NCBI RefSeq assembly: GCF_964204645.1
Contig: NC_134031.1
Location: 11,286,088-11,350,087 of the forward strand
DNA length: 64,000 nucleotides
Reading direction: 5' to 3'
Origin: Tubulanus polymorphus
Lineage: Eukaryota; Animalia; Nemertea
Positions within the stretch are counted from its first letter, which is position 1. Every line of letters starts with the position of its first letter. The position numbers and the translations under genes were made by a program. The notes under the pieces are model-generated. The model had not been told where the DNA came from, did no database searches, and saw only the letters and a program-made list of their open reading frames with translations. Shown here in pieces: positions 1 to 64,000 of this stretch.

Positions 1-303
1 TTTTTCTGGTATGATAGGTTTATCATCGGAATCATCTTTATCATCAGATTTGAATTTTGATTTATATATTACACTGGATAATATAATAACTGTTACTAAT
101 CCAATTGTAATATATAATTTATAATTACTTCCTGCATTAGAAGAATTAGATGGATTATCATTCGAATCAATATCAGGTGATTCATTTATATCAGTTAATT
201 TCTTTTTCTTAGCTTTTTTTAATTCTGAAGATCTTTTACCTAATTCTCTTGCCCATTTAATTTGTTTCTCGGATCTAGCCTTTTTCTTAACGCTATCACT
301 CAT
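1..303 (-). CDS. Viral small basic protein with one predicted TM helix (runs off window start); homologue of 27531-27879
   Basis: ATG at 303 preceded by TAA. Reads MSDSVKKKARSEKQIKWARELGKRSSELKKAKKKK...YKLYITIGLVTVIILSSVIYK; open frame in this copy. Confidence 0.6.
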   Translation of the reverse strand, partial: MSDSVKKKARSEKQIKWARELGKRSSELKKAKKKKLTDINESPDIDSNDNPSNSSNAGSNYKLYITIGLVTVIILSSVIYKSKFKSDDKDDSDDKPIIPEK

Positions 304-795
304 TTATTTTACTTAATTTTTGTTCTGATTCATTTTCTGTTTCGACGTTTGGTTGTAGTACATCTGTTTCGTTCTTACCTGATTTATATTCCATAGGCTT
401 GATATTCGAAAATGTTATGACGCCAGTAGAAATTAATGTCATAACCGATCCTAATTGAAATGAAGCATATCCAACCCATTTTTGTAATTCAGTCATAACT
501 AAGTAGTCATTTTTCAAATCACTATATAATTTATTTTCATCATCCATTGGTATTAACTGGTTACATAACTTAGAATAACATTTGATAATACCATTCGAAA
601 TAGAATCATTTATTTTAGCTAATCTTGCCTCTTCATAAATCTTAAAATATTTTATTACTTTATCTGGTTTCATAACATCTAATTCTTGAAAAGTAATAGT
701 CTTAGTTAAAAACTCTTTAGTTTTTCCACCGGCAATCAATAGTTCTAGATGATGCTTACAATATAAATAGTATTCATAATCAATATTACAATTAA
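296..795 (-). pseudogene. 5'-truncated copy of the viral hypothetical protein at 27872-28480
   Basis: The protein is almost identical to the C-terminal part of the 202-aa ORF; homology stops near 795. Confidence 0.8.
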
Positions 796-1030
796 CTTAT
801 GCGTATGATTATGCCACGTCATCTGGTTCCGGCGCGCCTTTCTAGAATATTCTACACGTTTCTGATTATGATGTGTCATCTCTATTCAGAGTTCCAGCAC
901 ACCTTTCTAGAATTTTCTCTACACGTTTGTAATATTATGTGTCATAATGTCTCGGCGTCATAGTAACAGCTGTAACAGCTGTGAATTTATAGATTTATTC
1001 CATAGCTCTGTACATTGAATGTATATAGGT

Positions 1031-1282
1031 TCAAATAGAATCATGTTCTAGTATAAACATCAGATCCTTGATATCAAATTCCTCAACGTATTGTTCATTA
1101 TTTGGATCATTATTCCATAATTCAATAAATTTTTTTCCCTTTGTTAACTGTTCTGAATATAACTGTAAATATTCTAGTTTCAATTTATTCTCTAAATGTG
1201 TTTTAGTTTTATTGTGTCTTGCTTTTTGGGATTTATCTACATTGATATTACATGTTGGACAGTAGTACTTATTTGCTTCCAT
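1031..1282 (-). CDS. Small viral C2H2 zinc-finger protein starting inside the TIR
   Basis: MEANKYYCPTCNINVDKSQKARHNKTKTH; homologue of 31058-31285 and of the pPolB N-terminus. Confidence 0.75.
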   Translation of the reverse strand: MEANKYYCPTCNINVDKSQKARHNKTKTHLENKLKLEYLQLYSEQLTKGKKFIELWNNDPNNEQYVEEFDIKDLMFILEHDSI

Positions 1283-1362
1283 TTTAATACTAAATTTTTT
1301 ATTAAAATTGATTTTAGAAGTTCAATGATTTAAATGTTATTCATTTATATGAATATTTTAAG

Positions 1363-1552
1363 AGTAATAGGGGTAATGGGCTTTCAGGTTAAAGGTTGAA
1401 GGGGTGAGTGAGTAAAAAAATGAAAATAACAATAATTTACAGTTGAATTAGGAGTGTGCGCGACTAATTCAACTGTAAATTATTGTTATTTTCATTTTTT
1501 TACGAGCTCGACCCTTCGACCTTTGATCTGAAAGCCCATTACCCCTATTACT
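1363..1552. repeat. 190-bp terminal palindrome (89-bp arms, 12-nt loop)
   Basis: Arm 1363-1451 pairs with arm 1464-1552 with 8 mismatches; loop GAGTGTGCGCGA. Confidence 0.95.
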
Positions 1553-4417
1553 ACCGTTGACTGGCTGCCACCTGTAGAAGAAGTCAGAATCAAGTGAGGT
1601 GAAAGAGACCAGGCACCTAATGTCTATTTCTATTAGGCAAACTTCGGTTATCGAAGTTCATCGACTTTTTGAGAACTTCAGAAACGAATATTATCAGATA
1701 AATATTAAGCACGTTCGCGGTGTCGGACCGTAGTTGTAGATGGTTGCAAACATGAAATCCTACGACCAAACAAGTACCGGTTCAAATTCCTTTGAAATTA
1801 TTACAATTTTACGGCCGTCCAGTACCGGTACCAATGAGATCCAAATAATCAGCATAGGAACATATATGTTATAGCAGTCACAAAGTAAACATTAAAAAAA
1901 ACGAAACCATTTTATAATCTTTCATATCATTTAATTCTAAAAGATAAACCACATTATTTCGCTTATAACAACAATGTAGACACACAACACGCATGAACAA
2001 TCCTAAGCCAGAATGAAATATACATAATGTATATCTATTTTCGTCTGACATCGGTCCAGTTCCACAGTTGTGAGTTAACTCTGAGTTACTTAGAATCAAT
2101 TCATTTCCAATGTTTTAAATCCAGAGAGTCAAATCTTAACTCGGAAGTGAGTCCTCGAGAATGACCCATGGTGTCATCACAAATCCTACGTTTACGTACC
2201 ATCGATTTGGATTCCTTCAGTTAATGCAGCGATACTCTGTATCACTGAATTCGCAAAGCACGTATTGCCTAGGTTCTCCATTATTTGAAACAGTATCGTT
2301 AAGTTGTTGACTGGCGATATAATAAATTATCAAATACTAATTCCCGGTGTTGAAAACCTGGGTCCGGTTCCCTGTCCGACAGTGGGTATCCCCGTGGGAA
2401 AACCCGTTTACTATAGTAAAAATGAAGAAATTCCGCGTTTTTGGAAAATTACGCGATATGACAACACCCATTTCCGGAGCACAATGCCGATTTGTGATAT
2501 TGTTTTTCATGAAAAGAAAATTGTTTTTTGCACTGAAAACTTGAGTCGGTGTTACGGCAAACAGAAAATTATTTTGGGATGGCCTAATTCTGATGTTACA
2601 TATTTCGAAGAAATCTTCAACTTTTCTAAATGCACAAAATTGGCGAAATGTAAATAGGCCAGTTACCTATTCCAATAATCAAGGGCCATTTTAATTTTTA
2701 CTAGGTCTTTCCCTGACTTGAATGATACATAACGACATAGACGAAAACTGTTTGATTTACACGTGATTTAAGTAACTCAACAAGTTTCCTGACTTTTTAG
2801 CTTTCTTTTACAAAATTCCTCGACTTTTTAAAAGAAAACTGCCAGACTTTTCCCTGAATTCCAGGTAGGCGGCCACCCTGATATATTTAGGCCAATCAAT
2901 TGAAAACGACATTAACTCGTCGAAGATCGTGGACAAAAAATCGCATGATAAACAGTGTGTTTCAAAAAATGCGCAACCTCTGAACTAATTATGGCTTTAC
3001 TGGTAGATGTATATGAGTTTAAATTCAGTTTGCATGAAAATGATAAATAGTGTTTGTTAAAAATAAGAAATTATTGGGTTGCCCATAAATGTATGCTTCA
3101 GCACACATTAATGCATTTTTTAACTGACCACTGAAATCCCCAGAACCATTTTCAACATGGTTTTGGGGATTTCAGTGGATTGTTGGTAAACAGGAACAAT
3201 GGTCAATAATAGGACTACATTCCCAACAATTAACCAAGATTTAATTAGCATTTTCTTTGGATTGATCATTACGGTGATCATTATCCCCTAAACCTCCCAT
3301 TTTGTAAGTTACTTGCATGAGTGATTTAAATTGCACTCATGTACGCTGAAACATGCAATTACTTCTGAATCGATATAATCAATTTATTTGAATTTAAATT
3401 CAAATTATGAAAAAGGCCGTAATTTATTGATTTATTAAAGATTAATTATTCATGAAATACATTTTTGGGGGTAAGGTTGATAGACCAGGATGTTTACTCG
3501 AGGATGTAATGTTGAAATGCAAAAATAAAGTCATGAATAGCTTTTCTGGGACTTATCTGGGACTTGTTCAATATCAGAACCATTAGTTACTAATGCAAAG
3601 TTCAGTTGAACATAGAATTTTAGATTTCTCGATTGGGAAATATCAGAAGGAGTGAAATCCAGTGATTTGGTGATTTTAAATCATTTTTTTCAACTGGTAG
3701 CTGTTCATTTTTCAATAGACGTACACAATGGAACAATCTTTAATTTTGGTCCGGCACCATTTTAATGACCATTCGAAAACATGCTAGTGCTTAGCCATGC
3801 GTGACTTATTTTTGCATTTCAACATTTCATTCTCTAGTTAACATCTAGGTCTACTAACCTTACTCTCAATAATCAAAAATTATAGTTAATGAGTTAGTAA
3901 CCTAAAGAATTGGGTAACACATTTTCTGAGACACCCATATTGGAATAGGTAACTACCGCTGGCCTAAAGTCTGACATCGATTTTTTGAGGATATTTCTTA
4001 AAAAACTGTTCAGGATTTTTTTTTTGGTGTAGCCTTACGACTCATATTTGCATATACCTGTAATTCAGTCATTTATCTGCTTGTAGGAATTGAATAGAAG
4101 ATACTGTGTGTATGAATGCTGTAATGGCAAATTAGTTAGTTGTAAAACAGCAGAACGCCATAGACGAAAAAAACGTGATCAAGATCTATACCAGGAAGCC
4201 CTAACTAAAAAAATCAAGGTATAGGTCCTTCCACATTTTTAGCAGATTTTGTGTTTTTTTGCTATTGTACATGTATATGATAAATAACATATTCAAGTAT
4301 ATTGATAAGCATTTATCTCAAAATTGAGTCATACATGCGCAAGTGATGGGTACCTTACTGACTACCTTTTTAAGAAAATACATTGTTTTTGTAAATTGTC
4401 AGATTTTCTTCAAATTC

Positions 4418-4522
4418 TGGACCCAGTTCCACAGCTGTGAGTTAACTCTGAGTTAAAATTAGTTCATTATGAATGAGTTAGCTCTGAGTTAAATCTTAAC
4501 TCAGAACTGTGGAACTGGACCC
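4418..4522. mobile_element. Short palindromic MITE-like repeat (partial copy at ~2053-2150)
   Basis: CCAGTTCCACAG...CTGTGGAACTGG inverted ends with internal GAGTTAACTCTGAGTTA repeats; same 5' sequence at ~2055. Confidence 0.6.
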
Positions 4523-4799
4523 TAAGGATAATTAGAAGAAATCCTGGAAATCAATCGAAATTTTTTCCTATAAGCTGTGAAATAGGTGGGTTAGACCTTG
4601 AAGGTGAAACCCCAGTTTGCCAACTTGGTATGAATCGAATCCATATGAAAAAAAGAGCTTCCATAAAATCCATTCTTTAATGGGTCTACTTGGCAGGTAT
4701 GTGGAGATGCAGAAACAGATAATTATAACGGAAATGGCATAGATGACGGAGATGATAATGGTGGTGGAGATCGAGATTACAGTGATAATGACGGAGATT

Positions 4800-4935
4800 G
4801 TGGTGGTGGTGGTGATGGACATGATGATGATGGTGGAGATGGTGATGATGATGGTAGAGATGGTGATGATGATGGTGGAGATGGTGATGATGATGGTGGA
4901 GATGGTGATGGTGGAGATGGTGATGGTGGAGATGG
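4800..4935. repeat. (GAT/GGT/GGA)n compound trinucleotide microsatellite
   Basis: Direct reading: GATGGTGATGATGATGGTGGA units. Confidence 0.85.
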
Positions 4936-4942
4936 AGCTATT

Positions 4943-6137
4943 ATGCCACTGGTAAACAGACTAGTTCAAAACGTCCATCGAGATGGAGAAATCGTACTGA
5001 TAACAATGCTTGGGGTGCTTTGCAAATGGTATACAAAGTATCCAAATACATCGAAAGAACAGTTTAATTCCTTGATACAGATAGTGAAGGCATTTTTGCC
5101 ACAACCAAATGTCATGCCTAGCAACGTGGAGATGGTGGAACGAATGGTTGAAAAGCTATTTGGGAGCATTAAATCAGAAATCGTTTTCGTCAATGGATGC
5201 AAGATGCTAACGAATGAAATTATAGAATGCCCACATTGCGGTAGAAATAGAGGCGATGGCCAAGTATTCTATTGGATGTCCCTCATACCATATATAAAAG
5301 GTAATAAAATAGAAGGTACAGGACAACATACCCAGTCGATGTAAATGGAAAGTTATAACTTAACTTAAAATTTGGCTATTTTAGGAAAATTGGAAAAAAG
5401 GCTGAAATTTCAGGGAGGCACAAACAAATTAAGAACAGCCTGCTAGCTTGGCCTCAAGTAGAAGTGGGCTGAAAATCCAGGTAGATTTTATTATCCCAGA
5501 TTCCCCGATTTGAAATCCTGAATTCTCCAAAAAATGTATTGGTCAATTATCGGAGTTTCCTGTGATATACATCTGTGATAATTTATCATCACGAGGCCTA
5601 TGCATGAAATTGAAAGGTTCATTGGTCCCAATTTATAAATATCAATAATCCATGTTGGCGAGAAAAATATGAATGATGACTGAGAAACTATCTACTGTAA
5701 ACAGACTTCACTGATGTTTATCATTCTTTACCATTTCAGTTCAATTCAGTCAATTCAATTTTGGCAGGAGAGCACCCGCACATAGAGGAGGCACGTTCCA
5801 AGAAGGCAATCGAATCTACTCATTACATCAAACGGAAATGTGGAAGAACTTATTTGACGATGAATTTGGGAACGAGAATCGAAACCTCGCACTTGGTCTC
5901 TCATTTGACGGAGTAAATGTTTTTGAAAAGACTGTTTGGCCAATAATAGTCACGTTCCTTAATTTGCCACCGCATGAAAGCAAAACATTCGAAAAATCGT
6001 TCTTATATGGGATACTACCAACGAACAATATAAAAAATGTGAACGGCTTTCTAGAACCACTCATAGCAGAATTGAACACCCTGAGCAATGGAGTATACGA
6101 AACGGATGGTGTTGAAAATGACGAATTTCTATTAAAG
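4943..6137 (+). pseudogene. CACTA/En-Spm (tnp2/Transposase_21-like) transposase remnant, intron-split
   Basis: LPQPNVMPS, CPHCG and RNLALGLSFDGVNVF..WPI..FLNLPP..FLEPLIAELNTL match the tnp2-type consensus. Apparent splice sites AAG/GTAAT (~5299), GGCAG/ (~5768) and AAG/GTTAGT (~6137). Confidence 0.75.
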
Positions 6138-8484
6138 GTTAGTTGTCTAATTATAAAGCTTATATGTTTTAGTTCTCTAAAAGTAATTTGGATATATAAG
6201 CGGATCAGGGAAATCAGGGAATCTGGACATTTTCTCATGGAAATAAGGGTATTTTCAGGGAATTTTTAAGATACATAGCCCTCGTGATGATGAATTATCT
6301 GAAACACAGGGCTTGGTTTTATAGACTGGTATTAACTTTAACCCAGGGGTTAACTCAATTGAAAATGAATTGAGTTAACCCCGGGTTAAAGTTCTGTATA
6401 TATACAGTGACCTTATCGGAATGAATAGTTTATTAGCTTCTTTTAATTCAGTTACGATGAAAATAAGAATACGAAATCGTGTTTCGTTCAAATTGAGTTC
6501 GAGGAAGAAAGAGACGGAAGAAGAAGACAGAATGCTGTATTGGTCGAAGGGATAGAAAAATTTACCTACTTGGCCAAGATTTCTAAATTTATAGAACACG
6601 TTCACGAAAGGTGCAGTGCAATCAATGTAAGTTCCGAGTTCCATACACATTACCTACCTCAGATTATCATTACATTCACTTGACAAAGCTCAATACATGT
6701 CTACACCCAGCCCTCAAATGCACAAACATGACTGACATTCTTGAATAAAATTACAGGAAATAGCAATCATCAATTGTTTCGAAGATCCGAGACTGGATGG
6801 GATAACGGGTATGTGGGTTGTGAACCAACAAGTTGTGTACCAACCAACAGCTATATTATTCGAAAAACTGCTTAAGATGCAAATCATAACAGCCGTAACA
6901 GACGAAAACCAGTTATGGGCTCTGGCACTTGCCTAATGAGGTAAGGGTTACACGTTTAATCATCCACTATGGCCCATAGTATGGGCATAGTTACTCATAT
7001 TTTAGTAATTCATACCATTTATTTAAAATCTGATCGAAAATGGTAGCTGCCCATGAATTTTGTGCACTATCACTATTTTAAAACTGGCCATAATAATTGA
7101 TAAAGAATGATCATCAAATTGAATTGTCAGATCCAATCATAGGCCTAAAAGTTATTCAGATGATGCCTTATTCATGGAAAATGTCAGAAAATAAAAGGAT
7201 TGCCAAAAAGCCAGCGCTATTGCACTTTCGTACCCCCTCCCAAAAATCTTTACTTTAGCATATTATTTATCAATGAGGTCTTAACTAGTTAAGCATATTA
7301 TCATTAAAAATAATATATCAATATACTTACGATTAATTTCGATTAAATAAAAAGACATGTCCATGTCCACGTCGCAGCTGACGCCTTTCCTTTCCACGCT
7401 TTCTCGACGCGCTCTCGCTACGGCATGCAACCAATTACCGGTGCGCGCTGATTGGCTCATCCGCGTCTACTTACAGTTATGGTCGAATCCCAATATCAAC
7501 GACGATTTACGTGCTGCATTTTAAGCACGGTTACATTTTGTAAATTAAACACTTCTCCATATATTTTTATTCTGTGTGTCAGCTACGGGCTTGCAGGTCA
7601 TTGTAAATTAATTTAAACACGCAGATTGATTGCTTGTTTGTTTCATGAAAAAATCATGTGTTCTTACAGAAAAGGCGTAGGCCTACGTTGCAGTGGAAAG
7701 AATTGCACCGAAGTGGCGAAGATGTTTGTTATTTCGCGTAATTGGAGGGTTGGGAGGGGTTTCAGGGGTTTACCGAGAGTTTATGTTTAGTATAAATGTT
7801 GACTAAAGAATGGATGCTGTAAAAATAAACAAGTTGAATTAAGTGAAGTACTGATTAAGGTCTCTATTATCATCGTGAATTTTTCTAGAATATGGTGAAA
7901 ATATCATTATTTGAGTCAGAAGAATTCAAAGACAACACGAAACGATGGAAATTTTACCACCACCAAAATTCTCACCACGCGACGGGGGAATTTTGTTCTT
8001 TTGCATATATTGGATATTAATTCATAGCCTCTAAAAATCATTATTCAAGAATTTCACACATATTTTTGAAGAATCTGAATATGTGTAGGCCTCAGTTTTT
8101 GAAAATGGCTCATAGAATTGAGTTGAAACGTTAAGCTACCAGATAGTTTTTTTTTTTATTGTGGGTTTTTGTCTACTATTGATATTGAAAAGCCACTTGT
8201 CTATGGAAACCAAAATGTGTAGGCCTACTGAATATAAAGCCTGATATTCCAATGATGCAACACTTAACACTTGAAAATCCTGATTCATTCGACGTAATCA
8301 GCAAACAATACATTACAGGCTCTCACTGAACAAAACCTAAAAAAATTTCTAATTTCCAATTTCACAAAATTGAAGGATTTTTTAAGGAATATTCTAAGAT
8401 AAATTGTAAACTATTCAAATAATAATCTTTTTATAATCGCACGTCGATTTTGAACGAACGGAGAAGCAGTTTCTCCGTGACAAC

Positions 8485-8696
8485 TGTAACGAGATCCTAT
8501 TCTGCCTGTTCCACAGTAGAAGTTTCCTCCAAATATCGACTCTGAGAGCCCAAAAAACAAGTAAAAGGCGGACAAAAGATATTAACACAATCACCTATTG
8601 TTCTGTATTTTCGAGAGAGAGAGGGTAGCACCCTCCAGTTACAACATAGAAAACGACTGATGGACATATTCCATCACACCACCCCCCCCCCCCCTT
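8485..8696 (-). repeat. Candidate 3' LTR (8485-8678) and polypurine tract of Gypsy A
   Basis: Minus strand GAAG(G)nTGG is followed by TGTGATGG, and a possible TGT...ACA terminus lies at 8485. No second LTR copy is available to confirm it. Confidence 0.4.
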
Positions 8697-9200
8697 CAAC
8701 TTGTTCAAACTCCTATTTGAACAGGAATATATAGTCAAAATATCTACACAAATTTAATTATAGTCCTTATTATAGTATATTAAGCTCCAAACTTCTCGGC
8801 TCTGGATACAGTAGACATCTAACACGGCGTAGTCGTTGTTTCGCATTAGGGTTGCGCCTCGGTGATGATAATACATGCAGCTTTCGTTCTCCACTAATGG
8901 TTTGTGGTTTGTTTTCGGGGCGCACCTAAGCGTAGTGTCTAACCAAAAATATCTATACCATCAAAAGGTAGATACGGCCAATGGACACTGCACTAGGCTT
9001 GCACCTCTGCCACTGTTCCTCGTCCTGGGAAGCTGAAAAATACAATCAAAAGAAAACAGAAAGAAACTGTTCGCAATGGGGTGTGCTACATCTGGGGGGT
9101 CACGTGTGGTAGTATTTGGACTGAATGGCTTTTTGTCACTAACATTACAAAGAATAAGCGACTCCAGGTGAACCATCGTTAGGTACCGAAGGAAACACAT

Positions 9201-10029
9201 TCAGACGCGATCTACCACACGGATTATCTCCCGACAGACATAGTGCATGGCCGACTTTTTGTAGTGGATCCCCACAAAATCAGAATCCGGGATATCTGGA
9301 TGGTCGGCCTGTTGGAACCCGGCAAGGAGGGCGAAGACGTTAACCCGGTTGATGTTGTTTACCCGATTGTGGTCACCACGCCAGCAAGGAGGGACAGGGG
9401 TCTGTAGGTGGAAAAGGGGAACAGAAGGGTGCTTGCCCTTGAGTAGCGCCAAAACTTCCGCAAACTCCTCTGTCGTCCTGCCATAATCGCCGGCATGGTT
9501 CATACCATGCGTGACCACAATCGCTCTTGCCCTAAAGGACACATGTGGGAGGTACTCCAACAAATCACCGAGTCGTTCACCAGGGTAGCAAATCGGAATC
9601 AAACCGCCGCTGGCCTTTAGCCCCGTAAACATTGAGTCTCCCAGCAACACGATTGGTAAGTCCTCAACTGCCCTCTGTTTCAAGTCTTCAAGTTTCGGCC
9701 AGATGTGCGAGGAGTCGCCACCACATTCGGCCAGGGCGTTCACTAGTTCCTGACTGATGTACTCTAATGCAGCTGTGCTCATCTTCGACCGAAAACGTCG
9801 GGTCTTTGTCGTCCTGAGACCGGTTACTACCGCACCGGTTACCATGCGACCAGGATCCTCCACAAACGACTGTTCTACGGCAGAGTTATAAAGGCTGCCC
9901 ATCTTGTCTCTCAATTCGCTGAGGGTCTTGTCCTGTCTGTGAAGGGTGGAACAGACTTCTTTCGAGACCTGCCGTTTAAGGGTCTGTGTCGCCTCGTGGA
10001 GATAACTGGTTTAACTCGATACAGTCCAT
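9201..10029 (-). CDS. SGNH/GDSL esterase-like protein with helical N-terminal part (extra ORF of Gypsy A; probable frameshift near 10005)
   Basis: Block I VLLGDSM, block II YPG, block III THGMN, and a block V-like VGIH (canonical DxxH Asp absent). Confidence 0.75.
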
Positions 10030-10246
10030 GCTAGAAACGATAAACATGAGTTGGCTGCAACGACAAGACTAGATAGCGGAGAATTTGTTCATTCAGATAC
10101 CACCCGAATCATGCAAGGTGGGTGGTCCCAAGCATACCATCAGGAGTTGCAAGGGGTCTGAAATCCTAGTCACCACCAGTTACAAATGATAATAAACTGT
10201 CTAATAAAACTAAGTAATTATATATACAGGGTTATATACAAGGGTA

Positions 10247-10457
<211 letters not shown>

Positions 10458-10465
10458 CCCTTTGA

Positions 10466-13400
10466 TTAAAGGTACCGGCCCATTTCTAACCAGTAGCCTT
10501 TCCTCACGTTAATCCGGGACCGAACTTCGCGACATTTCTGGAAATTTTGGATCAGTTCTATATCAAAAATATTGTTCTGCTCAATCTTGTCCGAGGCGAC
10601 TGGAGGTCCTATAAGTGTGTTTGGATCCATAAAAGGGTCTGAGGCCCTATTTTGGTTGGCTAGCGAAACATCGTTGTTGACTGTACATGAGTTTACGAAC
10701 CGACTAGGGCGCCTGATCCCTACTCTGGGCCTGAGGCTTATGTGCCCCTCAGTGTCTGTAATGTTCAAAGGCCCAGGCTTGGAGCGGTTTTGAGTAGGAG
10801 GCTCGCGATGGTTTTGGGTAGGGTTTGTTACAAGAGGTTCTTGAATAACTGCCGTTGTCTCGGGGTGTGACCTTGTCCAGACACAGTCTTCATCTTCCTC
10901 CCCCTCGTCGTCATTGAGGGTTGGTTGCTCCTCAGGATCGGTCGTTTCAACCGGTTCCTGTCTAGGTTTTTTATGACCTATGGTCACGGTCTCACTAGAC
11001 AGGAAGCACGGTTTCATATCATTGAAGTGCACAACCCGCTTTCTCTTCACTGCCCTCGAATCGGCGCCTGGTTCCAGGACAACCCTGTAATTCACCTCCG
11101 ATAATCTCGGTCACGACGTAAGGCCCTTTCCATTTCCGGTTGAACTTAGATGCCTCGTCCTTTTTTCAAGAAATGGCTCATCAGCCACACGCGATCCCCG
11201 ACCTTGTAACCCCCGCGTTTTGCGAAACGGTCATAGTCTATTTTCTGACGCCTTTGTGCCATCACTAGTCGATCACGAAAAATGTTGTGTGACTTAGTGA
11301 GGCGGTCAGAGAGGTCCATGCCATACTTAGTCCTTGGTTGGTGATCCTCGGGCAAGCCTACGCTGATGTCGATTGGTAGTGACATTTCCTCGGCGTACAT
11401 CAAGCAGAACGGCGTTTCAAGAGTGGAGTGCTGGACGCTTGAACGAAATGCCATCATCTTAGTAGTTCTTAGTAGGTAGTTCTTCGTCCCAGTTTGTTCC
11501 ACACTCATTGACGGCTGTAGTCAGCATGGCTTTCAGGGACTTATTGAAATTTTCCACCTGCCCATTGGCCATAGGATGGTAGGCAGTGGTTTTGGTCTTT
11601 TCAATAGCCAAGATCCTACACATCTCCATGAAAACTTTCGACTTGAAGTTCGCGCCTTTGTACGATTGGATGGATTCAGGGCAGCCGTAACGGGTGACCC
11701 ACTCGTTCACAAGGGCACGTGCCACCACGGAGGCCTTTTCCGTGCGAATTGGCCATGCTTCCGGCCACTTAGTGAATGCATCTTGAGCCACTAGAATTTA
11801 GACGTTGCCGCGGCGGGTTCTCGGTAATGGGCCCACGATGTCTATATGTACACGCTGGAAGCATCGCCCTACCGGTGTAGACATCATTGGGGCTTTTGGT
11901 AGTTTGGACGGGGACTTGCACTCTTGGCAAGTTTTGCAGCCCCGGACAAAATCCCTGACCCTAGCTGAGAGGCCTAATACCCAGAATCTTTCCCTAATTT
12001 TGCACTCTGTCTTTTTGGTACCGAGATGTTTCCCCGCAAATCCCTGATGTACGACTCCTATTGTTCCATCAGTCAGTGAAATGGGTAGTACCACTCGACG
12101 TCTCGTTGAGGTAGCCCCCGGAAGTGGTTTAAGCGCAAGAATGCCATCTAAAAGCTCTAGACGCTCAACCAGACTAGGCTCCTCGCTGTTCTACCACACC
12201 GTTGTAGCCGTTTCTTGTCCTTGACCCCCATCTCCAGCCAAGAACTCCCTAATTTCTGATATTTCGGGGTCATTTACTTGCGCCTCGATTATTTTGTTCC
12301 TGGACAAGCCAGTGGAGCGCCCTGTCAAATCGCCCTGATGTTTTGCAGTCACCTGGTATATAGATGGACCAGTGTCACCACAAGTTGGGCAGTCCTCTGT
12401 CTCTTAGGGATGCGAGACAGGGCGTCTGCGTTCAAATGTTTGCTTCCAGCTCGATGTTCGATCACGAAATCATATTCCGACTGGCGTTCAAGCCACCGAG
12501 CCACTTGGCCCTCAGGGTTTTTGAAGGTTTGTAGCCACTTGAGTGCTGCGTGGTCTGTGCGAACTCTGAATATCCTGCCTAGTAAATGGTGGCGGAAGTG
12601 ATCAATCATGTCAACCAAGGCCAACATTTCGCGTCTGGTGGCACAATAGTTCTCCTCTCCACCTTTCAGCGTGCGGCTACTGTTCTCTCCAGCGCCCTCC
12701 GAGAAATCTGGGAATGCCAGGATAGGGGAGCTGGTCGGCTTTTCTTTCAGTCCGTCAAACGCTAGTTGTTGCTTGGATGTCCAGACGAATGGTTCATTTT
12801 TCCTCGTAAGGCGGTGTAGCGGGGCTGTCAAGTCGGCGAAATCCTTGATGAATTGCGAGTAATATGTCACAAGACCAAGGAAACTTGAGGCGCCGCTGGA
12901 AAAGCGAGCATTTTCTCGGTTTTAGCTTGAGACCGGCTTTCTGGAAGCAACGAAATACCTCTTGTAATCGCGTCAGGTGGGTTGGTAGATCATGACTAAA
13001 CACCACTACATCATCCAGGTAGTTAGCATGTTTTCCATGCAACATCATCCAGTACCATCGCATGACAAACGGCATGACATTCCACTCAAATAGATTGTTT
13101 TCAGTTGTGAATGCGGTCTTATGTTTGTCTCTTACTGATGAACACCCTGCAAGCGCTCGCGCGTTTGGGGCTCTGGCGGACAGGCACCTCGCTGAGGCTT
13201 CCGAAGCGGAGCACTTTGTTACGGTAATCTATGTTGCAGCCATATTTCTCGAAGAAATCACTTCCGAGTAAGCAGTCTTGTGCCAAATCCTCGCTGACGA
13301 TCATGGGGACATGAAATTCTTCAGTTCCAACTCTCAGACATACATCAGCTAATCCACGTAACTCCATTGGCTGACCGGTAGCCGTTGTCACGATTCCTTC

Positions 13401-13631
13401 GATTGGCCTCAGTGCAGCGGCTTCACCAGTCGGGCTACTAGAGTCCCATACCGAACCTCTAATGATTGTGCAGGAGGCACCAGTGTCCAGGAGTACCACC
13501 GCTTTTGAACGGTCATTTACTACGGCATCACAGAAAAGGCCCGGGGCGTGGAGCCTCACTGTTCCGATGTTTGTAACTAAGCTCGTCTGGGCTGGTTCTG
13601 TTCCTGTTGTTTGAACCTTGGTGTCGCGCAA
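10466..13631 (-). pseudogene. pol: Gypsy A pol (protease, partial RT, RNase H, integrase), frameshifted and internally deleted
   Basis: VLLDTGAS/CLLGSDF (protease); YLDD and LKLKPRKC (RT); ENYCATRREML, RTDHAAL, NADALSR (RNase H); H..HLG..CKTCQ, RVHIDIVGP, YHPMANGQVE (integrase). Order PR-RT-RH-INT. Confidence 0.92.
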
Positions 13632-13740
13632 CTTGTGACAAGTGTTTTCCGTAGCCGGACTGAGAGCCTCCCTGTTCTCCGAAGGGTCACGTCGAATTTC
13701 TTCTATACTTTGGGTATGTTGTGGTGGTCTTACAGTGATG

Positions 13741-14102
13741 TGATATAGGGTTCCGTAGTGAAATTCCTAGCTCAGAGAATTGACAAGAAATGTGGTTGTT
13801 AGTTAATTCAGTTTATTGAGCCGACCGAGCTGTTGCGAGAGCTAGAACAAGAGAGTCTAGAACAAGAGAGAGAACTGGAGAATGAGTCCACGACAAGCGT
13901 ATTTATACTCTCAGATGGCCACGTCAATTGAACAATGACCATCTGGATTACTTGATGATCACGAAGGCCACGTTGGCAAAACAATGACCATCTGGATTAA
14001 TCACGAAGGCCATTTTTTACTAATGTAGAGTTTCAAATATGTGCTCAAATTTCCGGAGCATATGTTTCACTGTAAGCTATCTAGCTCATCTTCTATATAT
14101 CA
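13741..14102 (-). repeat. 3' LTR of Gypsy B (362 bp), with PPT at 14103-14117
   Basis: Direct repeat of 37656-38029 with about 5 substitutions and 2 indels. Minus-strand GGAAGGAGGGGCAAC immediately precedes TGATAT. Confidence 0.95.
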
Positions 14103-14497
14103 GTTGCCCCTCCTTCCGGTGACTCGACCTCGTGGCATAAAAAATATTATAATTCTATATGACAAATACGGCACGATTGATTAACGGCAAGTCAACACAA
14201 AACTAAGATAGTAGCATACTCATCGAACAAATACTGATAGTTAATGTTGAAGGTTGCTAGAGCCTGCGAGGAATCGAACCTCACCGCTGTAAGACTTATC
14301 GTCCCAACGGTTGCCAGATCCAGGGACATAGCCAAACAAAATATACAGGTTGCCGAAAGATGCATAACACTACATTTAAAACCTATTTCCGTTGTGTGCC
14401 ACCAATCGCTGCCATAAAAATTCATTGTAAGTAAAATGAAACTTCGTAAAATTAATACATTACTACTTACTTCAACTCTGAATACAACCTGGGCTCA

Positions 14498-14860
14498 TAA
14501 AAAATGAAAAATATGAAAATAATAACAATTTCTATTTGAATTAGTAGCGAAACTCATATAAAATGAAAAATAATTCTCGCACACTCGAATTTATTTTTCA
14601 TTTTTTTTCATTTTTTACTCACTAGCCCTTTCAACCTTTGATATGAAACAAGATATTCCCTATTACTCTTAAAATATTCATATATATGAATAAAATATAA
14701 ATGAATAACTTCTAAAATCAATTTTAATAAAAAATTTAGTATTAAAATGGAAGCAAATAAGTACTACTGTCCAACATGTAATATCAATATAGATAAATCC
14801 CAAAAAGCAAGACACAATAAAACTAAAACACATTTAGAGAATAAATTGAAACTAGAATAT
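14498..14860. repeat. Left TIR (363 bp; lacks the outer 12 bp and a 49-bp internal piece relative to the right TIR)
   Basis: Reverse complement of 31172-31583; includes the first 38 codons of pPolB. Confidence 0.92.
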
Positions 14861-17800
14861 GAAGATGATATATTAGAAACTAAATTAGATGAATTAAAGA
14901 ATGAAAAAGAAACATACAAATGTGATACATGTAATCTATCATTCAGTGATAAAAGATATTATAAAGAACATTTAAAATCTAAAAGTCATATTAGAAATAA
15001 GAATTATGATATTTTAGGTGAAGATTATTTTGATGAAGATAATGATAAGAAACAGAAGACAATTAAAAGCATAACAAATAAATTAAACAATAAAAGACCA
15101 TACATGGAAGATGTAAGAAAATATATTAATTTATTGGATAATAAAAAAGATATAGAGATAACCGAAGCATTTAAAAGTGATATTGGCCCAGCAGCTATCG
15201 AGTTTAAATTTCATAAAGGAAAAACATTAGAAGAAAATAAAAAACATTTAGAAAATATGAAAGAAATAATAAAAATAATTACTGATGTTGAATATCCTAA
15301 AATAAGTATATCAGTTAAAGTAAAGTTTATAAAATCTGAAGATAAACCAATATATAATATAAATTCTCATTTACAACATATTATATATAAACAACATATA
15401 GATGATAAATTAGATAAATGTTATAATGAAGTAAAAACTAAAATAGAAGAGAAATATTTTGAAGGTTCTGGTTTAATATTTGATGAAATAATATTTATGA
15501 CTTTACATGTTTATAACACAAAATATAATAAGTTAACTAAATCAAAACCAATTGATGAAAATAATGTATCATATTATAAAGAACCAGATATTGAAGCATC
15601 GAGTTATATTAAACTACCATTTAAAACTAATGCTGTAATAAATGTACAAAATGAAGATGATAAATGTTTTCTATGGGCTATAATAAGTTGCTTACATCCA
15701 ACAGAAGATATTACACATAGTTTTAGATTAACTCATTATAAACAATTTGAAAATAATTATAAGATAGATAAGTATCCTGTTAGAATTAAAAATATTCCAA
15801 AAATAGAAAGAGATAATAATATAAAGATAAATGTATTCGATTTAATCAAATTACCAAAAACAAAAGGTAATAATATTAAACATTATACATTAGAACCTTT
15901 ATACCTATCAAAAGATTATGATTCAAACGATGTTATAGATATACTATATTATGAGAATCATTACATGTGGATTAAAAGAATTGATTTATTTTTTAAATCA
16001 GAAAATGATTTTGATAATAAAATATATCTTTGTAGAAAATGTTTACATAGATTCAGTAATGAAAGTACATTATTAAATCATAAACAATTATGTGAAAATC
16101 ATGATTATTGTAAATTAGGTTTACCAAATGAAAAGGATAAAATATTAGAATTCAAAAAATATGATTACAAAAATAAAGTACCATTTGTAATATATGGAGA
16201 TTTTGAATCATTAAATAAAGAATTAACTGATCAAGATAGAAAAGAAATATATTATAAAAGAAAGAAATTAAATTCTAATGAAAATGATTTTTCAGATGAA
16301 CCACCAAAAACAAATACTATTAAAAAGATTCATCAATCAGCTGCTGCTTTCGGGTTACATATAAAATCTGATTATCCAGAACTAATCAAAAGTGAATATT
16401 ATGATTATAGAAATGAAAATGTTATCAATCATTTTTGTGACTTATCAATTGAATATGAAATAAGATTTAGTAAATTATTGAATACAAATATAGAAATTAT
16501 AATGACAGAAGAAGATAAAGAAGAATTTGCGTTTGCAGATAAATGTTATTATTGTGAAAAGATATTTAATTATAAAGATAAAAAAGTAAGAGACCATGAT
16601 CATTTGAACGGAAAGTTTAGAGGCGCTGCGCATGAGAATTGCAATTTGCAAGCTAAGAAAATTAATTTTGTACCAGTTATATTTCATAATCTATCAGGAT
16701 ATGATGCACATTTATTCATCAAACAGTTATGCCATAAAATAGAAGAAATTAATAATGAAATAGATAGATTAAATTCAAATAGATCAAAAGATAAAATACC
16801 AACTCATAAATTTAGAATGTTAGCTAAAACATCTGAGAATTATATATCATTCCAATTTGGGTGTTTAAGATTTATAGATTCATATAGATTTTTAAATAGT
16901 TCATTAGATAACTTATCAAAATCATTAGTTGATGATGAATTAAAAATATTAAAACAACACTATCCAAATAATGATGATTTTAAATTAATGAGATATAAAG
17001 GAGCAATTCCATATTATTTCTATAAAAATCATAATGATTTTAACATAACTGAATTATTGAAAGAACAATTCTATGATGAATTAAAAAATGAATATGTTAA
17101 AGATGAAGTCTATAACAGAACATTGAATATTTGGAATCATTTTAAAATAACAAATCATGGGCAATTAATAGATATATATTTAAAATCAGATGTATTATTA
17201 TTAACCGATATATTCGAAAGGTTTAGAGATGTTAACCTAAAATATTTTAATATTGATCCATGTCATTGTTATTCATCACCAGGATTAACATGGGATTGTG
17301 GTTTAAAATTTACAGATATAAAAATGGATTTGTTAACAAATATAGATCAATTACTATTATTTGAAAAATCTATAAGAGGAGGAGTTTCAGGTGTATTAGG
17401 TGATAGATATTTCAATGTAAATGATAACCCTGGATATAAGTTATTATATATAGATGCAAATAGTTTGTATGGTTGGGCAATGATGGAACCACAACCTTAT
17501 GGAGTATTTGAATTAACTGAAGTTTTACAGAATGAAAATAATGATAAATTTGATTGGAAGAAAAGAATTCTAGATATTGCAGATGATTCAGGTACTGGTT
17601 ACTTCTTTGTTGTAGATTTAGAATATCCTGAAGATAAAAAATTTAAATCTAGAAATCTAGCTTACTGCCCCGAACATAAAACTGTAACTCATGAAGAATT
17701 ATCAAATTACCAAAAAAGAATTAAACCCGAAAATCTTATTCATACAGAAAAGTTAATGGTAACTCAAGAAGATAAATATAATTATGTAGTACATTATAGA

Positions 17801-18787
17801 ATGTTAAAGTTTTATCTAAAACAAGGAATGGTTCTAAAAAAAGTACATAGATATATTTCATTTAGTCAATCTAAGTGGTTAGAAAAATATATAGATTTTA
17901 ACACCAAACAGAGAACTGAAGCTAAAACTGATTTCGAAAAAGATTTCTTCAAGTTAATGAACAATGCATTCTATGGTAAGACTTGTGAAAATATTAGAAA
18001 TAGAAATGATATTGAGTTAGTTAGTAATGGTAAAAGAATTAGACATTTACAATCATATCCTAAGTTCATTGGTAACAGAATATTTGATGAAAATTTAGCC
18101 GCAGTTAAAATGAGAAGAACATCAATGAAATTTAATAAACCAGTCTATGTTGGCGCTTCAGTTTTAGAAATATCAAAATTACTAATGTATGAATTTTATT
18201 ATAACATATTACAACCACTTTTTGGAGAAAAACATATAGAAATCTTATATTTTGATACCGATTCTTACATATTAAAGATAAAAACTGATAACATAACAGA
18301 TGATTTAAAAACATTAAAACATCATTTCGATTTTAGTAACTATCCTAAAGATCATGAACTGTTTAGCAATGATAATAAAAAAGTTCCAGGGAAGTTTAAG
18401 GATGAATTAGGTGGTGAAGAAATGATAGAGTTCATAGGTATTAGATCTAAAATGTATTCATATAAAACTAAAGAACATGAAGCTAAAAAGTTAAAAGGAA
18501 TAACCAAAAGTGTAGTAGAAAAGAATATTCATTTCAAAGATTACATCAATTGTATATTCAATGAAGAAGTTAGAAAACATAAGATGAGATGTTTAAGATC
18601 TGAAGATCATGAAATGTTTATTGAAGAAATTGAAAAGATAAGTCTAAACCCATTTGATGATAAAAGATATATTTTAGATGATGGAATTCATACAGTTGCT
18701 TATGGTTGTAATTTAGATGAATACTTAAAATTTAAAAGAGAAGAAACAAAAGAGAACGAGATAATGAAAAGAATTCTAACTTGTTAA
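14747..18787 (+). CDS. polB: Protein-primed family B DNA polymerase (pPolB), 1346 aa, with N-terminal C2H2 fingers and an endonuclease-VII-like insert
   Basis: ExoI VIYGDFES, ExoII FHNLSGYD, ExoIII YLKSDV; pol motifs YIDANSLYG, KLMNNAFYGK, YFDTDS, KKLKGI. CYYC..VRDHDH..GKFRGAAHENCN insert. Intact ORF. Confidence 0.97.
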   Translation: MEANKYYCPTCNINIDKSQKARHNKTKTHLENKLKLEYEDDILETKLDELKNEKETYKCDTCNLSFSDKRYYKEHLKSKSHIRNKNYDILGEDYFDEDNDKKQKTIKSITNKLNNKRPYMEDVRKYINLLDNKKDIEITEAFKSDIGPAAIEFKFHKGKTLEENKKHLENMKEIIKIITDVEYPKISISVKVKFIKSEDKPIYNINSHLQHIIYKQHIDDKLDKCYNEVKTKIEEKYFEGSGLIFDEIIFMTLHVYNTKYNKLTKSKPIDENNVSYYKEPDIEASSYIKLPFKTNAVINVQNEDDKCFLWAIISCLHPTEDITHSFRLTHYKQFENNYKIDKYPVRIKNIPKIERDNNIKINVFDLIKLPKTKGNNIKHYTLEPLYLSKDYDSNDVIDILYYENHYMWIKRIDLFFKSENDFDNKIYLCRKCLHRFSNESTLLNHKQLCENHDYCKLGLPNEKDKILEFKKYDYKNKVPFVIYGDFESLNKELTDQDRKEIYYKRKKLNSNENDFSDEPPKTNTIKKIHQSAAAFGLHIKSDYPELIKSEYYDYRNENVINHFCDLSIEYEIRFSKLLNTNIEIIMTEEDKEEFAFADKCYYCEKIFNYKDKKVRDHDHLNGKFRGAAHENCNLQAKKINFVPVIFHNLSGYDAHLFIKQLCHKIEEINNEIDRLNSNRSKDKIPTHKFRMLAKTSENYISFQFGCLRFIDSYRFLNSSLDNLSKSLVDDELKILKQHYPNNDDFKLMRYKGAIPYYFYKNHNDFNITELLKEQFYDELKNEYVKDEVYNRTLNIWNHFKITNHGQLIDIYLKSDVLLLTDIFERFRDVNLKYFNIDPCHCYSSPGLTWDCGLKFTDIKMDLLTNIDQLLLFEKSIRGGVSGVLGDRYFNVNDNPGYKLLYIDANSLYGWAMMEPQPYGVFELTEVLQNENNDKFDWKKRILDIADDSGTGYFFVVDLEYPEDKKFKSRNLAYCPEHKTVTHEELSNYQKRIKPENLIHTEKLMVTQEDKYNYVVHYRMLKFYLKQGMVLKKVHRYISFSQSKWLEKYIDFNTKQRTEAKTDFEKDFFKLMNNAFYGKTCENIRNRNDIELVSNGKRIRHLQSYPKFIGNRIFDENLAAVKMRRTSMKFNKPVYVGASVLEISKLLMYEFYYNILQPLFGEKHIEILYFDTDSYILKIKTDNITDDLKTLKHHFDFSNYPKDHELFSNDNKKVPGKFKDELGGEEMIEFIGIRSKMYSYKTKEHEAKKLKGITKSVVEKNIHFKDYINCIFNEEVRKHKMRCLRSEDHEMFIEEIEKISLNPFDDKRYILDDGIHTVAYGCNLDEYLKFKREETKENEIMKRILTC

Positions 18788-18816
18788 TCAAATTTTAATA
18801 AAAATATGTATTATAA

Positions 18817-19170
18817 ATGGAGAGTAAACAAGCAAACAGTGAGAACAACAAATTATTTCTAGATAGAATAAAAGATATAACAAATGTAAAATCTGTATAT
18901 TATAAATTCAAAAAGTTAACAGAATTAATAATCCATAAGAAATATCTAATTACAAATATTGATACAGTTACTAACAAATATGGAGATAAATTAGTTATAC
19001 ACTTAGAATATGAAGGATTAAAAGGAAATACATATAAATTCAGAACATATTTACCAGATAGATTTCATAGATTATCAAGTGAAGATCTAGAAGAATTATG
19101 TTCTGGAGATTTCAATTTCGTATACAAAGGTAAGAATGAAAAAGGGCACCATGAAATAGATTTCGAATAA
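18817..19170 (+). CDS. Small viral protein, possibly an OB-fold ssDNA-binding protein
   Basis: Intact 117-aa ORF right after pPolB with a beta-rich FKKLTEL..KKYLI..TNKYG..YLPDRF pattern; the function is inferred. Confidence 0.55.
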   Translation: MESKQANSENNKLFLDRIKDITNVKSVYYKFKKLTELIIHKKYLITNIDTVTNKYGDKLVIHLEYEGLKGNTYKFRTYLPDRFHRLSSEDLEELCSGDFNFVYKGKNEKGHHEIDFE

Positions 19171-19187
19171 GAAAATATGTAAAATAA

Positions 19188-19942
19188 ATGGTAGAATTAA
19201 AAGAATACAGAATATTTGTTGATTCTAGAAGGCTTACAAATTATAAATCTCATAATTTACTAGTACAATTAGATAGAGAATTCAAGAATTGTGTTGATTT
19301 AAAATTAGTTAATATAAGTTTATGTAATTCTTTTTATAATATATCAGATAAAACTTTTGAACATAGAGGGTTTATGATTTATATGAGAAATAAAGATAAA
19401 TGGTTTCATATATTTTTAAAACCAGGATTATATAATTTAGAATCATTAGCGCAGGAAATTAATGGAAGAGCTCGGTTGAAAATCAGGGGCACTTCTGTAT
19501 TTGAAATTAAATTTAATAAAATTGATAGTACTAATAAAATTAGAATAAAGATATCTAATGAACAACATAAATTTATGGTAAACAAACCACTGGCTAAAAT
19601 GTTAGGAATTAAACCGCTTACAGTTACTGGAAACGCAGAAGGCAGCTCAAATATAATACCTTTTACACACTTTTATATTTATTGCAATTTAATCGAGCCT
19701 ACAAAAACTTTCGAAGCAACTAAAGAAACAATTTGTAGTTCTAGTATACTAAATATTTTACCGCTAAAAATGTTAAACAATTTGGAACTCAAATAAATTA
19801 TAATTTAACAGAATGTGATTTTAAACCTTGCATTCCTAAATTTAATAATTTTAAATTAGAAATAAGAAATCATAATGGATACTTAATTGATTTAAATAAC
19901 TTTCCTGTGATATATGAATTAGTTATAAGATGTAGAGAGTAA
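19188..19942 (+). pseudogene. Minor capsid protein (penton), frameshift in the A-run near 19768
   Basis: IFVDSR, NSFYNIS, PGLYN..LAQEIN, YIYCNLI. The second frame gives ...KLEIRNHNGYLIDLNNFPVIYELVI, a typical penton C-terminus. Confidence 0.8.
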
Positions 19943-19958
19943 TTTTTTTGATATATAA

Positions 19959-20315
19959 ATGAATATAACTGTTGGACCGAGTATATGTTTTGGGTTTGAT
20001 TTTAAACATGAGAAAGAAATGGAATTTAACATTAATGATGTAATTACACATATTAAAAATATTGCATTTTCTAATGAAACAACATCTGAGTATGAAACAA
20101 CAATAGATAAAAAAACTTTAAATGTAGAAAAGATTACTAATTTAATTAGAGAATCTTCAAGATTTTATGAATTAGATGAAGATTTTATCATCGATGATAT
20201 TAAAAAAATAATAATTGAAATATATACAAATGAAACTAGTAATGAAATAAATGTTGAAATAATTATAAATAAGATAACTAAATATTTTGATGATAGTAAT
20301 TTTTTTGATAAATAA
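19959..20315 (+). CDS. Viral hypothetical protein (118 aa)
   Basis: TAAATG start; tightly packed in the gene block. Confidence 0.6.
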   Translation: MNITVGPSICFGFDFKHEKEMEFNINDVITHIKNIAFSNETTSEYETTIDKKTLNVEKITNLIRESSRFYELDEDFIIDDIKKIIIEIYTNETSNEINVEIIINKITKYFDDSNFFDK

Positions 20316-20537
20316 ATGAGTGATAATAAGTGGATAATAACTGGATTATATAATGGCGCATTACTATCAGTTGGAACTGTTGGTTATTCAATGGTATTAA
20401 AAAAAGTATTCAAAATGGGAAGTGTTAATGTTGATAGATTTGATATAAATGATATTTTAAAATTAACATTAGCAGTTACTTTATCTAATTTAACTATTGA
20501 TTATTTGGAAAAACAAAAATATATTCCTCCCATATAA
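20316..20537 (+). CDS. Small hydrophobic viral protein (73 aa), putative membrane protein
   Basis: Two hydrophobic segments (GLYNGALLSVGTVGYSMVL; ILKLTLAVTLSNLTI); TAA-ATG coupled start. Confidence 0.7.
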   Translation: MSDNKWIITGLYNGALLSVGTVGYSMVLKKVFKMGSVNVDRFDINDILKLTLAVTLSNLTIDYLEKQKYIPPI

Positions 20538-20561
20538 ATGCATAATTTTTTTGCTAAATAA

Positions 20562-20852
20562 ATGGCTTCTGCAATTATAACTATTATAGGATCGGCAATT
20601 GTTAACGCTTTAGCATTTACAGGTGGTGGTTATTTATTTAAGCATATTAATAAAAATAGTTCATTAGGAGAACAAAGAAGACATAACTTAGCGTTAGAGA
20701 AATACAATAAAGCAGCAGAAGAATATAGAGAAAAAAGACAAAACTATATGGATTATATTAACAAGGAATTATATGATCAGACGATTTCACATTGAGATTT
20801 TCAATCAGTTGATGATGCAATGAGTTTATATAACGCGGTAACCAAAATAATG
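20562..20852 (+). pseudogene. Viral protein with N-terminal hydrophobic helix and coiled coil (premature TGA at 20793-20795)
   Basis: MASAIITIIGSAIVNALAFTGGGYLF...EQRRHNLALEKY; the frame reads on past the stop (DFQSVDDAMSLYN). Confidence 0.65.
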
Positions 20853-20874
20853 AATTAGAGTGCGCTTTACCAGG

Positions 20875-21844
20875 ATCTAGATATTTTAAAGAATTAGATA
20901 ATAATATTAATTTATCAAAGTTTTATAAAATTTGTAATGAATTTAATATAGATATAAATAATTCTGATTTTAGAACAAAAATTGGAACAATAAGATCACT
21001 TCCTTGCCCTAAAAAGATTGCAGAATATTGTGCACTTCCCATACCATCTAATAGTTTTTATAATATCTATAATAATAAATTAGGTTATGTTAAAATAGAA
21101 ACAAAGGATTTAGAAACATTAAATTTCAATAAATTACCGAAATTTTATGATCATTTAAAACAAAAAAACAATAATGGTTGGGTTTATTTCATTTTAGAAA
21201 ATAGTGAAGGTTTTACTAAATCAGGTATAGAAAGAATAAATCAATCTATTAGAACTTATTTGATATGTATTCTAGGTGCACAAGTTGAAACAAGATCCCC
21301 AATAATTGGAAATTTAAATACATCATTCGATACACAGAAACAATTCAAAGTATTATTTGAAGATTCAATTCATAATGATAAAAATAGATCGATTCCAGAA
21401 AACATTGTAAGATATCAAAATTATTTAGATAAATCACATGTAAGACTAAATTATTGTATAGGCCCTAATCTATTAATTATTTCTAATGATTTAGTACTCA
21501 AGATGGGAAACATAATTGGTTATAATAATCTAATTAAAACTGCAACAATAAATAATTCATTTGGATTAAATGATATAAATAAAAAGATTATCACTGCTCC
21601 AAAATTAATGGAAGGTGAAAAAAATAAAAAACACATTCAATCAACTGAAACTAAAACTAATAATATTAAATTAAATAATGATTCTAAAATAAAAGATTAC
21701 AATACATCAGAAAATATAAAAACTGATACTATTCAACATGAAATAATTAAAACTAATGATGATAATAAATCCCATGAAAATACTAAATTAGCTATAACTT
21801 GTATAGGAATTGTAATCGGAGGAATATTATATTTTAAATTTTAA
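20875..21844 (+). pseudogene. Viral protein with C-terminal TM anchor (start apparently deleted)
   Basis: The frame is open well upstream of 21260 (...SEGFTKSGIERINQSIRTYLICILGAQ...) and ends LAITCIGIVIGGILYFKF. Confidence 0.65.
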
Positions 21845-21861
21845 TTTTTTTTATTATGTAA

Positions 21862-23547
21862 ATGGCAGAAGGTGGGGAAGATATTCCATTGGATCCTTTT
21901 GGTGACACCCCCGGTATAAGTGATGAACCACTTCCTGATTTTAGTGAAACAAGTTTTAATGATGGTAATGAGCCAGGATATAATAATAATTTAAATATAC
22001 CCGATTATGATGATGATGGTGTTGATTATGATTATGAAACGCGTAAAGAATATAAAGAATATATGACAGCTACCGAAAGGTTAGTTATTAGAACCGCAAC
22101 ATCTAGAAAGGATTTAATGAAAAGATTAGTAAATACAACTGATCCTCTTATGAAATATCAATTAAAATCAATGAAAAATAGAGTAATATATACAATTGTC
22201 AACGTATTATTACCAAAAGATGTAATAGATGAAATTGGTTCAGAAGGTGTTGTAGAACAAATTTTAAAAGATGACCCATTTTTCATGAATAATTTAGAAT
22301 TTAAAAATGATGCATGGTATTATAATGTTGAATTAAATAACAAAAATGTATCAATTCAATTATCTAGAATGGCTCAAGAAAATATTTTTGAACCTGGAAT
22401 GCGAGCAAGATCTACAATTGAAGGTTCAAAAGGCGGTAGAGAATTTCTCAGAATTATATGGAATGCAATCGATAGAATAAATAAAGAAAAACCAATTCCT
22501 AAAATTGATATTAACAAATATTCACCATTTAAAAATCCAAATTTAAATCCTACTGATGTTGATCCAGAAATGGAAGAATATGGAGATCGATCAGATAGAT
22601 TAAGATCTTCAACACCAGAAACATCGAGAAGAGACACTCAACCAATTGATAATGATTCAAGTCAATGAATTAACATTAGAAAAACAAATTGATAGATTAA
22701 GAGATTCAGAAGAAGAGATAAATAGTATTTTAGATACGCCCGGTACTGAAACTGGAATAAATCGAATACAATCTTTACTAGAAAAAGGACTTCTTAAATT
22801 AACTGATGAAGAATTAGAAGCATTTCCTGAACAAACACGTAGAGAAATTAAAGGTATACAAGAATCAGCCGATGTAAATGCTAATATTAATATGAGATTT
22901 TCTAAAATAACCATGTTAGAAAAAGAATTAGCTATTGCAAATGAAAAATTAGAACAATTAGAATTAAATAGAGATGAACCTGATTATGAAAGCAGAAAGT
23001 TAGCTTTGGAAAAAGAAATAGATGATTTAAAATATAACATAAAATTACAAAAAGAAGAAAGAGACATATTATTGAAATCATATGATCTTAATCATATTAA
23101 AAAATTAAAAGTTATTTTTATAGATTTAATAATAAAATCAGATTCTAAACTATCATTGAAAGATAGAATAAGATTATTATTTAAGTTAGAAGGAATAACA
23201 ATTCTTTCAATTCTAACAGCTGTATCTATGTTATTTACAACAATTGGTTTAGCTATATCAAATTCATTAAAATCTACACCTACTCCTAAAAACCAGATAA
23301 ACCCCCAGATAATAATTCAATACAAGATAAAGTTAAAGATGGTTTAAAGAAATTAGCAAAATATTTATGGGAACTATCAAAAAAATCTGCTGCAGCATTG
23401 CCAGGAGTTATTGCATCAATTGTTGGTTTTATATTGAAATCTGCAGGAAACATTATTAACTTTGCTGCTGAACATATTATTTTATTTTTAATTACAGTTG
23501 TAAGTGCAATTATTTTTGGGCTAGTAAACATGATTAAAAATAAATAA
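21862..23547 (+). pseudogene. Large viral protein (~560 aa): acidic N-terminus, coiled coil, multi-helix hydrophobic C-terminus; two frameshifts (~22660, ~23290)
   Basis: Three overlapping frames join. C-terminus: GITILSILTAVSMLFTTIGLAI...AAALPGVIASIVGFILKSAG..HIILFLITVVSAIIFGLV. Confidence 0.7.
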
Positions 23548-23567
23548 TTAATTTTTTTGTTAAATAA

Positions 23568-24797
23568 ATGAGTGGGAGTTATATCAATCATTCTAAGAAT
23601 CATAGAATATATAATGCTATTAAAGCAGAAAGATCACATCATATAATTACTCATAACCCTTCTAATATTAATCCCGATGAAACTTTATATGTTAGAATTC
23701 CTCGATTAACACAAAATACTTTTTATGTTCCAAATAGTATTTATTTATCTGCCGATATAAAAGTAATCGGTAATAATAATAATTATGTTGTTGATAATGT
23801 TGGAAGAAATTTGATTAAAAAATTAACTATAAAGATTGGTCCAGAAACAGTTTTCTCATTAGATGATTATAATTTATTTATGCATTATAAAGATTTATGG
23901 TTAACTAAAGAAAATAGAAATAATATGATATTTCAAGGAATCCAATCAGAAAACCAAAATAAATAAAGATCAGAAGCTAATAGCGCAATATTAACTAATG
24001 CTGTAGATAAATTGATAAAAAGTATATATGGAAGCAAATATAAAATTCCATTAGACTTTGAATTGATAAATAACAATGCGCCTTTATATAAATATGCAAT
24101 TCAAGAAGACGTTATATTCGAAATAACATTTGCTCCTGAAAATGAAATAATAAAGATATGAGTTATAAATTATCGAATATATGTTTAGAATATGATACAG
24201 TAACTGATGAAAATATTTCAAGTATAATTCAAACTAAATACAATCAAGGATTTTCATTATTATATGATTATATTGATAAATTTAAAACTGTAACTATTAA
24301 TGCAAATGATGAAATTATTAATGAGAATATTAACTTCCCAAGAAGATCTATTAAAGGTATATTAATATTTTTTACCATTGCAACATATACTAATGGCGCA
24401 ATAAATGTTGATAATTATTATAATCCTGAAATAACAAAAGTAGAAATAACTATCGAAGGAATAGCAAATAAAATATTTTGTCAAGGAATGAGAATGATAG
24501 ATCAATGGCCAGAAATTAGAAAACATTTTATGAATGAAAAAGTAAAATCATCTGAAAATTGTAATATTAATCAAATTGATTATTATACCGGTAATAAATA
24601 TGCATTATGGTTAGATTTTAGAACAACAGAGGATAATTCATTACATGGTTCTGGAAAAAAATTACAAAACACTAAAGATGGAATACAATTATTCATGACA
24701 AAGAATAAAGGAATCAAAAATTTTAAAATGCACATTTATATTATATCTGACGCACAATTAAATTGTAAATTCACAATTAGATAGTGTTATGTATTAA
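23568..24797 (+). pseudogene. Major capsid protein (double jelly-roll type, inferred), with a nonsense codon at 23964 and frameshifts near 24150 and 24762
   Basis: ~400 beta-rich codons: ITHNPSNINPDETLYVRIP, VVDNVGRNLIKKL, YKIPLDF, YKLSNICLEYD, YALWLDFR. Size and context fit a Polinton-type MCP. Confidence 0.75.
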
Positions 24798-24829
24798 AAT
24801 TTTAACTTTATTAAAAATTTATATAATAA

Positions 24830-25689
24830 ATGGAAGGAGGAAAAGTATATAAACATATTCCATACATCGATACACATGAAAATAATGATGGTTTATATTA
24901 TGTAATACCTTGTAATATAGCTTTGATATTTGATCCTATTTTCAAAATTTATAATTGATAATAATAGTAATTGATAATAATGTAATACCTTCTACATCTA
25001 ATAATGTAATACCTTCTACATCTAATAATGTAATACCTACTACATCTAATAATGTAATACCTACTACATCTAATAATGTAATACCTACTACATCTAATAA
25101 TGTAATACCTTCTACATATAATAATGCAATAATATTAAATGTTAGTAAAAATAGAAATTATTGTGATTATTGTAAAGGTGAATTTTCAAACGCTCCATCA
25201 AATTGGAATAAACATATGAATACAAATTCATATATTACTAATGTTATAGAACGTGTTGGTTTAAAAGAATTTATAGAACACCCATTTAGATATGTTACAA
25301 AATTTGTTTCAAATAAAAAAGTAAATGGTAAACAATTATATGAAGATTTTTTATTAGCAACACCTGATAAAAATGAATTATATTTAACTGATGCTAATGA
25401 AATATTAGGATCAAACACTGTAAATGAAATATTAGGAGCAAACACTAATAATGATTCTATGAAACATAAAGTAGAAAATAATGATAAATTTGATTGGATG
25501 AATAAGAATAACAATGAAACAACTATTGATGATTCGGTAAAAAAGGTGAAAAATAAGTATAAAAATAATAAAGAATTTGAAGAAGAAAATTCGGTAGAGA
25601 ATTTGAAAAAATTGATGGGGTATGATAGTGAATTGGAGAGTGATGATGAAAGTGATTCAGAAAGTAATTATCTAACACTCAAAAAGTAA
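24830..25689 (+). pseudogene. Viral protein with NNVIP(S/T)TS repeats, a degenerate zinc finger and an acidic tail (frameshift near 24950)
   Basis: TAAATG start at 24830; YCDYC...WNKH motif. Confidence 0.55.
24975..25131. repeat. 24-bp coding tandem repeat, 6 copies plus a partial one
   Basis: TAATAATGTAATACCT(T/A)CTACATC. Confidence 0.95.
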
Positions 25690-25843
25690 TAAAGGTTGAA
25701 AATTGTATAAAATAATAGTAAATAAAAAAGGGGGTTTTAAGTATTTAAGGTATCTAATAGGGTATCAGGTATTAGGGTATCTAATAGGGTATCTAATACA
25801 TAGGTAACTAATAGGGGTATCTAATACATAGATATATAAATAG

Positions 25844-26455
25844 TTATTTTATACATTTATATTCATAGGGAAATTGTAATCTCAGTAATAATTTTGAACC
25901 TTTATTATTCTTTAATTTATTCATATATTCATCATGTAATTCAGTAGGTATAATTTGATTTTCTTCCAATGATTGTTGCATAGATTTTTTATCTTTGTTA
26001 TAAAATAAAACTAGAAATCGTATATTCTCCCTAAAGTCTTTAACAATTGAATAATATTTTTGATTTAAAACCCATGTTGTTATCCCAAAATGTCTCCCAG
26101 AGAAAGCTAGATAACATAATTCACTTTCTCTAACTTTTGAATCATGTAAATTTGCGCAATCATCTATAATGAATAATGTATTTGATCCTTTATAAATATC
26201 AATTGCTATTTTTATACAATTATCTAAATTTTCTTTTACTGTTTTAGGATCTAATATGATAAACTTTTTCATCTTAACTATATCTCTATTATATGTTTCA
26301 TTCATTTCATAAGTAGGACAAAAGAATATTATGTTATCAAAATGATTCTTATAAATAGTTTCTAACAAATCTAATATGAAATGTGTTTTACCACAATTGG
26401 TTACTCCAGTAACTAACATATTATGCGGTTCAAATATAAATAAATCTTTATTCAT
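25844..26455 (-). CDS. A32/FtsK-like genome packaging ATPase
   Basis: Walker A LVTGVTNCGKT, Walker B FIIDD, FSGRHFGI and Q..R.N motifs; intact. Confidence 0.92.
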   Translation of the reverse strand: MNKDLFIFEPHNMLVTGVTNCGKTHFILDLLETIYKNHFDNIIFFCPTYEMNETYNRDIVKMKKFIILDPKTVKENLDNCIKIAIDIYKGSNTLFIIDDCANLHDSKVRESELCYLAFSGRHFGITTWVLNQKYYSIVKDFRENIRFLVLFYNKDKKSMQQSLEENQIIPTELHDEYMNKLKNNKGSKLLLRLQFPYEYKCIK

Positions 26456-27530
26456 TTATTCTTTTAATTTTACTAGATAAAATCCATTCATTAAATTTAT
26501 CATCGTATCCTTTATATTTCACCAAAGAATACTTTTTTCCTTTAAGAGTTTTTGTTTTCAATACTTTTTCTATTTTGTATTCTATTTCATCTGGGTTTGG
26601 TACAAGTGATAATTCTTGTTCATAGAAATAACCTAATATTTCTTCATCTTTTATATCTTCTAATTTATAAACAAAAGGTTTAGTTAATATTATCCTTTTA
26701 ATCTTAAATATTTCTTCTGTAAAATTTGGGGTATAACCTTTATAAAAGGTTTTTCTATATTTAGATATTCTTACGTGTTGTCCAATTTTGGATCTAGGTT
26801 CTCCGAAATCATGTGTAACAAATGCGCCATATAAATTATTCCAAACTATTTCTGAATTATCTTCTTTTTTAGCTTGTATAGGTTTCATATTTATAGAACT
26901 ATGTTTAGAATTATTATAACCTTTCACCAAATCATCTAACACATCGATATATTTATATGTTTCATTAGCAGTAAAATATTTCCACATTCTAGTTTTCAAT
27001 GTTTTATTAAATCTTTCTATAATAGATGCTTTTTTATCTGAATGTGTTGAAAAATAATCTACATCGTTATCAGATAATAGTTTTTTGAAATGTTTGTTAT
27101 AAAATTCCTTACCTTCATCAAATTGTATCTTATCTGGAATAGCTTCTTTAAATATTGATTTAAAAGCATTTGTCACTTCTATTCCAGTTTTATTTTTGAT
27201 TGGAATTGGCCATGCGTATCTACTGAATATGTCTATAACATTCAGTATCCAGAAATATCCTTTGTTGTATTCTTCTAAGTTCTTCATGTCAATTAAATCT
27301 GCTTGCCATTGTTGTTCGATATACGAAACCATAACTTTTCTTGTTAAATAAGTTTTATCCATTTTCTTATGAATTTGATAAGTTGGTTGATTTTGTAACC
27401 ATGATTTCAATTCACTATATTTTATATTACCATTATCAGATTTAATTTAATTCCATAATTCTGAAACGCTAGAATATGATACTTCACTTTCTGGGTTATA
27501 ATATAAATCTCTTAAATATTGTTCTTTAGT
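26448..27530 (-). CDS. int: Retroviral-like (rve, DDE) integrase with C-terminal chromodomain; N-terminus disrupted upstream of ~27445
   Basis: WQADLID, QFDEGKEF, IERFNKTLK; chromo-like YKIEKVL..LVKYKGYDDKFNEWI. The upstream YYNP..YSSV fragment is out of frame. Confidence 0.92.
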
Positions 27531-27879
27531 TTATTTAGTTTCAATGACTTTATGATTTGACTTATTTTCTGGTATGAAAGGTTTATTATTATTGGAATCA
27601 TCTTTATCATCAGATTTGAATTTTGATTTATATATTACACCGGATAATATAATAACTGTTACTAATCCAATTGTAATATATAATTTATAATTACTTCCAG
27701 CATTAGAAGAATTAGATGGATTATTATTTGAATCAATATCAGATAAAGTCTGTGATTCATTTATATCAGTTAATTTCTTTTTCTTAGCTTTTTTTTAATT
27801 CTGAAGATCTTTTACCTGATTCTCTTGCCCATTTAATTTGTTTCTCGGATCTAGCCTTTTTCTTAACTCCATCACTCAT
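27531..27879 (-). pseudogene. Small basic viral protein with one TM helix (+1 frameshift in the homopolymer run near 27790)
   Basis: 8 T here versus 7 T in the open copy at 1-303. Confidence 0.65.
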
Positions 27880-28480
27880 TTATTTTAGTTAATTTTTGTT
27901 CTGATTCATTTTCTGTTTCGACGTTTGGTTGTAGTTCATCTGTTTCGTTCTTACCTGATTTATATTCCATAGGTTTGATGTTCGAAAATGTTATGACGCC
28001 AGTAGAAATTAATGTCATAACCGATCCTAATTGAAATGAAGCATAACCAACCCATTTTTGTAATTCAGTCATAACTAAGTAGTCATTTTTCAAATCACTA
28101 TATAATTTATTTTCATCATCAATTGGTATTAACTGGTTACATAACTTAGAATAACATTTGACAATACCATCAAAAATAGAATCATTTATTCGGGCCAATC
28201 TTGACTCTTCATAAATCTTAAAATATTTTATTACTTTATCTGGTTTCATAGAGTCAAATTCTTGAAAAGTTATTATTTTCCCGATAAACTGATTACATTT
28301 ACCACTAGCAATTAATAATTCTAGATGGTGCTTACAATATAAATAGTATTCATAATCAATATTACAATTAACTTGAATATTATTTTCAATTTTGGTTGGA
28401 ATATCCTTATTATCACTAATGCCCAAATCATCTAATGTTTTTTCAATATCAATACTATTCTTATTAGATTTCTTTGACAT
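27872..28480 (-). CDS. Viral hypothetical protein (202 aa)
   Basis: Intact, TAAATG start, conserved in the second copy. Confidence 0.75.
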   Translation of the reverse strand: MSKKSNKNSIDIEKTLDDLGISDNKDIPTKIENNIQVNCNIDYEYYLYCKHHLELLIASGKCNQFIGKIITFQEFDSMKPDKVIKYFKIYEESRLARINDSIFDGIVKCYSKLCNQLIPIDDENKLYSDLKNDYLVMTELQKWVGYASFQLGSVMTLISTGVITFSNIKPMEYKSGKNETDELQPNVETENESEQKLTKINE

Positions 28481-29083
28481 TTATATTAGAGAAAAAAAGC
28501 AAAAAAAATATTATAAGTATTCTTCAAATGATACTAGTATCTCTTTAGGTTAATACTAAATTGACTAGGTTAGTTAAAGTTAAAGAATTTCTATTCAAAA
28601 CTATTCAAAATCTATTCAATCTAATGTCAATTAGAATTACCAAACGAAAATATTAAAAATATAATAGAATTCACTAGCTAGTTGAAGTTATTGTTTTTTT
28701 TTAATATATTTTTTTTAAATTAGGATTTAGATTATCACCATGTGGGTGCCGTACGGCACCATCTCACTACCATTGTTTATCTATAGGAGCAGTAACTATA
28801 ACTGTCCAGATAAGTCATTTCGGATTCTCGATAATAAATCCTAAAACTGAAAATAAATTCAAAGAAACGACTGGTGGAAATATTATTTCATAAACACATA
28901 TATTTATTATGTAAATTTTAGCGATCGATAATAGAACAATGGAGAACAATAGAAAAGCGGTCCAATCTGACCGGTTATTGCGCAATACTTAGTTAACAGT
29001 AAACAATACAATATTAAAACAGATATATACAATCGAGATTACATTTTTGATATCTATGTTACAAAGACCTTCAGTGTTATAAT

Positions 29084-29808
29084 CTATAATTTTGTCCAGA
29101 ATTCTTTAATTACTGGATTGTTTCCAATCATTTCTTCAATTTCTGGTAAATATCTGACTACTTCACTAAATGCTAATCCTAATATTTTGAATTTTTCATA
29201 TTTTATTAATCTACCTACTCTTCTCAGTTTTCTTTCAAAACCAGCACTGATATCTATGTTCTTTTTAACCCACAGCCCCCAAGAAATCCCCGCAGTTTCT
29301 TTATCAAACATTGTAAACCCTATATTTAGATAACCCCCGAAAATGATGTGGTCCCATAGGTGATTTGCTTTTCTATTTAATATGGTTTTATAACTTTTTT
29401 TTAAGATATCAGTAATTTCAGCAAATGAATTAACTTCTACACTTTGTATTTCCGGAAAGTTTAAATGTTCTGTGTCAATGATTAATTTAGATTTTACTCG
29501 TTCAACTCTTCTCCACTCATTTTCTTAGTTTTCGATTCTTTGAGTCCCAACAGCAATTTAAGTCGCGTTGCTGGTAATTTTGGTAATTGTAGTTCGCGCG
29601 GTTATTGTTTATTATGTATTACATCGCTCAGAATTTTCACCATTTCTTGATGATAGTTCAAATGTTCTTGTAATGTTTGTGATGTTTGTTCGTCAATTAC
29701 GAGAGTTTCATCCTCCATTTCTATTGATTCCTGAGTTTCACTATCTATCGTTTCTGGTTCCTCATCCGTTTGTTGGCTTGGAATTTCTGGTTGATCTCTG
29801 TATTCCAT
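29084..29808 (-). pseudogene. Viral hypothetical protein (~240 aa) broken by a stop at 29602 and a frameshift near 29522
   Basis: ORFs 29602-29808 and 29084-29311 can be joined through KQ*PRELQ...KTKK / EWRRVERV...DHIIFGGYL. Confidence 0.55.
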
Positions 29809-30268
29809 TTTAATTTAAAAGATGTCGTGAAAATGAATTACTGTACTTAAATATGTTTAAAGGTTTCCCTACTTCATAATAACTACAAAAAACGGTACTT
29901 ACATTTAGATTTAGAACAGTAAACTGTGTTTTGAGAGAGAATATCCAATACGTACTATGTATGTGAAAGTTGATTTCTAACTGCCGACGTGGCGCACGTT
30001 CGACCAAACTAATTACTTCTGCACAGATGTTCTTTATGATGAAGTTAATTAATTCTTTAGAATTGAAATCAAGATATATTTGGCAACATATGTTTTAGTA
30101 GTAAGCAAAAGCTATGTATTATATACATACAAAGCTCAAATAGAATTGCCAGCTTTCTAACCACTGATCAAAACCTCAGAATGCGGTTGATTCTGTGAAA
30201 TACTATTCCATAATTCAACAAATGTCTTTGCTTCATCCAGTTGATCTAAATATAACTGTAAATCTAGT

Positions 30269-30823
30269 TTATTGTTTAATTATTTTTTCCTTCTTTTCTA
30301 AAGGTCTTAGATTCTTCCAATTCCAAATAAGTTTTTTATTGTATTCATCATTCATGTCAAATTTAGAAATCGGCAACACGTGATCAATATGAAAGTATTC
30401 ACCATAATTATCTATATTCATTTTATCATCGAATTGAAATATAATCCATGATTTGAGAAATTCATCTGAACAACCCAATAGATTAGATAGTGTTTCTGAA
30501 TGTGTTTCTTTGTTGAATAATTGTGTTAATCTAGATCTTAAGCATTGTTTCAATCTAAAATTAAGATCTGTTTGATATCTTACTCTCATATATTCTGTCA
30601 TATAATCATTATAAGCTTCTCTATTATCTTCTCTATATTGTTTGGTATATAGTTTAAAACAAGTTTTACAGCAATATTGAAAACCATCTTTGCTAATCTT
30701 ACGCTTACTAAATTCTGTTAAAGCTAATTTATCTAATTCACATTTAGAACACTTCTTGTAATATATATTTATAACAGCAGTGTTATTTGTAATATTGATA
30801 ATTTGTGGTTGTTCTGGTTCCAT
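30269..30823 (-). CDS. HNH/endonuclease-VII-like nuclease of the giant-virus/phage type (C-terminus possibly frameshifted)
   Basis: KKCSKC..EF..DG....CKTC zinc ribbon, RL..RSRL, LLGCS, NYG..FHIDHVLP, NWKNLRPL. Confidence 0.8.
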   Translation of the reverse strand: MEPEQPQIINITNNTAVINIYYKKCSKCELDKLALTEFSKRKISKDGFQYCCKTCFKLYTKQYREDNREAYNDYMTEYMRVRYQTDLNFRLKQCLRSRLTQLFNKETHSETLSNLLGCSDEFLKSWIIFQFDDKMNIDNYGEYFHIDHVLPISKFDMNDEYNKKLIWNWKNLRPLEKKEKIIKQ

Positions 30824-31057
30824 TTATTATACGTATTTTTTACTAAATTGGTTAATATTTTAGAATCCTCTTCTATTTCTTCAACCAACGTCATCCTTTT
30901 TCATTCCTCGCTGCTTTTGATAAGTCGTTTCGATTCCTTGATATCTAAATAATACCACTGGGCAAAACCGCGCGTTCGTGCACAGTTTTGCTCAATGCGC
31001 ATGCGCTAATCATAATTATATATAATTATGTAAATAGAAACAACCGACATGAAATAT

Positions 31058-31285
31058 CTAAATCATATCCTTGATATCAAATTCCTCAACGTATTGTTCA
31101 TTATTTGGATCATTATTCCATAATTCAATAAATTTCTTTGCCTTTGTTAACTGTTCTGAATATAACTGTAAATATTCTAGTTTCAATTCATTCTCTAAAT
31201 GTGTTTTAGTTTTATTGTGTCTTGCTTTTTGGGATTTATCTATATTGATATTACATGTTGGGCAGTAGTACTTATTTGCTTCCAT
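31058..31285 (-). CDS. Small C2H2 zinc-finger protein sharing its first 38 aa with pPolB
   Basis: Starts in the right TIR; 37 of 38 residues identical to the pPolB N-terminus; unique tail conserved in the second copy. Confidence 0.75.
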   Translation of the reverse strand: MEANKYYCPTCNINIDKSQKARHNKTKTHLENELKLEYLQLYSEQLTKAKKFIELWNNDPNNEQYVEEFDIKDMI

Positions 31286-31595
31286 TTTAATACTAAAATT
31301 TTTATTAAAATTGATTTTAGAAGTTATTCATTTATATTTTGTTCATATATATGAATATTTTTAGAGTAATAGGGAATATCTTGTTTCATATCAAAGGTTG
31401 AAAGGGCTAGTGAGTAAAAAATGAAAAATATGAAAATAATAATAATTTCTATTTGAATTAGGAGTGAAACTCATATAAAATGAAAAATAAATTCGAGTGT
31501 GCGAGAATTATTTTTCATTTTATATGAGTTTCGCTACTAATTCAAATAGAAATTGTTATTATTTTCATATTTTTCATTTTTTACTCACTAGCCCT
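31172..31595. repeat. Right TIR (424 bp) ending in a 193-bp palindrome (31403-31595)
   Basis: AGGGCTAGTGAGT...ACTCACTAGCCCT fold-back with 3 mismatches and 1 bulge; loop GAGTGTGCGA. Confidence 0.95.
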
Positions 31596-31982
31596 GAGGA
31601 CCCATTTTCTGTGACTGGAGCCGGTCATCTCCAGTGGAAAAGTAAAGAAACAAATGCACTGTATTCAAATATAACCATCCAAACAACGGACGCAATACTG
31701 ACAAAATGGTTAACGGATGCGGAAAGTTGTGTAGCCTAGTGTCAAATGTGTACCTGGACTCTGCTTCGCTGCGAATATCATCTGCCAGTTCAGGAAGTAG
31801 CGGAGAGGCTGATGTGTGCCGTCTGTGCTGTCGTCTGGTATCGAAGTGTGGTGGAACGTCGAACATTACATCATTGTATCGATAAAACGAGGTATTTTGA
31901 CTTCTCGCAGATCAAATGCGTGACCATTTTCAAACTTCGAGGCATTTTTGTCGGTTTCCAGGCAGCATGGACAAATTCTGTT

Positions 31983-33311
31983 TCAAGTGTATTCGGGCGC
32001 CATCCTGATCGGTGCGCGACGTCTCGGCTCTTGTAGTTGATTAAGTATCGACGGATTAAGGCTAGTTATCCCTCCGAACCGTAACCAAATTCGAGTAAGA
32101 CGAACGCGGCTAGGGTGGTTCTTATAATCGTTGCAAGATATTACTTCTTTACGTAACCATGATAAATGGAAATGAAATTGTTTGGAATTAAATTCCGTGT
32201 AAAAATCACCAGAATGGGAGACACCGATATAGTCCGGAAGGTTTTTTATCAAGGTGCAATTGTGAGAGGACACATTGACTGGCACGGGCATTGCAGAAAC
32301 GGAATAGACGTTAAAAATAGTGCTGGTTTCTGATATTGGAAATTTTACGTAGATGTATATCGCCTTGTCAGTCCTCGTATAGAGAACGTTTCGAACTTGA
32401 TAGTAATGTCCTGGATTTGAATATGAAATTGTGAATCCAGGATAATGTGTAGAAAGGAGATCTCGGATCGTACCGATCGTTTTTGAAATTATATGCGATG
32501 GAACCAGATTGATCGGTAGATACCCATCAATTAGGTTTTGCACGCCGGCCAGCCATTTGTGTCCCTCCATAGAATATTGTGCAGACACCTCTAGCACCGA
32601 GGAAAAATACTGGAAGAAATCACTCATGGCCAGCAGTGAAGCTTCCATGTCCGAGATCCGTACCCTGTTTTGTCCGGCGAATTGGGAGAGTTTGATAAGG
32701 TTATCCTGGATATTATTGATGAGAGCGTGATTGTTTCGCACACCCTCAACAATGTTATCCAGGCGGGATGATGTCACATTCATAAAGGAGGACATCTCCC
32801 TACCTTGACGAATGACTTCGTTTTTAACCAATTCAGAAGCTTTTTCTAATCTGCCTATGTGGCTCCGGATCTCGCTCACTTCGCTTTCAGTGGCTGTACC
32901 AAACATAACTTTGACACGCTTCCAAAAAAAGTTAAAAAGTCCGCGTTTGGATCTGTGGCCAGAAGAGGTTTGGTACATCCAAGCCGGCATGAGTGATTTT
33001 ATTTCGTTCAAGGTTGTCTCAAAACTAGCCGCCGAGTTGTTTCTCTGCTTTGCTAGAGCTATTATTGCCTGCTGCAGGTACTGGCATGCCCTGTCCGGAT
33101 TAGAAGGACAGTCAGGTGTTTTAAAATGCGGCAGCGGATACCGAAGCCAGGGAATAGAATATGTGTGGCTCCATACGGAGCCAGCATTGTCAACCTGTCC
33201 CTGTTCCGTAAACAGGACTCCATAGTCCTTTCGAAGAATTACTTTCTCCGCAACCTATTCCGTGCCAGCACCCACTATCAGGGTTAAGATGAGTAGATTA
33301 ATTGTACTCAT
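31983..33311 (-). pseudogene. env: Gypsy B envelope, baculovirus-F/errantivirus-type class I fusion protein (stop at codon 19; C-terminal TM part missing)
   Basis: Signal peptide MSTINLLILTLIVGAG, furin site RSKR followed by fusion-peptide-like GLFNFF..VMFGTAT, heptad repeat, GYLPINLVP. Confidence 0.85.
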
Positions 33312-36206
33312 GGTCTGAAATGACAAGGAAAACAAGACCTGTAACAGAAAAGATCGATGAAATTACTATTTTAGTGGTTGTTCTTCTCAAAATTACAGGT
33401 GACACTTTCTTACTTATGATATAAGGACCATGATTAGGATGAAGCAGCTTCTTAGTCAGACCCTTAATGCTTTTTGAATTGTGAAGCCAAACAAAGTCAC
33501 CCTCCGCGTATACCGGTTCCGTGACTTTAAAACGCCTATCGTGTTGAAGTTTGGTTCTTTCCTGTGTTTGTTCCAAATTTTCTTTTGCCCATTTTCTGGC
33601 CTGACTTAGATTGTCCGCGGTCTCTTTAACCCAGTCATGAGCTGTATAAAATTCATGTTCGGGTGGTAAAAGTGACGTGTCAGTAGGCATTCGGGCTTCA
33701 CGGCCATGCATAAGGTAAAATGGTGTATACGCGGTACTCTTTATGACTGACGTCCTGTAAGCAAAAAGTAATGGTTGGATGAAATCATCCCAATCGGTTT
33801 GGTGCATATTACTGAACATACTGATTCCTTGTACCAAGGTACCGTTGTATTTCTCTGTGAGTCCGTCTGTACAAGGGTGATATGCTGAAGTTCGCGCTTG
33901 TTTCGTACCACAAAGCATGCATAACTCTTTAACTAAGGCCGATAGGAAGTTAGTGCCTCTGTCACTTAAAATAGTACCTGCTGCACCATGTCTACAAAAT
34001 TACTCGTCGAAAAGTAGTCGAGCAATGACTGGGGCTGTTATAGATTTCGTCGGGAACGCTTCAGCCCACCTAGTTAGGTAATCGGTAATCACTACTATAT
34101 ATCGGTTTCCTCGTTTTGAGGGGTGAATAGGACCAATACAGTCTATAGCAATTCGATCGAATGGCGTTTCCACTGCCGGAATTGGTATTTGAGGGGCTAT
34201 GACTTTATGCATGGGGACCTTTTTGGTATTGCACGGGATACATGATTACACCCAATGTAGAATGTCATCATACATCCCAGGCCAATAATATTTCGATCGT
34301 ATCTTGTCATATGTCATATCAAAACCAAAACGGCCACCCGTGACATCGTCATGATAGGCAGTCAGGATGTCCTCTCTGAGGGCGACAGGTAGATAGATCT
34401 GAAACTGCGGTGCATTCATTAGGCCCTTAGACGACCGTCTCAGTTTTCGACATAGTAAGCCATTTGGCCGGAGAGAGTAAAATTCTGACAATAACATGAC
34501 TTCGCGGGCTACCTTATCGTTGGCCGGTAGTTCGCGTGTACCCAAATATTTGATAGGATCCCATGCGTAAGGGTCATCGCGTTGTGCTTGGCTCATTACT
34601 GATATAGTGTCTCGCGGAGTTTCAGTGGTTGGGACAACATCTGGATCTGTATCTATAGCGTTCACGTATTGGCGCCTAGATAGGGCGTCGGCGTTGCTAT
34701 AGACGCGGCCAGCACGATGGATGATTTCCATATCGTATTCTTGAAGGGTCATCGCCCAACGGCAAAGGCGACCTTGGGGTTCCTTCAGTGACATAAGCCA
34801 TCTTAATGCGCCGTGGTCCGTGACCACACGAAATCGCCGTCCGTGGAGGTAGGGCTTAAATCTCTTAATGCCTTCCATAATGGCAGCCATTTCACGCTGT
34901 GTCGTATCCCAATTTCGCTCTCTTGGAAGAAAGTTGCGACCACCATATGCTATAACATGTTCCATGTTTTCCATTAATCTTTCAAAAGTATTTTGATTTG
35001 TTAGATTCTACTGATTTCGCTTTATCAGAATCGCTTATTATGTTTAAAGGCGCGGTGGATAGATATCCAAGTGTTGTATTCTTATATAATTTGATAGATT
35101 TGACAGTCGGATTACATATCCGGAAGGGAACAGTTCTGTTTTGTACAGTGGCAACCACTTTTGCTCCAATAAGATTCTTCTTATTAAGCCTAGTGTTCGG
35201 TTCAATTATACACTCGGTGCCATCTTCTACGTTCTCCAACACTTTAGCCGGTATAACAACTTCAGAAAATGGGGGGAATGGTTTCGGTCTCTTGTACACA
35301 AACACGAGTCTCATGGACAAGATCGTACTGTTTTTGTAAAGTCACCGGTTCTGTCCCCGGGAATCGTACAGTACCCGTACCTAAATCTAATATGGCACCA
35401 TGCGGTGTTAGAAAGTCCATTCCTAGTATAATATCATAAGTTAGATCAGCTGCAACTTGAGCTTTTATCTCAAATTTCCCCTGTCCAATCTCAAGTTCAA
35501 AATTTGTAGTACCTAAAATATTGATCGGAGATCCATTGGCTGAATGTACATTAGCACAACCTCCGCCATTTAATTTCTTATCTTTAAAATAGCTAATACG
35601 TTTGAACATCGAGTGGCTTATTACCGTAATTCCGCTTCCACTATCGACTAATACAGTGACCGCATGTTCGCCTATTTTTCCATGAAGGGAATTCGCTACA
35701 GAAGCCAGAATAGTTCGGGAAGCATCTTTATGACAGAACCAATAAGACATTTGATGTAACACATTTTGAAAACAGTGAATTATTTCATAAGCATAACCCC
35801 AATAAATCACTACGAACGACGACACGTAATATATCAAAGAGCATGTAATTGGTGAACAAACAGATGATGCCTTGACTATGAATAAGTGCAAAAGTTGCAT
35901 TCCTGAATATAGGTAGCAGACTACGGTACGAACACATGTTACTGTTAGTGAACACAACATAGTGCCAATGACCAACATGTAAATAAATAACTGAGATAAT
36001 AGGTAACATGATATTCTGAACATTCCCTGTGTCAGAGCCGAGAAGTGAAAGTATGGATTATCGATTTGTGATATTTGTGATTGACTGATAGGTTTGTTGT
36101 TTACAACAGCTGGTTCGTGAATAGGGTGTAGTTTGTGGACTTTTGGAGGCATGTGGTGTTGTACGGAACGAGTGGGGTTTGCAATTTTTAGCCCGCTTAT
36201 ACCCAC
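33298..36206 (-). pseudogene. pol: Gypsy B pol: protease, RNase H (partial), integrase; RT absent
   Basis: VLVDSGSG/IILGMDFL; IAYGGR..ERNW..QREM, VVTDH, NADALSR; RIAIDCIGP, SAYHP.TDGLTE, HGPY. No YxDD region between the post-protease spacer and RNase H (junction ~34980). Confidence 0.92.
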
Positions 36207-36223
36207 TGTATGACGGGCCGAAT

Positions 36224-37504
36224 CTAGTTTCCCTGATTCGGAGGCCTCGGGGTTGAAGTACCGTGGTTATAGTTCCCGTAATTACGTGGTGGTGCATGGC
36301 GAGGTTGGTATTGGTTTGTGTGCCTTGTGTATGAGTTAGATGGCGGCTGATAATTGTTTTGATTGTACCTTCGTCCGCGAAAAAATTGTTCATCCCGACA
36401 GTAGTGGGCTGTGTGTCCTAAACGTTTACATCGACCACATATAGGTTCACCTGTCGTGCTACGTAGATTGCGTTGGGCACCCCCATCTGTTGGCCTATTA
36501 TTTTGGGATTGAATACTACGGACCTCAGCCCGAAGAAAAGATATTTCCTCTTTTAGGGATTTCAAAATTTCCGACTCTGGGCTGCTGATTGCATTGACAG
36601 TAGGCGGGGTTTCTAGTTGATTAATTATCTCTGCCGTGAGGGCGTGATTAACGGCTTCATCAATCGAATTGGGGTGTTGTATTAGCACGAATTTTCGAAG
36701 GTCCGATCTCAATCCTGCGAGAAATATCTGTAGCCTAGATGCGGGAGAGGTTCCTAATTTAGAAAATTTAGATGTCAGATCCTCCGTAAACGACCGTACG
36801 GGCTCATGAGGACCCTGTTTCCTACCAAGCAGGGCCTGCTCCTGAACCCAATACAGGTCCTTTGGGTCTAACTTCGACTGGAGACCATCCTTAATGTGTG
36901 CATACGTAGGGGTCCCGGGGCCAGTATATTGCGATATTATATCATCAAAGTGGTCCCGCGCAATATCTGTTAGATATGCGGGCAAAGCAGACGCTCTCAC
37001 CCCATCACTCCACCGATTAAGTGAAGCCAACGCCTCAAAATCGCGAATAAATCTCGAAAAATCTCTCGAAGATTTTCCTGAAAATTTCTCCAATTCAGGA
37101 GGATGGAAAAGTGGCTTCTCGAGCCTGTGAACTAGAAGATTTAGGTCGTCCTGATAATCTGCAGCCCTATCGGGGGTCACATGACTATACGACGCGATAG
37201 GTGGGGGCGGCGGTGTGGGTGGGATAGCCACAGAATATATCGGCGATTGAATGCTCGGCGTAGGCGCAACTCGAGGTGACGGCACTGCCGGTGGCTCAAA
37301 TGCAGGCCGCAAATATGGAACATCAGCAGTTGACCGAGGGGTACTCGAGGCAAAAGTAACAGAAGTGACAGCCGATGGATTAAATGAATGCGACGTTACA
37401 TATTCTCTCTGAACACGGGGTGGCCTAACCGTAACTGTGGTAGAATCGTCCTCACTCCCAGTGTCGGACTGTGTTACAACCGTATGAACCTCCATAGGAA
37501 ACAA
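36224..37504 (-). CDS. gag: Gypsy B Gag (426 aa)
   Basis: EKFSG..F...FE, RKQGPHEPVRSF, FLAGLR capsid motifs; CCHC knuckle CGRCKRLGHTAHYC; ends NQGN. Intact. Confidence 0.9.
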   Translation of the reverse strand: MFPMEVHTVVTQSDTGSEDDSTTVTVRPPRVQREYVTSHSFNPSAVTSVTFASSTPRSTADVPYLRPAFEPPAVPSPRVAPTPSIQSPIYSVAIPPTPPPPPIASYSHVTPDRAADYQDDLNLLVHRLEKPLFHPPELEKFSGKSSRDFSRFIRDFEALASLNRWSDGVRASALPAYLTDIARDHFDDIISQYTGPGTPTYAHIKDGLQSKLDPKDLYWVQEQALLGRKQGPHEPVRSFTEDLTSKFSKLGTSPASRLQIFLAGLRSDLRKFVLIQHPNSIDEAVNHALTAEIINQLETPPTVNAISSPESEILKSLKEEISFLRAEVRSIQSQNNRPTDGGAQRNLRSTTGEPICGRCKRLGHTAHYCRDEQFFRGRRYNQNNYQPPSNSYTRHTNQYQPRHAPPRNYGNYNHGTSTPRPPNQGN

Positions 37505-37643
37505 TCAAAATGCTACACATAAATCTAAAATAGTAATTTAAGTAGGGACTCGCTTGGTACAGCAAGAAAATACGCTGAAAATGAAAAGTCGAATTAGTAT
37601 ATAGAAAGAAAAATAATTAGTAGCATACTCACCAAGACCGTGG

Positions 37644-37655
37644 TTCTCCACCAGT
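37644..37655 (-). other. Primer binding site of Gypsy B (tRNA-Ala-like)
   Basis: Minus strand LTR-ac-TGGTGGAGAA, complementary to a tRNA 3' end TTCTCCACCA as in eukaryotic tRNA-Ala. Confidence 0.7.
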
Positions 37656-38029
37656 TGATATAGGATTCCGTAGTGAAATTCCTAGCTCAGAGAATTGACA
37701 AGAAATGTGGTTGTTAGTTAATTCAGTTTATTGAGCCGACCGAGCTGTTGTGAGAGCTAGAACAAGAGTCTAGAACAAGAGAGTCTAGAACAAGAGAGTG
37801 AACTGGAGAATGAGTCCACGACAAGCGTATTTATACTCTCAGATGGCCACGTCAATTGAACAATGACCATCTGGATTACTTGATGATCACGAAGGCCACG
37901 TTGGCAAAACAATGACCATCTGGATTAATCACGAAGGCCATATTTACTAATGTAGAGTTTCAAATATGTGCTCAAATTTCCGGTGCATATGTTTCACTGT
38001 AAGCTATCTAGCTCATCTTCTATATATCA
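37656..38029 (-). repeat. 5' LTR of Gypsy B (374 bp)
   Basis: Direct repeat of 13741-14102 with one extra CTAGAACAAGAGT unit. Confidence 0.95.
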
Positions 38030-38126
38030 GATGGTTCTAGTAGGATGCGGACCATCAGTAGGTGTACCTCCACTAGAATCACATGCCGGGCCAGCAACCA
38101 CATATCCATCTTGAGGTGTCGTTTGC

Positions 38127-38204
38127 ATATGGTTTGATGGTCTCGATATCATTTGAATATGGTTTGATGGTCTCGATATCATTTGAATATGGTTTGATGG
38201 TCTC
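38127..38204. repeat. 30-bp tandem repeat (~2.6 copies) in the Gypsy A gag-pol spacer
   Basis: ATATGGTTTGATGGTCTCGATATCATTTGA. Confidence 0.85.
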
Positions 38205-38337
38205 ACGGTGGTGGGGCTAGTATGATGGTAACCATCAATAGGTGCATCTCTACTTGCATCGCACTTTAGACCATTTGCCATATTCATCCGATTTTTCCTA
38301 CGTCTTGCAGGGGGTATATACAGCGGTACAGGTGGGA

Positions 38338-39301
38338 CTATTTCCTGATGGGGTTTCCATTGCCCCCCTGAAAACTCCGCTTCTCGTTTCCCTGGTTTCC
38401 CTTAGGTAGGTGGCAGTTACTTGAATAGTGACTACTCCCCTCGCAATTATAGCATTTAACTTGTGGGCACAAGTTTTCAGGGTGGTCTGCATCTCTGCAA
38501 CGCCAACATTTGTCATCGGCAGGCGGTCGACGATTGCCATTACCAGAGACAACTGCTTCCAAATGACCTACTCGAGTCATCAGCGTTCCCATCATCGATT
38601 TCAATTCGTCGAGTTGTTTGGCTATAGCTGAGCTGGGTCTGGTTAACGGATACTTTTTGTTTATGAGTCGTGCACTCAGTCAACCGTGTAGCTGTTTCCA
38701 GAGTCCGTGCTTGAGCGACTGCTGCAGCCAACGAACTTGGCTGGGCCGGATACATTGACTGCTTCGCTGAGACGGGTAGGCTATTACCTTTTAGGAATTG
38801 GTCTTTGGCCAATTCATCTTGCAGCTCGAAGGCAATGCCAGGGTACGCGTTCCTTGCCAGTTCTGCTAACTCGTCGGCATAGCGTTCCACAGATTCTGTT
38901 GTCTTTTGGTCCCTCCCTTTCAACAACATCTTAAAGTCATCCGCAGTCTCTGTTTGTTGGAAGCGCGATGATAGCCGCCTACAGAAATCATCATACGACA
39001 GGCTCGAGTCGAGACGTAGGTTCGAGACAGCCTGGTATGCCTCATGGTCAAGTCGCATCATCAGGTGTGATTTACGCTGTTCGCCCCCGTTGATGCGAGA
39101 ACTAATCTGAGCCAGGTCAGCGAACGCGTCAAACCTTTCGAGCCAAACGCGGAAATTGTGTCTCATGGTATAGGGCTTGGGTGCCGGAATATTGTGCATT
39201 TTCGGGGTGGGTGCATCTCTCGTCAGGACCCTCTCCATCACTTCAGTCAGTCGCTGGAGGATGGAATCCTCAGATGTTTTCAAATTTTCAGATTTTGTCA
39301 T
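38338..39301 (-). pseudogene. gag: Gypsy A Gag with two CCHC knuckles (frameshift near 38610)
   Basis: FRVWLERF, RDQKTTESVERYADELAELARNAYP, KDQFLKG; CWRC...H....C and CYNC...H....C; NQGN. Confidence 0.88.
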
Positions 39302-41224
39302 CGTTGGACGGCCACGTTGGTTTTAACGAGAGGCTACCCTCCCCACTAACCAGGGGGTCATGATGTGCAGCTCCGGCCGTTGGTGACATAGGCCTACATA
39401 AGGCCAAGGGCTCACACACATCATTCTCAACATCCGACATAATTACTATTCTTTCATACAAATGACACAGAAAATACAGGACCGCAAATAAATTTAGAGG
39501 AAACAGGCACTTAAATAATACTAAAAATGTACTAGGAATTACGAAGTCGAGGCATTCTCTATTTGATAAAAAGCGAAGGAAGTGACAAGGCCGTAGGCCT
39601 ATACAACTTCATAATTAAAATTTTTATAAAACGTGCCTGGCACATGCGGCAGAACACGGTTTTTTTATTGCGATTGTTTCGGTCTTAAGTATTTCACTTT
39701 ATGGTTTCAGATTATCAAACCTACAGACGATTTTGGTCGATGGAATTACCTAATGAACGGCTACAATCCGGCACCAGAACAACAAAATCCGACACCCACA
39801 CAAAACAATCGTAGCCACCATCAACATCAGCCACCGATCAAAAAAAAATGACCAATGAGCGAAAGCAATTAAGAGTAAGTGCCAAAATTCGGTTAAGGGA
39901 ACCTCGTTGTGTCAGTTTTTTTTAAACCTAGCTCTTGTTTTTCTAGTCGATATTCAGAGATGCGTGTTCCATCGAGCAACTAAATGGCATGAAAGGGCCA
40001 TCAGAAAACATTGAAACGAGTAAGATACAAGCCCTATTCTCAGATAACTAATTTCTGTATTCGGTTATGGTAAAACTATATATTAAACTGTTTGCTTTGA
40101 ATTCTAGATCGAAAGTGACCTCCAAATTGCCAACATTTCGCCGAGTACGACGTCGATATTAGACGAAATTAGAAAGACCTGTAAATATAGGCAAGACGCA
40201 ATGCGGATGTGATGGTTAACAGACAGCTTATTATAGACCTATATTTCGATTCATTTTGCAAATGAATTTTCTATTTCTTCGCAGCAAACTAAAAAACGAC
40301 AGAAAAAGAAATGCCTAAAAAGTAAAACTAACATTTAGAATGGGCGAGACGAGCGGGGAGCTGGGAAGTGGTGTCGAGACATGGGTTGGTGAAAGAGATT
40401 GTGGTAAGTACATTGTATTTGTTGCAAAAATTAAATTTATTTTTCAAATACAACTTCTCGTCATTTCGTCTTCATTTATAGGTAGGCCTATATTGGTTAT
40501 TATTAAAAAAGTTTTTGCTCTGTTCAGATACATCTCAAAATAACCTTTTTGCAACCCAAAATTACAGTTTTTTGGAGAATGAACCGATGATGATGATGAT
40601 GATGAAAACTGGCGTTTCTAATTAGCGGATACATACCGTAAATCACTGGATAGTCAGCCCTAAAGACAAATTTGGTCTCAATTAGTATTGAACTTTCAGA
40701 GTTAAAGACTCTTGATTTTATGACAATACACATGTAATTTGTTTTGGGATAGAAGGTTTATAGATACCCCATCGCCTAAACTAGTTTCAGCATCTGATTT
40801 TGTTGATTCGATATTCCGATAGGTGGCGGTTGGATCGCTGCAGATGTGCACATTACTGATGTTTTAGTTTTATGAAAAAAACAATGTTTTCTTACAGAAG
40901 TGGCGTACGTGATGGTGGATGAAATTAAAGACCTCGCCAAGATGTTTGTGGTTTCGAGAAATTGGAGGGTAGGGAGGGGTTTTAAAATTCCACGAAACTA
41001 TGTTTTTGATATTGATAAGGAAGAGTAAAATCTGTGTTGACGTTTGTTACTAATAAGGCAAACATAATAAACAATTTTAATTAATTTGTAGTCTAATCGT
41101 CTAATTTTTTTAACCATTCGATGCGACTTTTTCACGAACGTAAGTTAATTTGGTCTGTCCTGGCATGCTATCCCCTCAGTAGCCCCACTCCACTGGATTA
41201 TAACCTATCATGCTTAAGTGTCAT

Positions 41225-41268
41225 ATTCACCCGTTAAGGGATTCGAACCCACTTAGCTAAAGCCGTTC
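41225..41268 (-). repeat. tRNA-derived SINE-like fragment (inverted relative of ~62365-62408)
   Basis: Both copies share GGCTTTAGCT(A/T)AGTGGGTTCGAATCCCTT, which contains a Pol III B-box. Confidence 0.5.
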
Positions 41269-44200
41269 CCGAACCCGTTGAACTCACGAGTCGTTGGAGT
41301 CGTTACTAGCCGACCAGTATCAGGTCGGGCCAATCTATCGGCTTGTAACAAACGTCATTAGGCTTCTATGAAATTTCCCGGTAAATAGACCAATCAGCGA
41401 ACACGTGATAGTGTACGTGTTGGAAGAAAAGATCGCGCGTCGTCGGGAGCGATACCGGACTCCTGGCAAGCGAGGATGACTTAGTACAGCCAGTTCTACT
41501 GTCTAAGGTACAACGCGAGCAGATCCGGCAACACGTGCGTATTGACGTGAGGTGAGCGTGAAAGACATGACCTCAGCGAGCCAGCCAATCATATTCCAAG
41601 AAGTGTAAAGTAGGCGGAGCTTAAGTGTCATCAAGACAACCAATAATCAAGTCGTACTGAGTAATGCAGCGCGCTCACCGGGAATTGTACTGATCTTTAA
41701 ATTAACCTAGAGCTTCATTTCATCCAAAGTGGTACACCACCTGTAACTTGTAAGGTAGTATTTTCGCAATTCAAACAGGTATTCGCATATTTAAGATAGA
41801 TTTTTGGTTGAAAGAACAGCCATTATATGGTACATGGTAGGACACAATTTCTCCGACCGATACGTGATAGTGACCGTTCTCGTTAGTGCCTGCCGCATCA
41901 ATCTATCCGAGCACAGCTGGTGTGTACACAATCACTGTACGTACTACTGTAATAACAGTGTAGCGTTTGTGCAATCGTATTTATTAAAATGTATTAAATC
42001 GAATTGAATTGAATAATATGTAGAATTTTCGTGTTTTGATATTGTAGCGTCTGTGCAATTGTATGTATTTATTCAAATGTATTGAATTGAATTGAATAAT
42101 ATTTAGAGGGGGGCGGGATAGGTTTGTTAGATGTTACTCCATTTACTTTTGTTGAATTTAAGATGTATACTGTATATAGATATTGTGTATTGATATGTTG
42201 TATAGATGGGGGGTGGGATCACTTACTTAAAATGTGTATTTTTAACCGGCTAAGTATCCGTAAATTTTAATCATGCTGGTAGTGTCCGTGGCACGCGAGT
42301 GGCGGCGCTATCAGCTGGTGTGTCGGTTGTCATGTCAGTTGTTGGGCTAGCGGGGTGGGGTTACCAGGCTGAGCTGCCCGTTGTCATGCTGAGATGCTGG
42401 GGTCAACCGATTATCATTATTTAACGATATTAACTGTTTTACCGGTCGTATTGACTCCCATCATTTCAGTTTGGCAGTTGACAGCTCCGGTCTTTGACCG
42501 GGCTGACCGACATTCACGTAATCGGTTCACTATTGATAATTAATAAGTCAGTCAGGCCGGCCGTCTCCTTTTTATCGTTTTCAACGATGATTGTGATTGA
42601 CAGCTTGGATTTGTCTGAACTTCCATTAATTTACTCTTCGAACCGTATTTGCGTGATTTGATTGTCGATTCGAATTATATGATAATACGTTTACGTAATA
42701 GGTTTTTGTTCTTTTACGAGATACTTAGACGGTAGATTCGATAAAGAAAAGAATAAGTTATATAGTAGAATTAACCTAATATTTATTCACTTTGAATTAT
42801 AATAAGAAAGTATGACTTTAATAAATTAATAATTAGATTCAGTATTTTATATGGGGCTTCAGACTTATCTATTGAGAATGGTCAGAACCTTAATAAGGAC
42901 TGAGGAAAAATTATTTATGATATCAGCTTTTTGACAAGATTGAAATGGTGGAGACGAATAGCAGAGGACTATTTAGTAGGGACTTTGAGCCTACAGCCCA
43001 TAGGTGGGAGAATCTATGGTAGGATTTTGGACTGCCATTAGTATGAAGTGAGGGTTACGGGATTATTCTATAGACCGGTCGAATGTAGGGTAGATCCAGG
43101 TATAATTTGGGGTGGCCAACTCAATTATAATATGCTGTGGGCCTTACGGGCATGTAAGATACATGTTGCTGAGGATAACCGTATACCGGAAAATAGGCTA
43201 TTCGTGCTCGGTATGCACGATCTTAACATAGCAGACTATAATTTTCAAATCGTGGCTGTTTTATAGATTTATCTCTCTCGGTTTCTCATGAGGATCATCT
43301 CTTGCGGTGAAATATTATTTCCCTTTTTGGTTTCACTACCAGAAATCATTCGACGTAAGCGAACTCCGTAGCGGGCTTGGAAGACTTTAGATTTTACCTT
43401 CAAGACCTCCTGACATATTAGATGAATGACGATTGAAGCAGCAAATTGATGAGCAGAAGAATGACCGCCATATTAGAAGAGAGAGGGCAGCACCGTGTTG
43501 CCCCCGTTTTCCGCTACAACACAACGCTGCCGACCGTTCTCGTTAGTGCCTCGCGGTGATGAGTGTGACGCCCTCTGGCCTGGAAACGCCATATTCCAAT
43601 TACTTACAAGACCCCGCCAGTACGGGTAACCGAGCAAAAAACCGCCGGAAAAAGCGAGTCAAGTCAATCCATTGTTTTCCCCGGAGCTGCTCTGAAGTAT
43701 TGAAACCGCCTGCGGCAGTTGTCTATCGGGTTTTCCCACTGATATCGAAATACCGAGTACGCATAAGCCTACCAAGTAAATATCAAGTATAAGCTGTAAA
43801 GCCTGACGCCATTGCTTAAAATTTGGAAAATTCTCTGACCGCCAGTAGCTGGCTGTGGTAGGTAGTTTTAGAGTAATCATCATCATCATCAGTAACCAGG
43901 GGCGGATCCAGGGGGATTGGTAGACAGTACTGGAAGGAAATTTAAGGTAGGGCCTAGGGATTTCAAGTGAAAATTTTCCAAACACTATAGAAACAATTTA
44001 AAGGGCCTAAATGAAAGAAGGGTTTAATATAAGATCATAGCAATTAACAGAACTAAAATCGGTTGAGCCGTTCAAAAGTTATGAAGGAATTTGTCGGCTG
44101 AAAATCGCACTTCTCAGCCATAGAGTCTTCATTAGGAAATGAGCTAAAGGTCATAAGGTCAAATGGTGACCAAATGATCAATTTCTTAGTTAAGAAACAA

Positions 44201-46285
44201 TTGAAAGTAGAAAAGAAACTTGTATATCTTTGGGAATTGTCATCCGATTTCAATCAAACTTTGGGAAAAATCAGAATAATAGTTTCCCTATTGATTATAA
44301 AACTTAAACTAATAATTAATTAAGCCAATTAAGGGTAATTAGCTTAATTAATTGGCTCATTGCCAGATCCAGGTATTCATCAGCTAAAAGCAGAGGATAA
44401 ATGTTTACTTATTTGTGTTACAACTTTACAGGGATAAATATATGCGACCATAATTTGTCGCAGATCTCGCAACACATAGAAATTGGTTGCCATGGTAACC
44501 ACTATAGCAACAATTGATTCTTGGGATCAATATGGTTGCCGGCGCTCGGAAAGTATTTCAAACCCAAAAACGCATCATGATTGGTATCAAAATGACCGTA
44601 TTTTTCCCAGCTTCCTCTATTTAATCAGGATTCATGCATTCAGTTGATTGGTAAGAAAATATTAGAGATCGAATAAGAATTCTTGAATTTCAAATTTAGG
44701 CCAAGTTGCGTTAGGCCTATAGGATCTTCATAGCTGAAGAAGATCCAGAAGGAACCTTTATGGTATATAAAGTACTCGAAGAAGGATTTATTAATTTACA
44801 CTTTTATCTTTTGCAGGTGACTCCAAGAAATATGGTGAAGTTAAATAAGCCGAACCCATGTTGAAAAAATCATTATGCGAAATGTAGAATTGTAGGCAAA
44901 TCCCTTAAAGCTTAGGCCTACCACTGGCTGAAGGTAGTAATTTAAACTGCAACCTTCTTATCTGAATAAGCTTCAATAGATAAGTTAATGGATTTGTGGA
45001 TTGAGAATTTGATTGCTTGTAATTAATAAAATACAGCAATTAGAAATTTTGTGGCGGCCCAAGTCCAAAGATGTTCATAAGAGTTTAGCCATTTCAATTG
45101 TAGCTTATAGTTGATTAGTAAAACATAAATAAATTATTATTTGATAAATAAATATTGTATTTTCATTTCAGTTTAGTTTTAACATGGTCAGTTTTATTGG
45201 GGAGAGGCAGGGGGCTCATCTAGCTGCTTTTTCAGTGTGATTGATGAGCCGAGCGAGGTAGGCCTAAAAGGCCTTCAGAATAACACACGGGATTTCTTTA
45301 GCTTCATCGGTTACATCAACCCCAAAGTTGCTCAAAATAAAATTATTATCATAAACTTCATTGATCCTGGGAGAAAATGACTTAAAACAACTTAAAACTA
45401 GCGTAAACAGCTGATTTACACATGTAAACAAACGCTAACGCGAACCCGGAAGTGAATGAAAATGCCCGGATGTAGCAATTTTTTCGATACTTCCCAACTT
45501 TACAGCAATTTCCGGGGAAGACGGCTTAACGAATCAAACTAAAACGTTTTGCTATATACACTAAAACTACTATATTTTTACACCTGGGGGAGAACTAATT
45601 TCTAAATTTCATAATTTGATGAAATATATTGCATTTAAAACTTTATAGTGTCGCAAAATCGGTCAAATTGCTGGTACAAACAAGTACGGCATACCTGGAT
45701 GTCAATCAAGAACTTTTGAAAACACCTGTGAAGGTTTCGTGATCCCCAGTCCCGCCCCTTTTTTGCGAGATCGCCTAGAGGTTGGGCATCTCAAAACTGC
45801 ATTTTTCGAAATCCGCGGTGAAGAGTACACGCGCACCTGTCAATCAACAATCTATAGTTGGCTAGAGTCCAACAGCTTGTAACTCGCGAACTACGCCGCG
45901 CATCAACATGGAATTTTCAACACAGTACAAGATGCTTATTATCTTCCCTCGAAAATTTAGTTCAAGTAAATCGGATGACAATTACTGAATTTATCAAGTT
46001 CATAACTTTTGAAGTGGGAAAAAACGGCACTATGGCCGGTTTTGATCACGTGATCTGAAAACCCTATTTAAGGGCACCTTTCTGATCTTAGGGCACACCG
46101 AGTATCAAGGTCAATGCACAGGGGCTCGTATCAGAGTTGTAGGTAATGTAAAAACGATAATCTGTTAATCCAATGTATATAGTATATATAAAATAACAAG
46201 GGGGCTAATCACGCTCACAAACAACTCAACTTCGGTCGCTTACTATTTCGTTATTTCTCATCCGATTTTGATAATCCAGGCATGA

Positions 46286-46668
46286 TAATTCAATAAACTC
46301 TTTATTGTACTGCTTACACCCTTTCGGGTCGAGATCCACAGAGTGATATTTACAAATAGTATTTACAAAACATAAACATTTTACATTAATATAACAAGAA
46401 TAAAAGCAGTTTCGTGTTAATTATTATCAGAGTCTAGGATTTCAAAGCCTTTAGAGATGTATTCCCCAATAGAACCATGTAGTTTCTTATCTGTGAGAAG
46501 TTTTTTGAATTTGGTCTGGTCCTCCCAATTTGGGGCATCTGGGTATATACAGCTCACTGCTCTGTTTAGGTTATATCTTATTTCATTTAGTCGAGAGCAT
46601 TCTATTATAAAATGAAACTCATCTTCAATGGCATTACAGTGTTGGCACAGTCTATTCTCTCTTGATAT
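46286..46668 (-). mobile_element. 5'-truncated non-LTR retrotransposon (LINE) 3' end
   Basis: The minus frame reads RENRLCQHCNAIEDEFHFIIEC...DSDNN* (LINE ORF2 C-terminal zinc motif), then a short 3' UTR with AATAAA. Confidence 0.75.
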
Positions 46669-49600
46669 GAAAGCTAATAGCTTCCTGCTTCTAACAAAAC
46701 CAATCCCGTTAACTTCTGATGAATAGTTCGCAAATTATATGTCTTTGAACGCGAAATTACGGCCGAAATCGCCTGGACCGAAAATGCTATGACGCCGGTT
46801 TTTGCCGATTTCGAAACTTAAAACGTTGAGTTCGACACGAAATCCTTCACCGATTTTGATGATCGAGGGCTTTAAATGCGCAAAACATTCTATATTTTTT
46901 GGATATTGCGGTTGTTTCGTTAATCCATACGATCTTCCAGCTTTCAGTGTTGCCACTTCTCCGGATTTCTCCGGAATTCCGGATTTAAAAAAAATCCAAT
47001 TTCATTTCCGGATTTTCGGGAGAAGTCAAATAACCACAAAAGAAAACATCGCAAAAAAAATAAAATCAATTCGGGATTCGACCCTAAACATCAAAACGTG
47101 ACGGCTCCGTAGAGGGTTCGAAAAAGCCGTATTGTGCTGCCACGTAGTGGCAACAACCCGCAGTACACGATTAAACCAAGATGACGCGACGATCGAAATC
47201 GACTGACGCTTCGTTTGTTTCTTGGCTCTGGTTTATATATGAGGTGTATTTGACGGAACCAATCGCTATTTGAAAAAAAGATCTATAGGCCTAGGCGGTA
47301 ATGAGTGAGGCCTATAACGCGTATTGCGCCAGAACGCATCTGCTGGCATTCTAATTTCAAAAATTTTTTTGGGGGAGGGCCCCCAGACCCCCGACTTATT
47401 TTCCGGATTTTTAGCTTCACATAAGTGGCAACTCTGAGCTTTGCAAACGCGAATTTTCCGATTTTCCGTCAATTCACGAACTGATATCATGCGCGATCTC
47501 AAAATGGCGACTGTCATCTCCCACAATGCTTAGCGCAATACCGAACCGAAATGAATTTTATTTCCAATTTATTTTCTGTGTATATTTACGTCAAATTCAG
47601 AATCTATTATAACCGGATCATGTTTATTCTAGCTTAAATAAGATAAAACATTATTTGATTGAATTGTTACGAAATAAAATTCACTGCGGACCTGTTGCTA
47701 GTTCAAGTTCCAGGTCGCCATCTTGAGATCGCGTGTCGAGTGCGTGAATTGACGTAAAATCGGAAAATTCGCGTTTTCCCAGAAAATTTTGAAAATATGG
47801 TACCATTTAAAGGCTTTTAGAGGGCTTCTAGAGGCTAGCAGAGCAATACAGAATAAACGAATTCGAGACAAGATTTCAACACATGCGGATAAAAAATGAA
47901 GCTGGCGAACCCATGAAAGAATGGTTGTCGTCAACTTCGCCTAGTGCCCCTATAATCTTTAAAAGTGCCCCTTAACAATTATACAGAATACGGCTAAGTG
48001 CCCCTTCATTGTTAACAATCGGCAAAAATTGCCTCGTCTTCACATTTATCCTTATGTCGTGTGCCATCTTCCAAACCAAAAGTGCCCCTAAAATTTTAAA
48101 TATTAGGCAAAAACGTGCCCTTTTCTTCAATATTTTCCACGTATAGTGCCCTCTTCTAAGGTACGAGTGCCCCTTTAGCCCTCCCTGAAAAGGCAAGGAA
48201 GGACAAGGTGCCCTCATCTAAAGCATGAGTGCCCCTTGCAAAAGGAAAGTGCCCTTTTTAATTTATCATGATTAAAGGCTTTACAAATATGATTATCTCT
48301 CCTCACTTTCTCGGCAGCAGTATATACTAACCGATTAATTTTATAATTATGCCCGGGTTACGGACACGGAATTAGCGGTTGCTGAAATAATGCCGTCAAA
48401 AATATTGCCGGTGAAATTTCGAAGGGCACTTAAAAATTCTAGACCGTATTGGGCAATACGGCTAATACAGTCTGGATCCGCCCCTGGTAACATCAGCAAG
48501 CGCCGCTGCGCCAAGATGTGTACTTTTAGGCATGTCATTGTCAAGAAAATTTTCGAAATTTGCCGTATTTAATTAGTACTGGGACGGGTAATAGACTCGT
48601 TTGAAAGGGTTCTTCGTTTGAAACAAGATGCTTTTTGTCCCACAGGTGCGTGTCCAGGGCCATTCGGTGACTACAGCACAGTGAAAAAAGGGCACCAACT
48701 TTGAAAACGTAAAAGGGCCAGTAGTATTAATCTATGCCCAGCGAGTGAGTTTGAGTTTGAGTGCCATTCACATGCCACTAAATTTGTCTTCACATTCAAA
48801 TGGCTTGTGCCTTTTTGGTTTACCTTTGTCAGCGATATGATGTTGGCATTGAGCCAATTCATGTAAAATCGCGGGTAAGTTTTTTTATGCGATAGCTATA
48901 TCCATAAAAAATTCAAATAGCTCCAATCTTACTGAAAGAAAGCTTGTTGGAATGGGGAGGGCTCAAATAACAATATGCTTTTTAAATTTTTGAATTATCT
49001 TCAGTAGTTTTCAAGATATCGCAAATTGAAGTTTGAAAATTTGAGCGAAAAGTGTCTTCATGTTTCAATACACAAAAACTGTGATCTAAGAAGGCAATAT
49101 TTCATGTAAACAAACTTCAATATCTCTTAAACTAATCTAGAGATAGACTAGAAATTTAAAGAGCAATACACTCATAGCACTTTCAGGTGACAGTTGAAAG
49201 ACCCAAAATTTTTATCTGATTCCAAATGCCTATGGTTTCCATGGAAAACAGCCGAAAAATGGTAAAATAATGAAAATATCAATGTTAGATCAAAAGTTAT
49301 GATGTAGAAAGGGGATAGAATAACTAGTTATCAATAGTTTACGTTGTGGGTTCCAGTCCAGCTAGTTGCGAACAGTGTGCGGGCAACATTTCAAAGGCCG
49401 TACCGTCGTGAGGTTAAATGAACAATCCAATAGGAATAGTCTTGGGAAACCAAGATCCAAACGACGTACGTAAAGCCAAACAAACAAAAAGACAAACAAA
49501 CAATCATCTGCCGGCCTCAGTGACACCAACGCCAGCATCGCTCTCTGCGACGTTTTGCATGCGTACATGCATCAGAGCTTGGAGCTCTTAGATCAGAGGG

Positions 49601-51081
49601 TCTTGCAATTGCATTCAGAAAAATCGTTCTGTTTTTGTTTTCATTATTCAGTGGGGCCTAACAGTTCATGCGTAAAAATGGGTTTTTGTATCCAAATCTT
49701 GATTGATATAAATATCTTGGCTGGGACATGATGGAAAACATCAGAATAAAATATAGCTGCCAAGCAGCGATGACGGGTTTTCTGCAAAACCATTCAGAAA
49801 GATGGGAATTGTAGTAAATTGAAATATCGATACATAGAATAAAATGCATTGACAGATTCGAACCTAATATGCTACCACTTTTATTACTGTATGAACCAAT
49901 GATATGCTTTGTAAATATGATGTAATAAAATAAATTTGAATTTGAATTAAATTTGAACATGAGAATCAAGCATAACTTGTATTTTTTCAACTTGTCTTTT
50001 GTTAACAGTTCCAGAGTTTCAATTACAATCAAATCCAAATTGGCTAAAAAGTACATAGGACTAAATGAAATGAACCGTTAGTTACTGCAAACCTATTCCA
50101 GTGTTATGTCGATCGTGTTGAATCACTTTCCTTGAGTTGAAAGAATCAGATCTTCTATGGTGCAACATCGGTCGAAGAGAGATATCTTGGTGTTGACTGT
50201 CCTTGACCATCTAACTGCATGCGTTTGACATTGGAATCAGCATCATACCCATTTGAACTGCAAAATATTCATACAACATAAAAACCTACAGTACATGTAT
50301 ACAGTAATCAAACTTTCACCGATGTTGGATATTTGAATGAACGTTGGGCTTATTTCAGTATTCTAAAGCAGGAAATGATAAGCCCATTCAATAGGCCCTA
50401 TTCCCATCGGAACAATTGTATAATGCGTACGCTATACTGTACACTTATCAGTCAAGAATGGAGAAATCGGTATACCAAACCTACGAACAGTAAAATGTAC
50501 AGGCCTACAATGATTTCTGGTATACAAGCCATGACCACATGAACGTTTTGGTTTGACCATTAATGTCGGCAGGTCAGAGAAGGCCTGGCCAAATTTAATC
50601 ACATGGCTCAAATCAATTAGCCTTTCTGGATGTGGATACTTCACTGTATTGTTTTAAAAATAGGCCTATCGAGTGAATTAGTACATAGACTGAATTAGAG
50701 TTTAGGCTAGTCCTGACCAAATCCTATCCATGTTATAATTGCACCAGTTATAGTAACATCACTGTAGGGCCGACGAGAGGGAAAAAGTTGTGTTTGTAGT
50801 ACATAGGCATGGTAGGCTTGTCGTACTCACTTAATACTTAAAACGCTGTTGTTACCTGTACGGTAATTTCTACAGGTTAGCCGTATGTGAGTATGTTGAC
50901 GCTCAGACTTGCAATATTGGGATTCGAAAGCAAACGAAAAAAAAATCCAGTTGTAGTCCAGTGATTTACCCACTGTGCCACAGAACGTAACTGCAGGGTG
51001 GATGAAATTTGATTTACAAATAGCCTAGCCTCACCTAACCCAAACTCTATTCTTTCACGCATGCGCGTCTGCAGATTATAG

Positions 51082-51302
51082 GAACTCACGTACGGCGTTT
51101 TTAGGGAACTCACGTACGGTTAACCTGTGGATATCACCGTACAGTCATGTACGGGTAACAACTTCGTACTTAATAAATGGTATTGGCTACTAAGAACTCA
51201 CGTACGGCGTTAGTAGGGAACTCACGTACGGTTAACCTGTGGAGATCACCATACAGTCACGTACGAGTAACAACTACGTACTACAAATGGTATTGGCTAC
51301 TA
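51082..51302. repeat. ~115-bp tandem duplication with internal ACTCACGTACGG repeats
   Basis: Two copies of GAACTCACGTACGGCGTT...TGGTATTGGCTACT. Confidence 0.8.
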
Positions 51303-54300
51303 TGTAATAGGCCTATAGACAAATTAATACCGGTACTGCAGCGGTAGGCTTTCTTAGCTTCCACACTTCACAACCGAACCAACTGACCAACCAGTATATT
51401 TAGTCCCAGTACGCACCAACCGGCACAGGCCTAACACTGTTTGTCATCTGTGTGTACCGTAGTAGGCTATCGATAATCACCTGATACTTTTCTGTCGTTT
51501 GTTTTCTCTCTGGGACGAATGTAATTCTAGTAGCCTTCCGCGACTCAACAACCTTGATTTAAACTTGATCAATTCAAAATCTGTTTATTGACGCTTTTGG
51601 TTACATGAACTGATCAGCAATTTACTTAAATAAAATAACCGGAATAACAAGAAATCAAAAATATTAAAGAAGTAACAAACAAATGCCCGTAAACCTGTCA
51701 GACACGCGAACGCCGGACTCGTAAACTCTTGGACTCGGGCCCCCTGAGCAATAAATTCATAAAATTGACTTTGAAATTGATTTTGGAGAAGAGAGGGAAT
51801 TATTCGATAGCTCTTCCTCGAAAAGAAGAGAGAAATATCGGAAAGAAAACACAACATGGCTACTAATTGAACGGAGCCAAATTTCCGATGTTTACGGCTC
51901 GACAGTGCCTTTATAACGTGGATTTATCAAAATTCCCATGCAGTTTTCGGAGATTGAAGTGAGCTGAAGGATATCATACGGATTGTATCGGCGACAGCGG
52001 TAAGGTAAGGAAGCCTTTACACTTTTAACGAAAACTATGTGGAAAAGGGAAAAAAAAAAATAATCATGCGAATTTCAATAGGGTTTTCTGTGAAGAAACA
52101 GAAAACCCTAACTAGTTTCGTCGTTTTAACATAATCGCATTAATAAAGTTTAACAGTACAAATAGCCTAGGCTAAATCGTTCGGCAGAAAGTAAATTCAT
52201 TTTCAGTAATAAAATCGTACTAGACAAATAGACCTTTAAGTCTGTGGTCCTCCCAATCAACATTGTCATAGAAGATTTGCCGGCAGATGTAAAACATTAT
52301 AACCACTTAATACCACAGTTTTATCTACCAATGCTTCAAGGCCCATGGGCCTCTTGTTTGGGGGAAAAATTTACTGGCGTGTATCCATGCCAAGACGAAA
52401 CACATCAGGCGTGAAGCCCTAAGGGGGATGTTTTGAGGATTATTGGAGCCATTCTAATGTCATCACGACACGTGGTCTTAATTAAAACTACCAGTTAGTA
52501 GTAGTGCGTGTCACATGAACTTCATTCATTCATTGAAGCATCACACACACAGAGAACACAGTTTCATTGGCTATCGTGTGGACTATATCATTAGGGAATA
52601 TAGGGTGGGTAGAATTGTTTGGCGATTACACCATACTTTTACGGAAGTTAGATATGGCCTCTGCGCTGACACTACATCGTCAGCCACGCATTTTATTATT
52701 TAAACAGATCGTTACGTTGAAATAAACTAAAATAAAAACACTATAATGTCTTTATAGAACAATGAATCAGTTTATTTTCATAATTCTCCAAAGAATTTTT
52801 CAGGATGTGGGGAAAATAGGACCACTTTTTGATGGGGGAAAATTGTCCAAACAGCATCACGGAAACCCAAGAAACATGAATTTCTTCACTGATGACATCT
52901 CCTAATGCATCCACTCACTACTATACTCGACCATATGGACCTTATGGTCCTCTTGTTCCGTAACTGTTCCATAAGTCATGTGAAAATACGGCGTTCGGTT
53001 TTTAGAAAAAATGTTACAGTTTTTTTTTCAGCTGAGATGCTGAAAAAATTTGTGTAAGTTACGGAATAACTTAATCATTTTTATGGCAAATTGCATCCTC
53101 CTTTCTAAAATCTCTCAGAATCATGCTGTTTAACGCTAGTTATATTCTCAATATGACACTGTACTAGTGTGCCATCTGAATAAGATGAAGATGGCACACT
53201 AGTACAGTATCAGAAGTTGGAAAACAAAAATTTTGTTCGACGTAATTTACGCTAGTACAGATTTTTAAGACGACAATACGGATTTTTGAATTGTCATCTA
53301 GTTTAAAAATTTGTGACTTGTGGATAAATCTTGAAAATACTGATCGATTTGGATATGTGTTCAGAAAAAGATAAAATCTAGGTTGGCGGCTCTGGATATG
53401 TCACCAGTTGACATGGTAACGCAGGTTGATCGGCGGTCTCGACAAGGAGAGTAGACTGCTGCCTCGGTCCGATGAACAGATTAATACTATGTCCTACACT
53501 TGGTCACGGCCCAGCGTGGAATTCATTGTATCGCTACTAGGTTCATTCAAAACTATACTTAGGCCCAGTATCTGCTTTCATTTGAATATGTCTTTGGTTG
53601 AACTGAAATTGTTGTTTTGTTGCAGTTGCTAATAATTATTGTTATAACCCGACCACATAGAAAGTTCCTTTCCTCTAGTTATCCATTTATTTTGAAGGAT
53701 CTTTAAACTGGTAACCGCCTAAGGGAGCCTCTCAAAATTTCAATAGTTGCGTCAATTAGCATAACTGTCTAATTCTTTTTTACCCCCACCCCCCTTTGAT
53801 TATACACATGCCAAAGTTGGAACTATTGATTTTCTAATGAGAGACCACAGACAAAGATAAGACATTCTCACGAGTGTATTTCGATTACAACTTATAATTG
53901 AAAAATAAAAAACCAAAATTACAAGAAAAAAAACCTATTTAACTCTAATAGACTTTGTAAACAAAATAAAATATATCTAAAATGCCAACAGCATCAAAAA
54001 GAGAGATGGTTAAATCTACTGCTTGTTATATATATATATATTTTTGAAACTGCAATTCAATTCAATGTTATCTTAATTGCACCGCAATGAATTGATAGTT
54101 TGGCAGTCATGATGAATCTGCGGGAGGCCTCCACCCCCACCCCCTTGTGCGAGTTATTCTTATTGAAGTAACTATCATAATTTCGAGATGCTCCCTAATT
54201 CAAAAAAGAAATGAAGGTCCCAACTGCACTGGTTTAGGCGGAGCCTACTGTTTTTCTGTTATATATCGGTAGCTATGCATATTTTGTAACCAAAATCAAT

Positions 54301-54778
54301 TGCAGAATTGTAGCTCATGACAAGCTCTGTTTTTTTCATGAGTTTCGAGCTCTCTGTTTTTTTCATGAGTTTCAAGCTCATTGATTACTGTGTTTATTCA
54401 TCAGGGTGTTGAATATTGAATTGTTAGATCAAGGTCGAGCATTTCAACAAGTGGGCATGGTGTCCAAACTTGAGAGTCACTATGCATGGGTCCCAGTAAT
54501 TATACTAGTTCCACATTATTTCTCAAAGCGTTGATTCAACCAATACAAGTTAAATCAAGAACATGCTGCCATGGATTGGAATAAAAAATGGCATGAAAAA
54601 AAGTTGATAGAACAGTTTATTAGCTAGTGATAGTATGTACATTTCCCTTGTAATCCTATTTATGGTATGTTGAACTGGTATTGGGCCTATACTGTATCTG
54701 ATGTAGGCCCTTGGATTCAGAAAATGAATATGCTCTTTATACTTATCTGTTTGTATTGTAGGAGCTGTAATAGGAATA

Positions 54779-57342
54779 ATGGCGGCGAATCACAAAGATG
54801 TGGAATTAGAAAGAGGATCTCTGAGTATCTGCTCATTTTATAGGTTTGCTGTATGTCAAAAAGCTAAGTGTGAGCATTTACATATATGTCCTGCATATGT
54901 CGCTGGTTTCTGTCAGTTTCAAGGATCATGTAGGCTCAGCCATTCTTTGCTTGATTTTCATAATCAACAAATCCTGAAAAAAGTAAATTCACATCTTTCC
55001 CGGATAAATTGTGCTGAAAATCTCCGTATGATCATTAATGGAATATTCCCAAAAGTATGTTTCAAGTATAATTCAGTGAATGGCTGTCGGGATGAAAGGT
55101 GTCGCTTTTTACATGTCTGTGGAATGATGGTCAATGGTAATTGCAAGAATGCCAATAGATGTCCACTGAATCATAGTCACGTTTCTGATCACGAAAAACA
55201 TTTGCTGAATAAGTATAAGATTAATAGCCATCAAGAAAGGAATTTCAAAAAACTCTATGCAAATGTACTATATGCTGAAGGAAAAATCTCTTCAAGAGTA
55301 CAACGATGTGTGTGCGAGGGATACCACTTGTTTCGAGCAGATTCAGAGTTGTCACTGCCTATTTCTGAAGGTGACAGTTTATTGACTGATATCTGTGGAA
55401 ATGAAAAGATGCACAGAGGTGGTAAAATGACCGGCCGAGGCCGTGGTAGTCAAGGATTCCGGGGCAGAGGTGGGAATAAATTGCCCACAATCAATCCACG
55501 GTCATTGCTATATAATGACAGCAATTCTGATGACGATATTTATTCTGATTGGAAGTTTCCAGACACTGGAAACAAGGCTAAAGAAAATGATATGGCTATA
55601 GATATTTTACGAGATGTTCTACTGAAGAATGGCGGGAAAATGACATTTAAGGATCTTGCTCAATGTGATGAGGTGACAAGCACATTTCCTAAACATCTTC
55701 AACTTAAAAATTTCCTGATTAAGAATCGAAATAATCTTATTCTTACATACAAGGCAGATGAAAGAATTGAAGAAGTGTCTTGGTTACTGAAAGTAAAGAT
55801 TTGTTACCATTATAACACACATGATGGTTGTTATCGCAAAGAAACCTGTGATCAAATCCATGTTTGCAAAGGGTATATAGAGCAGTCCTGTAAAGGGTGT
55901 CAAAAAGCTCATCATTTCCATGAAAAGGCAACGCTAAGGATATTCCAAAAAGTTCTTGGGATTAACTTATTAAAGACTGAATTGATGCGCAGTGCAGTTG
56001 CAGCTTCTTTACCTAAGATTTGTACCAATTGGTTCAGAAATGGAGGTAGATGTGACCGTGGAAACTTTTGTTCAGATTTTCATCTCTGTCAGAATCAACT
56101 CATGGGAAGATGTCATGTTAAGTCTTGCAGATTGAATCATGATATACAGTCTTGCATCAAGAAACTGCAAACATATGGAATACATAAAAATGAGATGAAA
56201 AATCTTCAGAGTACCATCTTACTTGTACCGAATATAACTGAAGAAACTGCTGACAAAACTGAAGTTACTTTAAATGAATTAGTACGTCAATGTCTACTTG
56301 CTAATGGTGGCATAATTAGTTTTGATGCATTGATAGCTGACAGGCAGTTCATGTCTCTTTTTCCGGATGGTTATTCACAACTTTTAGAATGGTTGAAAGA
56401 GAATAATCATGAATTTCTATGTCATTATGATGAGTGGAATCATGTTCATGAAGTTCAATGTTTACTGAATTTACGCATTTGCCACCAATACAACTCTGAT
56501 TCAGGCTGTCGAAGTAGGGATGATTGCAAATATGTACACATATGCAAAGGATATATTGCAGGAATTTGTAAATCTTGTCCACTGGCACACAGTTTTGGAG
56601 AGTCAAATACATTAGCTCTGCTAAAAAGTAGAAATATTCCTCTGTACAAGAAAGAAGTACTGCGTGGAATAATATTTCATAGCTTACCACAAATCTGTGA
56701 GAGTTATGCTTTGAGTAAGAATGGAAGTTGCAGTAAGAAGCCCTCGTGTAGAAAGCTGCACATGTGTCCCGATGCTTTGTTTCGTAGTTGTAAAAACCCG
56801 AAATGTCGGCTGACGCATGATAGAAATGCTCCAAGTGTGATGAAAATCTTGAAACAATACAATTTGCAGGCATGTCCGATTGGATCTCTGTCAGTAATCA
56901 TTTTGCCCCCTGCAATTCCTAAGGGACATGGATTCAGGTGTGACCCTAAACCACCGGAACTACAGAAAGCCAGGGCAGAATACATTCCTGGCAAAGGAAA
57001 ACAGGCAAAAGAAAAAAGGATTTCTGTCAAAAGAAAAAATTTACAAAGAAAAAAACCAAGTATATCTACTGAGGTTAATTCTAAGGCCATGGTAGAACTA
57101 GAATCAGTGAACGATAACTCTGCCTGTGTTCCAGAATTGTGCGAAGCATTCATTCGTGGTATATGTCCAAAGCAGATTTGTCCCTTTGTGCATAAAAAGT
57201 TACCATATCAGTGGCAGTTTGAGAAAAAAGGCATGTGGTGCGATTTTTCCGATGATATGAATGTTGATATAGAAAGGCGTTATAGTGACCCTGATTATAC
57301 ATCTTGGGTGAAGGAAGATAACCAATCTACTGCATTGTTAAG
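54779..57342 (+). CDS. PARP12: ZAP/PARP12-like CCCH zinc-finger/WWE protein, first coding exon (13 CCCH fingers, start of WWE)
   Basis: Three 4xCCCH modules, then ELCEAFIRGICPKQICPFVHKKLPYQWQ and IERRYSDP (ZnF-WWE). Acceptor TTGTAG ends at 54761; donor AG/GTACAT at 57343. Confidence 0.85.
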
Positions 57343-57510
57343 GTACATTTGTTTTCTTTTGAGGCAGATCATAATTTCTATTACCATATTCATTATTTCT
57401 ACAAAATGATTGTTGTCCATCCAACTTCAAAAACTTATTTTGAGTTTAAATTGTTAATACAATTCAAATTTAATTTTTCTAAATTAATTATTCTTAATTT
57501 TCCCATATAG

Positions 57511-57712
57511 AAAAGATCTACTCTTCAAAGGAACCATGATGCTACAGTTCAAAGCAGAACAAATAGTCTATGAAGATGGTGTCAGCAACGTTCGCCGCCT
57601 TTCTACATTATCGAATGCATCTGCTGATGATTCCCAGTTATTTGCCACTGAGTGGTGCTGGTTTTATTGTAAAGATGGCGAGTGGAAGGGTCGAGAGTTC
57701 ATATCAGATGAA
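57511..57712 (+). CDS. PARP12: ZAP/PARP12-like gene, next coding exon (WWE1-WWE2 linker); further exons not identified in the window
   Basis: A phase-2 splice restores the frame (AG+A). VRRLST...FATEWCWF matches the PARP12/ZAP VRRLST...TxWxWY motif; donor GTAAGT at 57713. Confidence 0.85.
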
Positions 57713-58072
57713 GTAAGTTGTGTTATTATCAACCTGATTACTATATTGAAATTATAAGGGTTGCCTTGTGCAGCCAATAGCTTTAAATTGAAGAACTGTT
57801 TAACATTTTCCTATTCAAATTCATTTCCAAAATAATTATTCATCCAGGAGGGAGAAACACACTAGATAATTGGAAGGTTGTAGCAAAGCAGTTGGTAGCT
57901 AGAGGTCCGGTTGGTAGGGGGCATTTATGACCAGCTCACAGATCACACAGAAAAACAAGATTTGTAGGCCTAAATTATGACTTATTCAACATTAAATTTA
58001 AAAGGAATTTATTTATCATAGACAAATGTATTGGGTGAGATTTGAAATGAATTTATTTGAACATATTTAGAT

Positions 58073-58468
58073 TTTTTGGCCCACTTGGGACTTCAGTCCC
58101 AGCGAGCTATTGCGGTTACTTTTCGTCCATCGTCCGTCAGTTTATCGGTAGACGGAATCCAGTTATTTTGGGAAGTTTTGAAGACGCTTCAATGTAATAA
58201 TACCTTTTATTTGGGTTACACATGTATCTACCCTAGACACATCTTTAGCCCAAAAACTGGCCCTGTCATATTCAAGATGGCCGACTGGCAGCCATTGTTG
58301 TTCATCAAAATCAGCACTTTTTACACATATTTCAAGTTATCGAGGGAAATCTTGAAGACGCTTTTATCAATTATCTAGATCTTTCATATATATTTGTATC
58401 CCCCAAGGGTCCATCGGCATAGCAAAAATTGGGTCGTCGGACACAAAATGACCGTCCTGTGACCTTTT
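58073..58468. repeat. Interspersed repeat, second copy at ~63320-63615
   Basis: Shared TATCTACCCTAGACACATCTT...TTCAAGATGGCCGACTGGCAGCCATTGTTGTTC...CTGTGACCTTTT. Confidence 0.8.
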
Positions 58469-59064
58469 AATGCCCACGGCTCAACTTTAGTTGAGAGGGG
58501 CATATAGATTTACCCCTGTCTGAGTACGCCGCCGCCGCCGCAAGTAACGTTAACAGCCTAGAGGCCGCAATTGTTGACTGATTCATTTCAAACTTGGTAC
58601 ACAAGTAGGATATCACCTGGGCCAGAACCCTATTTAAAATTGGGTCGATTCGATTTGCATAATGGTCACCAGGGGGCCGACATGAAAAATTACGTTAATA
58701 GCCTAAAGGCCGCAATTGTTGACTGATTGATTTCAAACTTGGTGCACAAGTGGGATATCACTTGGGCCAAAGCCCTATTTAAAAATTGGGTCAATTCTAT
58801 TCAAAGGTCATAAGTTATTCTATATGGTCACCAGGGGACGTTGTTAAGTAGAATATTTAGTGATTTAGGGACCTTATTATTTTGGAATATTTTGTTACCA
58901 TAATCAATTGCTAAATTGTAGCTCATGACATGTTCTATGATTGTGGTGAGTTTCAAGATCATTGGGTTTTGCATATGGTCACCAGGGGGCGTGGAATATT
59001 GAAATTGTTAGTTGAGCATTTGAAACCACTTTCCAAGTGGGCATGATGTCCCTGGACCCCTAGT
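58466..59064. mobile_element. Non-autonomous Helentron/HINE-like element
   Basis: 5' TTTAATGCCC..GGGCAT inverted pair, internal ~130-bp duplication, 3' GGGCAT...CTAGT; related pieces at ~54290-54510 and ~63850-63950. Confidence 0.5.
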
Positions 59065-59565
59065 ATTGATTTCGTGCACGTTCTACTAATTATTTTGATG
59101 AAAAAACTTGTGTATGAACAAAACATGTGCGATTTTCTGTGCTCTGCTATATTAGTTTGTATTCAAAACACCAAACAGATCATATCTCTACTACAAAGCG
59201 AAACCTCATACTATAAGTTGTGGCTTAAAAATTCATGCTAGAGTTTGTTCGCAGTGGCTGCCGAGTCAAGTGATGGACACGCATTTTGCAGCATGATTCA
59301 AAAGAATTTGAACAAATAGGTTACTGCGAAGCCTGAGATGTTGTAATGGGTCCAAAAATCAAAATTTTGTTAAAAAATAAGGTTTTTACTTTGACAAGAA
59401 GTCATGCTTTCTACTATGTCTGTGTGCAAAATTTAGCTTGATAATGCCACTTAAATCTGTTTGAACTGGAATTTAGAATGTTTCATTCATTTAAGAAAAT
59501 TGGTGAATATGTGGCGATTTCCAAAAAAAATTCTTGGAGCATTTTGTTTATTTTATTTATCCAGA

Positions 59566-61886
59566 AAGGCAGAAACCCGTTATTGCTGCCTGCAGCTATA
59601 TTTAGGGTTTCTGCTGCCTTCACAGAAAACCTATTGTATTCCTGCTGATTATTATTATTATTATTAGGGTTTCTGCTACCTTCGCAGAACCCTATTGTAT
59701 TCCTGCTGATTATTATTATTGTTAGGGTTTCTGCTGCCTTCGCAGAAACCCTATTGTATTCCTGCTGATTATTATTATTATTATTATTATTAGGGTTTTC
59801 TGTTACATCACAGAAAACCCTATTGAGATTCGCGTGTTTCTTCTTATTATTATTTTATGTCACACTATTTTCAATAAAAGAACTAAGGCTTTGTTACCTT
59901 GTCGCTGTTGTCGATACAATCCGTATGATATCGTTAAGCTCACTGAGATCTACAAATACTCCGCGTGTTTTTTCACGAATCATCGTTACAAAAGCACTGT
60001 CGGGCCGTAAACATCGAAAATCGACATGTTTTTTGAGTCGTCATCCCGAAATCAACCCGCAGGCCGATTGTCACTTCGATTATCAATTCAAGTATAAATG
60101 AACTAATTTATTGCCGCAGACTTCACATTCAGCCAGGGTCTTCAAACAGTAATTTTAACAATAGCCCATTTTCCTCATCAAATCATATTACCGATACACT
60201 GGAAATTTACTACTTTAGATTTTAAAAGCACTTTCGAGCCGTAAACATCGACGAATCGACGTGTGTCACTACATCGTCGTTCCGGGGATCAGCTGCGAGT
60301 TTCTCCTCATCATGAGAATCAAATTGAGTACAAATTAATTTGTTACTACCAGTGATTTGGCTGCGGGTTTCAAGGAGTTAGTTTTACAATACCTATTTTT
60401 CTTTACCAAATTAACCGTGTATTTACTAAGATAAATCTTTAGTGTACCGGGGAGTCGTAGGCCTAAACTAAACACGCCGAAGAGATATAGCGGAGAAAAG
60501 CTGTTATGTCGGAGAAAAGCTGTTATATCAATCACAATTATCTATTTTATTGGCAAAAATGAAGATTTTTTTTGAAAATTTCGTCTGAGCAGACAGCTTT
60601 ATAAGCCATACTTTTCATTTGAGTTTTTTCATCATAAATGAAACTGGTATTTCATTAATTCCTAATGAGTTAAGGTGGGCGTAGGTCGGCTTTGCGACGG
60701 CTTGTGACTCACTGCAACGCCATTCACTGCGACCACCAGCGACGATTGTGTCACAAGGACTACGCTCCCTTGCGACGGGTTGCGACTGTCAGCAATGCCA
60801 GTCACAAGGAGTCACACGTGTTCTACTTTCTGCGACGCGACACGACTGTCACAACCGACCTACGCGCTCTTGTTACTGGCAGAAACTAGTTGCACACAAT
60901 CGTATCGCAACCGACTTGCACCAAAACTTGCGATGCAACGCAAGGATCGCATCGCGTCACAAGGCCGACCTACGTCCGGCTTTAAGTTACTGCAGAGCCC
61001 CAGAAATATTTTTTTTTCGTTCAAAAGACCTTTTGATTGAAAATTCTTTCGTCTGAACAAAATTTATTTCGTTCCAACCAATAATATTCTTTTCAATTGA
61101 ACCAATTTGAAAAATCGTTAGAACAAAGTTGAACAAACTTTTTTTTCCAAACGGAAGGTTTTTCGTTCGAACAATCGTTCGATCGAACAGAATCGTTTTA
61201 ATTTTAACAGAATTTTCTTGTCAGAACATTATGTTTTTCGTTCGAACAAGTATATTGTAAAAAGTTTTTTCTCCGAACCAAAAATATTAAGTATTTCGAA
61301 CAGAATTGTTTTCATTCAAACATTCGTTCGAAAAAATTGTTTTCGCTCAACCAAATTTTTTTGCCAGAACAAAAAGTTTTTGATTTCAACAATAACATAA
61401 CTTTTCATTCGAACACATATTTTTGTCAGAATGAAGAAAGTTTTGGTTCAAAAAAAGCGTATTCAACCAAACTGAATTGTTTTCACTCAAATACAATTTT
61501 CTTGTCGGAACATTAAGTTTTTTGGTCGAACAGCGTGTTAAGTTCGTTTTGGAAATTTACTCGGTCTGGTATATTTTGGATTACTGTGTATGTCATTTGT
61601 CAGGACATTAAACAGAAGACGACTTAGGATACTACCTTGCGTGACTCCACTAGTTAGACCGACTTATTCCTATATGAGACGTTCCGTTGATTTCGGCTAC
61701 AAGTTTTCGTTCAGAGATAACTGCTGAGCCATTTGGGCGACCTATCATTGATACTGTTTCCTAATAGCCTGTTTAGTTAGTAATGGCTGATGTTGTGCCT
61801 TATCAAATGTTTTGTCGAAATCCACCGTTGAACAGGATTCTAAGACTGTGCAGAAAACCCGTTATCGCTGCTTTGCAGCTACATTT
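59566..61886. mobile_element. Tandem HINE/DINE-1-like elements with reiterated 5' hairpin-(ATT)n heads
   Basis: AGGGTTTCTG..CAGAAACCCT hairpin x4 (three followed by (ATT)n) at 59603-59822; 3' signature CAGAAA(A)CCCG..GCTGC..GCAGC at 59570-59596 and 61851-61880. Confidence 0.55.
60673..60981. mobile_element. PIF/Harbinger-type MITE
   Basis: Imperfect ~27-bp TIRs (CGTAGGTCGGC / GCCGACCTACG) flanked by TTA on both sides. Confidence 0.65.
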
Positions 61887-64000
61887 ATTATTATTAGGCC
61901 AGCCGTAGGCTGAGCCTATTACTATACAAATGGAGCGAATTTAAATGACATGGTTTCCACACAAAAGGCTCTTTTGCTTGTCAAGTGAGGGCATATTCGA
62001 ACAAATCACGTATTTAAGCGTAATCCATTCTCGGAATCGTAGCGAGCAGAATTTTGAAATAGGGTCTCATAAAAATGTTTTCTGCATTTTTCACGAAAGT
62101 TAAATCGGGAAAATTTCAATTTTTATCAGCCAATCAGGAAGTTGTGTCTTCCCTGTGATTGGTTTATCTGAAAATATCAGCAGCTGTTCACGTGAATTAT
62201 CGCGATTTCATTACTGGCGCTTTTGCGCATGATGTCATGTATCAACACGCGACAATACTTCCGCGTTCGCTACGTGTTCGCTGATTGGCCCATTTACTGG
62301 GAAATTCCACAGAAGCCTAATGTGGTTTGTTACAAGCGCTGTGATTGGCCCGACCCGATTCTGGCATGGCTTTAGCTTAGTGGGTTCGAATCCCTTGACG
62401 CGTGAAGATGATGGATCCTATCAATATCTATTGAAACAAATAAGTTTCCCGGTTGGGCAGCCGCGGATATCTACCGGAAGTGTTCCGGTTCGATATTTCG
62501 AGGTTTCTTTGAATTTTGGAGTGATATTGAAATCCGGTAAATACCAGCGGTAGATTGTGAAAACCCATTGCATGATATTTGTATTACTTAATCCACGAAA
62601 AGCGTCGGGGCCGCGCCAGGAGTTTTCGTGATTCAAGTAGCGCAATAGCCTACTTCTTCGTGTTCGTCCACCTCAATTTTCATTCCGCCGATCTCTGACA
62701 CGGCTCTGTCCCCGTCGGCGCTGTGATTGCACTTTCGTACCACCAAAATTTTTTATTTCTATATCAGGGAGGTCTGGAGAATAAAAAAGTCAAAATTTGG
62801 ATATCACATAGGCCTGATTTCATCGAATAAGTCGACCATGGTCGTTACGTTTCCGTACTTATTACCACCTAAAACCGTCTGAACAATTTTGTCACAACCA
62901 ACATTTCGTTTACAGAAATCAGGTGTTCACGTGAACCCGCGGTATCGTCTACTGTTTTACTTCCGGGTTTTATTTTAAGATTTAAAATTGTATTTCAAGA
63001 TCGATTTCTATGAAATCTTTTGTTGATTTGGTGTTTGGGAGGAATTATTATTTGCTCTACAGAAAATTCATCCTTGACAATTGCGCAAGGTTTGCGAAAA
63101 AAATGGTTTTACCAAATCGGGTGTATGACCTTGATATGCTAATTAACCATGTGCCCATATTGCAAATTCAATCAAATTTTATTCTGCCAAAAAAATGTTA
63201 AATACAATTCGCTTTCCGAGAGTTAATGGTATGCTGCATGGAACAAAGTTGTTTTGAGATGGGTCTTGAAGCTATTGAGGTCGAGAGATAACCATCTAGA
63301 TAGTTCGTGAGAGTTCCAAAGTTTTGAAGAGGCTTCAAGGTAATGTCTTGATATTTGGTTTATACGTGTATCTACCCTAGACACATCTTCAGGCCAAAAA
63401 CTGGCCCTGTCAGATTCAAGATGGCCGACTGGCAGCCATTGTTGTTCGCCAAAATCAACACTTTTTACACATTTTTGAAGTTTTCGAGGGAAATTTTGAA
63501 GACACTTTTATCAATAACCTTGATAATTTGTATATATTTGTTTCCCCCGTGGGCCCATCGGCATGAGAAAAATTGGGTCGATCGGACTCAAGATGGCTGT
63601 ACTGTGACCTTTTTTGTTCCCAAAAATGTCAATTTTGGCCTGAATTCTGAGTACTGTAGCTTTCTAATGGTGTGCCATGTTTCATTGCAATTTGTAATGG
63701 GTATTCTTTGGAAAGGGATCTTTTATATCCGAGAGGGTATTTTTGACCAGGCAATTACGACGCACTTGGCGGCCATCTTGGAGTCATCAGTACTCATTCG
63801 TAGGTGGAAAAAAGTTTTTCCACATCATAATTGATACTTAAGCATATTTTGCTACTATAATCAATTTGAAAGTTGTAGCTCATGACGTTCTATGATCGAG
63901 GTGAGTTTCAAGCTCATTGGTTTTTGTTTATGGCCACCAGGGGGCGTTGAACAATACAATAACTTAGTATTTCTATATTACATTCGTACCTACGCATATT

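Follow-up and report, generated by a model that had tools for sequence, protein, structure and literature searches.

Anatomy of the element

The window—the whole 64,000-nucleotide stretch of Tubulanus polymorphus DNA analysed here—contains an integrated Maverick/Polinton virus, now a decayed element of 17 kb with about 85 copies per genome. It possesses the hallmarks of the group, namely terminal inverted repeats (TIRs), a protein-primed DNA polymerase (pPolB), an integrase, an A32 ATPase, and a double-jelly-roll capsid. A host PARP-like ORF also lies within the window. The features are as follows, with coordinates given as window positions.

14497–14860, + strand: left TIR, holding the pPolB promoter, first codons, and repeated AAAAATGAAAA words
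14747–18787, + strand: pPolB, protein-primed B-family DNA polymerase, 1346 aa, open; A-tract and TAAAATG start
18817–19170, + strand: conserved 117-aa ORF; A-tract and TAAATG
19188–19936, + strand: likely minor capsid protein, frame broken near the 3′ end; A-tract and TAAATG
19959–20315, + strand: 118-aa ORF; T7 and TAAATG
20316–20537, + strand: conserved 73-aa hydrophobic protein; TAAATG, with the T7 core within upstream coding sequence
20562–20845, + strand: conserved membrane-type protein, broken and truncated (139 aa in the relative L002); T7 and TAAATG
20849–21844, + strand: remnant of a conserved protein of ~440 aa; 5′ part and promoter lost in the window copy
21862–23543, + strand: conserved coiled-coil/membrane protein, in pieces (485 aa in L002); T8 and TAAATG
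23568–24784, + strand: major capsid protein, in pieces (intact in L002); T7 and TAAATG
24830–25689, + strand: zinc-finger-type ORF, in pieces, with a 24-nt tandem repeat; A-tract and TAAATG
25844–26455, − strand: A32-like packaging ATPase, open; TAAATG within the last codons of the integrase
26448–27527, − strand: rve integrase with chromodomain, 5′ end broken
27615–27879, − strand: remnant of a basic/membrane protein of ~130 aa; TAAATG within the last codons of the upstream gene
27872–28480, − strand: 202-aa all-helical protein; T-tract and TAAATG
29602–29808, − strand: 68-aa ORF of uncertain gene status, in a decayed, variable region; TAAAATG
30269–30823, − strand: EndoVII/HNH-type endonuclease; A-tract and TAAATG
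31172–31583, − strand: right TIR, with a second copy of the pPolB promoter and first codons (ORF 31285–31058)

The inverted repeats are several hundred base pairs long, as in Polintoviricetes, and the integrase and ATPase match PF00665 (E = 1e-8) and PF04665 (E = 1e-10), respectively. No target-site duplication is evident by eye at the element ends, and many reads continue past the left end. An adenain-like maturation protease is usual, if not universal, in Maverick/Polinton elements, and gene content is variable in Maverick/Polinton group 2; the ORFs of the window and of L002 gave no Pfam match to such a protease. Placement in Lavidaviridae was considered and rejected, as the element has no recognised protease, carries a Maverick-type gene set, and has a capsid that is 9%–11% identical to those of mavirus and Sputnik in structural alignment.

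A homologue search with the 1346-aa pPolB ORF retrieved 3371 proteins, some with PF03175; the window protein has no PF03175 match at E ≤ 0.01, and a PDB sequence search with it returned no match. Beta adintoviruses are characterised by a PolB divergent from pfam03175 and by GasderminX/Cupiennin accessory genes, and the EndoVII-like insert in the window pPolB makes a Beta type likely. The capsid protein of L002, which is 74%–76% identical to the window copy, is predicted to form a double jelly roll, and its model matches PBCV-1 and iridovirus capsids in structure comparison (E = 6e-15). The minor-capsid label is a likely one, drawn from a weak DUF5901 match, and the 117-aa ORF may be SSB-like. 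The 73-aa hydrophobic family occurs in 26 loci, and the 202-aa family is kept next to the ATPase in 58; a fold search with the long-helix model of the 202-aa protein gave no match, nor did PDB searches with family profiles for the 202-aa and 440-aa proteins. The endonuclease search found nine proteins, none tied to a named virus.

Colinear tblastn matches suggest that the genes are intronless, in line with the sequence-only reading that preceded this work. Several are broken in the window copy, which could therefore act only beside intact copies.

A start motif at nearly every gene

That reading had picked out 12 ATGs as TAAATG, and each does have TAA directly before it; TAAAATG likewise stands, as reported, at pPolB (14747), at its TIR copy (31285), and at 29808. 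Most of these starts were said not to arise from stop-start coupling, and only the ATG at 20316 directly abuts an upstream stop; those at 26455 and 27879 lie within the final codons of the preceding gene, which in both cases ends Ile-Asn-Glu-stop. A run about 10 nt upstream had also been described. Five + strand runs of at least seven Ts end exactly 10 nt before an ATG, and these—preceding 19959, 20316, 20562, 21862, and 23568—are all the runs of that length on the + strand between 14.7 and 25.7 kb. At 28480, a T run ends 12 nt before the ATG. The window starts divide into T-tract and A-tract classes.

TAAATG is enriched neither across the window (104 versus 90.3 ± 9.6 expected) nor inside the coding sequence of the element (15 versus 13.2), and hence only a test at start sites is meaningful. 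Among element ORFs of at least 100 aa, 8 of 15 begin at TAAATG, compared with 38 of 442 short ORFs called from the first ATG in the same way (Fisher p = 2e-5) and with none of the 22 long ORFs elsewhere in the window. Comparison with intact relatives by tblastn identifies the ATGs at 21503, 22652, 24158, 25216, and 27362 as internal to broken genes, the last of these being no true start because the 5′ end of the integrase is broken. This leaves 15 plausible starts, of which 12 are TAAATG and three TAAAATG.

Chance, acting through AT richness and an AAA-ATG Kozak preference, had been named in advance as the explanation that the motif would have to survive. The element is indeed very AT-rich, as had been claimed (24.7% GC), and no triplet precedes ATGs more often than TAA (55/718). 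Against the short-ORF background, however, the probability of at least 12 TAAATG among 15 starts is 6e-11, and enrichment persists with all 21 candidates kept (p = 2e-8) or with the null conditioned on AAATG (p = 6e-4); moreover, the T at −3 opposes the purine of a Kozak context.

The motif across related lineages

Across 43 related lineages defined by their ATPase—relatives, and not independent samples—TAAATG is found at 126 of 131 full-length starts in 28 lineages, 105 of them with T at −14. These include loci of 40%–45% GC and loci with an Alpha-type pPolB (L030/L033), whereas the equally AT-rich L017 (GC 0.20) has TAAATG at none of three starts. Start-site statistics and conservation across lineages thus refute chance, to which we attach a negligible probability. 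In L019, TAAATG is present but out of frame with the called ORF.

Upstream of the motif, T occupies −14 at 85% of 191 starts, compared with 33% of 267 non-start TAAATG in the same loci. The frequencies at −15 to −12 are 57%, 85%, 68%, and 75% (32%–39% in controls), and G and C are nearly absent from −15 to −13. A purely translational role, in which an in-frame stop before the ATG ends upstream frames in polycistronic or read-through mRNAs and helps ribosomes to re-initiate, would suit tightly packed genes, 21 of 205 starts being directly stop-start coupled. Any stop codon should then serve, yet among 203 starts the preceding triplet is TAG once and TGA never, and such a role leaves unaccounted for the T at −14, its retention in upstream coding sequence, and a lineage-wide swap to TATA; we regard it as very improbable.

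This swap concerns nine lineages that lack TAAATG, eight of which have TATA near the ATG. In an unselected set, TATA lies within 18 nt at 42 of 70 sister-lineage starts (15.7 in shuffled sequence); a tally of 38/45 comes from 10 loci chosen after the data had been viewed. Three of the eight TATA lineages (L023, L024/L025, and L063) encode a VLTF3-like factor (Pox_VLTF3), which is found in no TAAATG locus. The sister lineages swap the promoter word jointly across all their genes, the two types are intermingled on the capsid tree and on a quick ATPase tree, and the TAAATG loci do not form one clade (MCP, AU p = 2e-60). Joint change and polyphyly fit helper switching of the kind proposed for EMALEs (PMC8547959). 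Searches of viral contigs for relatives, by ATPase, ATPase and capsid alignments, and pPolB, found one distant locus, L001, and nothing else.

A probable poxvirus-type promoter

In vaccinia, late promoters are described with a conserved T some 10 nt before TAAAT, and intermediate promoters as having an A-rich upstream part without that T (PMC11980589); the poxviral polymerase core is reported to read TAAA directly (PMC12917281). In the element, TAAAT(G) overlaps the ATG and a T-rich core lies about 10 nt upstream, the T peak at −14 being off by one base from the −13 that the review's wording suggests. The match to the geometry of vaccinia late promoters is well supported, and neither Kozak context nor stop-start coupling explains it. 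'Pox/asfar-like', as the machinery had been called, stands in its first half, given the pox initiator of the window element; the TATA initiator described for African swine fever virus (ASFV) late genes belongs to the sister lineages. In the literature searched, no report of TAAAT(G) promoters in Mavericks was found among the matches listed.

AATAAA is not avoided in coding sequence, with 42 sites in the window against 48 expected and, in relatives, 144 against 145 and 140 against 132; 13 lie inside pPolB. The Pol II control for this comparison is underpowered (1 versus 2.4; 0 versus 2.0). The pox early terminator T5NT, considered as further evidence, is depleted on the sense strand (observed/expected 0.4) but also on the antisense strand (0.67–0.75), and was therefore not used.

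Which polymerase may read the promoters

We judge it probable that the RNA polymerase of a pox-type helper reads the TAAATG promoters. The bipartite signal of a T-rich or A-rich core, a spacer of about 8 nt, and TAAATG would then be a poxvirus-type post-replicative promoter, served in trans by a cytoplasmic pox-like virus that infects the same cell and supplies its polymerase and intermediate/late factors. If vaccinia is a guide, RNA synthesis would begin at the first A of TAAA, two bases ahead of the ATG, and a 5′ poly(A) leader would arise by slippage, leaving the unfavourable T at −3 outside the mRNA. The A-tract, intermediate-like genes (pPolB, the 117-aa ORF, the endonuclease, the ATPase, and the likely minor capsid protein) would fire first, and the T-tract, late-like genes for the major capsid and membrane proteins would follow replication. 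The window element encodes no recognised polymerase, TBP, TFIIB, or VLTF3 match and is likely a helper-dependent, virophage-like parasite, as far as dependence can be read from its promoters; the inducible antiviral role that the sequence-only reading had also raised is speculative.

Several observations weigh against a pox helper. The provirus sits in the nucleus, whereas poxviruses transcribe in the cytoplasm, and members of the family can bring factors of their own, as the VLTF3-like genes of sister lineages show. Expression of coral polintoviruses is reported from ordinary colonies, apparently with no helper named (PMC11131425). Among 36 viral loci retrieved by promoter pattern, from a collection that may lack poxviruses, none uses TAAATG pervasively (best, 3/7 and 4/21).

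Host RNA polymerase II could instead read the motif in the nucleus, steered by a Maverick-encoded VLTF3-, TBP-, or TFIIB-like factor from another element or an unrecognised ORF. This would remove the conflict between nucleus and cytoplasm, would agree with the coral expression, and can point to the VLTF3-like proteins of the TATA-type relatives. Those proteins, however, have no counterpart in the complete window element or in any TAAATG locus; Pfam and PHROGs give no TBP or TFIIB, and the long-helix fold of the conserved 202-aa protein matched nothing. It would also be unusual for Pol II mRNAs to lack a leader and contain many internal AATAAA sites, and the poxviral polymerase itself reads TAAA. 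We hold this reading to be unlikely. More doubtful still is a non-pox cytoplasmic replicon with a TAAAN/TAAAT initiator, either a Nucleocytoviricota lineage yet to be described or an element akin to a linear plasmid that brings its own polymerase. The TAAAN initiator of yeast pGKL elements, which yields 5′ poly(A) leaders by slippage (PMC6211774), offers a precedent, yet the T core at −14 and the strict TAAATG correspond specifically to poxvirus late promoters, the motifs described for ASFV (TATA) and CroV (TCTA) differ, and the ATNTGA of pGKL is not seen as a conserved column in the upstream profile.

Implications

A broader and more tentative proposal is that a widespread branch of animal Mavericks consists of endogenous poxvirus virophages whose promoters record their helper. 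TAAATG lineages would be fully wired to pox-type polymerases, and their sisters would have exchanged every promoter for a TATA initiator together with a VLTF3-like factor of their own. Undiscovered poxviruses would then be expected in marine and soil invertebrates, along with a heritable, inducible anti-poxvirus defence in animals. Dependence of animal Mavericks on large DNA viruses has been proposed, in an account that offers no molecular evidence (PMC8097293); a pox-type promoter at nearly every gene makes the helper idea simply testable. The promoter word could act as a sequence barcode by which Mavericks are assigned to likely helpers, and it points to poxvirus-like viruses in animals not yet known to have them. 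That the promoter word and the VLTF3-like gene change as a pair suggests a way for elements to move between helper dependence and partial self-sufficiency.

Comparison with known systems

The element resembles animal Mavericks/Polintons, in particular the Beta 'adintoviruses' of Starrett et al. 2021 (PMC8502044), in its TIRs, pPolB divergent from Pfam03175, rve integrase with chromodomain, A32/FtsK ATPase, double-jelly-roll capsid, small membrane proteins, and many endogenous copies. Unlike usual Mavericks, neither it nor L002 has a recognised adenain protease. Pox-type promoters are absent from the adintovirus paper, in which the word 'promoter' does not occur.

With vaccinia promoters, as described in PMC11980589, PMC12917281, and PMC5294985, it shares TAAAT(G) over the start codon and a T-rich core some 10–11 nt upstream in one gene class, A-rich in another. 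It differs in that the motif stands at nearly all genes of a 17-kb nuclear-integrated element in which neither an RNA polymerase nor a capping enzyme or transcription factor is recognised. Yeast pGKL elements are likewise AT-rich, with pPolB, TIRs, and a TAAAN-type initiator, but are described with their own polymerase on a helper plasmid, an ATNTGA upstream element, and no capsid or integrase (PMC6211774).

Mavirus and the EMALEs (PMC8547959) and the Polinton-like virus (PLV) Gezel-14T (10.1101/2022.07.28.501842) are also endogenous or satellite viruses, of different element types and with different promoter words. They share a promoter word with a large DNA virus; here, the likeness rests on a pox-type word. 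Their hosts are protists, their helpers of Mimiviridae type (TCTA late, AAAATTGA early), and their dependence is reported from experiment, whereas the window element has an animal host, a pox-type word, and a putative helper. As with mavirus, helper factors would have to reach a provirus in the nucleus. A precedent for a poxviral partner comes from PLVs described in the occlusion bodies of entomopoxviruses (Barth et al. 2024, PMC11296320), the main text on which contains no promoter or motif analysis. These are about 12 kb long, carry a cysteine protease with no rve integrase reported, and are linked to their virus by co-purification; like the element described here, they are Maverick-related, and they are tied to invertebrate poxviruses and proposed to be hyperparasites.

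The start-site motif in the window

The sequence-only reading had listed twelve viral genes starting at TAAATG, and all twelve do so (12/12); the TAAAATG that it gave for three further starts is likewise present. Its T-run about 10 nt upstream is sharply placed: the 11-kb left arm contains five sense-strand runs of at least seven Ts, and all five end 10 nt before an ATG. The marked AT-richness that it reported also holds. As the TAA closes the frame in which the ATG lies, every TAAATG becomes a "first ATG", and the background was therefore taken from short ORFs called by the same first-ATG rule. TAAATG opens 38 of 442 such ORFs versus 8 of 15 long ORFs (p=2e-5), and none of the 22 long ORFs in the rest of the window. 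With five false starts inside broken genes taken out, 15 starts are left, and the motif stands at 12 of them (p=6e-11; p=2e-8 with all 21 candidates kept); under a null conditioned on AAATG, 12/15 gives p=6e-4. Chance is excluded as the source of the motif, and the start-site observation is real.

Element anatomy and decay

Features of the element and its surroundings (window coordinates)
14497-31583: AT-rich block (24.7% GC) with inverted repeats at both ends, the element itself
13741-14106 and 37656-38033: LTRs, 95% identical (blastn), of a Gypsy-like retroelement split by the Maverick; its ORFs lie at 31983-37495
1-1500: partial second copy of the element, retaining TAAATG at 303
25690-25843: junction of two convergent gene arms, with short repeats of GGGTATCTAATA-like units; candidate terminator region

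The element is a Maverick/Polinton, likely of the Beta type of Starrett (PMC8502044), and its genes include those for a pPolB of 1346 aa, a chromodomain-bearing rve integrase, an A32 ATPase and a major capsid protein. For the intact capsid of a close relative, L002, a double-jelly-roll fold is predicted (pLDDT 79), and the best Foldseek matches of this model are PBCV-1 and iridovirus capsids (E 6e-15). The window copy is decayed. Its genes for the capsid, the likely minor capsid and the ~485-aa protein are fragmented, as is the 24830 gene; a deletion has taken the 3′ end of the 139-aa gene along with the beginning of the 440-aa gene, and the 5′ end of the integrase is broken. The surrounding LTR retroelement carries gag, protease, RT/RNaseH and an env-like ORF with a weak match to Baculo_F.

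The terminal inverted repeats (TIRs) contain repeated words, AAAAATGAAAA, that fit the vaccinia early core consensus AAAANTGAAAA (window 14500-14615, 31417-31581 and 1416-1499); seven of the eight AAAANTGAAAA matches in the window fall within TIR copies (0.76 expected). Being copies of a single repeat unit 130-250 nt from the pPolB ATG, these words could equally be replication signals. Many relatives encode a SLATT-like two-helix membrane protein (L002:2541-2975, L029, L030, L034), which is absent from the window copy. L002, the closest long relative, has a deoxynucleoside kinase gene (10340-10981) starting with a T-tract and TAAATG. Intein domains occur in the pPolB homologues P0139 and P0177, with a LAGLIDADG domain also in P0139.

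Promoter classes and their spread among relatives

Upstream sequences of the element's genes
T-tract class: major capsid; 73-, 139- and 485-aa membrane-type genes; 19959; 28480
A-tract class: pPolB; 18817; likely minor capsid; 24830; ATPase; 27879; endonuclease

An ATPase alignment drew 98 metagenome loci, and the analysis used the best 80. Clustering at 85% ATPase identity, restricted to clusters with two or more full-length starts, yielded 43 lineages, the window's among them. TAAATG occupies at least 75% of starts in 28 of the 43 (126/131 starts, with T at -14 in 105) and at most 15% in nine, while six are intermediate, each on two or three starts. Across 191 starts, from mutually related loci preselected as motif-positive, T stands at -15, -14, -13 and -12 in 57, 85, 68 and 75%, versus 39, 33, 32 and 34% of 267 non-start TAAATG in the same loci. 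By position, 21 of 205 starts directly follow an upstream stop, 14 lie within the upstream gene, and 170 are intergenic or without an upstream ORF on the contig. The motif also occurs at 40-45% GC and with Alpha-type pPolB, and is thus not bound to one polymerase type.

Lineages without TAAATG have TATA no more than 18 nt from the ATG at 42 of 70 starts (15.7 +/- 2.9 when shuffled) and TATATA near the ATG at 20 (2.6 shuffled); this is too near for a Pol II TATA box. The GC-rich lineage L074-L077 has neither word (3/21). GTRAG splice donors are avoided in the coding sequence of TATA-type loci (22 versus 41.9), not avoided in close TAAATG relatives (27 versus 28.6) and weakly avoided in distant ones (62 versus 77). 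Quick trees of the ATPase and of the capsid intermix the two types and force three changes or more, and the capsid tree rejects a single clade for the TAAATG loci (AU p=2e-60; 25 rows, with L019 mislabelled negative). The trees do not separate gain from loss.

Pox_VLTF3-like late transcription factor genes, each adjoining the 139-aa gene
L063:5746-6387
L023:5082-5579
L024 and L025

All of these loci are TATA-type. No TAAATG locus, among them the complete element of the window and L002, L030 and L033 (11-12 kb), shows the gene, most loci being partial. The main rival to transcription by a pox-type helper draws on these genes: host Pol II, guided by a Maverick-encoded factor, would read the element. 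The VLTF3-like genes of sister lineages and the expression of coral polintoviruses (PMC11131425) favour this explanation, which we nevertheless consider unlikely.

Probable transcription by a pox-type helper

Vaccinia late promoters have TAAAT(G) across the start codon and, some ten bases upstream, a conserved T; intermediate promoters combine TAAA and an A-rich stretch upstream of it (PMC11980589, PMC5294985). The viral polymerase core reads TAAA (PMC12917281), slippage at which produces poly(A) leaders (PMC6211774), and the annotation of fish poxvirus genes includes it as well (PMC4542343). The initiator of ASFV late genes is TATA (PMC7163114). For the element, a cytoplasmic helper other than a poxvirus is a weaker candidate, and a rather improbable one.

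The element reproduces the poxvirus promoter geometry and has no recognisable RNA polymerase or transcription factor gene. At -3 its starts have a T, a poor base in a Kozak context, which would no longer matter in a transcript that starts at -2 and carries a poly(A) leader. That the motif serves translation only is very improbable. AATAAA is not avoided in coding strands, as expected for cytoplasmic transcription, although the Pol II controls are too small to prove the power of this test. From geometry, gene content, the -3 T and AATAAA together, we infer that a pox-type helper probably transcribes the element; A-class promoters would fire first and T-class promoters after replication.

Copy number and neighbouring sequence

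Host-type ORF used for comparison of depth
54779-57409: intronless PARP12/ZAP-like CCCH-WWE ORF of 876 aa, host antiviral-type, 23 kb from the element

Raw WGS reads labelled as the same species cover the element at a median of ~485x per bin and this ORF at ~5.7x, a ratio equivalent to ~85 copies at 90% identity or more. The ORF indicates that the host is an animal; its closeness to the element is probably coincidental. Across window 14328-31591, summed contig depth in sequencing run X1 divided by read depth in run X7 is mostly ~160-390 over the element core and just 19-26 at 28936-30263, versus 7 on a single-copy ORF and ~6-130, mostly 10-65, on other repeats; run X2 has no such excess over the element. 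The element is possibly amplified in the X1 sample, contig depth not being a copy number. Two more repeat families, at 45992-52631 and 57944-63900, reach hundreds of copies by read depth.

Comparison with known systems

Literature searches, with most subscription journals outside their coverage, found no report of TAAATG in Mavericks. Promoters go unmentioned in the available text of a 2026 PLV framework (10.64898/2026.06.19.733378) and of PMC11161782, and poxvirus-associated PLVs are described from occlusion bodies in a main text that, in its available part, contains no promoter analysis (PMC11296320). For vertebrate Mavericks, helper dependence has been put forward as a hypothesis (PMC8097293). 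Promoter sharing is established in protists, for mavirus/EMALEs and Gezel-14T (PMC8547959, 10.1101/2022.07.28.501842); added here are the breadth of the motif across 28 lineages, a measured T core at -14, two promoter classes and a TATA/VLTF3 counterpart.

Follow-up and report, generated by a model that had tools for sequence, protein, structure and literature searches.

Polintons or Mavericks of the adintovirus type (Polintoviricetes) combine, in about 17 kb, a pPolB with terminal-protein and vOTU folds, an integrase, an A32 ATPase, a capsid gene and terminal repeats. To our knowledge, neither the exit of a Polinton from the chromosome nor the copying of its displaced strand has ever been shown. 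The element described here shares this composition, but its terminal repeat ends in an imperfect palindrome of 190–270 nt, and no maturation protease was found in its copy 2. An end hairpin of Polintons is not described in the available portions of PMC11296320, PMC6431247, PMC4061559, PMC12747079, PMC12220804, 10.1101/2022.05.25.493380 and 10.64898/2026.10.13.758929; in the last of these, a figure legend indicates a palindromic repeat without further specification. In the literature surveyed on this virus group, terminal palindromes appear in one paper; Kapitonov and Jurka 2006, Repbase and the bioRxiv supplements, which lie outside the survey, may describe them. According to the available part of this paper (bioRxiv 10.64898/2026.07.28.741278), the terminal repeats of one PLV subtype and four virophage subtypes from a protist contain palindromes, for which hairpin priming is proposed. 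The endogenous virophages and PLV subtype 4 of Halocafeteria seosinensis resemble the present element in having palindromes inside the terminal repeats, there beside a target duplication. Theirs measure 52 nt in the drawn example, reside in a protist host and accompany preferentially non-pPolB replication genes, and the section on palindromes contains no analysis of mismatch bias, covariation or orientation. Since terminal palindromes and a hairpin-priming model are already on record there, the first-pass annotation of this locus, which spoke of an undescribed mode of replication, packaging or end protection, was worded too strongly. Long, covarying, single-orientation hairpins together with a retained terminal-protein polymerase were not found in the literature surveyed.

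Folded ends are also known from more distant systems. In the linear replicons of Streptomyces, a terminal protein primes on a folding 3′ strand, and fold-back end repair is shown to work (PMC5449611 and PMC4513846, in the portions available). There, the telomere folds contain G:A pairs, and the fold-back repair of clipped ends halts at a boundary. This likeness is a functional analogy only, as the Streptomyces telomeres are bacterial, belong to replicons with an internal origin, depend on Tap/Tpg rather than pPolB and carry several short palindromes instead of one long stem. Protein priming in adenovirus and PRD1 requires that the displaced strand recover a duplex origin, which the panhandle model explains by pairing of the far ends; here, in contrast, a local fold could suffice. 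The available text of PMC11886824 still calls the panhandle step unproven for both viruses. The ends of parvoviruses (AAV) and poxviruses are long imperfect terminal palindromes of similar length, but these occur as flip and flop and are processed by Rep nicking or junction resolution, whereas the ends considered here show one orientation, no Rep and a predicted terminal protein.

The window, which is the whole 64-kb stretch of DNA analysed, contains two copies of one element. Copy 2 extends from about 14493 to 31595, has a length of about 17 kb and carries inverted repeats at both sides (14498–14860 on the left and 31172–31583 on the right). Copy 1 is the right end, positions 1–1552, and its right-hand body (1–1362) is 90–92% identical to parts of copy 2, the remainder lying beyond the window. 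The right repeat of copy 2 carries the first pPolB codons; about 39 of them are held on the minus strand at 31058–31285, where they lead into another short ORF, which is partially copied near 30186–30270. By the features that could be tested, the element is an integrated Polinton/adintovirus. The pPolB, the rve integrase, the A32 packaging ATPase and the terminal inverted repeats are all present, which bears out the earlier assignment to Polintons with pPolB and integrase, and the rve and Pox_A32 matches lie above the Pfam cut-offs. The host insertion site of copy 2 is the interior of a Gypsy-like LTR retroelement (13741–38033; repeats at 13741–14106 and 37656–38033), which has gag/pol/env-like ORFs on the minus strand, the env-like one with a weak Baculo_F match. 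No 6-bp target duplication of copy 2 rose above chance, with one 5/6 match in 210 offset pairs (about one expected) at ends that are both truncated.

In raw reads under the same species label, taken from about 12 in 100 of the run, the depth is mostly 500–700 within the element compared with 52 and 63 in two flank bins. The depth of the element is thus far above that of the flanks, so the family has many copies. Summed contig depth, which is no copy number, was also collected over 13900–32100, and the ratio of element to flank was about 240x in run X1, about 70x in X2 and few-fold in X3, where the depth was raised only across 27861–31502. Such an excess may come from a sample with free or amplified virus or from expression of the right part. 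Elsewhere, the window contains a PARP12-like gene (54779–57409), which suggests an animal host, two short MITE-like inverted-repeat elements with arms about 300 bases apart (47445–47776 and 50856–51144) and a self-complementary low-complexity tandem array (10166–10503), the source of many inverted-repeat rows.

The polymerase gene of copy 2 (14747–18787, plus strand) encodes a pPolB of 1346 aa with zinc fingers, a predicted terminal-protein domain, a vOTU, an exonuclease region and polymerase motifs. The terminal-protein domain contains EGSG at residues 239–242, the vOTU has Cys307 and His405, and an endonuclease VII-like insert occupies residues 600–633 in the exonuclease region. A structure model of residues 120–700 (mean pLDDT 80) includes a domain of four strands and two helices with a Ser-Gly loop ahead of the last strand. 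The model matches the little finger of Y-polymerases (Z 8.6, rmsd 2.8, 103 aligned), a vOTU (Z 7.6, rmsd 3.6, 99 aligned) and, at residues 463–519 of the modelled fragment, the beta-beta-alpha-Me nuclease fold (Z 6.4, rmsd 2.0, 56 aligned). The little-finger match is described as a signature of the terminal-protein fold in the available part of PMC11071308, which also describes the arrangement of terminal protein and vOTU. Of 12 close polymerases, 10 retain the Ser-Gly loop and the Cys and His motifs, and the other two have no N-terminus. On predicted structure and motifs, the protein is a Polinton-type pPolB with terminal-protein and vOTU domains; its best structural match is Drosophila-associated adintovirus 2 (E 1.7e-22), and a sequence search of solved structures gave no identification for the polymerase core. 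The nuclease motif is found in 115 of 120 pPolB homologs, so it is neither tied to the hairpin nor special to the clade. Two polymerase relatives, P0010 and P0050, contain the intein-type Pfam domains PF14528 and PF14890.

Behind the polymerase gene of copy 2 lies a gene for a 117-aa protein (18817–19170, plus strand), which in the related loci L002, L004 and L006 is placed between the end and pPolB. A contig joint from 19170 to 14713 likewise puts the gene between end and polymerase in other copies. Its predicted OB fold (Z 4.4–5.8, within the range of common arrangements) and a weak match to phi29-type single-strand binding proteins (0.83) offer a lead to a possible single-strand binding protein. 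A sequence search of solved structures did not identify it, and its 92 homologs share no Pfam match. Polintons typically encode a double jelly-roll major and a single jelly-roll minor capsid protein. The next product (19188–19796, plus strand) is a candidate minor capsid protein with a weak DUF5901 match; the putative major capsid gene (23568–24784, plus strand) is fragmented, and its first piece has a weak Capsid_N match, both matches being below cut-off. A stop-to-stop frame of 225 codons at 20790–21480 (plus strand) is similar to the conserved PZ protein of Polintons. On the minus strand follow the A32-type packaging ATPase (25844–26455, E 1.4e-10), the rve integrase with a chromodomain (26448–27362, E 1.4e-08) and, near the right end, a candidate HNH-type nuclease (30269–30823) that follows pPolB in L002, L003 and L004. 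An adenain-type maturation protease had no match in 24 ORFs or by motif scan and may be absent, broken or too distant. No Pfam family of HUH Rep/NS1 nickases occurred in the 24 ORFs scanned, 16 of which belong to the element.

The terminal fold-backs were earlier given as palindromes of 193 nt (31403–31595, plus strand) and 190 nt (1363–1552, plus strand). Both fold end to end and beyond chance, with −85.8 kcal/mol (z −26.0) for the former and −84.2 kcal/mol (z −23.9) for the latter, and none of 200 shuffles was as stable in either case. The 193-nt palindrome is not, as had been assumed, the whole end. The inner arm of copy 2 begins at 31365, at the tip motif of copy 1, and its basal part (31365–31402, plus strand) has no partner, as the 38 pairing bases are missing; the right end of copy 2 is therefore truncated. 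The only whole palindrome in the window is that of copy 1, in which 1552, the inferred last base of the element, pairs with 1363 and gives, when folded, the ready primer-template that had been noted. The left end of copy 2 is also a remnant (14493–14667, minus strand), whose outer arm breaks off near 14493 and whose inner arm reaches 14667 but is without 49 bases. The near identity of the loops holds, and the window contains exactly three occurrences of one 9-nt loop motif, at 1452, at 14578 on the other strand and at 31495. In all three termini, the motif has one orientation relative to the end, and the three visible ends are thus the same isomer, as first described. The copies differ at the apex, where copy 2 has a palindromic extension of 59 bases in place of the loop of copy 1. 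Among seven differing stem columns, six are paired in both copies. The last bases of the right end of copy 2 mirror its own inner arm, while the left end is of the asymmetric outer type, and the right end looks like a product of re-copying on the inner arm.

Raw reads extend the comparison beyond the truncated ends. The majority letters of 485 reads past 14493 match the outer arm of copy 1 at 26 of 30 positions, and those of 649 reads before 14658 match its inner arm at 29 of 30. As compared by eye, with outer and inner sets not phased, the two majorities disagree at five of the 25 positions they share; all five are G.T on the 3′-ended strand, and three of these sites are not mismatched in copy 1. 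The majority of the 649 inner-flank reads has the same orientation as the window ends (agreement 0.88). The informative termini, namely the three window ends, L002 and L004, are in one orientation in 5 of 5 cases. A minority of inverted ends, even a sizeable one, may be compatible with such unphased read majorities.

Relatives were sought in metagenome contigs with an alignment of 12 close polymerases; the scan, which ran over 38 of 64 parts, confirmed 127 loci, of which 80 were kept. Viral contig searches for a close relative returned none confirmed of 5 candidates, one distant locus of 114, no pattern matches and 0 of 600, and a search of prokaryote genomes gave three distant loci. A fold-back scan of all 84 loci, which mostly stop short of an element end and so give no hairpin frequency, flagged L002, L017 and L078; the latter two were rejected as hairpins because their arm pairs are more than 500 bases apart. 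A three-way consensus fold was set aside, as the truncated arm of copy 2 was misaligned in it. The palindrome was expected in other copies and relatives, and it is present in L002, partly visible in L004 and absent from L005. At the left end of L002, whose pPolB is 77% identical, a palindrome of 257 nt begins at the same tip motif (z −13.7). The contig of L004 (77%) opens inside a hairpin, with a visible inner arm that ends at the tip motif. In L005 (62% pPolB identity), the tip layout is present, the second arm is absent and no hairpin forms (z −1.3). This layout, consisting of the tip motif and a paired hexamer 31 bases further in, is common to copy 1, L002 and the hairpin-less L005. Whole hairpins are known from two elements, and in the near relative L005 the hairpin is either dispensable or lost from that copy. 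L035 (29%), a distant complete Polinton and the only locus with both ends, has a 108-bp terminal repeat (L035:16-123) that contains a 14-bp stem some ten bases inward of the tip, so that short end hairpins may be more widespread.

The arms of copy 1 and L002 were compared over the first 28 pairs. Within each element, the arms agree at 26 of 28 and 25 of 28 positions, compared with 16 of 28 between the elements, and nine positions are altered in both arms; the apical stems of the two are unrelated. The arm covariation that had been put forward as a check is thus found. On this comparison, it is complementarity rather than sequence that is kept at the ends, and the palindromes are real and maintained across a clade. 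By their sequences, the terminal repeats of this Polinton family end in an imperfect palindrome of 190–270 nt. At the hexamer, the inner arms of copy 1, copy 2, L002 and L004 have T and the outer arms have C, which forms a shared T.G asymmetry. Through this asymmetry, the inner copy may be prevented from serving as an additional origin but still be able to pair; alternatively, the asymmetry may be one inherited change.

The strand bias of the mismatches was among the signs from which selection for single-strand folding had been proposed. The earlier count for the window, 11 mismatches on the 3′-ended strand with seven G.T and four G.A (eight in copy 1, three in copy 2, loop-adjacent pairs excluded), was confirmed, although it leaves out one irregular spot at the apex of copy 2, an A.A or a 1x2 internal loop beside it, and the mismatches are not independent. 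Five of the 11 fall in one 8-base cluster (1404–1411), and the G.A and T.G at 31462/31465 sit where copy 1 has its loop and look like a remnant of it. Owing to this clustering and the loop remnant, the number of independent events in the window alone is perhaps five or six. The basal stem of L002, where alignable, has on its 3′-ended strand three G.T, no A.C, one G.A, three C.T and one A.A; outside this count are one A.C just beyond the tip and the poorly aligned apical part, with four more G.T, no A.C, one T.C, one A.G, two C.C and one T.T. The excess of G.T over A.C is therefore replicated, with 7:0 in the window, 3:0 in L002 and 5:0 in the read majorities, a count that excludes the unalignable loop of L004, where two A.C-type columns appear. 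In the data beyond the first-pass annotation, six new G.T sites stand to none (0.016). The G.A bias is not replicated, as L002 has one G.A against three C.T. Of the proposed selection to fold, the parts that hold are the fold maintained in L002, the changes in both arms and the G.T bias. With DNA parameters, the two strands of L002 fold equally (−69.5 and −69.4); RNA parameters favour the 3′-ended strand in all three hairpins (−117.3 vs. −103.0 in L002).

The reading tentatively favoured here, at somewhat less than even confidence, is that protein priming is kept and that the 3′ end of the displaced strand folds locally to rebuild or repair the origin, with the Streptomyces telomeres as a precedent. 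Strand-displacement copying would leave over a single strand, the 3′ end of which would pair with the inner arm rather than, as in the panhandle model, with the far end 17 kb away. The terminal protein and polymerase would then start at the last base and copy the outer arm, the loop and the inner arm. Such copying of the whole end would preserve both orientation and mismatches and would require no nick, and wobble pairs would be tolerated on the 3′-ended strand, the sole strand that must fold. Occasionally, a shortened 3′ end would be re-extended on the inner arm, by which the arms would be homogenised. Rebuilding the outer arm from the inner one in every cycle would erase the mismatches, and symmetric resolution of a closed end would produce inverted ends, which the available part of PMC11575299 describes for AAV. 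One orientation, lasting mismatches and a retained terminal protein, taken together, fit protein-primed copying of the whole end.

The main competitor is self-priming, already suggested for the displaced strand in the first-pass annotation and, for protist virophages, in the available part of bioRxiv 10.64898/2026.07.28.741278. The 3′ hairpin would prime the second strand, and the closed end would be resolved by the endonuclease VII-like insert of pPolB or by the HNH protein. The folded end is indeed a ready primer-template, the pPolB model contains a beta-beta-alpha-Me fold, and the HNH candidate lies beside pPolB in L002–L004. As the main mode, self-priming is weakened by the retained terminal-protein and vOTU domains, which are predicted, and by the persistent mismatches; in addition, the nuclease motif is general among the homologs, and no HUH Rep was found in the 24 ORFs. 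Some parvoviruses resolve their ends with orientation preserved, so one orientation may be compatible with self-priming too. Rolling-hairpin replication, on the other hand, yields flip and flop (PMC11575299, in the part available), in contrast to the 5/5 termini and the read majority in one orientation. On balance, self-priming is regarded as unlikely. The same nuclease fold, of a junction-resolving type, would serve a role in excision, in which a cruciform based on the virus-host junction is cut, freeing a provirus with 3′-strand hairpins on which protein priming restarts. In copy 1 and L002, the hairpin has its base at the inferred junction, yet a cruciform folds both strands and would not require a bias on one, mismatches and a loop hinder its extrusion, and no excision product or empty site is among the 15 of 341 joints listed. 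Such a role appears quite improbable.

A fold without function would arise by one accidental snap-back copying that is merely tolerated, with arm conversion producing the mirrored changes and deamination of one strand producing the G.T excess. Every G.T is a deamination-type change on one strand, several of them at CpG/TpG sites, integrated copies show decay of the hairpins, L005 carries the tip but no second arm, and accidental annealing is offered as an alternative in the available part of bioRxiv 10.64898/2026.07.28.741278. This explanation is nonetheless rather improbable, since the palindrome persists although the tips agree at only 16 of 28 positions and the apical stems are unrelated, the T.G asymmetry is retained, and CpG decay in the host would presumably strike both strands alike. 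The preference of RNA parameters for the 3′-ended strand, with G.U wobble as an RNA signature, would suit a fold that acts as RNA, through an outward transcript giving rise to small RNAs; a packaging or end-protection signal belongs to the same group of roles. These roles are considered very unlikely, as the exact register with the tip would have no reason in an RNA, and no Rfam family was found in the window or L002.

Several considerations speak against the favoured protein priming with local folding of the 3′ end, among them the missing hairpin of L005 and the equal folding of the two L002 strands as DNA. When template lies beyond it, a folded 3′ end primes well; a stop to runaway extension is therefore needed, and none was identified. 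Moreover, the integrase may set the junction in an integrated copy, and the tip register need not describe the free genome; the proposal is built on integrated copies and short contigs. We regard as doubtful a hybrid cycle in a clade of animal Polintons, in which a protein would prime the first strand, whereas the displaced strand, or the release from the chromosome, would depend on self-priming by the hairpin; the element's own nuclease would resolve the end without inversion. If true, this cycle would bridge two groups of DNA viruses, those primed by protein and those with hairpin ends. As a substrate, the ends are small and defined; protein priming and self-priming predict opposite results on them, and the hairpin-less near relative serves as a natural control. 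Should the fold prove functional, it would illustrate how a protein-primed lineage can come to have hairpin ends.
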